Assembly (NCBI GenBank): GCA_028534125.1
Contig: CM052816.1
Coordinates: forward strand, 54,314,001 to 54,378,000
Source: Lama glama
Taxonomy: Eukaryota
Reading direction: 5' to 3'
Length of the DNA stretch: 64,000 nucleotides
The notes under the pieces are model-generated. The model made no database searches, was not told where the DNA came from, and saw only the letters and a program-made list of their open reading frames with translations. Below are positions 1 through 64,000 of the stretch, piece by piece; within the stretch, counting starts at the first letter, position 1, and each line of letters opens with the position of its first letter. The position numbers were made by a program, and so were the translations under genes.

Positions 1-479
1 TCAATAAAGGCCATTTAAATCAAAGAATTCATTTATTCATTTTTCTCAACAGATGCTTGCTGAGCACCTACTATGCACCAGACATGGTGCTTTACTATTT
101 ATTTTAAATATAGTAATTATCTTATAGAATCATTACAACAATCTGAAAGCTACATAGTGCCATCCCCATTTTACTGATGAGGAAATTTAAACTTGGAGAG
201 GTTTTACGCGTTGCAGCGTCCAAGAGCTAATAAATAGTGGAACATACTATGTGTTCCAAGATGGGGTGGTTTCAGTTTGTCAACGTTCTGTATTTACTGA
301 ACGGTTATGTGCAAGGCAGTGCCAGGCACTATAAAGGATATGAAAATGCTTTTAACAGTTTTTGGCACCCAGAAGCTTGTAAGTTAGTTAAAATAATACT
401 CTTGCTGTGTTAAAGAAATAAACTAAAACATCTATGAAACAGAGACAGAAAGAGAAAAAGTAGGGAGAAAAGGAGGCTA

Positions 480-760
480 CGAAACAGTTAAATGCCAGGT
501 ACTGCTAGATACTGTATACATTTTCTCCTCTAATCCTCATAACCACAAAGAGACGGGCATTGTTAATTCATTTTACAATGTATATGTCCATGAGTGACTG
601 AAAAATTGTGCTGAACACTGGAATTTGACACACATTGTAAAATGATTATAAATCAATAAAAAATGTTAAAAAAATTCATTTTACAGATGAAGAAACTGAG
701 GCTCAGAAAGATCAAATGAAATTTTCCTGAGTAGGCAAAAATACAGTCCATTCTAGAATC
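480..760 (-). mobile_element. MIR SINE interrupted by a short L1 tail
   Basis: MIR core 'cattttacagatgaagaaactgaggctcaga' and 'taatcctcataacc'. Confidence 0.75.
578..672 (+). mobile_element. Young, extremely 5'-truncated L1 3' tail (~95 bp)
   Basis: Nearly identical to the L1 3' end at 45715-45811. Perfect 13 bp TSD aattcattttaca (565-577 / 673-685) at a tt|aa site. Confidence 0.9.
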
Positions 761-1447
761 CAGGAAAGGGACCATGTAAGCAGCCGGGGGTCTGACTTTA
801 TGCCCCAGTGGCTGGGAAAGCCGCCAGCGGGGGAGGGAATGTGCGGTGTGTGTGCAGGAAGGAGAATTTTAAATCTTTGGTGGCAGACTGATTTTTCCCT
901 CTAATGATCAAAGAATTCCAGCTCTTTCAAATGTAGAAGTCATTAGGTCCAGTCCCCTCCTTTTATGGCTGAGGAAACCGAGAGTCAGATAGAGTCATGC
1001 TCAAGGTATGAGGTGAGGGTGAGGGCAGCTAAAACGGTGATTTGGTGCTCCTGGCTCCCAGGCGAGGGCCCGTCCCCATTTTCTCGTTGTATAGAGTCAC
1101 TGACTACTTCAAAGAAAGGGAAGACTATGGTCTAACAACTCGTGTCCACTGGACTTCCGGGCCACTGTGTATTTTGAGTGTATCTGCTCTCCACGGTTTC
1201 TAGCCAGCAAAAGAAACCAGGATGGGGAAGGCATTCAGCAGAAAAGGTTGCTATGAATAAAGATTCAAAACTTTTAAAGGGATCCTGCTTTTAATCTGAC
1301 TTTCTAACCTTTCAGTATCAGCACTTGGGTTTCAGCAATCCAAGTTCTGGGGTGGTGATTGTCAGTCCAGATTTCCTCCAAGTAATTTATAGACTTGAAC
1401 CCACAAATTCGTATAAGTGTATAAGAGTAAAATGGAAGTACTCTCAC

Positions 1448-1490
1448 CTGTCTGAGAATTGTCTCCTGAATCACGATGAATCTTGTGAAT
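1448..1490 (-). CDS. PDE8B: PDE8B coding exon (~exon 11), 43 nt: IHKIHRDSGDNSQT(E)
   Basis: Minus strand ACTTTAG|ATTCACAAG...CAGACAG|GTGAGA; matches the recalled PDE8B linker that follows ...NKQ. Confidence 0.95.
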
Positions 1491-4419
1491 CTAAAGTTGT
1501 TCAGAGGTTTGGTAAAGCAAGAGAAAGAGATTTCAAATACGGTATTAGTTACATTTCCAGCCAAACAATTTCATTAAAAACTGAAAAATTCCAGAAAGCA
1601 AGAAGTTGCACAGATAGTATGAACAGATGGAAGATGTACACCAGGTGATAATACTAAAAACGCTCTGTTACAGTCAGACACTACAGAATGGCTGAGCCTG
1701 ACAGTAGGGAGATGCCCAAGGGATGCACTTTCAGAGCAAGAATCTAGAGCTCCAGTCAGCTGTCCTCACTCTGACAGTCTGCAGAAATGCAGAAAGGCAA
1801 AAAACAGGATTTGAATAAGATTTTTATCAGGCTAATACGTAACCTGTTTATATTTCAGACATGTTATACATTTTTCCTGTCATATAAAAGCAATCTGAAT
1901 TTAAGCCTAGGATTTTTAAAAACCTTTCTGAAAAGCTCTTCAAAGGCTCCTCAATTACAGTCAGGTTCCTAAATGTTTCTTCACAAAGCCTGAACTTTAG
2001 ATTCAGTTTAGCACCTCGTTCTTTCTCATTATCAAAAACTTTCTGTGCTAATGCTCCATAAAAATCTGTCAACTGCTGAGTGAGGTCATTAACACTACAA
2101 GTGATGAATATGCTTTCCTTGGGGTTCTGCATTTCTTTTGTTTATAACTGAGGCTGTTGCTGGGCATGTCTAACTCGATCATGCTTATAATCATGCGGCT
2201 TTGCTGCTAAATCCACCTACTTCCAGTTTCTCAAACCATCACACATTTGTGGGCACTGAATGAATGGGATAAGCTAACCTGGAAAACAAGAAAGGTGAGA
2301 GTGTAGGACTTTATGAGGGAAGATTAGTTTGGTTTAGTAACATCAGCTCTAATAGTCAGAAGTTCCCTATATATCAGATACAGGTAAATGTTCCAGCTTA
2401 ATGGAACCATTCAAATATAAATGTAAAACTGAAGTGTTAAAATAGGGGTTTTCTATGAATTATTCTGCACAGTCCATTTTGCATAGTAACAAACATTTAT
2501 ATGGCCAGCCTATGTGAGGTCTTGGTCTTACATGTGACTAAGGGCTGTGACTCATTTATCCCATAATTACGGGGCTTTTTAATTTCTTCTGTGAACTGTT
2601 TTATGTTTTTCCTTTACAAATAAAGACAGTTTGCTACAAAGCTACTGAGTGGAGTACGAATTTTTGATCAAATGAACACAGCTTCTCAGTCGGTTAGCTC
2701 AAAAGCAAGTGAACTTTAAATGCTAACTTTTCTCTTTAAGTCACAATATATCTCTCCTTCAGGAACAAAGTCCCCTGGCTCCCAGATTACACAGAAAATC
2801 CCTCTCTTGTCTTTCATTGACCTCCACAGGCCAGCTGATTGAACTGTGAAGCTCCTAGGAGGTCGGCATGGGCTTTGCTTTCAATCTTAATGGAACCAGA
2901 TGAAGCCCAAGGTCCAGCAGATGCACAGTCCAACCCTGCCTGTGGGATGGAAATGTGCACTGGCCCCTGAGGGGAGAAGAGGGAACAGGCAGAGGGGAGA
3001 GGAGAGGTACCAGGTCCATCTGCTGAGGTGGCTCTCTCTCTCTCCTCTTAGGATGCTGCATTCGGCAGTTCTTGAGCTGAATACGCCACACACTCCCAAC
3101 CCTCTGCCCCTGAATTGCTCATCTGCCTCTGCTGGGCTCTTTCCTGTGGACAGCAGCAGACACTGGAAATACTCTCCACTGACCAACTGACTGACTGACC
3201 ATCCCCTGCTTCTCAAGCAGAGATTCTGCAGGGCTGTGTTGGCATCAGCGCCCAGGATCTTGCTTCATGATTTGCTTCATGATTTGTATGGAAAGCATCT
3301 GGTCTCAGGTTATCTATGTCTCTCTTCCAAATACCTCCCTTTTATAACCAAAGACTCACTTGAACGAAAAAGTTCTTTTAGAATTAGAATTTTCTTCTTG
3401 GATGTGTAAACCCACCTATCATTTATAACTTGGTATGAATGATTCCACTAAAATCATTTCCTCATAATTCCCAGCCAAGTACACTGAGGAAGCAAACACA
3501 CAATGGGTGCTTCTGTAGTTCGGCATCCTCTGGTGGGCAGCCAGGGGAGGCCCATGGGCCTGCGGACTGTGAGGGGAAGAGAGGAGGGAGCAGCTTGTCC
3601 TGTGACCAGCGCAGCCGCCTGTGAGAGACGGCCACTCTGCATCTGCAATCGAGTCATGACAACTCCCTCGCAATGGAGGGAAGGTCATTGCTCCTTCTGA
3701 TGGATGGAGAAGCTGAGGTTTCAAGAGGTTGAGAAACTTGCCTGAATGGCACAGCTGGCACATGGCCCACCCCAATTTCAAAGCCAGCTTTCTCTAGCTC
3801 TGAAACCATCTCCTCTTTGTTACGTGGTCTCTACAGTCAGGCCCCAGAGGGAAGCCCTGTCCCAGTCTTGTTAAACTGGGGCCTAAGGACAATATCCCCT
3901 GGTTCAGTGAAAGGCATCTGTTTGAATATCACTTCCTTTGTAATTTGGGGGAAGGTTTGAATCTGTGCTATCGAGTGGTTTTGTCACATGCACACTAAAG
4001 CAAAGAAATCATAATTCAATTTCCTGTGTCAGCCAGTCTCTCTGGAGTGTAGTGTTTTTGTTTTCCCTTTTGTAATGGAAATGTGTACAGTAGTGACTAG
4101 GAATTCTGCTATCGTGTGTCCCACAGGCTTCAGCACCAAGTTTCTGCACTGTGAGTACCACTCTTGCCAGAGCTCAAGACTGGAATTCCTTGGAAAGGCC
4201 TTGGAAGCTTACAAGCTGCTTTTGGAAAAAAAGTTCATAATTCCAATCTTTCAATTATTTAAAATGCTATAGGTTCCCACAAATGTTGCTGTCCTTGTGC
4301 TAAATGCTTTGTTTACAGACACCTGATTATGCCTGGCACTAAAAAGCACAACGGGGGTGTGTGTGTGTGACTCCAGAATCATCTGATTACTCTTTAAGAG
4401 AAAAACAATCATTTAAAAA

Positions 4420-5360
4420 CGATATCTTCTCTACACATCCACCAGAATGTCTAAAACTAAAAAGAACTTCTGTCAAATAAGTGGAACGACTGGAATTCTC
4501 AAATGTTCTTGGAGGGTGTATAAAATTGCACAATCACTATGAAAAAGGTCTGGCAGTTTCTTATAAAATTAAACATAGGCCTACCCTATGACCCAGCTCC
4601 TGAGTCTACTCAAGAGAAATAAAAGCATATAGTCACAAAAAGATTCACCTGAGAATGTTCAGAGGAGACCCAGACAGCCCAGAAGTCCATCAACAAGAGA
4701 AATTAACTATGGTAAATTGACACAATGGAATACCACTGAGAAGTAAAAAGGGGGAAAAATTACTGATAACATACAACATGGATGAATCTAAAAACGTGGA
4801 TGATGAGTGAAAGAAGCCAGCACAAGAGTAGACACTGTGTACAGCTCTAGAACAGGCAAAACTAATCTGTGGTGAAGTAAGCCTGAGCTGAGAAGTAATC
4901 TCCGGGGCTGAGAAGGAAGGACCGGAGGCAGGGATAGCTGGGAAGGGCCTGAGGGAGTGTCTGAGATGGAAAAGTTTGGTGTCTTAATGGGGTCTGGGTT
5001 CCAGAGGCACATGCATTTGCCAAACCCAAGGATGTTATACTTAAGTGTACATTTTACCATATGTAACTTTTACCTAAAAATGAAAACTGATAACAAATAT
5101 TAACGTCCAATTAGTAATATGCATGCCAAAGTACCAGGGGTGAAATGTCCTGATGTTTGCAACTCAATTTGAAATCTATCCAAGAATAAGATGGACTGAT
5201 GGATGAATCGAGGGATGGATAGATGAATCCATAGATATATAGACAGATAGATGGTTGAGCAAAATATTAACTATAGGACCTAGGTGGTCGGTGCATATGT
5301 ATTACAATTCGTCTAACTCTTTTATATGTTTGAAAAATTTCATAATAAAATGTTGGGAAG
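4420..5360 (+). mobile_element. Ancient L1M (L1MC/MD/ME-like) ORF2 end and 3' UTR
   Basis: Degenerate 'ggcagtttcttataaaattaaacata..ctaccctatgacccagc' and 'acaacatggatgaatct' L1M motifs. Confidence 0.8.
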
Positions 5361-6069
5361 ATTTTATGTTCAACTGAGAATACAGATTGATGGCTAAAAA
5401 CCGGAAGTCTGAAACATAATTTTAAAATCTGTGTAAATAAATTAGACAGAAAAAAACTCAGAACAGGCTGAAATTGAGCAAGGTGGAGTGCCATGTCACG
5501 GTCCCTGGGACTCCCCGCCACAAGCCCAGGCGTGAGGATGACGTTCCACTGCAAACCACAACCGAGGAATGTAGACAGCAGCTGGCAGTTTTCGAAGTAT
5601 ACGATTTACCTAGGTAACTATTTAATACATTGATTTTAATACTCATTGATCGATTTTGTGAATTATACAGTTACAAGTGAATGTAAACCAGGATATCTCT
5701 TATGGGAGAAAAACTCAGAAATAAATATATGAAAACATCCCTCTGACTATGATATGTTAAAGTCAATTTTAAAAAAAGAAAAGAAAAGAAAAACCATGAG
5801 ACTTTTCAGCAATTAAAATGAGTCAAGGCCAGGATCAGCACAACAACAAGGTAGTGAGCAAATAAGTACCAGGCACCTCCTTAACCTTCACTTCAGAACC
5901 GCCTTGGGGGGACGTGAACAGCATTTGGTAGAAATGTCTGGATCTCCTTTTGTCATCACTAAATGACAAAGTCATACCAGGCATCAGTCACAATTAAAAT
6001 CACCAGATACCCTGGGATGTGACCCTGGGGGGTCATTCTCCATGCGCCCTTCTCTCATCTGCATGACTA

Positions 6070-6810
6070 GTCCATCATCAAATCCTGGAAAATCTCACTT
6101 CTACATACCTCTGGATTACCCACTTCACTTCTCTCCACTGTCAAGAGTACAGGCTACCATCAGCTCTCATCTGAACTCGGCAGTAACCGCCCCCGACCCC
6201 AACCTAGCCCATTCTCAACTTTTCAACCAGTGTGATCTTGCAAAACTGGACATTTAATCCTGTCATTCTCCTGCTTAAAACCACATTTGCCATTGGTTAG
6301 GGTCATCCCCACTTGACAACCTGGATTTGAGGCTCCGCAGCGTGGCCTGGCCCGGCCCCTGCCAGCTCTCCGGATGCACCACTGACCCCTGCCGCTCAGT
6401 CCTGGGCTCTCAGCCTGCAGGCCACACTGCCATCCCTCTCATTTCCCCATGGTCTTCACTACCCCAGAGCCTCCTCATGTGTAACTCCTGCCCAGAAAGC
6501 TTCCCAGTCCACTGTCTTCCTTCTGCCTGTCTGTGCTCCAGATCTCAGCTGAGAGGTGCTTTCTCAGGGAAGCCTTCTCAGACATTTCCTGCCCATCCAG
6601 TCCCTCATGAGGTTAAGTCCTTGTGTCACATGTTCTCAACGGACTTTTCCTTCATTGCATTTTTTACAGTTCAGAACTTTTTACTTATTTGATGTCTGTT
6701 CTCCTTCCCAACTCTAAATTCTACTTTTAGCAGGAGTTATGTCTCACGTGATTACCTTTGCAAACTGAGTGCTAACACAATACTTGTACACAGAAGTTCA
6801 ATAAATACAA
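6070..6810 (+). mobile_element. L2 LINE 3' fragment
   Basis: 'tcctgcttaaaacc', 'tctcagggaagccttctc' and terminal 'ttcaataaata' L2 motifs. Confidence 0.7.
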
Positions 6811-8599
6811 GTCCATAAGAGACTGAGATTAACCAGGTTCTTCACCTTATAGCTTGTGGTGAAAACACTGTTATTAATGATTTGACTCATATTGGTCTTT
6901 GTTGATTATACTTAATACTGATGTCTCTAAAGTGTTTCATGGTAGAATATTGATAAGGAAGTTTTCCATAAAATGTGTGTATTTTTTAAAAAAGCAAATA
7001 CAGTACTCCTTGAAAAAATACATCCATGTGCTCCCCTAGTGCCAAATCTATGACAGGCAAAAGGGTTGGGGTGACGGTGAGAAATCAAGGCCATCAAATA
7101 ACCTGTGTGCACCCTCCCCCCTAAACCGGTTCCCGTGCCTCAGAGAGATTCTCTGTTACGTTTCTTACTGTAATCTATGGAGTAATAAAAATCGGTAGGT
7201 AGTATTTTAGAAAACAAAAGGGTTGTCCAAATCCGTACATACATTCGTAATGGAATGATAAGTGACTGAAATATTTCTTGGTTATGCAGAAGAGTGCTAG
7301 CATTGATCAAAGTTTTCAACTTTGAAAATTTGAAACAATATTGTTTCATTGTTTTTGTGTTCCCAAATCCCAAATATTATGAAAAGGGGTAAAAATCTGG
7401 TTAAAATGAAGAAAAGCACTATTCTCTTAAATAGTCAGTGCAAGCAATCCTGAAGACTGAACACTGCTAATCAACAACTTCAGGACAAAACCAAACGTAA
7501 TGAATGGAGTCTGAACGCTGGATGAGAGACCTCATCTTGGGAGCTGAGTCATTTGAGACCCGCCCTTCATTTACATGTAATGAAAATGACAGTGGGAGTG
7601 GTGTGATACAGAATTTCTTTGATCATCTTTCTTCACTGAAAACACTTTGATGAGTATTTCCCCAGACAGTACAAGCATCTGATGCATAGATCAAAGATCT
7701 TCTCTGTCTGCTCTATTTTCAAAAACTACTTAAAGATACACTTCTCAAAATTCCCAAACAGCAAACAAACACCAGTGTTACCCAAACACTGAAAGAAAAC
7801 TCCTCATGCAACACTCTGGGTCCTGGTCCTCAATGGTTACCTTCACATAAACTGCTAACGCTATGGACATACTGTTGCCACTGTTTTCACGTATCCTCAG
7901 TCTGGTTTCGCAGAGCCCCGCGGCACCGAGACAGAAGGGAACCGCTCGGATGCCGATCTTGATACCTGGTGTCAGATCTCCTCACTGCAGTTAATTTTAT
8001 GAACCTAGAACACTCCATACAACATCATTTCTCCCCTTTTATCTCGATGGTAATTTAAAATGTTACTTATATCAAAGCAACATGCATTGGTTTGATATAA
8101 ATGAAAATACATATGAGTATTGAAGGTTACACAAGATTGAAAAGGAAAATCTCAAGTTGGTTCCCCACCCCCACCCCACCCCCAGGTAATTTGCTGTATA
8201 CGAGACAAGTGCAGAAATAAGTATCTCCTCTGCTGGTATATTTTCTTGGAAAAATTTAAGCATCCCTCTCTTGCAGTGCCAGACCTAACAAGTTCAGGTC
8301 TCGCTGGTGTCCCCAGGTCTGGATCTCTCCTACCGCAGTGCTAGCGCCCACTGGCCTTACATTCAACACGCGCTTGCAAAGAGCCTTTACAGAGGGCTCC
8401 CATCACGTAGTCCAGTGATAATCATTTTTGTATCCTCATCTCACAGAAAAACACTTAACACAAGCTACCACTCAGGCTTAGGTGTTCTATCTTTTTTCCT
8501 TTGTCCAGTTTCTCTTTCAGTGGCTTTCAATACCTACAGCATAAGCACTAGTTGGCTTCATACCTGGCAAATACTGAGTTCTCTAATACGGAAATATGA

Positions 8600-8770
8600 C
8601 AATGATTCTCAAACTTCAGTATGAGTCAGAATCACTCCAGAGCCTGTTAAAACTGCTAATCAACAACTTAAAACAGGTTTTAGGGCCCCACACCCAGTTT
8701 CAGATTCACGAGGTCTGGGGGGGAGGTGTGTGCCTAGAACGTGGATTTCTAACAAGCCCCCGGTGAGGCC
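8600..8770. mobile_element. MER5A-like hAT MITE
   Basis: 'ttctcaaacttcagtatgagtcagaatcac...gggccccacacccag...atttctaacaagcccc'. Confidence 0.7.
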
Positions 8771-9149
8771 GGGGCGACTCCTGACGCCTCCCTGCTCAGC
8801 GTGCCCTGTGCCCCAGCAGCACTGGCGACCCCCGGAGCGTGTTAACTCTCCCAACTCTCAGGCTCACTCTAGACTCGGAATCAGGATCTACATTTTAACA
8901 TGTAATCGCTAAGTGACTTGATCACACATTTCAATTTGAGAAACACTGATTCAGCTGCACAAAGAGAAACTTTACAGAGGCTTGCCAGCAGATCTTTTGA
9001 TGTCTCAGCTGTGCACACTTAGAGCTTCACTGTCTCAGTTTCCTTATGGGTTAATGGGGACCAAGGCCTGCTCCTCAGGATCTACAGGGATCCAGTGAAA
9101 TAATGTGTGCACAATGCCTTGCCCACTGGCTCTCAGGCTGGTCTTCACA

Positions 9150-9310
9150 TGGAATCACCCGGAAGGCTTGAGAAACCACACTGCTGTGCTCCGCCCCCAT
9201 CATTTCTGTCTCAGTAGGGCCAGGCCAGGGCCTGAGAATCTGCATTTCCAACAAGTTCCCTGTGAGGCTGAGGCTGCAGATCCAGGGGCCAGACTTTGAG
9301 AAGCCCTGGC
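9150..9310. mobile_element. MER5A-like hAT MITE
   Basis: 'ggaatcacccggaag...gggcctgagaatctgcatttccaacaagttccc...actttgagaagcc'. Confidence 0.75.
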
Positions 9311-12300
9311 CCAGCCCACAGAGGGTGCCCAGACAGTGCTGGACCCCTCTGCTGGCTCCGACTGCTGAGAATCTGGACACAGTACTGCCTGCTATTTCAG
9401 GACTGATTTTAGTTTACAGAAATCATTTCCTTTAAGGCAGACACACAAGGAGCACATTTGTGTTTCTCACTTTCATGCCATCATCCCTCTAGCCCGTGTC
9501 CCCTCCCTGCTCAGCGACACAGAGAAACTTACATTAAATCGCCCCAGAAAGAAACTTCATTTTGCTTAAAGTTTCTTGTTCTCAATGAACTGTCCATGAC
9601 TGAGGGCACTTTTGCTAAACACTCTGTTGTGTACACTCATATGCCTGCTAGATTCTGTCCAGAGCATGCGGGAACTGCAAAGACCTAACAGGTTCCCACT
9701 CCTGTTACCCCAGCGCTCGACAGAGTCCTTAAGCTGCTTGATGACACCAGGGCCTCGCTTGCGCCGAGGTTAGCAAAAGACAGAAGCCATCAGCAGGACC
9801 CTGCTTACTCAGTCAGGCCCTGAGAAAGCTCGCGTTGAGGCGGGGACAGCACAGGGAAAAACTGGTAACGGTGAGAGGACAGGATTATAAAACAGCTTTG
9901 TCACTGTGTCCTGAGGCTCTGAAAATGCTGTTCATTAGAATCTTTGTTTACATTTGGTGAACGATCACCCCCAGGAGAAAAAGGGCATCTCTAATTGATA
10001 CCTCATCTTCTAACTCAACTCGAGGAATACTTACTGGACCTGTGCGGCAAAGATGGTCAGGACCTAACCCCTGCTCTCAAGGGACTTACTCACAGGCACC
10101 AAAAACCAAGTACTGTCACAATGACTTTGTTTATTCTGTGTTTGTTGTGCGTACACTGTGTGTCAGGCAAGGTTCCAGGCCTTGGGGATGTGACAGAAAA
10201 CAAGAGAGATTCTCAGGAAACTGGTTCAGAAGTGCCAAAGACAGCATTTCACAAAGGGTGTGATGCTCAGGGGTTAAAAGGGAAGTTGAGGGCCTTCCAA
10301 AACTTGATGCTAAATAACCTCGAATCACATATTCAAATCATTTGCCCTTCAATGTTTTTCCAAGCCCTCTGAGTTTATCAAGGAGAAAGCCTCAGGTTGG
10401 TGCTGGTGAGTCCTTAAACACCGACCCCTTTCTAAGGAGAGGGTGCTCAGTCTCAGAACTTTGAACCAACAGCAATAGCCGTCCAGATGTACCAACACCG
10501 TGGGGTTTTTTCTTATATCTGTTTTACTGATCCCTTCCATTATGGCTAGTAATTACGGTATTCCGTTGTATGGCAGCAATTACTGTGGTGATATCAAGTT
10601 TTAAAAGTGACTCCTTCTAAAGAAAAACGTTAGACATGAATAGGTCAGGTGGTGCCCGGATATGGCACTAATCAACGCCTGGAGCGAAGCATGGGAAACG
10701 GCCCTAAGTGACATGCGCATCCTCGGCCCCCCAAGTGCCCTGGCTTCTGGGGGAGGAGTCAGGCCTGAGGGGGATTAGGTTTCCTGGGGGAGACTGAGAA
10801 GCATGGCAGGGTGTGGACGGGCAGGCAAGTAGCACAGTGATGATGACTTAGTCACCTTCAGCTCTAGCACTGATCACACTGGACAGAGGTTTAGCTGCAA
10901 AAGGCTTTCTTTGAATTAACTCACAAAATATAAATCAGGTAAAGCAGAGCTGTTTCAGTTGGAAGGGCAGGTGGGGGAGGAGGCCTAGAGCTCCTTATCC
11001 CTGGCCCCTTCCTTCCTCTGAGGAAGCCGAGGGCTTCCTTTAACAGAGTGGAAGCAGAGCCAGAAACACCCCCGATTTCAGAGAGGAGTGAGCTGCCACT
11101 CAGCCTGGCTGACACTGTGGCAGGGGAGGGGGGCAGCGCTGCATCGGCTGGAGAGGCTGCAGAGTGACGGGCCAGCAGCTGGGTGGCCCTGGCAGGCCCG
11201 GCCCCCACTAAGCTGGCTTCCTCATATGTCAGATGGATGGGTCCGTGCCCAGTGGTGTGAGACGCGGCTCCCAGCAGCCATTGCCACCAAATTCTCAGAG
11301 GCGCCCTGTGCACAGCCTTGAGCTGCCTGTGCCTCCCGTGGCTGTTCCTGCCTGGAACACAACAGCCATTTCCGGTCCGAGGCTGCAAGTCTGAGGGTGG
11401 ATGCCACCTGTTTAGAAATACTAGTAAATGACACCATTAACCTCATTTGGTCTGGAAACGCTCCCTTAGGAATGAAGGCACAGAGGAGTATTAAACACCC
11501 CTCCTCTGCCCTAATAAAGGGTAACAAGGTGGATGAATCAAGCAGCATTCTTATTCTTTTTTTTTTTTTTTAGAAGTATACGAGTCCCATGTGGCATGGG
11601 CAGTTTTTTCCCTTTCAAACAGTAAAAATCCCACTCAAGCCCAAGCAAGAGCATCGTTACTGGAAGGCTGTAGCTGTAACATTTCCTTCAAGTCAGTAAT
11701 GGCTGTGAGTGGAGCTCTGTGATGACAGGCTAGTGCAGGAGGATGTTACGGGCAGATTTAATTTTCTGGGGTGGCCTGGCTGATGGAAGGGAGACAGGAA
11801 CAGAGGGCATCAGAGAGTCCTGAGATAGTCTCTCTCTGAACAAAGAGATGGAGTTTTATTTCCTCTGTCCTAGCTTGCTGGCTTACAGATTTGGTACTAT
11901 TAAGGCTGAAAACGTACCAGAAGAGCCTGTCTGAAATTCCTGTCTCAGAGCAGCTGGAAACCTAAACAGATTTAAAATTTAAATACTTTTTGTTAAAGTT
12001 TTGGTCCTGTCCAGGTAACAATTTATTTGCGATCATTTAGACTGGTCCACCTGTCCAACCTGGCCCTCTCTGTCTGGGGCTGTTTATGTGCAGCCCTCAT
12101 CACCAGAAGGTTCTCACCGCAGCACTCATGCCCTAGGGCCCTCAGGCTCCCTGAGGAGATGAACCTACCCCTCCTTGACACTGCAGGCGGGTCTGCTTCA
12201 GGACAGAAGGCAACGTGGCACAAGTGCCGGGGCCTGTTCCGCACCCTCCCGAGAGATGTCAGGAGAGGGGCCTGGAGACCCGTCAGGGGCAGCAGCACAG

Positions 12301-12883
12301 CATCTGAGTCATCACATACGTGGCAACTGTTCTGCAAGTTTCCTGGGAAGGAAGCTGCTTTGCCCCCAGGAACTAAAAGTCCACATTAGAAAAAAGCCAT
12401 TTCTCAAGAATTAGAGACCGTGGAGTGGCGGTGTATGTGGGAGAGACGGCAGTCTGGTTCAGTCTGCAGCCTGCAGGCCGTTCAGACTCCTGCTGACCTG
12501 TCCCAAGGGAGGGGCCCAGGCCGAGTGTGCGGGGATGTGCCCAAGCGCACAGGGCTGGAAAGGGGCAGCGTGAGGGCAGAGCTACTGTGCGTGCAGCCTT
12601 CTTATCAATCTTCCGTGCTCAGAAATGGCAAATATTTCAGAAAAGTTTCTCTTAATTTCTTTAAAACATATGTGTTTAAGGCAAAATCATAACATTGTCT
12701 TGTGGGGTTTATAACGTATATAGATGTAATACATATGAAAAATATAGGAAGGAGAGTGGTAAGTGGACCTTACAGTTGCCAGGTTTCTATGTTTCACATG
12801 AAACAATATTAGCTCAAGTTGTCTGTGTGACGTTAAGGATGTATATGAAAACTCCTAGAGCAACTATTAAAAAAATGCAAAGG

Positions 12884-14512
12884 TCACAAACCTAGAACAA
12901 ATAATCCTAAAGTTTATATGGAATCACAAAAGACCCAGAATTGCTAAAGCAATACTGAAGAAAAAGAACAAAGCTGGAGGAATAACCCTCCCAGACTTCA
13001 GACAACACTACAGAGCTACAGTCATCAAAACAGCATGATACTGGCATAAAAACAGACATATGGATCGATGGAACAGAAGAGAACCCAGAAATAAACCCAC
13101 AGACCTACAGTCAATTAATCTTCAACAAAGAAGGCAAGAATATACAATGGAGTAAAGACAGTTTCTTCAGCGGGTGGTTCAGAAAACTGGACAGCAGCAT
13201 GTAAATCAATGAAGTTAGAACACTCCTTCACATCATCGAAAAAATAAACTCAAAATGGCTTAAAGACTTAAATATAAGACAAGACACAATACATCTCCTA
13301 GAAGATAACATAGGCAAAACATTCTATGACATAAATCTTAGCAACGTTCTCCTAGGACAGTCTACCCAGGCAACAGAAATAAGAGCAAAAATAAACAAAT
13401 GGGACCTAATTAAACTTATAAGCTTTTGTACAGCAAAGGAAACCATAAGCAAAACAAAATAACCTTCAGAATGGGAAAAAATATTTGCAAGTGATGCAAC
13501 TGACAAAGGTTTAATTTCCAGAATATATCAACAGCTCATACAACTTAATAACAAAACCCCAAAAAACAAACAACTCAATCCAAAAATGGGCAGAAGACCT
13601 AAACAAGTAATTCTCCAATGAAGACATACAAATGACCAATAGGCACATGAAAAATGCTCAATATTGCTAATTATCAGAGAAATGCAGATCAAAACTACAA
13701 TAAGGTATCACCTCACATCAGTCAGAATGGCCATCATTAAAAAATCTGAACGATAAATGCTGGAGAGTCTGTGGAGAAAAGGCAGCCCTCCTACACTGCT
13801 GGTGGGAATGTAGTTTGGTTCAGCCATTATGGAAAAAGTATGGAGAGTCCTCAAAAAACTAAAAATAGACCAAAAATTCCCCTCCTGGGCATATATCCAG
13901 AGGGAACTCTAATTCAAAAAGATAATGCACCTCAGTGTTCATAGCAGCACTATATACAACAGCCAAGACATGGAAGCAACGTAATGTCCACTGATAGGTG
14001 ACTGGATAAAGAAGTTGTAGTATATTTATACAATGGAATACTACTCAGTCATAAAAAAGATTAAACTAATGCCATTTGCAGCAACATGGATGGCCCTGGA
14101 GATCATTATTCTAAGTGATGTAAGCCAGAAAGATAAAGAAAAATACCATATGATATAACTTATATGTGGAAACTAAAATAAAAAAAGAAAAAAAGTACAC
14201 TAATGAACTCATCTACAAAACAGAAACAGACTCATAGACCTAGTAAACAATTTTATGGTTACCAGGGGAAAGAGGGTGGGAAAGGATAAATTTGGGAGCT
14301 TGAGATTTGCAAAGGTTAACCATTATATATAAAAATAGATAAAAAACAAATTTCTTCTGTATAGCTCAGGGAACTGTATTTAATATCTTGTAATAACCTT
14401 TAGTGAAAAAGAATACGAAAATGAATATATGTGTATATGTGCGTGCCTAGGACATTATGCTGTACACCAGAAATTGACATTGTAACTGACTGTATTTCAA
14501 TAATCTTCTTTT
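12884..14512 (+). mobile_element. Younger 5'-truncated L1 (ORF2 C-terminal part and 3' UTR)
   Basis: Well-preserved ORF2 sequence with frameshifts; candidate TSD aaaaatgca at ~12871-12879 and ~14513-14521. Confidence 0.9.
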
Positions 14513-15053
14513 AAAAATGCAGAGTTTTAATAAAAAGCTAATAGATACATAAAACAGCATTTTAAAAATTGTCCAAATAATCTAAAAGAAGTCCTGCATA
14601 AAGTAACAAAGTAGTAAACTGATAAGGATTAAAAGGAGGAGACAAGCCCACACTCTCTCAGCACTTGTGAGAACTAGAAAAAATTAGTAAAAACACAGAA
14701 GAAGAAATTAGTAAAAACACACAAAGATCACCACTTTGATCTAACTGGCATTTGTAGAACACTGCCCAACAACAAAAGAATACACATTCTTTCAAATGAA
14801 CTTGAAATGTTGACTAAGATGGACCTTAATCTGACCATAAAAACAAGTTGCAAAAAATTTAAATGAATTCAAATCACACAAAGTATGTTCTCTGACCACA
14901 TGGAGATAAATTAAATACCAGCAACAGAAAGGTATCTGTAAAATCCTCAAATACTTGGACACTAAAAAACACACGTCTAAGTAGCCCATGGATCAAGGAA
15001 GGACTCAGAAGGGAAACAGGAAAGTATTTCTAACTGAATGAAATGAGAACACG

Positions 15054-15535
15054 TAGTACAGGAAAGAGTTTAGAGAGCAGGCCTGAGGTTTCACTCTTCA
15101 GAAGAGTCTGTGTTCAGGGTTGGCCAGTGCCTGGTGTCTGCAGATTTGACTTCTGGAATGTTCCCTACAATGGTAAGACTGTTTAGCCCATTTGAGGTAC
15201 TGACCCCTGCTTTCCTTCTGGGAGATGGGCATTTTGATATTTGTGGCTGGTTCTTGTGCCCGTGAGACCAGCTTTCAATAAAAACCTCGGACCTTGAGGA
15301 CGCAGGTGAAAATACTGCACACACATTACTGCGGTTCTGCTGCTCCGCAAGGGAGCCTGTTCCGTGTGGCGTCGTCTGGGGAAAGGAAGGCAGGAACCCT
15401 GGGAGCCTGTGCCCGTTTCCTTCCTCTCTGCTTGATCTCTTTTCACTTTTACGGTTGTTGCAATAAAACTATAGCCCTGATTACAACTGCCTCCAAGTCC
15501 CTGAGTCTTTCCAGTGAATCTCCAAACATACATCC
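15054..15535 (+). mobile_element. Solo LTR, MER68/MER77/MER21-like
   Basis: Starts 'ggaaagagtttagagagcaggcctgag', has internal aataaa, and ends 'gagtctttccagtgaatctccaaac'; interrupts collinear L1M. Confidence 0.7.
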
Positions 15536-16396
15536 TCCTAAACAACCTATCAAAATTTGGGGTACAATTAAAGCAATACTTAGAGGACAATTTATAGCAG
15601 TAAATATTTATGTTAGAAAAAAAACCCCTCAGTTTTAATTTAAAAAACTAGAAAAAGAACAGCAAGTAAACCCAAAGTAAGCAGAAGAAAGGAAATAATA
15701 AAGATCAAAGCAGCAATCAATAAAACAGAACACACACAAAAATAGATAAAATCAGTGAAATCAAAAGTTTCAGGTCCAGATAAGGAATTGTATGAAAGTT
15801 TTAAGGAACAAAAAATGTCAATTATCAAATTCCAGAAAAACAAAGAAGAGGAAATATTTCCCCACTTATTCTATGAGGCCAACACTAGTTCCAAAACTAG
15901 ACAGAGACATTACAAAAAAAGAAAATTAGAGACTAATATCCCACATGAACATAGATGAAAAAATTCTTTATATTATAGTAAATCCAATCTAGAAATGTGT
16001 GAGAAAGATAATAGATCACATGAGGTTTATCCCAAGAAATGAAGGTTGACTAAACATTTGAAAATCAATATAATCAACTGTATTAACAGACCAAATGAGA
16101 AAAAAATTATTTCAATAGTTTTTTTTTTGAAAAAGCACTTGACAAAATCCAATATCCACTCCTAATTAAAAAAAAAAAAACTCTCAGCCAACCAAGAATA
16201 AAAAGAAACTTCCTTGACCTAGAGTTATATATAGGAAACCTATAGTTAGCATCATATCTAATGGTCAAAGAATGAATGCTTCCCCCCCGAATCAGGAACA
16301 AGGCAAAAATGTCTGCTTTATCACTTCTATTCAACACTGTAATGAGGGCTCCATTCAGTGCTGTAAGGGAAGAAAAAAAAAATGAAATGTATCCAG

Positions 16397-17675
16397 AACA
16401 CTCTTTGACATAAGTTGCAGCAATATTTTTTTAGACATGTCTGCTCAGGCAAAGAAAACAAAAGCAAAAATAAGCAAATGGGACCTCATTAAACTTAAAA
16501 GTTTTGCACAGGAAAAAATATCAACAGAATGAGAAAACAACCTACTGAATGGGAGAAAATAATTGCAAATGACATGACTGATAAGGGGTTAATATCCAAA
16601 GTATATAGACAGCTCATACAACTTCATACCAAAAAAACAAACGACCAATTAAAAAAAGGGAGGAAGACCTGAAAAGATATTTTTCCAAAGAAGATATACA
16701 GATGGTCAACTACCACATGAATAGATGTTCAACATCACTAATCAATAGAGAAATGCAAATCAAAACCACGAGATATCACTTCAGATCTATTAGAAAGTTT
16801 ATCAACAAAAAGTCTACAAATAACAAATGTTGATGAGGATGTGGAGAAAAGGGGATCCTAGCGCACTGTTGGTAGGAATGTAAACTGGTGCAGCCACTAT
16901 GGAAAATAGTATGGGGATTCCTCAGAAAATTAAAAATAGAACTACCATTGATCCAGCAATTCCACTCTTGGGTATTTATCCAAAGAAAATGAAAACACTA
17001 ATTCGAAAATATACAGACACTCCAATGTTCACAGCAGCATTATTTACAATAGCCAAGATATGGGAGCTACCTAAGTGTCCATCAACAGATAAAGAAAATG
17101 TGGTACATATATATGAATGGAATATTACTCAGCCATAAAAAGAATGAAATTCTGCCAATTGTAACAATGTGGATGGACCTGGAGGGTATTATGCTTAGTG
17201 AAATAAGTCAGACAGAGAAAGACAAATACTGTATGTAATTACGTATGTGTGGAATCTAAAAAATAAAACAAACAAATATAACAAAACAGAAACAGACTCA
17301 GATCTAGAGATCAAACTAGAATATAAAAATATATGTATGTATAACTGAATCACTATGCTGCACATCAGAAATTAATACAACAGTGTAAACTGATTATACT
17401 TCAGTAAAAATATAACAATGGAGATCAAACTAATGGTTACCCATAGGGAGAGGAATTGGGGAGGGGCATGATAGGGGTAGGGGATTTAGAAGTACAAACT
17501 TCCAGGTATAAAATAAGTAAGACGCAAGGCTATGTTGTATAGCACAGGGAATAGAGCCAATGTTTTACAATAGCTTTAAATAGAGTATAACCTATAAAAA
17601 TATTGAATTACCATGCTGTAACATCTGAAATTAACACAATACTGTAAATCAACTATACTTTATATTTAAAAAAAG
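16397..17675 (+). mobile_element. 5'-truncated L1 nested in older L1M
   Basis: 17 bp TSD aaatgaaa[t/g]gtatccag at 16380-16396 and 17676-17692 (one mismatch). Confidence 0.9.
17319..17420 (+). mobile_element. Short L1 3' tail nested in the 3' UTR of the 16397-17675 L1
   Basis: 12 bp TSD gagatcaaacta at 17307-17318 and 17421-17432. Confidence 0.85.
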
Positions 17676-19181
17676 AAATGAAAGGTATCCAGTTTGGAAA
17701 CAAAGTAGTAAACCTGTCTTTTTTTAGCAGATGATATCATTGTCTATTTGGAAAATCTGATGGAATCCATAAAAAAGCTGCTAAAATAACGAATGTAGGA
17801 ATGGTGCAGGAGAGAAAATCACTACAGAGAAATCAGTTGTACTTGTATATAACAACAGTGAGCAATCAGAAACTGAAATGAAGAGAATAGTACTTAAACA
17901 GCTTCCAATAATATGAAATAATTTTAAATAAGTCTGAAAAATGATAGATAAGCCCTGTACACTGAAAACTACAAAACAGAATTGAGATAAATTAAAGATA
18001 ACCTAAGTAAATGCAGAGCTAGACCGTATTAATGGATCACAAAACCCAATACTGTGAAGATGACAATTTTTGCCAAATGTTGGGTTGTCATCTTAATCAT
18101 AATTTCAGCAGGCTTTTTTGTGGAAGTTGGCAAGCTGATTCCAAAATGTACACAGAAATAAAAAGACTAGAATAAAAAATGTTAAAAAAAAAGACTAGAA
18201 AAGCCAAAACAATTTGGAAAAAGAACACAGTTTGAGGATTGACAGTACCCAATTTCAAGACTTATAAAGCTACAGTAACCACGACTGCATTGAGATGGAC
18301 AGATAGATCAACGGAACAGAATACAGCCTCCAGCAAGAGAACCACACATAAATGGTCAACTGGTTTTTGACAAAGATGTAAAGGCAGTTCAGTGAAAAAA
18401 GGACAGTCTTCTCATTAAGTGGAGCTGGAACAACTGGCTATCCAAATGCCAAAAAACCCTTTCACCCACATCTCACTCTGCATACAAAAATAAACTCAAG
18501 ATGGAGCATGGACCTAAATATAATAGGAATAACTATCATCTTGTAAAAGTAAACATGGGAGAAAATCTCTGTGATCCTGGGTCACCAAAGGTTTCTCAGA
18601 TGTAACAACTAAGGCATGATCCACAAAACATGGATAAACTGGACTTCACAGAACCTCTCCACTTTGGAAAACATTGTTAAAAGAATAAGACAAGCCACAG
18701 ACAGGGACAAAATATTTGCACATATCTGATAAAAGACGTTTCTCCAGAATATATATGAAGAACTATCAAAATTCAACATTAAGGAAACACACAACTCAAT
18801 TCAGAACTGAGTGAACCATGTGAACCTACAGTTCACCAACGAAGATATACAAGTGATGGCCAGGATGTGCGCGACTCGAACTCTCATGTTACTTGGTGGT
18901 AATGGAAAATGGTAAAAAAACAAAAAAAAATTATGAAGCAGTTTGAAAGTTCCTTAAAAAGTTTAACATGCACCTACCAAATAATGCAGGAATTTACCAA
19001 AGAGAAATGAAAGTACATGTTCCGTCAATGCCTTTACATGAATGTTCACAGCAACTTTATTTGTAATGGCCAAGTCTGGAAACAACCCAAATGTCCATCG
19101 ACATTTGGATGTTATGAACAAATAAACGAATTGTGGTATAGTTATACAATAGAATACTACTGAGCAATAAAAAGAAATGAA

Positions 19182-19252
19182 CTACTAAAATCCACTGAAC
19201 TGTACACTTTAAATGGACAAATGGTACATTTATATCTCAATAAAGGTGTTAT
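19182..19252 (+). mobile_element. Short L1MB-like 3' tail nested in L1M
   Basis: 16 bp TSD aataaaaagaaatgaa at 19166-19181 and 19253-19268; contains 'actgaactgtacactttaaatgg...tatatctcaataaag'. Confidence 0.75.
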
Positions 19253-19859
19253 AATAAAAAGAAATGAAATTAATAAAGGCTAGGGCACATGTGAATCTCA
19301 AAATCGTTATGCTGAGAGAGAAGCCACAATAGAAGGAGTACTATATATGCTATAATTGTATTTACTCAAAATTCTAGAAACTTAAACCTATTCTAGAGTG
19401 ATCAGTGGTTCCTTGGAAATAGAGGAGGAGGAGGGTCGGGAGGGAAGGAATACAAATGGGCCCAAGGAAATTCTCTCCTCTGCACATCTAACCAGCCAGC
19501 AGAGCCTCAGCCTGCACACCCCACCCGCCTCGCTCCCCTTGTCCAGCAGAGGCCTCCACCTGGTGCCCCATGATCGCCTCCCACTCCATGAATTCATGGG
19601 AGCTCACCCGCCAATGCCCAGCCCATTCATGGGGAGACAGTCTCTGCTCCCCTTTCTGTCTCACCCCGCGATACCTCATCTGGCAGAAAGTATGGGTAAT
19701 TCTTTGGTCAGAACAACTCTTAAGCCTACCTTCTTTTTCACCAGTCTTTAAGACGGGGGCTACCCATGCCCTTCTGTTTTTCTGTTTTAATATATCTGAG
19801 TATTGTCTACTTGACCTAATTAAGCTAAAACACAGCAGAGGGTGTCTTATTCCTTCTGG

Positions 19860-19990
19860 GCAGCTCATCAGGTCCCTCTTCTGTTCCATTGATCTATTTG
19901 TCCATCTCAATGTGGTCATGCCTACTGTAGCTTTATTAAGTCTTGAAATTAAGTACTGTAAATCCTCAAGTAACCCAAGATTATAAATAT
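19860..19990 (-). mobile_element. Ancient L1M ORF2 fragment, minus strand
   Basis: 'ctgttccattgatctatttgtc...tactgtagctttattaagtcttgaaat' is the reverse complement of a common ORF2 motif. Confidence 0.65.
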
Positions 19991-22900
19991 TTTCTCCCAT
20001 GTTTTCTTTTACAAGGTGATTAACTTGTAAGATATGAGGCTGGTAACTTACGTATGAATAATTTCAGATAACCTAATTTAGTCTGAATGCATCAGTCAGC
20101 TACCTAGCACCATGCAAGGCCCTTCAAGGAAGGAGGAGTCAGGATGGAGAAGACACTGAAAGCTGCTGGAAGTGACAAGTGCAGTGGGCCAGTACCTGAA
20201 CAAGGGCTGAGCTGTGTGCTGTGCCAGGAAGTACAGGGAGGGCCCCGAAAGGCCAGAGGCCACTGTGCAGGGGACATGCAGCAGGAGAAACTGGGTTCCT
20301 AAATCTCCCTTTGATGCCTGTCTGGGACTTGGGAGCCAGGACTAGACAGGGAGCCAAGAAGCTGAGCATTCTTGAGTGGAGGCTCTGGGGACAAAGCACA
20401 TACCATGTCACAGGAGGGGACAAGGGGCCAAGTACTGGGACTTCAGGTCACCTGGACAGAACTTTTAGGCAACAGAGAGCCAGCGGAAGTTTTTGAGATA
20501 GAAATAAGTGATCTGAGCAGCATCTTGGGAAGATGAATCTGGCAGGGGATGCAGGATGGACTGAGCGAGAAGGACCGGCTTTAACTCGGTGCTTCTGGAG
20601 AAAGCGAATGTTCTCTGGGAGAAAGGAGATCTAAGGGACCATCCTGAAATTGCATTTTCTTCTCCAAATGCTGCCACTGAAAATGGGATGCTAAAGGTCA
20701 AGATTTCTCAGGGAATCAAATTATTTTCACACTTGAGGAACCCTATCCTCTCGTCAGGGATTATTACTCACAAAGGCCACGCCAGCTTCAATGGCCCAGC
20801 GCATGAGTTGGAGGTGATAATCACACTCTCGAAGGACAGCCAGGCGAGCAGCTCGTGAATGAAAAGGCGCACGCACAGATGACTCACCTAGGTCTGTGAC
20901 TCAGTGTTGTTACAACCTTAGCAAGATGTAAAACTCCCTGGGCTACCATTGGTATTTCCTGAATCAAAAGTCAAGGGCACTGCCAACAAAACCAGCTGGA
21001 AAGCATGCTTGGGGCCAGAGATGAGTTCGACCACAGAGCGGGTGGCTCTTCTCCACCACCCACTCCACAAGGGCGGCGCCGCTTCGCACCACTGAACCGG
21101 GAGGAATGCTGGCTCACCTTCAGCATCCGTGTAAGGAGGAGATTCCTTCTGAACAAAAGGAGGCAGCTTCTTTTCCTGTCTTTTTACCCCTTGCCTTTTT
21201 AGGAAAGATACTAGTTTTATGTTTTCTTGGGAAACCAAATTTCAACATCCATTCTTCTCTTTAACTTCACAAATAGCAGTCAGTCTTGTCTCAAAAGCAC
21301 TTTTGAAAGGTCCTTTTTCCTAGCACTTTACCTTCCCGCTTCAATAGAAGCTAAGTTAAGAGACCCCAGAGGGCCTGGATTCCCCTGGTCCCCACCAGCT
21401 TCTGTCTCTGGAGGGCCTGCTCTGGGCCCCACCTTGCACACCCTCACTGAAGGGCCCTGGCCGGCCACCAGGAGGCTGCCAGTCAAGAGCAAAGCCCAGA
21501 ACCCTGAAGCCCCCCAGGTACTGATTAGGTATTTTACAGATGCTACAGGTTTAATGCTACTTTAAATTCCTAATCCAGAAAACAATCCTGGCGGGAATGA
21601 CTGATCAAACAGTTCCCTCTGAGTGTGAACTGACTTATCAAAAGATATGGCAACATGCACAGATGCACACCCAGCCAGGAGCCTGCCAGTCGTCAGTGAG
21701 CTGCCGCCACCATGTACAACCCCCACCCCCACCTGCCAACTTGGCCTGGAAGGCTGTGTTTCCGCAGCAGTGAATTCCCCAAGCACAGGTACTGAGGTCC
21801 TCAGGTCCAGAGGAAGAGCTGTGGCCACAGGGAGGGGTAATGATGTGCATTCTAACTGCTCTGAAGCAAAAAGAGGCCCTGCCTGAGCCTGGCCCATCCA
21901 CACAGCTCCCCACCTAGGGCAGCTGTGAGGCCCACCCTGCAGCACACGCTCCTCCCGGGGGCGGGGGGCGAAGGCGCTGTCCCCTCAGCACCATCGTGCC
22001 ATCCAGGGTAGCACCCCTTATACACATGCTGACACGAAACATAGCGCTTCCATGGTAAAGGGCGCAGCCAGTGTGCTGCCTCACCAGGGGCCATGGTGAC
22101 ACAGAAAGAAGACGCGGCGTTTCAGCCCTGAGGAGCCACAAGGACGATGGCTTATTGAAGACAACTTTTTAAAAAATTGACATTCTCATGGCCTAAAGGG
22201 TGCTGGGTGAGTCACATTTAAGTTGAAACAGAAAACTAAATGAATCCCATCCACACCATTAATTCCCCTACCAGATCCCCTAGCCATGAGACAGTGATCT
22301 GGAAGGAAAATGGCAAAGAGAATACTCTCAGCTGAAATGGTAACAAGGCTTGGGATGAAGACTGTGGAATTAATTTTTGTTTCAAGTGTCCCAAGTCTCC
22401 CTATAATCAGGAAGTCAGGTGCCTTCTGCACTGGAGATAGAGAAGATCCTGTGTCTGGGCAATTCTGGGCAGAGGGACACCTGCCCAGAACATCACTCAT
22501 CCATTCTGGAAGCACCCCTGCCCCGGCCCCATGTACCCAGTGCAGGGTCCCCTCCTCACGGAGCCAGCAGGGACAGTGGCTGTCTCGTCAGCCGTCTCTA
22601 GGGCCAGTGCCTGTCCGAGAAGACCTTCCTGCTGACTTGCTGGAGCTCAGAGTCTGTGCTGTGCCCCGTGCTCCCTAGCCCAGATGCAGCCTGTGGACGA
22701 GCACACGCAGGAACCTCCACAGCTACCCAAACCCAAAGGCTTTTCTCCCGCAGGATGCAAACGCTCATTTCACAGACATTCTGTGTGCCCAGGCCCAGGA
22801 GGGACAGATGATGAAGATGTAGCCCCACGCCTGGCAGCTCCACAGTGGCCTGGCCCTGCTTGTGTGAATGACACACAGACCATCCTTTTGTCTGGCTGCT

Positions 22901-23009
22901 GTTTCATGATTCTCTGGTCAAACCACATACCTGTCCCCCTATAAAACATCCAGCAGGAAACTTCTCTAGGTGAACTAACCGGTCACACTGGATCCAGACG
23001 CCTCGGGGG

Positions 23010-23205
23010 CTGGTGGTTCTCAACATTGACAAGTACATTAGAACCCCCTGGGGAGTGCTTAGAAATCCTCACACCCAGTCTATACTCAGGCCCACTCCAT
23101 CAGAGACCGGGGGGTCCAGGCATCACTGTTTCGTTGTTTTGTTTTGTTTTGTTAACTCTCCAGGTAATTCCAACGTGCAGCCGAGGCTGAGAACCGCTGT
23201 GCTAG
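23010..23205. mobile_element. MER5A-like hAT MITE
   Basis: 'tggttctcaac...cattagaaccccctggggag...ccaggtaattccaacgtgcagccgaggctgagaaccgctg'. Confidence 0.75.
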
Positions 23206-24829
23206 TCTAATCTTTCCACATCCCTCCCCATTTAGCACAGGTGCTTACAGGCGCCGGGCACCGCCGTTCCCCAGCGCTGGTGGGCAGCTGTCACATTCCT
23301 CCTGCAGGGATCTCCATGATCGAACAGGGACAGTGTTCCTTACGGATTAACCCTGCTCACCCTCAGCCTGCCTTCCACTTCCTTTGTAACTCCAGGGCCA
23401 GTGCTCTGTGCTTGGGCACTGAAATTCATTATGACAGTTGTAATGATCTGAAACCTTCCGACCAACCTCTCCTAGACTCAAAGCCGTCTGAGAGCAGGTG
23501 GTGGTTTCTGTGCTTCGTACTGTAGTTCTGGTTCATGCTTGGGATGAAAGAACTCAAGCACCCATGGAATGAATGGCATGGCCTGAGACAAGCCCCTCGC
23601 TTCCGCCCCTCCTTCCCCTCTTACCTCGGGTACGTATGTCACACCTCTCAGTCCCCCATCCACAGCTATCTTGTTTGATTAAAATAAAGGGAAAAGTATT
23701 ATTACCCTACTCTTCATACCATGATGCAAAGTTTAGGGATGGGGAGGTCATGAAGAAGACAGGTAAATGTACACTTCCTTCCGTCTCCTGGAGCTGGGCT
23801 CTAACATCCCAACCAGAAACTCACCCTTCACCACACCGGGGTGAGAAGTTGACTGCAAGAGTCAGATTTCTCCAAAATGGGGCAGAGCAAATCTGACAGA
23901 AAACATTCCAAATTCTTCCTCCCTTCTTTTCCCAGCAATGACTCTGGAGAAGACCATATTTACTGGAATTTTGTCCTTAGAAACTATACAAAAAATAAGG
24001 CACCACATCTGTGAAGGTCCAGCAACTGAAATAAAATCCTCAGAGATGAACTCTGCTCTGACTATACTTGAAACAAACCATCTTTTAAGCAAAGGAGCTG
24101 GCAGCACTGGGGCTGGGGATTAAGTCTGATTGGCTGCATACCCCAAAGTATGATGGAAGGGTGAACTCTGAAGCACTGCAGTTAGAACGGACCACACTCA
24201 AAGCACACTACCGCGTGACTGTAACGACCCGGTCCTGGAGCTCTAGCAACTTCAAAAGCAGTGGAAGTGCTGGGCTTCAGCTTTTCCCGAGAGTCCCAAA
24301 GCTCTGCTGTGGACAGTCTGCTCCCTCTCCCTCTTAGCATTCTTCAGGGAGCCCCCAACTTGCCCTGATGTAATGTCCTCTCATGGCACGTCAGCTGCAC
24401 ATATAAACTTGACTTCATCAGTACACGGAGAATGGATTGGGGCAGGGTGCACATGGTATAAAAAATTTACTTTGATCTCACCAACCCTCAGGATGGCTCT
24501 GGACCCTGAAGCACCAAGAGGAGGATGTGGACCATCAGAGGAAGCCAGGCAAAGGCACCAAGGTGAGCAGCTGAGAGTCTGAGCCCAACTTGACCCTCAG
24601 CTCCATCTCCCCTCGTCTACACCACATCAGCAGGGCAGGCCAAGCCCAACCGTTCCTGCCTCTCCGTATCTTCCTGCTTCTGCACGGGATTCTTCTCCAA
24701 GGATAAATTCTATCCCACCTCAGTCAACACCTCCTCCACGAAGTTGTCCCCCAGCTCACCAAGTAAGGGTGGCCTTTCTCTTGTATGACTGCTCATACTA
24801 TGCACTTGTGTTTCTTTTGTAACCGTACT

Positions 24830-25050
24830 GCTAAGTACTCTGGGGTGTGCATCCCTGGTTCTGTCACGTACCACCTACGTGCAACCTGGACAGGTTCCTT
24901 AGCTCATCCAAGCCTCAGGTTCCTCATTTGTAAACTGGGGATCATCATACCCACCTGGAGCTGCTGTGAGGATTACAAGAGTTTCTGTATGAAAAACACC
25001 AGCATAGTAAGGGATACAAAGTGTTCAGTTCACGATACATCTTATTACGT
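24830..25050 (+). mobile_element. MIR SINE
   Basis: 'gcctcaggttcctcatttgtaaactggggatcatcatac...gctgtgaggatta'. Confidence 0.75.
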
Positions 25051-25139
25051 TTGTTAAAACGTAAGATCCTCTACAAGCTCCACTGATGGAAACTGTACTG
25101 AGTGAGCCGAGCAGCATCAGCAGGAGATGGGAGGCAGGC

Positions 25140-25540
25140 CACCGGGACAGGATGAGCACCCCTTGATGAGCGGGGTCTGGTGTGCGAGGTGCTAAATGCA
25201 CTCAGCGGGTGAGAAGAGGGGAGAGTGGCCAGGGGAACAGCACAGAGGACAAACTTGACCTGGGTCAGGGGAGCAAGAGTTCTCCAGGAGGACAGGAGGG
25301 CCTAGGAAGAGCAGGCTGGACAAGAGCAACACCCGGAGGCATGAAAAGGCGTGGTGTGTTTAGGGAACCACAAAGAGCTTGGTGCAGCCGGAGCAAAGTG
25401 GCAGCAAAAGAGGTGGAGATTAAGCAGGAGTGCAGCGGGCTTTGTTTCCTCCTAAGACACCCAACCATTGCTTTTTAGACCCTGAGGAGCCACTGGGGAG
25501 CTCTTTAGAATGTGGACTGTGGACTGGGTGGGCTGATAAC
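25140..25540 (-). mobile_element. L2 fragment, apparently continuing at ~36200-36480
   Basis: Purine-rich L2-antisense motifs: 'gaggagccactggggagct' on the left of the hAT element and 'ggaggcaggggagagcagttaggaggc' on its right. Confidence 0.55.
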
Positions 25541-26268
25541 CCATGGCGTGCTGGCAAAGGTTTAATAACGGGCTTGCTGAAAACTGCACAGACATTCATA
25601 CCTACGTTTATTACAAATTTTACTGATAAAAAGCAGCGGTAAGAAAACTATGGTCCAGGGGCCAGTCTCCTGGTTCTGTAAGTACAATCTTATTAGAACG
25701 CAGCCTTGCCCGTTCACCGACACCCATCGATGGCTGTGTTCCCACCATGGTGCAGAGCTGAGGTGAGCAGGGGCACGAGACTGTAGGGCCTCAGATATTT
25801 ACCATCTGGCCCTTTAAGAAAAAAAATCTCCAACTTTCTATAAAGAAGGTGCAGCACAGTTTCTAAATAATACTAAAATATAAAATACTCTTTATCATAA
25901 ATTCTCCAGTCAATTGATTCTCACAAAATATTTCTGTTGACTTTTTAGTGGCCTAACTATGGTTGCAGCGAATGCATGAGTGGAGTTTCGACCTGAATGT
26001 GAGTTGGTACTTTCATGCGCATTGAGCAATAAGACAAAAGTAAGATAACAGATGTACAGGAGCCCCACTTACTCATCAGTGATGTGAGCAACTGCTGTGC
26101 TGATTCATATAATAGTTTTTGAATACTGGAGGAATATTTCTTCATTTTGGGGGCACTATTCACAATGAAACAGCTACAGATTTTATGTATATTTAAATTT
26201 AATCTGCATAATTAATATTTCCTCTATCACTTTCTTAAGTTTAGAAAATCAACCAAAAAATAAATTCC
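25541..26268. mobile_element. MER63-like (hAT-Blackjack) DNA transposon, left part
   Basis: TIR-like 'ccatggcgtgctggcaaaggtttaataacgggct' pairs with the right end at ~36197. Confidence 0.65.
25645..25840. mobile_element. MER58A-like MITE nested in the MER63-like element
   Basis: 'ttattagaacgcagccttgcccgttc...atatttaccatctggccctttaagaaaa'. Confidence 0.75.
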
Positions 26269-28496
26269 GGGAATTTTTAGGTTCAAGATGGTGACACAGG
26301 AGAATCCTGAACTCAACTCCTCCTACAGACACACCAAATCGATGAATATGCACGGAACAATGCCCTCTGAAAGAAACTCAGAAACTAGCTGAGCAGCTCC
26401 TACACAACAAGTGAATGAGAAAAAAACCCGCACTGAAGAGAAACAGTCTTGCCATAAAGCCCACCCCCAGCACCGCAACACACAATCAGGTGGAAGCGCA
26501 CAATTCCCAGCTTCCCCAGAGAAGCAAGGGGTTTGGATGCCACATCTGGGGCCCAACTCTTAAGGCTTCCACCTAAGAGATGGACCCCCAAAACACCTAG
26601 TTTTGAAAAACAATGGGCTTGTGTCCATGAGACCCACCAGACTACAGGAAACGAATAGTTCTTAAAGAGCTTAAGTGGACTCACTGTGGCTAAACCAAGG
26701 GCCCAGTGCAGAGACAGCAAACTGAAATTCACCCAGTCTTTCTGTGAAAGATGCCTATTTGCTTATCTTAAAAGCTTCAACCTGAAAGGCAGGCTTCGAA
26801 TTGCCCACACAACTAGGGGCCGACTGCTGTACTCTCTAGAGGTTGGGAGGCTAGCAGGCCTCATTCTTGCTCTCTCCCTGGCCTCATGTCACTTGTATCT
26901 CCCTGAAAGAGGCTTGTGCACGTACATGGTACCCTGGCTTTTGTGGCTGACAACCAGGAGACACCCCCTGATTGCCTGGCTCTAGTGGCCAGCAGGACTT
27001 ACTTTCCCAGGTTCCACAGGACAGCAACAAACAGAGAAATAGTTCTTAACAGGCTATTCCCAAAGGGCACAGCATGGAGGCAGCACACAGAGACACCTGT
27101 CTCCCAGTCTTACCCTGTAGGAGCTATATTTACCTAGGTTAAGAGCTGCTGCCTGAGGGTCCAGCTTCCAATTAGCCTCGACCTAAGTGCTGACTAGATC
27201 ATCTCCTTTGAGACACTGACATGTCTTGGCACACTTTCAACTACTTGGAACCACCAAAACCAGTAGCTGCTTCAACAACCACAAAGGTAAGAGAGACAGC
27301 CAAGAGCCAGGGCACGGCAGAATGATAAGGCTCATCTCCTAAATGAGACTGCTCCATGAAGACAGAGGGGTGGCTGGTTTTTCTAACAACAATAAAAAAC
27401 CCAACACAGAGTGCCAAGAAAAGTGAAGAAACAGAAGAACATGTTCCAAATGAAAGAAAAAGAAAAAAAATCTCAGAAAAAGACCTTAATTAAATGGAAA
27501 AAGTGATTTACCCTAACAAAGATTTACCTTCAAAATAGCAGTCATAAATGGGTCTACTGCGGTCAGGAGAAAAAGGCAAAAACAAAGTGAGAATTTCAAT
27601 AAAGAGATACGGAATATAAGTAAGTTCTAAGCAGAAAGCACAGAGATGAGTAATACAATAAGTGCACTGCAAAATCCAACAGAGGAGTTTCAGCAGCAGA
27701 TGAGATGAAGCAGAAGAAAGGATCAATGAACTCAAAGGCAGGGCAGTGGAGTTCGCCCACTGAGGGCAGCAAAAAGAAAAAAGAATGAAAAAGAATGAAG
27801 ACAGTTTAAGAGATTTATGGCACAACATCAAGTAGACCAATATTTGCATCACAGGAATTCCAGAAAGAAAGGGGCAGAAAACTTAGTTGAAGAAATAATG
27901 GCCAAAAAACTTCATCTAGGGAAGAAAATAAATGTCAGGTCCACAAAGCCCAAAAAGTTGCAAATAAGATGACTCCAAATAGACCTATACCAAGACACAT
28001 TATAATTAAACCATCAAAAGTTAAAGACATGGGGCCCATCTTAAAGGCAGCAAGAGAAAAACAATGTATTATGTACAAGGAAACTCTCATAGGACTGAGC
28101 AAATTTTTCAGCAGAAACCTTGCAGGCCAAAAGGGAGTGGCATGATATAGTCAAAGTGCTGAAAGATAAAAAGCTGTCAACCAAGAATTCTCTGGCTGGC
28201 AAAGCTGTCCTTCAGAATTGAAGAACAGAGTTTTCCAAGCAAGCAAAAGTTGAATAGGTTATGAACTTTAATTAGACTGGCCTTAGAAGAAATGTTAGAG
28301 AGACATCTTTAAGTTGAAACAAAAGAACACTAATTAGCAACAGGAAAACAAAATATAAATCTCACTGGTAAAGGTAAACATATAGTAAAATATGAAATAA
28401 TCTAATGTAAAGATGGTAGATTAATCACCTATAAAAGACAAAAGTAGCAAGTATAACTTAACTACAATGATTTGTTAAAAAATACACAAGATAAAT

Positions 28497-29565
28497 GCAG
28501 GACAGTCACATGCAAAAGAATAAAACTCAACCACCACCTTACACCATACACAAAAGTCAACTCAAAATGGATTGAGCGCTTGAACATAAGACCTGAAACA
28601 ATAAAACTCTTAGACGAAAACATAGGTGATAACTCCTTGACACTGGCCTCGGTGGTGATGTTTTAAAAATCTGATACCAAAAGCAAAAGCAACAAAAGCA
28701 TAAATAAACGAGAGGGACTTCATCAAACTTAAAGACTCCTGCACAGCAAAGTTAATCACCAAGAAAACAAAAAGACAACCTACCAAATGGGAAAAAATAT
28801 TTGCAAATCATATCTGATGAAGAGCTAATATCCAAAATAGATAAAGAATACATACAACTTACTAGCAAAAATCCAAATAATCCAATTAAAAAATGAGCAG
28901 AGGATCTGAAGAAGACATACAGATGTTACACAAATAGGTGCTCAACATCACTAATCATCAGGGAAATGCAAATCAAAACCACAATAAGATTATCACCTCA
29001 TACCTGTTAAAAACTAAAGAAATAACAAGTGTTGATGAGGATATGGAGAAAAAGGAACCCTTGTGCATGGTTGGTGGGAATGTAAATTGGTGCAGCCGCT
29101 ATGGAAAACAGTATGGAGAATTCTCAAAAAATTAAAAATAGAACTACCATACAATCCAGCAATTCTACTTCTGGGTATTTATTCAAAGGAAACAAAATAA
29201 CTAACTAGAAAAGATACATGGACCCTCATGTTCATTGCAACATTATTTATAACAGCCAAGATATGGAAACAACCTAAGTATCCACTGATGGATGAGCGAA
29301 TAAAAAATTGTGGTATACATATACAACAGAATATTATTCAGTCAGAAAAAAGAATGAAATCTCGCCACGTTTGACAACATGGATGAGCCCTAAAGGCATT
29401 ATACTAAGTAAAATATATCAGATACACAGAGAGAAATACATATGATCTCTCTTACATGTGGAATTAAAACAAAACAAAAAAAACAATCTTAAATTACAGA
29501 GCCGGGGGTGAGGGTTGGGAGAAATGGGTGATAGGGCTCAAAAGTAAAAAGAAAAGAGAAAAAAA
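28497..29565 (+). mobile_element. L1 ORF2 3' end and partial 3' UTR lying in the spacer of the host L1
   Basis: Paralogous to host 34165-35260; ends in an A-rich tract at ~29546-29565. Confidence 0.85.
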
Positions 29566-29569
29566 CCTT

Positions 29570-29885
29570 GTTCTCAAGTCCAGACTGAAGGAAATAGACA
29601 TGACTGTTTCTAGACTATATTCTCTTGCTATAACAGACTTTATTAGGAAAATAAATAAAACTCAAATGAGGTCTGAGAGTTAAACGGTAGTAAAGTATCA
29701 TTGTTAACTTCATGGCTTTGATGACTGTACTTTGGTCATGTATATGAGTGCCTTTGTTTACAGAAAATACAAATAAAAGTATTCAGAGTTAATGCTGCTT
29801 CATGTCACCAACTATTCAAATAGTCAAGGAAAAAAGAGGTTCTTTTTTTTATACTGTTTTTACAGCTTTTCTGAAAGTATGAGAA
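29570..29885 (+). mobile_element. Ancient L1MC-like 3' UTR fragment
   Basis: 'gtatcattgttaacttc...gatgactgtactttggtcatgta...cagaaaatac' motifs; much more diverged than the flanking L1. Confidence 0.65.
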
Positions 29886-32648
29886 AGAGAGATAGAAAAG
29901 AGAAAGAGACACACAGGTAGGCAGGCAGGCAGGCAGGCAGACCGACCTGGGCTAGGAACACCTGTATGAAGTTGATAGCACTGAAGTTCATGGTATAAGC
30001 CATGCTGATGAGTCCAACTGCTGGAGTCACCCTGCCCAGTCTCTAAGCTAATTCAGGCTGATATATATACACTAAGAGCCTAATTCTACAGTGGTTTCTT
30101 GATTCCCCACTACTTACCTGCACAGCCTGCTTGACTAGAACTCAGAAAACCTTCCCAGCTCTAGCTAGGCCCCTACACTCACTAAAGGACCTAAAGCCTG
30201 CTCTCCAGAATTTCCGCCCACTGGCTGAACCCCCAAATTAGCAGCCAGCTGACTAAATATCTCAATCATCTGAAAATATAGTCTGACCTGCCCTACCCAC
30301 CATATCTCCCTTAGAATGCTTCTGCAGGTCCAGATCAAGCTTGAATATGGAATAGCTTTTTACCCTTTCATTTGCTAAGGTCCCAATAGCCTTCCCAAAC
30401 TCCCCTTTCTAGGCTAAAATGGAATTAATGGATAATATCTCTGAAGAATTTAGGGGATGTACACAAAGGAAGAAGAGGGCAAACAAGAAAAAGGGCTGGG
30501 AGGGACGACTGGGGCAGTAGTAGCTGCACAAACCAAAGGAGGAGATTCAGAGGGGACAAGGGGTTCAGCAAGGTAAGGAAGTACAATGAAAAAGTCTTTG
30601 GACCTGATCCTCGGGAAGCCACTAGGGCACTGTGAGAGGACATCTTCATAGACTCTGGGGCAGAAGTGAAATGCTGAGCTGCTGGATGTCAGAGGTAAGG
30701 GCAGCAAAGAAGTTTTTCGAGGAAAGGCAGAGGTGAGATTGTTTGTTAAGAGTTTAAAAACGAAATATTTCAGGCATGTGGGGATCCCCCTCCACCATGT
30801 TTTAGTAGGCTAATAGAAGAAGCTATGGACTGAAAATAAAAATATGGGCAAGAGTGGTTGGGGTATTTGATCATGGGACAGAATTAAGGGGACAGGTAAA
30901 AGATTTGACTTGGAAAGTAGAGACTGTAGGGGACCCAAAAATAGGGATAGGGGATGGAAATAATACATGAAGATAGTAATTTTTTAAAAAGACGCAAATT
31001 GTAACATCAAAAACATAAAAGTAAAAATGTAGAGCTTTAGAATGCATTTAAACTTCATTTAAGTTATATCAACTTAAAATAGACTTATAAATATGTTTTA
31101 TGTAAGCCTAATAGTAATCACAAGGCAAAAACCTACAGCAGATACACAAAAGAGAAAGAGAAAGGAATCTAAGCATATCACCATGAAAAGCAACAAGTCA
31201 CAAAGGAAGAGAGCAAAAGAAGGAAGGAACAAAGGAATTGCAAAACGGCCAGAAAGCAATGAACAAAATGGCAGTTAGCCCATACTTAACAATAATAACT
31301 TAAATGTAATGGACTGCATTCTCCAGTCAAAAAACCAAGTGGCTAAATGGATAAAAAATAAGACCCAAATATATGCTGCCTATAAAAGACTTACTTCTGC
31401 TTTAAGAACACACACAGACTCAAACTAAAGGATGGAAAAAGAGATTCCACACAAATGGAAAACAAAGAAAGCTGGGGTAGCTACACTTACAACAGACAAA
31501 ATAGACTTCAAGATAACGACTATGATAAAAGACAAAGAAAGTCATTATATAATGATAAAGGGATCAATCCAACACGAGGATATAACATTTGTAAATATTT
31601 ATGCACCCAACAAGGAACATGTAATTATATGAAGCAAACATTAACAGATGTAAAGGGAGAAGTTGACAGCAATACAATAGTAGCAGGGGATTTGAATGCC
31701 CCACTTTCATCAATGGATAGATGATCCAGACAGAAAAATCAATAAAGGAACATTAGACTTAAACTATATAGTACACCATATGGACTTCAGATATTCACGG
31801 AACATTCTATCTGAAAGCAGGAGAATACCTTCTTCTTAAGTGCACAGAGAATATCCTCCAGGATAGATCACATGTTAGGCCACAAAACAAGTCTTAATAA
31901 ATTCAAGATAACTGAAATCATATCAAGCATCTTTCCCAACCACACTGGTATGAAACTAGAAACAATTACAAAGAGAAAACTTGAAAATTCACAAACTGGA
32001 GATTAAATAACAGCTACCGAACAACCAACAGTCAAAGAAAAAAGAAATTTAAAAATACCTTAAGACAAATAAAAAATGGAAAATACAACATACCCAAAAC
32101 TTACGGGATGCAGCAAAAGCACTTCTAAGGGGGAAGTTCATAGAGATAAACACCTACCTTAGAAACCAGAAAGATCAAATAAACAACTTAACTTTATACC
32201 TCAAGGAAACAGAATGACAAATTAAGCCCAAAGTTACTAGAAGGAAGGAATTAAAGATCTGAGCAGAAATAAATGAAATAAAACTAAAAAGACAATAGAA
32301 AATATCAATGAAATTAAGCACTTTTTTTTAATAAAATAGTCAAATCTTTAGCTAGACCCACCAAGAAGAGAAGAGAGAAGACTCAAAATCAGAAGTGCTA
32401 TATAGTGCTATAAGAGATTCTCAACAAAATATTACTAGACCAAATTTAACAGTTATGTTAAAAGGACCATACACCATGATAAAGTGGGATTTGTCCCTGG
32501 GATTCAAGGATGCTTCAACATTTGCAAATCAATGAATGTGATAGACCACATAAACAAAATGAAAAATAAAAATCATGATCATCTCAATAGATGCAGAAAA
32601 AGCACTGGACAAAATTCAACATCCATTAATGATAAAAACTCTCAACAA

Positions 32649-33192
32649 CTCTTCACAAAGATGGCACCAAAAGTGAAGCAGGAAAACCCTGCCTCTCCCA
32701 AAACAAGACTTTGAAGGCCAAGAAAGCAGTGCTAAAAGTCGTCTCCAGCCACAGCCACACACCACATACCCAACACTCACCCACCCACACACACACACAC
32801 AATACATGTTACCCACCTTACAGCACTGAAAATACTGTAGCTCTGCAGGCAGCCCAGATGTCCTGGAAGAATGCCTCCAGGAGAAACCAGCTTTTACTAT
32901 GCCATCATCAAATTCCCCCTGACTACCCAGTGAGCCATGAGGAAGACAGAAGACAACACCACATTTGTGTTTATTGTGGCTGTCAAGGCCAACAAACACC
33001 AGCTCACATAGGCTGTGAAGAGACTCTGTGACACTAACACAGCCCAGATTAACACCCTAACCTGACCTGGTGAGAAGAAGGCATTTGTTTGGCTCCAAAC
33101 TGCAATGCTTTGGATGTTGCCAACAGAACTGGAATCATCTAAACTCAGACCAGACTAATTCTAAATATAAATTTTTTTTTTACCAGAAAAAG
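32649..33192 (+). pseudogene. RPL23A: RPL23A processed pseudogene inserted in L1 ORF2
   Basis: Intronless, ATG 32661 to TAA 33140-33142. Remnant peptides [40 protein letters not shown] and ALDVANRTGII*, with frameshifts and stops. Short A tail; TSD aaactct[ca/tg]acaa at 32636-32648 and 33193-33205. Confidence 0.95.
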
Positions 33193-35589
33193 AAACTCTT
33201 GACAAAGTGGGTGTAAAGGGAATGTACCTCAACATAATAAAGGCCATATATGGCAATCCCATGGCAAACATCATACTCAGTGGTGAGAAACTTGAAGCTT
33301 CTCCTCCAGGATCAGGAACAAGACAAGGATGTCCACTCTTGCCATTTTTATTCAACATAGTACTGGAAGTCCTAGCCAGAGAAACTAGCAAAGAGAAAGA
33401 AAAGGCATCAAATTGGAAAGAAAGAAGTAAAACTGTCTCTATTTGCAGATGATATGATCTTCTAAAATAGAAAACCCTAAAGACTACACCCAAACACTGT
33501 TAGAATTAATAAATAAATTCAGGAAAGTCACAGGATACAAAAATCAATATAAAATAAGCTGTGTTTTCTGTGTGCTAATGATGAACTAACAGAAAGAGAA
33601 AATAAGAAAACAATTCCAGTTACAAGTGCAGACAAAAGAAAAAATACCTAGAAATAAATTAAACCAAGGAGTTCTAAGACTTGTACTCTGAAAACTTTAT
33701 AAAACATTAATGAAAGAAATTGAGGAAGACACAAATAAATGGAAGTCTATTCCAGGGTCATGAACTGGAAGAATTAATATTGTTAAAATGCCCATACTAC
33801 CCAAAGCAATCTACAGATTCAATGCAATTCCTATTAAAAAATTCCAATGGCTTTTTTCACAGAAATAGAACTAACGATCCTAAAATTTGTATGGACCACA
33901 GAAGACCCTGAATAGCCAAAGAAACCTTGGGAAAGAAGAACAAAGCTGGAGGCATCATGCTTTCTGATTTCAAACTGTATTACAAAGCTGTAGTATCCAA
34001 AACAGTATAGCATTGGCATAAAGACAGACACATAGATCAATGGAACAGAGAATCCAGAAATAAATCCATGCATATATGGTCAAACTACGTACAACAAACG
34101 AGCCAAGAATACACAATGAGGAAAAGATAGTCTCCTCAATAAATGATGCTGGGAAGGAAAACTAGACAGTCACACGCAAAAGGATGAAACTAGACCACTA
34201 TCTTACATCACACACAAAAATCAACTCAAAATAGTTAAAGACTTGAACATAAGACCTGAAACCATACCACTAAAAGAAAACATGGGGGACAAGCTCCTTG
34301 ATCCTGGCAATGATTTTTTTTTTTTTTACATTTGACACCAAAAGCAAAAATAAACAAGTGGGGATACATCAAACTAAAATGCTTCTGTACAGCAAAGTAA
34401 ACCATGAGCAAAATGAAAAGACAACATACTGAACAGGAGAAAATATTTGCAAATCATAGATCTGACAAGGGAGTTCATGATCTAAAAACATATAAAGAAC
34501 TCATACAAGTAAACAGCAAAAAATCTGATTAAAAAACGTCCAGAGGATTTGAATAGATATTTTTTCAAAGAAGACATACAGATGGCCAACACATACACAA
34601 ATGGGTGCTCAATATCACTAATCACCAGGAAAATGCAAATCAAAACCACAATGAGATATCAACTTACACCCATCAGAATGGTTATTATCAGAAAGACAAG
34701 AAATAAGTGTTGATGAGGATGTGAAGAAAAGGAAACCTTTGTGAACAGTTGGTGGGAACGTAAGCTGGTGCAGCCACTATGAAAAATAGCATGGAAGTTC
34801 ATCAAAAAATTAAAAATAGAACTACCGTATGATCCAGCAATTCCATTTCTGTATTTATCTGTAGGAAATAAAATCACTATTTGGAAAAGATACATGCACC
34901 CTCATATACACTGCAGAATTATTTATAATAGCCAAGATATGGAAACAGCCTATGTGTCCATCAACAAATGACTGGATAAAGAAAATGTGGTTTATATGTA
35001 CAATGGAATATTATTCAGCTATAATAAAGAAGGAAATCCTGCCATTTGTAATAATATGAGTGGACCTTGAGGGCATTATGACAGATGGAGTAAGTCAGAG
35101 AAGGACAAACACTATATGATGCCACTTATATGTGGAATCTAAAAACAAAAACCAAAGAACCTGAGGTCACAAAGAGAACAGACTGGTGGTTGCCAGAGGC
35201 AGGGGGTTGAGAGGCGGGGGGTTGAGAGGTGGGTGAAATGGGTACAGGCAGTCAAAAGATACAAATTTTCAGTTCTGAAATAAATTAGTCCTGGGGAATG
35301 TATGTACAGTGTAGTGACTACAGTTAACAATGCTGGATTGTGTATTTGAAAGTTGCTAATGGAGCAGATCTTAAATTTTCTCATCAAAAGGAAAAAAATG
35401 TGTAACTGTGTAGTGATGGATGTTAACTAAACTTATTGTGATTATTTTGCAATGTACACATATCAAATCATTATGTTGTACATTTAAAACCAATAGTGTT
35501 ATATATTAATTATTTCTCAATTTTAAAAAATCTGAGCCAATGCAGAAAACTGTGATCTAGATTAAGTCACAATGTAGATTAAAAAATTC

Positions 35590-36197
35590 TGGTTTTTATC
35601 CATATAATCTGTGTCTTTCCTGAACAGTTTTCCTGCAATGAATTTTTCTCTTCAGAATTTTCCACGGGTTTTTGACACTGTACAAAGAATTTTCAGATGT
35701 GAGGAGCTAACAAATATATAAATATAAATTAAACATTGTTTGAAGAGGGAGGGGGTTCTCTTTTTATTGTTTGTTTTCACTACAGTGGTATTAAGACCAG
35801 CACTTAAAATAACTGTTTTGTTAAAAAAAAAAAAAAAGTCCTGACTTGTACCATTTGTTGATTTCCTTGATCTAAAAATGTTCCCCACATGGCTGTTTGA
35901 AGCTAGCAACATGATGCCGCTGAACATGGAGTTAAAAAGACATGTGTGCAGCTTGACTTTATATGTTATTTTCACCATGCAGATAAGACAAATGTAAGTA
36001 ACCTCGAGAGCAAAGATAATAGTAAAATGTAGTAATGCACTGAAGAAGTTTTAGATTTGGAGTACTTACTTCCTATTTTAAAGATGTACTTACTTGCATG
36101 CATCTATAATTTAATTTTGAATAACGGCTTACAAAATTCCAGAAAATTAAACAATCAGCTCACACGACCTGTATGACCTGGCGCCTGCACACCACTA
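35590..36197. mobile_element. MER63-like (hAT-Blackjack) DNA transposon, right part
   Basis: 'taacctcgagagcaaagataatagtaaaatgtagtaa' and terminal 'aaaattccagaaaattaaacaatcagct...gcacaccact' match the recalled MER63 consensus (reverse complement). Confidence 0.7.
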
Positions 36198-36941
36198 AGT
36201 GGAGGCAGGGAGAGCAGTTAGGAGGCCAGTGCAGGACAACCAGAGGCCATAATGGGAGGAAGTGAAGTCGGGTGGAGAAATGGGCATGAGGTCAAGAGTT
36301 ATTAGGAAGACACACTCTTCAGAACTAAGTGGCTTTGAGGAAGCAGGGGGTCAGGAAAGCAAGGATGCTAAAGGTGGTTCCCAGGTTTAGAGTGGGGGTG
36401 ACTAAGTGAAAGGGAGGGGGGGTACCATTAGTCAAGCCAGGGATTTCAGCAGGGGCAGATGTGGAGTGAAATGTGGTGACCTCATTCTCATTCATCCTTG
36501 TGTATTCCCTGGGTCAAAGAGCTGGAAGGCAATTGATGCCTACTGAATAAAGGAATGAATGCCCAGCTTAGGTTCAGCGTGTGCCCCAAACTGAAAAGTT
36601 CTCCTCAAAGTGAACTAATTCCTTCTGAGGAAGCAGCTACCCACTGCTGCTTTGGAAAAAGAAAAATTTCCTATAAATTGCCAATAGCCATAAATTGCAT
36701 ACAAATAGGTAAATAAGTACAACTTTAACCTAAGTCAGGTATACAGTGATGTAAAAGTCCCTTGTGCTCAATTATTTTAAGTCTCCACTGTGAGCAGAAT
36801 CTTGCAATTGTCTGAATGACACAAATCATACAAAAATTCAGCCTTTGGAATTTTAGTTAAAATTCTTTTAGTTAAATCTTTTGGGAAAACCTCTCCTCCC
36901 CAAAGGCCAACACAGAATCTCCTCTTTAAATCCTAGTTGTC

Positions 36942-37367
36942 TGGAAACAACCTAAATGTCCATTGACAGATGACTGGATAAAGAAGTTGTGGTATATTTA
37001 CACAAAGGAATACTACTCAGCCATAAAAAATAATAAAATAATGCCATTTGCAGCAACACAGATGGACCTGGAGATTGCCATTCTAAGTGAGGTAAGGCAG
37101 AAAGAAAAAGAAAAATACCGTATGATACCACTTACATATGGAATCTAAAAAAAAAAAAAAGACAAACTAACTTATTTACAAAAGAGAAACAGACTCACAG
37201 ACATAGTAAACAAACATGGTTACCAGAGGGGAAAGGGGGTGGGAAGGGATAAATTGGGAGTTAGAGGTTTGCAGATACTAACTGTATGACTGAAGCACTA
37301 TGCTGTACACTAGAAATTGACACAATATTGTAAATTGACTATATTCCAATAAAAAATATATATATAT
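36942..37367 (+). mobile_element. 5'-truncated L1 3' end
   Basis: 14 bp TSD aaatccta[g/c]ttgtc at 36928-36941 and 37368-37381; the tail has decayed to (TA)n. Confidence 0.9.
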
Positions 37368-38466
37368 AAATCCTACTTGTCCTAAATGTGACAGAGATAA
37401 AGAGACAACATTAACTTTTAAGAAACAGCTCAGCCATGTCTGCTCACCATTCATGAGCAAACCTACCTTACCTTTAAGTCACACTAACTTTTCTTCATGT
37501 TTAGGCCTCCAGGGCTGAGGCTCACCTGACTGGGGCCTCCCTGCCCGAGCGTGCTGCTGCAGGTGAGCAGGCACGACGCTTCACACAGAGGAAAACAAGA
37601 TTTCCAGCTCAGACTTAGAGCTCCGTCTGTTTTTCCATCCTCCACTCCTGCCCGTTGCCACCACGGGCTCAGTGCCTTATCAATACCTACTGCCGTGGCA
37701 GAGAGGACAGGGTGAGAGACCAGATGGGGCACGGGAAGTCCATCACCGTGCAGGGCAGACCCCCGGGGCCTGCTGCCCTGCCGGCCATGAGGGCAGAGTC
37801 CCTGTGTCCACCGGAAACGAGGCAGCCTCCTCTCCCACCGTGCTCAGTGTAGGTGAGCAGGCCTATAATGTTCCGGTTTATCCTCTCCCTTGTCAGCCTG
37901 GTGGCTCTCTCAGCTTCAGACTTCTCGGGCCTCAGGAAGCCTGTCGTGACCAGCTCCGGCAGCCACCGGCCACCGGCAGCGCCAGCCAGGCCTGAGGTTG
38001 CGTCTCCTCGTCCTCTGAGCCGGGACTTTCCCACACATGTAATCCCATCGCTGATTCCCGGTGTCCCTGTTTCCTGCTCCCTGCTGTGAGCTCCCACTCG
38101 CCCTACCCTCGGACACCCTGCAGGTACTCCATGCACATCTGCCAGGGTTTGGCTGTTTGAACGTGGTTTCTCAGGAAAAATTGTGGTTTTGCAATATCGG
38201 AGGCCTTTCTGTAAATAGCTTGGTGTAATTATGTACTAAAGCCAACTAGAAAATTTTTGTTTACTTAGTGGCTTTACCAAATATATCAACAAATATTTGG
38301 GGCACCTACTTTGAATAAAGTATATACAGACTCAATACCATGGTAATACACTGATTATATAAAATACATCTCTAAAAGTGAACATTTCAGTGAAGTCGTG
38401 TTTTTTAAGTCATGTTTTCAGTGGCAGAGCCCTTTTCTCCCACTTCCTTTTAAAAAGTCACGCTTG

Positions 38467-38764
38467 CAGAAACAGATTCAAAGACATAGACTACAAACTT
38501 GTGGTTGCCAGTGGGGAGAGGGGGTGGGAAGGGACAGACCCGGAGTTTGAAATTTGTAGGTACTGACAGGTATATATAGAATAGATAAAAAAATTATACT
38601 GTACAGCACAGGGAAATATATACAAGATCTTGTGGTAGCTCACAGTGAAAAAGAATGTGAAAATGAGTATGTGTATGCTCATGTATAACTGAAAAATTGT
38701 GCTCTACACTGGAAATTGACACAACATTGTAAACTGACTATAACTTAATAGAAAAAAATTTTTA
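38467..38764 (+). mobile_element. Young L1 3' UTR fragment
   Basis: 15 bp TSD aaaaagtcac[g/a]cttg at 38452-38466 and 38765-38779; tttt|aaaaa target site. Confidence 0.9.
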
Positions 38765-40329
38765 AAAAAGTCACACTTGAACGTGAGCCTTGGGAGAACA
38801 CGGCAAATATTCTTTGTAATAGCACGTAAGACATATATCGGAAACTCTACATCTAATAATAATTTGGGACTAGACAGGGCTGCATCTTTAATTTCCTATG
38901 TCTTCCAAAGGTTATTGTATTAAGGAGTAAAAGTTAATTTTCAAGATACCTTTCTAATATCTACTGGGCACACACAGTGGCCTGAGGTGAGAACTGATCT
39001 AAAGCCATGTAAGATTAACAGGCCAATGGGAAATGCAGAAAAACAGTGTCACTGTCACCCTTATCAGTGGGGAGACAGCAGGCAAGTTCAGGAAGACTTC
39101 TTGGAGGGAAGAGGAGCTGGATTGAGCCCTGAAGGCAAGGAGGCTGCAAAGGATTTACACCATTCAAAACATGCAACAAAGGTAATCAAGACAATAATTT
39201 TAAGAATGATACATGTTACATATTTTGGGGAGAGAAATGGGCCAGATAACCTTCAAAGACTCTGCAATTATGTGTACTCATGGGCAGGAGAAGCACATCT
39301 CTGGGCATATTTGGATCATTTGATCTATTTGCCATGTAATGCAATATTCAACAAAAATGAGGATAAAATTAATATGCTAGTAAAATCCAAGTAGAGCCCG
39401 TTAGATGCTGAGGTTCTAGACAGATCAGAAACCTGAAGAGTGTGTTTTCAGGATGCAGAATCATAATGGTGTTAGAAATACAAAGTGGCATCAGTAAGAG
39501 GTGTATTGAGGCTACAGAAAAAATTCTCCCCACCTTGTTTCTATGGATACTTCTATGTTAATGCAGGAAATAAAAAACAAAAGAAACCACGTGGCCTCTC
39601 TCAAATATTGGAAATGCAGGACACACTGAAAACTTGTTTTTATCACCAGGGATCAGCAGTGACCATAAACCAGGAAGTGACCCTACTTATCCTTGTCTCC
39701 TGGCTCCCTGCACCTGCCACCCTCTTTCCGTTTCACCGAGAACGCCGTGGCATGAGACCACCTGAACTCTAAGGCCCCTGTTCTGCACCCTCTGAGGGGA
39801 AGCCCCCAAATCATGACCAGGCCTAGCAGCCAAGCCACTTGCCAGGAAGGAGAGGAGTAGGGGGAGCCCAACCTGGCAAATGTGGAACGAGTAGAGGCCG
39901 AGGGACAGCAAGGGGCAAGATGTGCCCAAGAGAAGGCCATTCTGCAGGTGGCAACTAGAAGGGTCCCAGGGGCAGTGGGCGGGAGGGCAAGGTGCCTGGT
40001 GCTCCCCACTCTCCACCCAGCAGCTCTAGAAAAGTAACAGCTAAGTTTTTGCTGCAGTTTGAAAACTAATGAAAGGTGCCCCCACATCTCCCCAAACAAA
40101 AATGTTCCCTGAAGGTCTGCTTAAGCACCCATCATGTAAGGGGACAGCATGCCTAGCGGCCTGGGGCCAGGGTGACAGCCTCCTTTCCCAGGAGGCTCAG
40201 TAAGTCTGCTGCTGACTCACTGGCAGAAGCTAGACTGTGCGCACAGCTCTCTGGCCCCTTCTATCGCCTGTAAAAGGGTGCGGGGACCTGGATTTCTGGT
40301 GAGATTTGGCAGGGGAGGGAAGGGCGAGA

Positions 40330-40615
40330 CCGCCAACAGAAATACTGTGTAAGCCCCAAATGCAAACCACAAATATAGCTTAAAATTTTCTAGTGGCTGC
40401 ATTAAAGTAAAAAGAAACAGGTGGAATTAATTTAATATTTTAAGCACAACATGTGCAAGATGCTATCATTTCAACCTGCTGTAATCAGCCTGGGACTGAG
40501 ATATTTTTATGAGCTAATGTACATTCTTTTTCATACTAAGTCTCTGAAATCTAGCACATGGTTTACACTTGGAGCACATCTCCATTTGACGAGCCACATT
40601 TCAGTCTGGGACAGG
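40330..40615. mobile_element. MER33-like hAT element
   Basis: 'aaattttctagtggctgcattaaagtaaaaagaaacaggtggaattaattt...tactaagtctctgaaatct...agccacatttcag'. Confidence 0.8.
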
Positions 40616-40849
40616 CAGGCCCAGGACCTAAGTTGGGCACGGCTGGAGCAGAGCTGGGGATCCTCTGCAGCACAAAATCCGGAGCAGCCTGAGTCAGGGG
40701 CCTTGTGCTTGGGAGAGGGGCGCTGGAGGGCAGAAGTGAAAACATACTTTCCTGACTATTGTTAAAACGAGAACAGACCCTGCTGATGAACTCATGATGC
40801 AAATTCACACTATCCGCATCTTGAAGCCATTCATCTTATCCAATAGCTC

Positions 40850-41010
40850 TTCAACTTCAGACTAAATCAGAAGCTCCCAGAAATGCTTGTTAAAACAGAC
40901 TGCCCAGGGTCATTTCCAAATTTCTGATTCTGCAGATCTGGCTTTGTAATTCTAACAAATTCCCAGAGCCACTGCTGCTCCAGGGAACCACACCTGGAGA
41001 ACCAATGATG
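40850..41010. mobile_element. MER5A-like MITE
   Basis: 'atcagaagctccc...cttgttaaaacagactgcccaggg...tctaacaaattcccag...gaaccacacctggagaacca'. Confidence 0.65.
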
Positions 41011-42656
41011 TAGTTTAACCTCTGGCCAGTGAGTAGCCTCCCTAGACAGCTTTTTCTACTGAATGCTCAGTCCACTTCTACTTGGTTACCTCCCATGATG
41101 GTGAACTCACTACCCACTAAGACTACCAACTTTGGTCAATTCTACTAATTCTTTCCTGTATTGAGTCTAATCTGATCCCTAAAAACATTCCACTGATTTT
41201 GCTTCAGGGCACAGTCCCTCCTTCCCCACCTGAAGTCTTCAAGAAGCTAAAGATCTACTCCTTCCCACTTCTTACTTCCCACACTCTGACAGGCTTGGTC
41301 TTATGCATTATTATTAAAGTTCTATTTTTCCTTAATCTTTACAACAATTTCAAGATTAAATAGTTTACTATAAAACAAAATACAGGCTTCCACTGATATC
41401 CACAGGGGATTAGTTCCAGGACCAATGGTGTAATAGTATGAATGAACCCCAAAAAGCTTATCTCAAAACAAGATTTCATCACTGCAAATTTGGCCAATTC
41501 AGCCCCTATTTCTGCCTCTACTATCCCCAAATAAATTACATGTGTGAAAGTGCTTGTAAAGCAGTGACTTTTAAATGTCTATCCCCATACTGAGGTCAGG
41601 CTGTGATGGTGCTTACATGGGTTTGCACCGACAGAAACAAGGTTTCCACTAAGCCAAGCTTATTCACGTTAAAAAGCTAACCTTCACTCAGAAATAGCAT
41701 CCTTCCTATATTTTCCAAGGCTGAAACAACGTTCCTGTCATGAGGAGGTGGTCAATGAAATTCCCAAGGCAGGCGCCCTGTTGTCTAGCTCTGGAAAGCC
41801 CTGTGCAAAATCCAGGTCAGACACCATGGTCTCAGTCCGCTGTCACCCAGCCTTTTTCCTGGAACCTCGATTACTCAGAAAGCAGAACGCTTCCTCTAAG
41901 CCTGGCCGTGACGTCTCCTGCCATAGCCCATGGAACACAGGCATCTTCCCTGGGGCTGCCCGTTGGGTGGGCTTTGATCCCTGACCTCATAAGAAAACCA
42001 CTTCCTCTCACTGGACACAAAACATCTTCAGCTCCCCGTGTCTTCCCCATGGCCTGTGTGTCGTCCCTTCATGAGAAGAGGGACCAGGTGATCCAGTCTG
42101 ATGGACACTACCTGCTGCAGCCCCACACTCTCTCCAGGGCTCCAGGGTTGTCACTGGCCGCTGCCTTTTGGGAATGCCGTGCTCCCCATATTCTCATGGC
42201 CAAGGCCTGGAGAAGTGACAATGGGGGCTGCAGTGCAGTCGGGCTCGGATGGGCACTTTAGGGGTGGCAGTGGTGAGCCTCTCTCTGCTTCCACCAGGCC
42301 AGCTTAGGAGGAGTTGGTATAAAGCTGGGGTCCTGGAAGCCTCCTTTTCCCCATGTGAGTCCAACCCCTGGACTGTGGTTGCAGATCCCTGAAATTCCCC
42401 AGTTTCAGCCACGTATTTGGATTCTAATTTGGACCACGTGAAAAGGCCAAAGACGAGGGGAACTAAGTCCTCATGTCTTCACTGGAATAAAGAGGTTGAG
42501 ACAGACTCTGGACCAGGATGCAGGGGTTGGCATGAAGGCGAAGGGTGTCCAAAGAAGTGTGTGCACACACGGAGTGTGGCCCTTTCGGAGGGCCTGGGCG
42601 ATGGTCCCTGGCCTAAGAAAGTGGAAAACCTAAGAAAGAAAATTCTCTCTTAGAAA

Positions 42657-42872
42657 TGGGATTGGCAAACTTTTTCTGTCAAGGGACAGAGAGTAAATAT
42701 TTTAGGTTTTGCATGCCACATAGTCTGTGTTGTACTTACTCAATTTAGCCGCTGTCATATCAAAGCGGCCACAGGTGCTACCTAACAAAGAACGTGGCTG
42801 TGTGCCGATAAAACTTTATTTACAAAACAGGCCACACTGGGCCTGCAGGTTGTAGTTTGTTGCCCTTTGTCC
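42657..42872. mobile_element. MER58A-like MITE
   Basis: 'gggattggcaaactttttctgtcaagggacagagagtaaatattttagg...ataaaactttatttacaaaacagg'. Confidence 0.8.
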
Positions 42873-43241
42873 TAGATGATACATGAAAAATCCTAGCCAG
42901 CATCCCCTGGTCCTGTGTTTTGTGCTTCTCCGGGGCCGGGTTCCCACCTCCCTGTATTGTGCTCTAGAAATGTACTCTGCTTATTTGTCCAGGGCCCCCG
43001 TGGCTTCCAGGGCAGAGACTTTGTGTCCCAGGTGCCAGCACAGAATAGGGGCTTAATACACAGGTGGGAGAAAGTTTGTGAGCGGTGGAGGGGGAGACAA
43101 TGTTTACAACAGACAAACCTCACTGAGCATTTCCAGCCTCTTGGCGAAAAGCTGCAGGTTCACACAGGAAAAGAGATCTTTGCTGACGACAAGCACCATC
43201 AGAAGACAGCAGTCTGGCTTACAGTTTCACTCCTCGTTAAA

Positions 43242-43488
43242 ATGCAAACCCAGGGGCGGATTTTGACGTCAGGGCTAAACCCCAAAAAGCAGCACCCCTG
43301 GAGCCGCCTGCAGATGGGCTGCTCCCACCCTCCAGGGAGCCCCTCCCGTCACAGACCCATCACCAATCACTTCAGCCTCCTCTGATGAGGAGGAAAAACA
43401 CTGTGGCTGGCCAGAGATATAAAAATCCTTTGTTATTGGAAAATCTAAATGTCTCCCTAGGCCTGTGCAGCACCATTAGGTGACGTCA
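43242..43488. promoter_or_regulatory. Candidate cAMP-responsive promoter/enhancer: GC box, 2x CRE, CCAAT, TATA
   Basis: GGGGCGGA 43253-43260, TGACGTCA 43264-43271 and 43481-43488, CCAAT 43363-43367, TATAAAA 43418-43424, ATTGG 43435-43439; no repeat recognised here. Confidence 0.5.
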
Positions 43489-43729
43489 ATGGCTCAGGAT
43501 ATCTGAGCCTGGTATTTCCACCCTTCTCAGAACAGCAGCTAATTTACAGCAATAAAGACATTTCTATTTAGAGCCTCAGAAAAGAAGGGGTGGCCCCTCG
43601 CTTCTGCATCCTTGAGTCCTGTGTTAAGGGCTTGTCTGCTGTCCCTGTGAGGTAGGCAGAGTTTACAGGTGACAGGAGGCTGGGACCAAGACATTTAACT
43701 CCAGTCAAGCTAAACAACAGCTTGAGGGC

Positions 43730-44160
43730 CTACTACGCGCCAGGCAGCCTGGGCACGCAAGGACAAGCAGAGCCTGGGGGACCCTGCTGAAAAGCAGACG
43801 GCAGCTCGGCACACGGTCGCCATGACAACGGTGGGAGTAGGGGCGATACAAAGCAAAGAAGGTACTTAGGGGGCTTGAGGAGGGAGATGGAACTTGATGT
43901 CTCTCGGGCTGGACCCAGGAGGATTGGTAGAATTTGCGCACGTGGAGCTGCAAGGAGACTAGCGACAGATCGGGGGGGCCCGTTCACTAAGTGAGAAAGA
44001 GAGGAAGGAGGAGCAGCAGGGCTAGGCGGGTGGGGGGGCTGCGCCTGGTTTTGGACGTGGCCTGTACTTGGCTCATTTCTAGCACGGCTGCGAACGAGTC
44101 CAAGTGGGCCCACGTCCTGCACTGCGGCTTCAAGCCCACGGCAGGTTGGTTTGCGCTGCT
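43730..44160. promoter_or_regulatory. CpG-enriched GC-rich patch (small CpG-island-like)
   Basis: Visibly more CpGs than the surrounding intron; E-box CACGTG 43939-43944, ATTGG 43923-43927, G-rich GC box near 44025-44040. Confidence 0.45.
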
Positions 44161-44909
44161 TGGGGTCAGCAGTTTGTCTCTAAAAAGCCACCAGGGTGTC
44201 CTGTGATTCTCCCTCCACCCATGTCACCTCTCATATAGACCTCATCCTTCCTCCTGGATGTCTAAACTGAGCTGTTGAGAGAATTTTTTTCCTATGAAAG
44301 TCAAGTCCCTTCCTTTCTCAGAGGTCTCCAAGGACTTGCCTCTCCGCGTGCCTTTATGGCATTAAGTGAAAATTTCCTGACTCCAGATGAAATGCTCAGT
44401 GCTGAAGGAGGCATTTTATGCTGAACTAAAGTACATGATTGCTTTTGTTATTCTGGAATATTTCTCTGATGTTCTTAAGAAGAACAAAGCTGGAGGAATC
44501 ACGCTTCTTGATTTCAAACTATGTTCAAAAGCTACAGTACTCAAGACAGCACTGGTACTGACATAAAAACAGACACATAGATCAACGTGTCTATAAATGG
44601 AGATCAACACAGAGCCCAGAAATAAACTCACATATACATGGTCAATTAACTTATGACAAAGGAGTCAAGAACATACAGTGGGGCTAAAACAGTCTCTTCA
44701 ATAAATGATACTGAGAAAATTAAACAGCCACATGGAAAAGAATGAAACTGGACCACTATCTTACATAATACACAAAACTTTACTCAAAATGGATTAAGGT
44801 CTTGAATGTAAGGCCTGAGACCATCAAACTCCTCAAAGAAACCATAGGGGATAAGCTCCTTGCCATTGGTCTTGGCAGTGATTTTTTGACACCAAAAGCA
44901 AAGGCACCA

Positions 44910-46052
44910 CATCAACAAGAGAAAGGACAAAAACCACATGATCATCTCAGTCAATGCAGAAAAAGCATTTGATAAAATTCAACATCCATTTATGATAAAA
45001 ACTCTCGCCAAAGTGGGTATAGAGGGAACATATCTCAACATAATAAAAGCTNNNNNNNNNNNNNNNNNNNNNNNNNNNNNNNNNNNNNNNNNNNNNNNNN
45101 NNNNNNNNNNNNNNNNNNNNNNNNNNNNNNNNNNNNNNNNNNNNNNNNNNNNNNNNNNNNNNNNNNNNNNNNNNNNNNNNNNNNNNNNNNNNNNNNNNNN
45201 NNNNNNNNNNNNNNNNNNNNNNNNNNNNNNNNNNNNNNNNNNNNNNNNNNNNNNNNNNNNNNNNNNNNNNNNNNNNNNNNNNNNNNNNNNNNNNNNNNNN
45301 NNNNNNNNNNNNNNNNNNNNNNNNNNNNNNNNNNNNNNNNNNNNNNNNNNNNNNNNNNNNNNNNNNNNNNNNNNNNNNNNNNNNNNNNNNNNNNNNNNNN
45401 NNNNNNNNNNNNNNNNNNNNNNNNNNNNNNNNNNNNNNNNNNNNNNNNNNNNNNNNNNNNNNNNNNNNNNNNNNNNNNNNNNNNNNNNNNNNNNNNNNNN
45501 NNNNNNNNNNNNNNNNNNNNNNNNNNNNNNNNNNNNNNNNNNNNNNNNNNNACAGAGAATACAGACTTGTGGTTACCAGGGGGGTGGAGGGTGGGAAGGG
45601 ATAGACTGGGATTTCAAAATTGTAGAATAGATAAACAAGGTTACAGTGTATAGCACAGGGAAATATACACAAAATGTTAGATAACTCACAGAAAAAAAAT
45701 GTGACAATGAGTGTGTATATGTCCAGGAATGACTGAAAAATTGTGCTGAACACTGGAATTTGACACAACATTGTAAAATGATTATAAATCAATAAAAAAT
45801 GTAAAAAAAAAGGTGGGAAGGTAGTGTAGTGTAGTTTTTCTCCAATTTTCTCAGTTTTCATCTAATTTAAATATAAAAATAACTTTAGGAGAAAAACATT
45901 GTATTTCTACCTGTTACCCCAAATATTTTCTAGATTTGAAAACATTATCTAGTAGACTTTGATCTCTGAGAGTGAAGAAACTTTTAAATTTATCTGTTTA
46001 TTAATTAGTCAATAAATAATAATACAAGTGTTTTGAATGGAAAAAAAAAAAA
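44910..46052 (+). mobile_element. Young L1 with 3'-transduced unique DNA (45812-46040) and a second poly(A)
   Basis: Intact RT peptide [24 protein letters not shown]1 poly(A) 45803-45811; AATAAA 46011-46016; A12 46041-46052; perfect 17 bp TSD caaaagcaaaggcacca at 44893-44909 and 46053-46069. Confidence 0.9.
45052..45551. other. Assembly gap (500 N) within a young L1
   Basis: Run of N in the sequence. Confidence 1.
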
Positions 46053-47565
46053 CAAAAGCAAAGGCACCAAAACCCTAAATAAACAATTGGGACTGCATAT
46101 ATCAAACTAAAAAGCTTCATGTGGCAAAGGAAATCAACAACAAATCAGGAAGGCAACCCACCAAATGAAAGAAAATGTTTGCAAATCATGTATCTGATAA
46201 GGGAGTTAATATTCAAAATATATAAAGAACTCATACAGCTCAATAGCCGAAAAAAAAAAAACCAGTTAAAAAGTGGGCAGAGAATCTGAATAGACATTAT
46301 TCCAAAGAAGATGTACAGATGCCCAACAGATACACAAATGGGAGTCTGATATCACTAACCATCAGGGAAAAACAAATCAAAACCACAGTGAGATACCAAC
46401 TCATACTTGTCAAAATGGCTATTATCAAAAAGTAAAAAAAAATAACAAGTGTTGTTGAGAATATAGAGAAAATGGAACCCTTATGCACTGTTGGGAATGT
46501 AAATTGCTGCAGCCACTATGGGAAAACAGCATGGAAGTTCCTCAAAAAATTTAAAATGGAACTACTATATGATCCAGCAGTTCCATTCCTGGGTATTTAT
46601 CCAAGGAAAATGAAATTCTTAACTCTAAACAATACATGCACCCCCATGTTTACTGTAGCATTATTTACAATAGCCAAAACACAGAAACAACCTAAGTGTC
46701 CACTGATGGTTGAATAGATAAAGAAAATGTGGTTATATACATATACAGTGGAACATTATTTAGCCATAAGAAAGAAGGAAATCTCGCCATTTGGGACAAC
46801 ATGAATGGACCTTGAGGGCATTATGGTAAGTGAAATAAATTAGACAGAGAAAAACCAATACTTTATGTTATCACTTATATATAGAATCTAAAAACAAAAA
46901 CTTGAACTCATAGATACAGACAACAGATCGGTGGTTTCCAGAGGTGGGGGTTGGGGAGTGGTTGAAAGGGATGCAGGTCAAAGGTATGAACTTCCAGTTA
47001 TAAGTCAGTCAGTCATGTACAACATGGTGACTACAGTTAATAATACTGTATTGTATATTGGAAAGCCACTGAGAGTATATCTTAAAAGTTTTCATCACAA
47101 GAAAAAAACCTGTACATATGCGATGACAGATGTTAACTAGAGTTACTATGGTGATCATTTCATATATGTACCATGAACCTTTTTCTTTTAAAAAAAAAAG
47201 CATGTGGACACGGATCCTTAGGTGGGTTGAGACACCAGCAGGAAGCCTTGGGCAGGCTCACTGCTCAGCCCCCTCCCCTTGGGAGCTGCCTTCTCACTAT
47301 GGGGAGCCCAGGTATTTTTCGTCCAGCATCCCCCTGTTTACTGCCTTGCCTGACCAGGCCTCCTCCTGATCCCACACCACCCTCCAAGTCTCTGACATGT
47401 TACGCTAAAATGGCTTACACCCTGAAACCCTTCATATCCTTGAGAGACACTGTCCCTTCTTTATAAATCTTCATCTAAGTCAAATGCCATATTTTGTAGG
47501 TTTCAAAAATAGATGATTGGTGGTATGTATATTACCAAAACATGGTCTATTTTTGAAAACCTACA

Positions 47566-48013
47566 CATACACATACACACAGTGGAATACTACTCAGCCA
47601 TAAAAAAGAATGAAAATTTGCCATTCGCAACATGGACTTGGAAGGTATTATACTTAGTGAAAAAAGACAGAGAAAGACAAATACTGTACGGTATCACTTA
47701 TATGAGGAATCTAAAAAATGAATCAAATGAACAAGGAAGAAACAGACTCACAAACTAGTTGTTACCAGTGGGGAGAGGGAAGGTGGGAGAAGTAAGATGG
47801 TGTAGGGGATTAACAGGTACAAACTACTGTGTATAAAATAAATAAGCTACAAGGATACAGTGTACAACTCAGGGAATACAGCCAATATTTTATACTAACT
47901 ATAAATGTAACATAACCTTTAAAAACTGCAAATCACTATGCTGTACACCTGAAACTTACATATACATCAACCATATTTCAAAAAAATGAATATAAACAAA
48001 AAGATTCTTATTT
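47566..48013 (+). mobile_element. 5'-truncated L1 3' end
   Basis: 'gtggaatactactcagccataaaaaagaatgaaa' through the 3' UTR; candidate TSD aaaaataga[tg/ct]attgg at 47505-47520 and 48014-48029. Confidence 0.85.
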
Positions 48014-48643
48014 AAAAATAGACTATTGGCAACAATGCTTGTTGAATACTTTTTAGCCAACAAACCTTAAAGCACGAAGTGAAAATACACATAATCCAGT
48101 ACTAAAGCATAAATCAAACAGAAAAAATACGAATACCATTGTTGTCCTCTACGATCAAACTAAAAAAGTTCTTAAATACAGCAAGGGATTAACATTCTGT
48201 TACTTCAGAAGACAACACTCAAATGCACTGTTCTGCATGATGTAATGGTTTAAAAACAACCACAGTACTAACAGAAATGATTTTTGGTTTTGATACGAAT
48301 TTATAGGAGAGAAGTGCCCAAATGCATACATACTTTTAAGAAATTAAGATAGACTATTAGAACAGTTTTTTATTTGGAGGAAGACTTTCATGCTGTCATA
48401 AGATGTAATGGTCCTGAGTTGCCCAGCCGCAAGCCAAATCCTAACTAATGTGCAGTATTAATAAAGCAGAGCAGGCTTGCAGGGGATCTCTGCTCTTACT
48501 ATTTGTCTAAGGAGCCTAATTTTGCCATAAAGCTTCTTAATTGGCAACTACGGTAAGACATGGAGAAAGCAGCAGAGAGCAGTAGTGAGAACGCAACGCG
48601 CAGTCAAGCCGACAAAACAAACGAAGCAAAGGGAACACGGTAC

Positions 48644-48704
48644 CTGCTTATTACTGTCGGTGGTACAACACAGTTTCTTGAGGGAGACAAAATGCCTAAT
48701 TTTC
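48644..48704 (-). CDS. PDE8B: PDE8B coding exon (~exon 10), 61 nt: (G)[20 protein letters not shown]
   Basis: Minus strand TTATTAG|GAAAATTAGG...AAGCAG|GTACCG; the frame continues from the previous exon. Confidence 0.96.
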
Positions 48705-50023
48705 CTAATAACATAAACAATTGGTTATTAGTGAGTCAGAAATGAGATGATTCAACAAATTAGCGACTGAAAACATTAACAGAATCTTTCGGTAAAACTC
48801 CAGGGTCCAATCGAGGGCAGATTTAAAATTCCAACAAAACCCAACCTAAAAAAACTGCATTTTTCACACACAGCCCATGCATGCCTTCAGAAACCGGGCT
48901 TCCCTCTTAATCAGAGCCAGCTCAGAATCACTGTCCTAATGGGCACTTCATTTCCTCCCCGACTCCCAAAGCCTGGCTCCTTGGCAGTGTCAGTGATGGG
49001 ATGAAATGTTACTCCAGATAAAATGGGTTTTAACTCTGCTGACAGTAATACTCTGATGGATTATATAGAGGCAAAAGGCAAAATACTCATTTGGGCAAGG
49101 ACCAAAGTTTATGGTTGCTGTTTCTGTATTTAATATTCCATATTCATTCATCGCCTGGTCATCATAATGATGGCGCTTTTTAGGCAGAGAAAACCCCTCT
49201 TATTTTAAGGTCATGGACAGACTCCCAAAACAGCCTGTGGTCTTCCTGCTCATTATCACAAGGAGACCGCGAAAGACTGCAGGAGCTGACTATGGAATAT
49301 TACAGTAACGTGCAAGGAACTCAGGTAGTCCTAAGAGTCAGGCAGGGCTCTCCTCTTCTGGTTATGGGCACCAGTTTGAAGCTGGTGTTGACCTTTGGCT
49401 CATTCACAAAGGCTCCTCAGTGAGGTACTGTTAAGGAATCCTGTTTGGCACCAGGAGCCTTCTCACAAAATTTAACTGGAAGAAGGAAAAAGAATTGCAT
49501 ATTTTACTTATGTCTGCACATGAACAGGCAATCTGGGATCAAGTGGGGTCGGATCGCCTCAGCTCCGGGCAGACACCTCTCTCCCCACAACTGTGACCTC
49601 CGGGGCTCTCTTCCTTGTGGACCAAGCCTGGGTGCCCGGAGACAACCAGCACAGAGCCAGGGCCTCCTGAGAGAAGGTCGGCTCCCAGGACAGGGCTGAG
49701 GCCAGGAAGCCCCCTGTTTTGTGGTTGTCGCTATGCAGGGGGAAGGCCTAGAAACTGAGCTCCTTCAGGAGTGCGGACGAGGGAGCCACAGACAACCAGA
49801 GGAAGGTAGACAGTTGAGGTGATGCTTCCTAAGGCCCATAAGTGGGAGAAGAGGGGGCGCTGCTGTCTGAGGGGTGCTGCCGGCCGCACGGAGGTATCCC
49901 TGCCTGCACTATGTACGGACCTAATCCTACTGTATGTGTGGGTCTAACACACTTGCATTTCCATACACAAACCCAGCGCCCACATGGGCCCCTCAACTGG
50001 TAGAGTTTAAGAGTTGGCTCTCA

Positions 50024-50113
<90 letters not shown>

Positions 50114-51575
50114 CTACACAGACAAAGAGAGCTCTTCAAGTCCTTCCGTGCAGGCTTAGAGCTGCTCCTACAGAGGGTCTCATCCAGTTCAGCAATAAAG
50201 TTCCCACAGGCTTTGTTACATTCCACACAGCACTGTTCTCTAGCTGCACCCACTGTGACGCTGATGACAGGAGGCTCACGGTCACAAGGCATAAAGACCA
50301 CAAGACCACGAGTCCAGTGCCAGGCCGCCACCCCTGGGTTCCAGGACACGTGAGCAGTGGGTGAAGTTCCCGCCCTCAGCCCTATGGGCGTAGTGGCACC
50401 AGGTCCAGTTGCCTCCTTTGAGGTCTTTCTTGAGATCTTTACAACAACCTGTGAGCTTGTTATTGTCATCCTTAATTTACAGATGGATAAACTGAGGCTC
50501 AGAGATGCTAATTAATTTGCCCAGTGGATGATATGATTATAAATGTGTATCTCTTTACTCTCCTCAAAGCCAGTCATCTTTTACCATCCTATGGGGCCTC
50601 CAGACATGACTTCTCTGGGTTTAGTCTGGCTCCTGGCAGTTTCCATGGATAAGGCAAAGAGGGCCATGAAGATTTCTGGACCCTGGGGCACTGGCTGGGA
50701 TGAAGAGCCTGGTGACCTCAGGGGGAGTCTATGGCACCCCCACTATTTCTGGGAGGGAGTGGCTGAGTCAGAACCTGAGATTCTCTGCAAGCTCTTCTCA
50801 CCTCCACACTCATACAAGATGGCCAGCTGGGGGCATACTGGGGTCACCAGAGTGTGGCAGTATTCTCCTGGCAAAATTTTTTTGGAGTACTTGACAATAT
50901 CCTGCTTCATTTTCAATCTCACTGCCCCAATTTTTCTTTTATTAATTTTGGCCATCATATATAACCCAAATCTATTTTATTCCTGTACAATGGTACCTCA
51001 TTAAATGAATACCACGCTTATCTAACTACTTCATATCAGAGAAAGCATCTGAATGCTTAAAAGAAAGTGCCCAGGCAATTCCAGCTCTGAGAGCAATACT
51101 CCTGTGGAAGGAAGGGCTTGCATTCACACCACTGCCTTTATCTGATGGGATGCAGTGGAGGCTGCCGAACAAACTGATGGGGTAGGGAAGAGCAATCTAT
51201 ACATCTCTGTCAAACTGTGATGAGTAAAGAGAACAGAAGAAGAAAAGCTGACCGAAAACTGGGCCTATAAAACATGTAAATACTGCTATTAAATACTCCT
51301 AGTCCCCCAAACACTGGATAACTAAAAAACATAGAACAGCTCTTTGGGTGGAACTCTGCCCAGAGATATGTATGATATTCCAGCAACGACAGGTGGGATA
51401 TAGTCACGTGAAGGAAGGAATTTCCTTATATAAAATCATCAGATTCTGCATCATCACGATAAGCACCAGGTTCGCTTGATATCCAAAATTCACTCAAAAT
51501 CTAACTCACTTTGCATACATAAAAATTTTTCACTTAATTATAACGGTATTCAAGAAGCCAATCTTGAAGACATCA

Positions 51576-51797
<222 letters not shown>

Positions 51798-53409
51798 TCA
51801 GGGAGGTCCGACAAGTGCCCTGCAGGAACGCTGAGAAAATGTGCTGAAATCTCAAGTCCCCTGGGCGAGTGCTCACGCTGACCAGTGCCCCAATCCAAGC
51901 GCCAGGGGGTTAGCTGCCTCCCTCCTCATCAGCCACACGCTCATACAACTGCCATCCCAGCTCCCTGGGGCCTCTGGGAGATGGGAAGAAATTCACCAGC
52001 AGAAAAAGAGCGAGAAGCCTTTACCTAGCAGTTCCAGCCTCTGGTGGGCATATTCATCACTGCCCACAAAATAAGAAAAAAACAGAAAAAAAGAACAAAT
52101 AAAAATTAACTAGAACTCCACCCAACAGATTGTGGGTTCTTTTTGTCAAATCTCTTCATGGCAGCAATTTGACCTTTCATATCTAGATATTAATAGATGA
52201 ATAGATAATGGCCACTGTCTATTAACCAGTGCAAGGCTTGGGGACACTTCCGGTCTAACTGAACAATCGATTCAGTTAAAAGGCTTGGGCAGGAGGCAGC
52301 CCTTTCAGTGCTGGGCACAGCCCATGAGTGAGGAGGGGCCCTCTCCACCCCTAACCCAGCACATTCTGAGGCCAGCAGACTCAGAGATTTCTTTCCAAAA
52401 TTCTGCCCAGAACCCTGGAATTTACAGCCATCACCTTGGCTGGCTCTTGGCTCCTGTCCCCACCCTCCAATTTCTTCTGAGTGGAGGGGACAAGTGATGA
52501 AGAATGTGGGGGAAACGTGAGTGCACTGCACCTAGGTCATGGATTTCTTTGGGCACGACTGACATCCATCCATCTGCTGCTTCAGAAAACAGTCTTGTAA
52601 ACTGATCACTCTTGCCCTCCACAGTGATGATAGCAGTGAGGAAGGAACCGGGAAATTCAGGGACACTGGGGACCTCCTGTCTCAGAAACACAGCTTCTAT
52701 TAACACAACTGACCCCGGGAGTATGAGGGGCTGGGAGGCTGCTCTAGGGCCCTTGGCACCAGGCGTTATGGGGGTCACTGAAGAGGAGGGGTGGTGATGC
52801 TGTCTTTGCTGATCTCCTATCACTTCCATGTGGTGGTCCTCAGAGCCCTGCCTGGGCGGGGCAGCGGGCGTGACCCCTGCTTGCCTGGTCGAGTTCAGCC
52901 CACAGCTCCCTGGCCTGCCCTGCATTGCTGCTCAGCCTCTCACTGCTGGGCCCTGGCCCATGAGCTCTCTGCTTAGAAAGCCTGCCCCATCTCCTTGTCT
53001 CGTTAACTCCAACTGACCCCTCTCCTGCTCCAGCCAGCTGTCCTTGATCCCCTTGCCCAGTCTGAGTTAGTGCCACTCCCACCACTCCCACTCTCTCCTG
53101 TGCAGGCTTTGAGTGACTTATTACACTCAATCTCAAGTTTGATTTTTTCCCGTCTCTCCCCGCTAGACACGAAAATCCTCAAGGGCAAAGGCTACTTTGG
53201 ATTTGTCTTTGGACACTCAGCACTGTTTAGTGACTAGCTGATGAATGGATTTGAGCATGCGTTGTTTTCCATCTTTGTTGGCTAACTTCTCCTATATGTG
53301 TTTATTCGGCTTTTGCTACTAGGTTATAGATATGGGTAGAAATCGTGGCCCTTTGTTCACGTTAAGGTTCCTGTCCCCTTGCAATGCAGTAGGTACTCCA
53401 GGACAGGAA

Positions 53410-53625
53410 CTCTGGGGTGAAGGCACCTGAGTTCAAATCCTGGTTTGTCCACCACTAGCTACATGACTGTGGGCAGGTTACTTATCTTCTCTGGTCCTCT
53501 GTTTCCTCATCTGTAGAATGGCTACAATAATGGTACCTGGTTCACTGAACTGTTGTAAGAAATAAATGAGTATGTGTAAAATGGTTAGTACTGCATCTGG
53601 CACATGATAAGCACCATGTAAGTGT
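53410..53625 (+). mobile_element. MIR SINE
   Basis: 'cctgagttcaaatcctgg...gggcaggttactta...gtttcctcatctgtagaatgg...tggcacatgataagcac'. Confidence 0.85.
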
Positions 53626-55397
53626 TTTAAAGCAGATGGATAATTTCGATGGAAGGATGGGTAGATGGATGGATGGGTAAGTAGATATTGTTCCTAAATT
53701 TTAAGTGCTACTGCCTGACCTCTGAACATCTGCACTAAGAGGTACATGCCCTGGGAAGTGGCATTGCTCCAAAGAGGACTCTGGTGTTGAGTGAGAACAT
53801 GTATGAAGTAGCTCGTTCATGATGACCTATCTTAAAATCCACAGCACAAAGGTCATTTTGATTTCCCCCTTACATATAACATCCTCTATTCAGCTTCTTC
53901 CTCCTTCCTCTTGTTTTGAGTTTTGTATTCAGAATGCTGGTGGGTTTGTAAAGGGGTCTAAAAGCGTTCCCCAAGAAAAAAACCTGCAATCAGTATAGTT
54001 TCCCTTGCAATACAGGGACTCCCCTTCCCAGACTCCCAATGTCCTCAGCCCCTGCTCCTTTCTGTTCACAGTCAAGGCTGGCAGGGGATTCATATCATGC
54101 GACACCATCACTGTGTCACCTCTCCCAGAGACAGAGGTTTCTTAACCACCAGGTGCTAACTGTAGAACGAAGGGCTCAGTTGCCTGTTAAAGGAAGGTCT
54201 GCAGGATTACCAGTGGGGAGGGCTGGTAGAGACCAGAGATGCCCTTCTCCTCACTACTAACACCACAACCCGGCTTCCCTGCAAAAGAGGGAGGCGCAAA
54301 GCAAATGTGTTTCATGAACAGACCGTACAAGTCCAGATACAAATCAGGGAGCTGTGGGATTTGTGTTTGGTCTATAAGGGAAACGTGTGATTTCTCTAGG
54401 GTTCAGGATGCAGATTTGCAGGCAGGAGGCCCAGTAACAGGTAGCCTTCAGATCCATCTCATGGGCCAGCCAGAAAAACCAATTCCCAAGATACAGCCAA
54501 ACAGGGGGCCAGGTAGGAAGGCCCTGGAGTCAGAAAGACAAGGCTGGATGTTCTGGTTCCAATATTTACAGTTGGGACTTTCCTTGGAGAAGTTCCTTGG
54601 CCTCTCTGGGCCTCAATTTCCCCATCTGTATGATCAGGCACTTACGTCTCTTTCATAGGATTCCTGAATGGAGATGAGATGGCCTCACAAGTGTGATGAT
54701 AACAGGGCCCAGGTGGGCTACTGATGTCACTGACTCCGTATGAGAGCAGGGTGTGCCTGTGTGTGCGGTGGGGGAGGGGGGTCTCACCGTGTGCTGGACA
54801 CTGTCCTCAGTCTCTAGTGATGGCACCAAATGCACCTCACACTCGGTGCTACTATGGAAACCAAGTGCAGGCAGGCTACAGCCCATCAGTGGAAAGCCTA
54901 CATTTCAGAGCATTTTTTAAGAGTAAACATCTTATCTTCTGACAAACAATAAGAAATTTGTTTCGACAAAAGTTTGTCTGCTATATACATTTCCTTAGGA
55001 AAATGGCTTTAGTATTATATGAGTGTTTTATAATTGGAACACCAAGTGCAGGGAAATAGATGAGGACCGCTGAGAATATTCTGCTCCCAAAGGCTACTTA
55101 CTTATAAGCATTTACTCTACCATTCTGACATACTTCTGTGTAAATAATCTCTCACCAGATAGTCTAAAGACTTGGCCCCATCTCTGTCAAAGAAATTGCA
55201 GGTCCTGATCTGAACTAATTTTCATTCTTATTGCATGTCTAATTCTTAGCTTCGGTCTACCAGATTTCCTTGCACACTTTGATGTTCCTTTCCACAAAGA
55301 AAATGTGCTGAAATGTGAGAATTATGGCAAAGCGCTTGGAAAAGGGTGGCTCAAGCTTGAAAGGCTCTATCTTGATGTCTAAAGATACAAAGTATCA

Positions 55398-55499
<102 letters not shown>

Positions 55500-56429
55500 T
55501 TAATGTTAGTTCTGCTAGAAAAGCATTAGCATTTCATCTGTTAATTTATCAAAGTAAACAGTTCCTCAGATTCATTTAAAACCATGTACTCTTTGGTATT
55601 ATGTTTTGGAAATAAAAAGAAACCTAGTCTTCAAAGTAAATGAATAAAAAACAGCATGTATTTCTATGTATATGAACGAGAAGAACGTAATCCAGCAATG
55701 TCTTCATGGATCATGGCACAGACCACACGTGTGCTGAATAAAACCTTCATACTGACACACAGAACAAGGGGGCAGGCGACAGCCTCGTATGTCCCCGATG
55801 TTCTCTGTCAACGACATTCTTCTGTTCCGTTCACAGTGTGGTCATGGAGAAGTCAAGTCCCCATCAGCTAGGAAAACCGAATTAAGCCTAAATTGGATCT
55901 GAGGTATTCTGGCCCTCTGCAACAGACACAGAAACATTTGTTCTCCTTTCTTCTGTAATCCTAGACAAACAAGCCTTTATGGTACTTCGCTTTCGGCCAC
56001 ACCCACCAGCGCGATGAAAGGCAGATACAGAATTCCCCTTGCCCGGTCAATTGTATAGCTCTCCAGGTGGGCATTTTCTTGGTGATCTAACTTGTATATC
56101 CGGAATATTTGAAATCATTTCAATTTCTTGGTTAAACTTTTAACTACCTTCCAAATCTACAGCACCTCCAAATACAGTAAGTTATTTACTCTCTAACCCA
56201 GCAAGTACGTGGCTAGTTACTAGAGCTTTGTCATTTGTGCTGGCTGTTTAAAGACTCCCAGCAAAGGCTTTCTTACACATTACCTCCATTCTCCAAAAAA
56301 ATGTTAACTGGATTGATGCTTCTTCTTATAAAACTAACTCTTAAAATGTTATTTATTTCTCTATTTCTAAGGCATCTAACCTTGCCATTGTGTTCTGCAC
56401 TGTTTACTAGGGAGAGGACAGAAAAAACT

Positions 56430-56600
56430 GGGTGAAATCTGGTTCAGGATTTTGCCAGTTATGGGACCTTGGGCAATGTTCTATCTCTGCTGGCCCTCAG
56501 TTATCTCATCTATAAAATGAAGGTAACATATTTTACAGGTTGTTTTAAGACTCAGATAGTTAATGTGAGGCATTTCTCAAAGTACTAGGGACAACAGAAG
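56430..56600 (+). mobile_element. MIR SINE
   Basis: 'gaccttgggcaa...cctcagttatctcatctataaaatga'. Confidence 0.7.
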
Positions 56601-59600
56601 AATTTAAGACTTGGTACTTATCATTCGTGAGATGTCAGAGTAATATTTCTTTGTTCTCTAAAGCTTTCAAAGGCTGTTGATGAAAAGAAAAGTGCATCAT
56701 AACCTATCTTTTCTCATGAGTGTACCTGAAATACCAAACCAAGAACTGCTTTCAATGGCAGCCAGGAAACCTGCCCAGGAAGTGAGGGATTTTAGCCCGC
56801 TGCGGGTCCCAGCAGTTGCAGAGGTGAAGACTCGGGTGTGGGAGGATGAGTGAAATACGGAATCATGACGTAGGTGAGTGGAGGAGAACACAAACCTAAC
56901 CCAACTGAGATCCCTCACGGGTGCAGGATGTTTTCTTACTTAAACGGATCCAGTCTATCTAATGTGACCCGTATACTGTCCTATTAGCATTGCTGCATTT
57001 GTAAACATGATCATTTAAAATCTGAGAATAGAAATAGGACTTTATAATTGTTAAAGTCATTACTAAACTACCTCTCACGAAGAGGCAAGAGCTAGTCTTA
57101 GCGGAAGTTTTTTCCAGGCGCCTGAGTATAGAACCTGACTCAACACCACAGGAAAGCGTTTCCTGTCCTCCCAAAGTATACAGTGTGTGGGCTAATTCCT
57201 TAGCTTTGACAGCTGGATAATTAAGTGCTAACACATTTTATCAAATGATAAATTCCTCTCTGGCCCAAGTATCTTCTTAAAGTACTTGTGTGGCTCAATT
57301 AAATATGTAAACAGCTCCTTCAGAGTATGATTGTTCTTGTCAATTCAAGAGGCTGCCTTCATACAAGATCTGAGTTCCAAATGCCAACATTTATCTATTA
57401 GATGCTGACTACAAAGCACACACTATCCAGTGAGTATAATGCCCAGTGGGACAAAGCAGATTCTAACTAACAGTCGACGTGAGAGTATACTGGCAGGACC
57501 AGAGACAATCACTACTGGACTATAATGTTGCTATCTAGGCTTTAAACCAATTTGGTTGATGGTTCTGTTTAACTAAACCTGCAGCAAAATGAGGTAATTA
57601 ATTTGAATCATGTTCCTAGAGTTCAGGAATTTAATTGCTTATATTAATGATTAATACTTGTCATATGGAAGAACGTTCACTTTATTAATTTCCACTTCTT
57701 GGGAGCCATGGAACTCTGCACCTCCAATGTGTTTTTATAGCCTTCAGGTTGAAAAATTGGAAAACTGGAAAAAGCACAAGGGCAATGGAACCTCAGCCTG
57801 AAAACCCACGTAGTGCAGGGGATGTAACCATTTCCCCCTTTATCATCTTAAAGGGCCGTAAAGTTCCAAGGGGGAAAAGGCACACATCACAGGGACCCAG
57901 GCAGAAAGTCTACAAAGAACACAATGGTAAGATGGGGTGCAGAGTGGTTACAACTGAAAGCAGGATGCCTGGATTCTACTCCGGCACTGCCACTGACATA
58001 TGGGATAGCTATGATCATACCAAGTCTTCCTGGCTCTCAGTGTTTCCTCTGTCAATTGTGGCTGGGGTGGCTGGGTTATGAAGCCTCCTGTGTCCCCACT
58101 AAAGGCACTCTCTAACCTCTGCTCAAACAAAATACCACCTGCCCCGGCCCAGACCCACACACAGAGAGGCTGCCCATAACACGAGTAGGACTGGGCAAAG
58201 TGGTGGCATGCAGGGAGAAGATTCTGAACACAAATCCACATCCCCGCAGGGGTGTGGGAGTGGCAGGGAGGGGACCACGGACTTGCCACTGGTCAGCACC
58301 ATTCCTGGGCATCGATGCAGCAGGGGCTGGTTACTTGAAGCCACACAGCCCAGTTTCAACTCCTGTAATGCACTGGCTGCCCCACAGAGCCCATGTGAGG
58401 ATAAAATGCTCCATAAACATCCGTTGGTAACAAGAGATGTAGTGTTCCATGGAACACAAAGTCTTGCCCATCAGAAACTGATTCTTTCTAAAACTGAAGA
58501 CTGCTACTGTCTCAAGACTTGGAATAAAACAAACATGATGATTCGGGTGTAATTCCTAGATTACAGGTGTCAGATTGCCTAATGATGAAACGATAGCTCA
58601 TCAGCTCAAACTCCCAATAAATAGCCAGATCCTGTCTGTATTTTGGTTAACAGAGTTCTTTTCATGAAAAAGAAGCATGAGAACATAAGAGATAAATGGT
58701 CATCAGTTAGCCTGGATTTCCCTAGAAATTCCCCATTTCATGAATTCTTCTGTTCAGTCAAGGAATTCATCATATGTACTCAGAAATGTGACTTCGTTCT
58801 ATCTTTAAACATTATTCTTATATAATGGAATTTTTAATTTAGGTATTTTATGTTTGATCACACGTTTTTTTTTTCTTGGCTAAGTAAATATGGTTGCCAA
58901 TACATGAAGACCCGGACAGAAGTGTCTGCCTTCAACATCATCCCTGCAGTACAAACTGTCCTTGCAGAATTCTAGTAATGCCACATATTTAGCTGCAGCT
59001 GGGGGTGGAATTTGCAGGGGAAAGTATTATATAATTAGACTATAATTATTCTGGCATTGTATAATAAAGAGCCTCATTTCCCCTGTCTGTATCAAGTGAC
59101 AGTGTTGCCTGCCAGCCTCTGGGGTGCAGGTAGAGTCTTTAGACGTCCCTGAATGCCCTAGGGAGGTGGGGAGACCATGGATGGGTCACTCTCCCCGCTA
59201 TCCACTGAGCCCAGATCTTGAACTCCCAGGGAGAGCCAAACCACACACACACATGCCCTACTCCTCCATAAAATGGGCAAGAAGTTAAAGGCAGCTGAGG
59301 TACAACCAACCAAAAATAATCAAAAGAAACTGACCACGTAGCCCTCCTCTGGCTCCTCCTGGAGAGGGAACCTGCCTTCCCTTCCCCTCTGCAGGGGCTG
59401 CTCCTGTGCTGGTAGCTCATGACTTGAAAGAGAGGCTCCTTGCCAGCCAAGCTTAAGCTGGCGTGGAAGGTGAGAAGATCAGTGTTCTGGGCAAACCCAT
59501 CTTCCCGGGACCACTGCTGCCTGGGCCAGTCCCTTCGCCCGCTTCACACTGATGTGTATTCACAACCCGAGCCTTTCCATGATGACCTCTACAACAGGCC

Positions 59601-61390
59601 AATGCCCCCAACCAGCTCCAGGCACCGAGGAGTGAGAAGTTATGGGACTTACACAGTGTTAGGTACTTAGAACCCTGCCGAGTTCTGAATCTGATGAGAC
59701 CTTGAAAAATTTTCAGTGCCCTGGCTCTAAGCAGATTTCATCAACACAATAACCCAAAGCCCTTTCTTTTAGCTCTCTTGCTGGCCGCTTTATCTCAAAT
59801 TGCCAGACCTGCCTTTGCCCCACTGACCGTGGACAAGGTGACTTCTGACATCTTACATGTGCCATCACGTTTAACATTGCCTAAGAAAACTAGAGCCACC
59901 ATTTAAAATAAAACAAGGGAATTCCCTATCAGAGCAATAAGGTGGCTGCTGTTCATTTTTGTTGTAGATACCACATGGTTAAAGAATTAAACCAAAATGA
60001 AATCCCTTTTTTCTAATTCTATGTATTGCAAAAACATCTAAAATAAAAGTATAAATTCTTTTTACCCTCAGTAAAAGCAGCTGAAACCCCCAGGAATAAA
60101 AGCAATTAATATACAATTAAAAATCAGACATTGCTGTAGTAAAGGCAATGTGGTTTTCTTAAAAAAAAAATTCTGTGAAGTTCTCTGAAGCTAATAAATC
60201 ATGGTTACAAACAAACCAAGGGGATTTAACTTTCACTCAAAAATCTTTGGCAATATCCTTTACCAAAGAATTCCAACCGGTTTGAGATTCTTCTTTAATG
60301 CTTTCTCGCCTAAGAAAGGGACTGTTTATCCCCACACCTTGTTTCTTAAAGCTCTCTATCCACTAAAAAGTGACCTCCCTAACCGGGATGAACCCCAGAA
60401 GAGCCTGCCTCTGTGGGTCCGTGCCAATCCATTTTGTTTCCAAGGAACAGAGAATGGCCAAGAAAAATCAGGTTTAAAAGGGGTTTTGTTCTCTTTGAAG
60501 GCAAATTAAGTAATCAAGAAGTATAAGCATTGCAATGAGATGTTATCTCACTTATTTTTCACTGAGCCTGAAACGAGCGTGACATCTCAGTTGGCCCAAG
60601 ACCAAAGCCAGGGACCTTCTGGCTTCCTACAGGCTGGAGCCACTTGGGACTGGCCTCCCAGGGGCCATGGACTGGGAAGAGCCTCTTCTTTCCCCTGCTC
60701 CCTCTCTGCGCAAAGCAGGCCGGTTGAAGAAATCAGGGTCCTGAGAGCATGCTAGAAAGGACCTGAGCAAAACCTGGCATGAGCTAGAACTCTGATATTC
60801 CAAGATATCCCAGAAGCAGAGCATCCCACTATCCAGAGTTCTGGCCAGCCCCCAGACACTCAGAATCCCATCCCAGCTGTGAGCACCAGAGAGAAGCTTG
60901 CTCTTAAAGCACTGGGTACTCATGAAGAGACTTCAAATCAGGGGCCACCAACAGGCCTCCTGAAACTGCTAACATGGATACATAACAGTGATCATGGTTA
61001 GCATAATAAATACATCCATTGGTTTGCTCCTATCCATAACAATCCAAGGAGGAATTTATAAATGTTGAAAGTACTAAGTAGAAAGTGAGCCTCAAAAGGC
61101 TATTCTTAATCTCCATCTAATTGTACAGCAGTTAAACAGTACTTCTCCTAGGGTATAATTTTAAAACTGCTGCAAATAGTGGAAAATATTGTCAAAAGGA
61201 GAAGTGCTTCCCATCAATTTTATTATACCAAAGGGCTCCCAGTTTAGACTCTGCCGTTTACCAGCTACCGTTACTTGTTTAACAGCTTCAAAATCCTGGG
61301 ATCCAGCTCAGAACCTGTGAACCTCAGCCTAATGACAAACTTTTTTCTACAGAATTGTTAACCTCACATTCATCCTATTTTGCTACATAC

Positions 61391-61479
61391 CTTAACTTGA
61401 ACTGTGAGCGAACTTCCCCATGTTCTATTTGGATCAGTTCATTATAGCAAGCAATTATGCTGTTATTCTCCATAAATCT
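61391..61479 (-). CDS. PDE8B: PDE8B coding exon (~exon 6), 89 nt: [29 protein letters not shown](R)
   Basis: Minus strand reads TTTTCTTCCAG|AGATTTATG...TTAAG|GTATG. The translation matches recalled PDE8B sequence, and the phase 2 end joins the next exon in frame. Confidence 0.97.
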
Positions 61480-64000
61480 CTGGAAGAAAAAAGCAAAGAT
61501 AATACATAAGACATATACAATTATTTCTTAAATAGTCAAAGAAGCTTAAGAGTTTTTCCCACCTCAGATAACTGTTACATAAGACAACTAGTAGGTAAGA
61601 TGAGATGAAATAAAACAGTTGTCAAGGTGTTTGAAATGCTTGTTTAAATGTATAAGAAACAACAGAACAATTAATACTGGACACTTTATAACAAAGGTGG
61701 GAAAAACTTCATTATGAACACTCACAGGGAAATAAACACACAAGGGCTAGAACACCTCCCCGACTTTGTTTATTGCTGAAACTCCTGTGCTTTCTGCTGC
61801 CCTAAGGAAAATCTTCTAAAACCTGACCCTGGACATGCTCAGTGTGTTCCACACTATGAGCGATCTCTTTTGAGGGGAGAGATCTGTCTTTGCTTCCTCT
61901 TCATCTAATGTGCTCTTGTCCCTCATACACACACACACACACCCCTAGCGTGGATAACATCACCCTGGGGAGCACCTGCGAAGCCCCTGACTTTCCCTGT
62001 GCCTCTCGTCCCCACTATCCCAGGGGGAAGCTGGGAAGGGCTAAAGACAAAGGGGAAACCTCGAACACACAAAGGAAATATTTTCTATTTACAAAGCAAG
62101 CTTAAACGTGTAAGGTACAGGCTGAGCTTCTGGATGGGTGGAGATTGTGGGTCAGCCTGTAACTGAGCTGAGCGGTGTCAGCTGATGCTTCATAAAGTGC
62201 AAAAAAGGATCTGTGATAAAATACGTTTTGAAAAGAATGAGATAAACTGTTAAGTTTCTTTCTTTAAGATGGAAACTTTAAAAGTAGACTTCTGTTGTCT
62301 GTGTCTAACTATAAAAGTAATAACATTAATTTTAAGGTGTACAAAACACAGAAAAATACAAAGAAAAAACCCTCAGAATCACTGATAATGTCATAAGCTG
62401 GAGATAATTAATTTTGGTTTATTCCCCTTAGGCTTTTATTTTGTCTCTTTCTTTAGGTCTAAGAACTTCCATTGCAGTGAGGATCAGTCTTCTGTAGGTG
62501 ATGGTTTTTCAACACTGCAACACTTTGCATAACTGGCACTCATTGTCTTACAGACTATTTTATTCCATTGCCTTATCTTTTGGGAATTTTCCAGACTAGT
62601 TAACCCATAAATCCAAAATAAATTGAATGAACCAAAAAAGCAATGGTCTTCAAACTTCAACATGCTAAGAACCACCTGGCATTTGGTTACAAATGCAGAT
62701 TCCTGGGCCCTGCTGCCAGGAACGTAGGCAGGGGTCTTCAGTACAGGACTCCCCCATACGTTTGGATGCGATGTGGCCAATGTGCACTGCACATTCTCGG
62801 GGGAGGGAGGAGGAGCAACAGAGTCTTCCCTGATTTCCCAGACTTGACCACAGAAGCCTTCTGCCACGGACACCTGTTAAGGGCTCTGGGACACTAGTGT
62901 TCCATGGAACAGTTTGGGAAATGTGACTCTGGTGGGCCTGGTACAGATCTGGGAGTTAAACACCAAGCATGTGCATCTTGACTTGGTAAGAGAATGAACT
63001 ATGCAAGTGAGTCATTTTGAGCCTGTCTGCTCTGCAAAAATGGAGAGAGTATCAAACCTCTCACCTGTAGATGAAGATCAAGTAAAGCACCTAGAATGGA
63101 GCCAGACAAATAACAAACCTCAGTTCTCCACTCCCTCCTCCGAGGGAAGCCTCTCCAGGGAGGAACTATTTTCAATGCTCAAATCCCTGACATGCTTAGC
63201 GCACTGCGTTGCTCACAGTAAGTGCTCCGTAAATACTTGCTGAATGAACTCCAAGCATCATTCCAGGTAGAAAAAGGGGCCCACAAAGAATGACTCCAAA
63301 CAGCTACAATTGCCCTTTGCTAAGATGCTCTTCCTAAAAGGCTCAGGGTGGACTGAGCACCACACAGCCAGCCACTCATGCATAGCTACAGAGGCTTCAA
63401 GGGGAGCTGCTGTGGAATATGTGATGGTACAACGTGTTCCTGGATCCCCACTCAGGGACCCAGAGACTGAAGCGCTGGCCAATTAGCTAGTAAGGCAGAG
63501 CTGAGTTTCAGCAGATGATTTAATACAATCAAAACAACTCAGAGATGGGAAACGACTTTACGGAAGGCAAGGAGAATAGCTGGCATATTTGGAAGGGTTC
63601 TTGGGCAGAAAGTTGCCAGAGACAAAATTTTGCCCAAAAAAGGAGACCAGCCACCTGGAGAGCAGCCTCAGCTGACTCTGTGCCCCAGTAACTCAGGACC
63701 GGAAGGAAGCCTGGTAGGTTCAGTGTGCTTCTCTCCGCAAGAGCCCCAACTCCTTGGGGGCACCCTGACCTAGCTGGCAAAAGGCCTCGATCAGACCCAG
63801 CACAAAAAAACACCCAGTGGTCCCTGACAGGTACTGTTTTTCATGCTTCCACAAAGGGCCTGATTCACGGTGGATGACTGCAGGAAGCAGCACCCTATCT
63901 GGACAGACGGAAATGAAACCTTCTAGAGCAGCAAAGAAAGGTTACAAAATGAATTTAAAGGAGATAAGGGACCTTCCGTAATAAATTTACTTAACATCGT

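Follow-up and report, generated by a model that had tools for sequence, protein, structure and literature searches.

Candidate element and host gene

Analysis of the 64-kb stretch of Lama glama DNA considered here (the window) points, with a probability that we place a little above even, to a partly conserved intronic CREB/ATF enhancer within PDE8B. The putative enhancer would be a promoter-distal element of about 250 bp, common to other mammals and lodged in a long PDE8B intron, in which two full CREs are accompanied by two or three short conserved blocks. An initial annotation of this DNA had located the CREs inside a cAMP phosphodiesterase gene, and the exon map obtained with tblastn, together with the donor sites, confirms this location, the host being PDE8B on the minus strand. 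Six PDE8B exons fall within the window, all on the minus strand, at 61479–61391, 55484–55404, about 51776–51633 (the PAS exon), 50113–50024, 48703–48644 and near 1490–1448, the latter being a 43-nt exon (IHKIHRDSGDNSQT). The host intron, about 47 kb in length (1491..48643, minus strand), lies directly upstream of this 43-nt exon, and the two exons that bound it are presumably exons 10 and 11 in human PDE8B numbering. The CRE element is situated 5.2 kb inside the intron and 42 kb from the next exon, the 43-nt one. Between the element and the upstream exon, repeated pieces (44477–47960), which we take to be L1-like, surround a 500-base assembly gap (45052–45551), so that the true distance from the element to the upstream exon is uncertain. 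Elsewhere in the intron, the region 37500–38250 is unique in sequence, with a GC content of 0.59–0.63 and 21–22 CpGs per 500 bp, and is flanked by two repeat ends.

The coding part of the gene merits a separate remark. The PAS exon (51633–51776, minus strand) encodes Leu298 and Pro305 (codon CCC, human numbering); human PDE8B (P0238) reads PAFERMMGYHKG. In the available text of PMC12971441, H305P (c.914A>C) is given as a human loss-of-function variant in micronodular adrenal hyperplasia. Pro305 is found in a single one of the 188 sequences containing the motif (isoforms counted singly), namely the RefSeq entry P0231 (XP_074216180.1), which also carries Leu298 and matches the window translation over all six exons; this agreement makes an assembly error at Pro305 unlikely. 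What is a disease allele in human, H305P, may be the normal state of this lineage, for which Leu298 is a possible compensator, and this finding may merit more attention than the CREs themselves.

Motifs at the element and their rarity

The motif positions proposed in the initial annotation are all recovered in the window sequence. CRE1 (43264..43271) and CRE2 (43481..43488) are both the full palindrome TGACGTCA, to which no strand is assigned; their starts are spaced by 217 bp and they form the sole pair in 64 kb. Matches to the GC box GGGCGG (43254..43259), CCAAT (43363..43367) and TATAAAA (43418..43424) are located on the plus strand, in the claimed order of GC box, CRE, CCAAT and TATAAAA, with the TATA box directed antisense to PDE8B. 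Two matches to half CREs, likewise without strand, are found at 43347..43351 (CGTCA) and 43184..43188 (TGACG). The candidate donor GAG/GTAGGC is present as well, with its GT at 43652, and an AATAAA on the plus strand (43551..43556) lies 5' of it.

An expectation of about one full CRE per 65 kb, and less with CpG depletion, had been put forward; under Markov models the window would hold 0.89 (order 0) or 0.25–0.27 (orders 1–2). Dinucleotide shuffles contain 0.27 full CREs on average, and at least two in 4 of 100 shuffles. For CRE pairs at most 250 bp apart, the Markov expectation is 2.4–2.9e-4 per window, so that the pair is rare at this scale, but across a genome of 2 Gb 8–9 such pairs would arise by chance. 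Counting full and half CREs together, 305 bp hold 4 of the 19 sites of the window (p 0.007, random CpG placement); one-mismatch CREs are not enriched in the window (14 vs. 13.3 expected). With regard to look-elsewhere effects, TGACGTCA is the only one among 64 CG-centred palindromes to have a close pair, and close pairs number 16 among the 3944 CpG-bearing 8-mers present in the window. The box words taken singly are frequent on the plus strand of the window (25 occurrences of TATAAAA and 50 of CCAAT). There is no CpG island at the element, with a CpG o/e of 0.24–0.27 vs. 0.26 for the window. Three features of CREB-bound, cAMP-responsive distal enhancers, namely full CRE palindromes, a promoter-distal position and a location outside a CpG island, are found here.

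Two further observations concern the surroundings. At 41909–41916, 1.35 kb from CRE1, there is a 7-of-8 CRE (TGACGTCT), which is not clearly kept in the orthologous reading frame P0223 described below. Just past CRE2, the region 43750–44250 is the CpG-richest 500 bp nearby (23 CpGs, o/e 0.54, GC content 0.59) and lies outside the cover of the relatives.

Orthologous reading frames as a measure of conservation

As a proxy for conservation, the translated element was searched against protein collections, which include chance ORFs called on genomic contigs. The translated search yielded two candidates, P0218 and P0219, with identities of 59% and 61%, and both were retained; P0223 was the sole match of a further search (E 4e-14). 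P0219 has three near-identical cluster mates. The three sequences are read as the orthologous stretch of three other mammals. Neither these ORFs nor the 162-codon open frame of the window contains any Pfam family, which argues that all four are chance ORFs and that there is no hidden gene. The three ORFs change frame relative to the window, as expected of non-coding DNA read as protein. P0223 has a second match at 41890–42053 (score 133 vs. 40 for the best of 60 nulls), which indicates a syntenic locus and not a dispersed repeat. The intervening kilobase (42054–43072) is missing from the relative to which P0223 belongs, where 42053 joins 43073; it contains relics that are apparently of MER58 type and L2 type. 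Orthologous DNA was also sought in the JGI metagenomes, in which 151 pattern matches (P0220) gave no confirmed locus and a motif made from a conserved block gave no match. Chance ORFs on mammalian genomic contigs can serve as a rough gauge of non-coding conservation without orthologous DNA.

Fate of the motifs in relatives

Each motif was assessed for codon compatibility, that is, whether the residues of the relative can be encoded with the letters of the motif unchanged. CRE1 is compatible with all three orthologous ORFs, and so is the block 43261–43271. P0223, the only ORF reaching as far as CRE2, is compatible with the 7-bp 5' flank of CRE2 and its TGA, its C-terminal end LGLCSTIR-stop being in register with this TGA; the CpG of CRE2 is covered by none of the three. 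An enhancer had been one of the options considered in the initial annotation, and the compatibility of CRE1 (3/3) and of the CRE2 flank (1/1) lends it some support.

The promoter boxes behave differently. The GC box is compatible with none of the three ORFs, its CGG being replaced by Trp (TGG) in P0218 and by Gln (CAR) in P0219. Both are products of CpG decay, and since this CpG, 10 bp from CRE1, has decayed both ways, CpGs turn over here. CCAAT is also incompatible in all three (ITIH replaces ITNH in two ORFs and HHS replaces HQS in the third) and looks like a recent one-letter gain in this lineage. The TATAAAA stretch is compatible in P0219, falls within a seven-codon deletion in P0223 and is not reached by P0218, and the AATAAA at 43551 lies outside the cover of all orthologous ORFs. 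The half CREs give intermediate counts (2/3 for CGTCA at 43347 and 1/3 for TGACG at 43184). These counts suggest that the CREs persist whereas the promoter boxes are not retained; the GC box and CCAAT appear to be incidental to this lineage. In favor of an enhancer, P0223 keeps eight residues and the stop running into CRE2, yet loses the TATA box.

Over the region 43075–43372, 18 of the 273 eight-mers are compatible in all three ORFs, and 17 of these form four blocks (43243–43252, 43261–43271, 43317–43332 and 43335–43342). The first corresponds to TGCAAACCCA (43243..43252), and GGCTGCTCCCACCCTC and GGGAGCCC are located within 43317..43342, again without an assigned strand; GGCTGCTCCCACCCTC contains what we take to be a CACCC/GT box of the Sp/KLF type. 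A corresponding count for CpGs used 8 of 12, four being dropped because they lie upstream of 43075 or in CRE2, where alignment is poor or cover is lacking. Only one of the eight, that of CRE1, is compatible in all three ORFs. The remaining seven pass 9 of 21 tests, and at this rate the chance of three passes out of three at CRE1 is near 0.06.

A peak of conservation over the core is pronounced in P0219, with 57 of 63 codons identical vs. 60 of 93 upstream (p 1.4e-4), equivalent in simulation to about 95% vs. 82% identity as DNA. The excess of core over flank falls short of significance in the other two ORFs (p 0.28 for P0218 and 0.22 for P0223), and the far flank of P0223 (34/54 identical) is as alike as its core (43/74). 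The codon test is permissive. Of the two ways in which the CpG of CRE1 can decay, each ORF rules out just one, and there is a mild circularity in that the queries by which the ORFs were found contained CRE1. More weight can be given to the failures (GC box, CCAAT and the TATA deletion) than to the passes, because an altered residue excludes the motif, given a correct alignment. The evidence for CRE persistence is suggestive, not decisive.

Alternative explanations

The two CREs and the common promoter words might have come together by chance in neutral, methylated intron DNA, with no consequential binding, an explanation that we regard as possible though rather unlikely. It is in line with a CpG o/e at background level and draws on the 8–9 random pairs expected per 2-Gb genome and on the 16 close pairs among the 3944 CpG-bearing 8-mers of the window, as well as on the lack of a conservation peak in two of the three ORFs and of induction of Pde8b by forskolin in INS-1 cells, as given in the available part of PMC12974444. 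Less easily explained by chance are the three-fold compatibility of CRE1, where only 18 of 273 eight-mers are compatible, the strong peak in P0219 combined with the CRE2 flank kept in P0223, and the concentration of four full or half sites within 305 bp. Should chance nevertheless be the explanation, a textbook order of GC box, CCAAT and TATA can arise from lineage-specific letters. The motifs could also be those of an old LTR relic, with CREs, CCAAT, TATA and an AATAAA 133 bp further on as a U3-R anatomy; TATA followed by AATAAA on the same strand fits this explanation, which is nonetheless highly improbable in view of the following: the window contains no second copy, no tandem repeats and no clear terminal repeat, local direct and inverted repeats being short and chance-like; translation gives just three relatives, of which one matches in synteny across 1.6 kb; and CCAAT was apparently gained recently.

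An antisense or internal promoter is, taken as a whole, unlikely. The antisense core promoter envisaged in the initial annotation finds little backing in the relatives or downstream, with the GC box and CCAAT each compatible in 0/3 ORFs, TATA in 1/2, and AATAAA ahead of the donor. In its most explicit form, a CRE/TATA core promoter would fire antisense from about 43448 and produce a stable spliced lncRNA, possibly in this lineage only, and this we consider quite unlikely. In its favor, textbook order and spacing, with CCAAT 20–100 bp and a GC box at most 200 bp upstream, are found at only 1 of the 97 TATAWAW sites of the window, the TATA stretch is compatible in P0219, and the accessible text of PMC5740062 describes the CRE/TATA type as preferred among inducible promoters. 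Against it, besides the incompatible GC box and CCAAT and the TATA box deleted in one of two ORFs, the AATAAA at 43551, about 100 bp past the start set by the TATA box, precedes both the donor at 43652 and the first donor scoring at least 7/9 (43669) on a crude consensus score. According to the available portion of PMC6172195, such an early poly(A) signal destabilises these RNAs, and a poly(A) signal 5' of donor sites is a mark of unstable enhancer-type RNA. The proposed donor itself scores 6/9 on the simple consensus, as do about eight sites per kb and also two true PDE8B donors. No Rfam family was found at the element. The region 42900–44300 is listed in 24 runs, of which 20 contain all or part of the stretch. 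Four are recorded as RNA, with word shares of 0.38, 0.38, 0.19 and 0.10, and two are presumed to be RNA, at 0.38; these word shares are no evidence of transcription. A share of 0.38 is about what would result if a relative with 97% identity covered the whole stretch (0.97^31 = 0.39), for example as DNA or pre-mRNA. A lineage-only variant, in which a mammal-wide CRE enhancer with its GC box kept and CCAAT gained would have become a cAMP-inducible antisense promoter tuning PDE8B, alongside Pro305, has a very slim chance of being correct; if it were, regulation and the PDE8B enzyme would have shifted together.

A sense internal promoter of the PDE4D1/2 kind is very unlikely. In this case a non-coding first exon at the element would be joined to the 43-nt exon, and translation from the first Met that follows would give a catalytic-only PDE8B of some 445 residues, as the REC/PAS-less isoform suggested in the initial annotation. 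CREs are established to function in both orientations, and four PDE8B entries of 445 residues begin at that very Met (P0268, P0271, P0274 and P0280); two of them, from porpoise (RefSeq) and vole, are without explanation by a split model, but the two others have a neighbor-numbered N-terminal half and so resemble gene models split over long introns. The minus strand near the element has no combination of TATAWAW, CCAAT and GC box and, in 42900–44400, no donor scoring at least 7/9. Moreover, a known exon precedes the 43-nt exon in 209 of the 210 proteins (out of 288) that contain the latter, the one exception being an incomplete sequence that makes up half of a split gene model; one of the underlying searches gave 120 of 1441 matches listed, and non-coding exons are invisible in proteins.

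Proposed mechanism and possible cAMP feedback

Returning to the putative intronic enhancer, the sequence evidence shows the motifs, where they lie, their orthology and the codon compatibility of CRE1 and of the CRE2 flank; CREB/ATF binding, enhancer activity and a target gene are inferred. Dimers of CREB, ATF1 or CREM would occupy both palindromes when their CpGs are unmethylated, PKA would phosphorylate CREB and CRTC would enter, leading to recruitment of CBP/p300, and the element would loop to a promoter, in the simplest case the PDE8B promoter or alternatively that of a neighbor. Basal cAMP in adrenal, thyroid and Leydig cells is under the control of PDE8B. Feedback induction of PDE8B by cAMP through the element in some tissue (adrenal, thyroid, Leydig cells or striatum) is conceivable, and we advance it tentatively, with more doubt than confidence.

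Expression data from rat INS-1 cells, as far as contained in the available part of PMC12974444, give log2 changes for Pde8b under forskolin of -0.03 at 1 h, -1.15 at 8 h (padj 7e-4) and -0.15 at 16 h, and Pde8b is flat under exendin-4; this is a single rat cell line, which bears on the element only if rat has it. In the same data Crem, Pde4b and Pde10a are up at 8 h of forskolin, and 501 of about 4200 CREB-bound enhancers are inducible (PMC12974444). The primary beta-cell forskolin table is without a Pde8b row in the accessible portion of that source. Around the presumed position of rat Pde8b, rat CREB peaks comprise none of 501 inducible and one of 2100 non-inducible (chr2:24.71 Mb), and none can be mapped to the element. 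In adrenal adenomas, PDE8B is described as the transcript best correlated with cortisol output in the available text of two reviews (PMC5003917, PMC12971441), one of which adds a raised PKA-to-cAMP ratio. This correlation fits feedback without demonstrating it.

The literature searched, which was mostly non-subscription and includes the accessible parts of PMC9612118, PMC13095499, PMC10146088, PMC7662747 and PMC2762058, reports neither a CRE nor an enhancer nor an antisense RNA within this intron of PDE8B, although supplements may hold a peak. The element is a candidate cAMP-responsive element for PDE8B, with none previously reported in that literature. Elements of this kind are familiar, so that what is gained concerns this gene in particular. 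If the element proves to be CREB-bound and inducible, it would offer a defined 250-bp target for testing whether the rise of PDE8B in adenomas is feedback.

Comparison with known systems

An intronic promoter in a cAMP phosphodiesterase gene, that of PDE4D1/PDE4D2, was reportedly described by Vicini in 1997. This cAMP-inducible promoter, for which we refer to the available text of PMC10707411, and the present CRE element have in common that each lies within a gene for a cAMP phosphodiesterase, 5' of the exons coding for the catalytic part. On the other hand, the PDE4D1/PDE4D2 promoter is in sense orientation and has its own first exon, whereas here the TATA box runs antisense, a first exon was not found and the next exon is 42 kb away. 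In having a TATA box some 150 bp downstream of a CRE, the element recalls the CRE/TATA inducible promoters of Fos and Nr4a1 (PMC5740062, accessible part). Unlike in Fos and Nr4a1, the boxes are not common to the relatives, a poly(A) signal follows about 100 bp past the predicted start and the element has no known transcript.

Elements repurposed from enhancer to promoter, as described in the available portion of PMC6172195, offer a further parallel, in that a common element carries lineage-specific promoter-like words; repurposed elements, however, gain CpG and donors ahead of poly(A) signals, whereas here CpG is at background level and the poly(A) signal precedes the donors. The last comparison concerns the CREB-bound, cAMP-responsive distal enhancers of INS-1 cells, such as the intronic one of Osbpl6, in the accessible text of PMC12974444. 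Whereas those enhancers are defined by CREB/CRTC2 ChIP and inducible H3K27ac and the present element is known from its sequence and indirect conservation, it resembles them in being intronic, promoter-distal, outside CpG islands and endowed with full CREs.

Follow-up and report, generated by a model that had tools for sequence, protein, structure and literature searches.

A very likely partnered L1 3′ transduction inside an older L1 of the llama genome

The original reports of L1 3′ transduction are said to be those of Moran 1999, Goodier 2000, Pickeral 2000 and Szak 2003. Human L1 insertions are among the closest known systems: in the figures given by PMC13009371, about 25% of them carry 3′ sequence, two tails are found in 72% of the partnered ones, and the poly(A) signal of a partnered transduction lies 10–30 nt before the second tail. 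Among non-primate mammals, the dog provides a close comparison, with 18 transductions reported in PMC7980453 and 322 loci in PMC13103737. PMC8605555 refers to transduction in general terms, and in the literature that we searched no L1 transduction map for camelids was found.

Here we analysed a stretch of 64,000 nt of Lama glama DNA (hereafter the window), in which a 5′-truncated L1, a non-L1 tag and two poly(A) tracts lie between identical repeats inside an older L1. The layout is that of a textbook partnered L1 3′ transduction, and judging from the sequence we give this reading a probability of roughly 0.88.

Layout of the insertion and the host L1

Each part listed in the initial annotation, including the AATAAA motifs beginning at 45791 and 46011, was found where the annotation had placed it (Table 1). 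What had been described as one L1 body is indeed L1 sequence, but it consists of two pieces split by 500 N, a gap to which the annotation referred only as a possible place of mis-joining. Both A tracts have an AATAAA ahead of them, and the L1 retains its own 3′ end and A9 tract in front of the tag.

Table 1. Coordinates, strands and properties of the insertion, the surrounding L1 and the neighbouring exons
Feature	Position	Strand	Properties
Host L1 left of the insertion: older, decayed ORF2 segment	44477–44892	+	74% to 33933–34319, 70% to 12961–13314
Target-site duplication, left copy	44893–44909	+	17 bp, or 16 bp should its first C stem from the tail
Inserted 5′-truncated L1, 5′ end: open ORF2 reverse-transcriptase piece	44910–45051	+	142 bp
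Assembly gap, run of exactly 500 N	45052–45551		inside the inserted L1
L1 3′ UTR, younger family	45552–45802	+	251 bp; own AATAAA 45791–45796; 96% to 579–674, 75% to 38484–38769
Internal A9 tract, putative remnant of the source element's tail	45803–45811	+	
Non-L1 tag	45812–46040	+	229 bp; 26.6% GC; AATAAA 46011–46016
Terminal A12 tail	46041–46052	+	24 nt past the tag's AATAAA
Target-site duplication, right copy	46053–46069	+	
Host L1 resumed: rest of ORF2, 3′ UTR, A-rich end near 47190	46070–47200	+	73% to 34336–35447
Three in-frame exons of a PAS-domain gene	51773–51633, 50113–50025, 48704–48644	-	AG/GT borders, matching phases

At its 5′ end, the inserted L1 reads without a stop for 48 codons (44908–45051), which match residues 585–632 of human ORF2p (8uw3, E 6.4e-19), and Pfam RVT_1 matched the same ORF2 piece with an E value of 1.1e-4, short of the curated cut-off. 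Measured against human ORF2, 1,932 nt of coding sequence should come after residue 632, and about 50–60 nt of 3′ UTR would also be expected inside the gap. Hi-C scaffolding typically inserts exactly 500 N as a placeholder, and these 500 N probably stand for about 2 kb if the L1 is collinear. With ~2 kb hidden in the gap, the insert would measure ~2.6 kb instead of 1.1 kb, although an inversion or a deletion inside the gap is possible. The inserted L1 copy is dead, having no promoter, no ORF1 and half of ORF2.

Exactly two copies of the 17-mer CAAAAGCAAAGGCACCA are present in the 64 kb; they start at 44893 and 46053, which agrees with the identical 17-bp target-site duplication proposed initially. 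None of 3,000 shuffled pairs shared 17 bp (longest match, 13), nor did any of 3,000 pairs of genomic 81-nt windows lying 1–3 kb apart (longest match, 14), and the 6,000 control pairs thus reached 14 bp at most. This one duplication encloses L1 sequence and the non-L1 tag together, and its two copies stand on opposite sides of the gap. It may be 16 bp long and not 17 bp, the first C then being derived from the tail. The alignment with an older L1 copy (32545–32643) runs on into the last four nucleotides of the left repeat, ACCA, which reveals 5′ microhomology with L1 ORF2. Both a duplication of 16–17 bp and short 5′ microhomology are described as typical of truncated L1 insertions in PMC2912911. 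The nick site is TTTTG/G with a 17-bp duplication or TTTT/GG with a 16-bp one, compared with the consensus 5′-TTTT/AA, so that four T are present in either case. With the 17-bp version the primer would end in TTTTG, and L1 is reported to extend terminal mismatches at lower efficiency, a terminal G being the least favoured in vitro (PMC3649969). Points against the read-through account set out below are the atypical nick site, the 500-N gap in the middle of the L1 and the lack of a listed sequencing run with all 19 tag words. Neither the 16-bp nor the 17-bp version of the duplication alters the reading.

Removal of the insert restores an older L1, consistent with the earlier claim that the host L1 resumes collinearly. 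The left host segment contains stops in all frames, and the right-flank match at 34336–35447 continues the left-flank match that ends at 34319, both in the same old L1 copy. When the left flank, one repeat copy and the right flank were joined, they aligned with the old L1 at 28579–28769 with 72.6% identity over 197 columns, ungapped across the repeat. A second old L1 copy (34242–34412) aligned across the site at 71.1% with small gaps near it, and two further old copies gave a right-side alignment only. Taken as a proxy for the empty allele, these paralogues support a pre-insertion site with a single repeat copy. Since both flanks are one older L1 that is joined at one repeat copy, the insertion itself must have duplicated the repeat; for the same reason, the sequences on either side of the gap form one locus regardless of how they were scaffolded.

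The 229-bp tag and the probable origin of the insertion

The 229 bp between the two A tracts had been called non-L1, AT-rich DNA, and the analysis bears this out: the GC content falls in the lowest 1.1% of 1,259 windows. No second copy of the tag was detected within the 64-kb window (best E 0.14). Four more L1 3′ ends were detected in the window, only one of them from a close relative, and the tag followed none of these; the closest relative, at 579–674, has a 13-bp duplication of its own and stops at its own tail. Because these ends lack the tag and the closest member terminates without it, the tag is not a family consensus, a check foreseen in the initial annotation and answered here from the four L1 3′ ends just named.

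Other origins for the tag were also considered. A coding sequence was ruled out by the lack of a long ORF, and a structured RNA by the lack of any Rfam match in the window. A foreign origin was rejected as well, as the resemblance to 13 plasmid records is confined to 39 AT-rich bases (17% cover, E 4e-4; a single gene from one genus), which we attribute to chance. One 24-base word of the tag had no exact match in a metagenome collection, a result that is uninformative for a mammal. On the minus strand, which is the sense strand of the host gene, the tag contains a further AATAAA (45997–46002), as expected by chance in such AT-rich DNA.

Among the 24 sequencing runs listed, nine contained at least half of the tag's 19 sampled words, and these came from three coded organisms and six studies. 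The best listed run had 14 of the 19 words and none of the 24 had all 19. Four rows were discarded, three at a share of 0.10 and one at 0.00, and eight DNA rows with shares of 0.26–0.47, which add four more coded organisms, were not counted as support. No RNA run appeared among those listed with tag words, which is evidence neither way. In a simulation, 14 of 19 words corresponded to about 1–3 substitutions; a single organism alone ranged from 5 to 13 words, so loss of words in the index is as likely a cause as substitutions. The tag is genomic DNA common to related animals, and word sharing of this kind cannot separate a donor locus from an orthologous insertion.

We infer that the insertion arose in one event of target-primed reverse transcription by L1 proteins. 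Transcription of a source L1 elsewhere would have run beyond the AATAAA and the short A tail of that element into 229 nt of flanking genomic DNA, and the transcript would have been polyadenylated 24 nt past the downstream AATAAA. ORF2p would then have nicked the bottom strand of the older L1 at the site and primed on the new poly(A), copying first the tag, then the internal A tract, the 3′ UTR and ~2.1 kb of ORF2, and halting at about ORF2 residue 585, within the RT domain. The cDNA would finally have joined the target through the 4-nt microhomology (ACCA), leaving the target-site duplication of 16–17 bp. The sequence itself shows the succession of parts, the exact duplication, the collinear host and the point of truncation, while the read-through, the donor locus and what the gap contains are presumed. 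This account draws on the exact 17-bp repeat around L1 and tag, the restored host L1, the two tails each preceded by AATAAA and the absence of the tag from the sibling copy, as well as on the typical repeat length, the 5′ microhomology and the tag words common to several organisms. Read-through of the L1 poly(A) signal, as proposed in the initial annotation, is the best reading, and every internal hallmark of it is present; the words "clear" and "established" used there are too strong. We prefer "very likely", because the donor copy, which is the defining feature, is here a predicted one and two rarer mechanisms would give the same layout.

In the first of these mechanisms, a short 3′ fragment of a cellular mRNA or an orphan transduction would have entered the L1's poly(A) tail at a later time, with an all-A duplication that is invisible; in the second, ORF2p would have jumped in a single event from the tail of an mRNA to the 3′ end of the L1 RNA. 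Either would be expected to produce the same order of parts and a single visible duplication, A tails are targets of the endonuclease, and the tag resembles an mRNA 3′ end in being AT-rich with AATAAA 24 nt before the tail. However, the internal A tract of 9 nt is short for an all-A duplication of 12–17 nt, and such events are far rarer than read-through, for which PMC13009371 gives ~25% in human and PMC7980453 gives 18 of 1,121 dimorphic dog L1s. Taken together, these two mechanisms seem improbable.

Somewhat less probable still is that the tag belongs to an unrecognised multi-copy element, as its 3′ end, or is a fixed extension of an L1 sub-lineage, and not a single-copy flank. A single copy in 64 kb is compatible with a family numbering hundreds or thousands, but the tag is missing from all four other L1 ends of the window, and a sub-lineage extension would itself have started as a transduction. 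Insertion of the L1 ahead of a pre-existing retrocopy was ruled out, as no second duplication surrounds the L1 part. Finally, a scaffolding artefact, in which the gap sides come from different loci and the repeat pair and insert are accidental, would agree with a round placeholder gap in young L1 sequence but is very improbable, since the outer flanks are one old L1 meeting exactly at one repeat copy, the inner ends share element type, orientation and order, and the tag, both tails and the right repeat all lie on one side of the gap.

Age and genomic setting

With 17-bp repeats that are still identical and a 48-codon piece that is still open, the inserted copy must be much younger than its host L1, although these features give no close date. 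The initial annotation had further suggested that the source element may be recently active. This was not supported, given the tails of only 9 and 12 A, the presence of tag words in several organisms and the sibling differences: over 97 columns, 3 positions and 1 gap set the copy apart from its nearest family member in the window (about 4%). The short tails and this ~4% distance are indirect signs of an older event, and the sharing of tag words would suit either a donor locus or a shared insertion of older date. The insertion is probably an older fixed copy and not a new one. It is rather unlikely, if less so than any of the rival origins above, that the tag points to a source L1 which still segregates and can retrotranspose, or to a tagged sub-lineage that has left several offspring, in a group for which no transduction map was found, and that the antisense intronic copy is itself polymorphic and could serve to mark lineages.

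At higher coordinates than the insertion, three in-frame exons on the minus strand belong to a PAS-domain gene, the first of them (51773–51633) encoding the PAS domain (Pfam PAS, E 4.2e-5). The gene is a candidate PDE8B; a search of the ESM Atlas with the host exon returned generic bacterial PAS clusters only, below 0.9, and did not supply a gene name. The insertion lies ~2.6 kb past the splice donor of the exon at 48704–48644 and is antisense to the gene, and a motif search found no later exon further along the window. The insertion is probably situated in a long intron of this gene. All L1 pieces found with three probes (12961–47814) are on the plus strand and hence antisense to the gene, which is the usual bias of intronic L1.

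Several other features of the window were recorded. The copy at 579–674, 97 bp long and 5′-truncated, belongs to the young family of the inserted L1 and shares 96% identity with 45714–45810; its 13-bp duplication is AATTCATTTTACA, and its target looks like an MIR. At 18232–18599 and 19879–20020, part of an old L1 recurs in rearranged and inverted form, with arms 78–91% complementary and 1.4–1.7 kb apart, which is perhaps an old local inverted duplication. An old L1 ORF2 is interrupted by ~500 bp between 32648 and 33193. The ORF of this stretch (32636–33031) has a weak match to the N-terminal part of ribosomal L23 (E 0.008, short of the cut-off) and is possibly a piece of a decayed RPL23A retrocopy. 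Sixteen further ORFs searched against Pfam gave no match above the curated cut-off.

Comparison with known L1 transductions

The locus is a fresh instance of a well-known and common mammalian event. As 3′ transductions are frequent among L1 insertions, with hundreds catalogued in humans and dogs, a single locus carries little weight. Its tag is a barcode that could tie the insertion to its source element, and its presence or absence in related species would offer a dating and phylogenetic marker. Only if the source proved to be intact and dimorphic would the locus bear on ongoing L1 activity in the lineage.

Compared with the canine LINE-1_Cf 3′ transductions, including the "parentless" ones (as described in PMC7980453 and PMC13103737), the llama copy is alike in being a germline event recognised in the assembled genome of a mammal other than a primate, with a tag that serves as a lineage marker. 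The canine cases described there are dimorphic and mapped to donor loci, whereas the donor of the llama copy is hypothetical and its empty allele is represented here by old L1 paralogues. It differs from the human partnered transductions of PMC13009371 in belonging to a non-primate mammal, in having a candidate source that is only inferred and in its short tails and probably older, fixed state. It shares with those transductions, as they are presented in that report, the 5′-truncated L1, the internal A tract, a unique 3′ tag with its own signal, a second tail and one duplication. Against the class of 5′-truncated L1 insertions with junction microhomology, as characterized in PMC2912911, the nick at TTTTG/G or TTTT/GG stands apart from TTTT/AA, while the 16–17-bp duplication and the short 5′ microhomology are alike.
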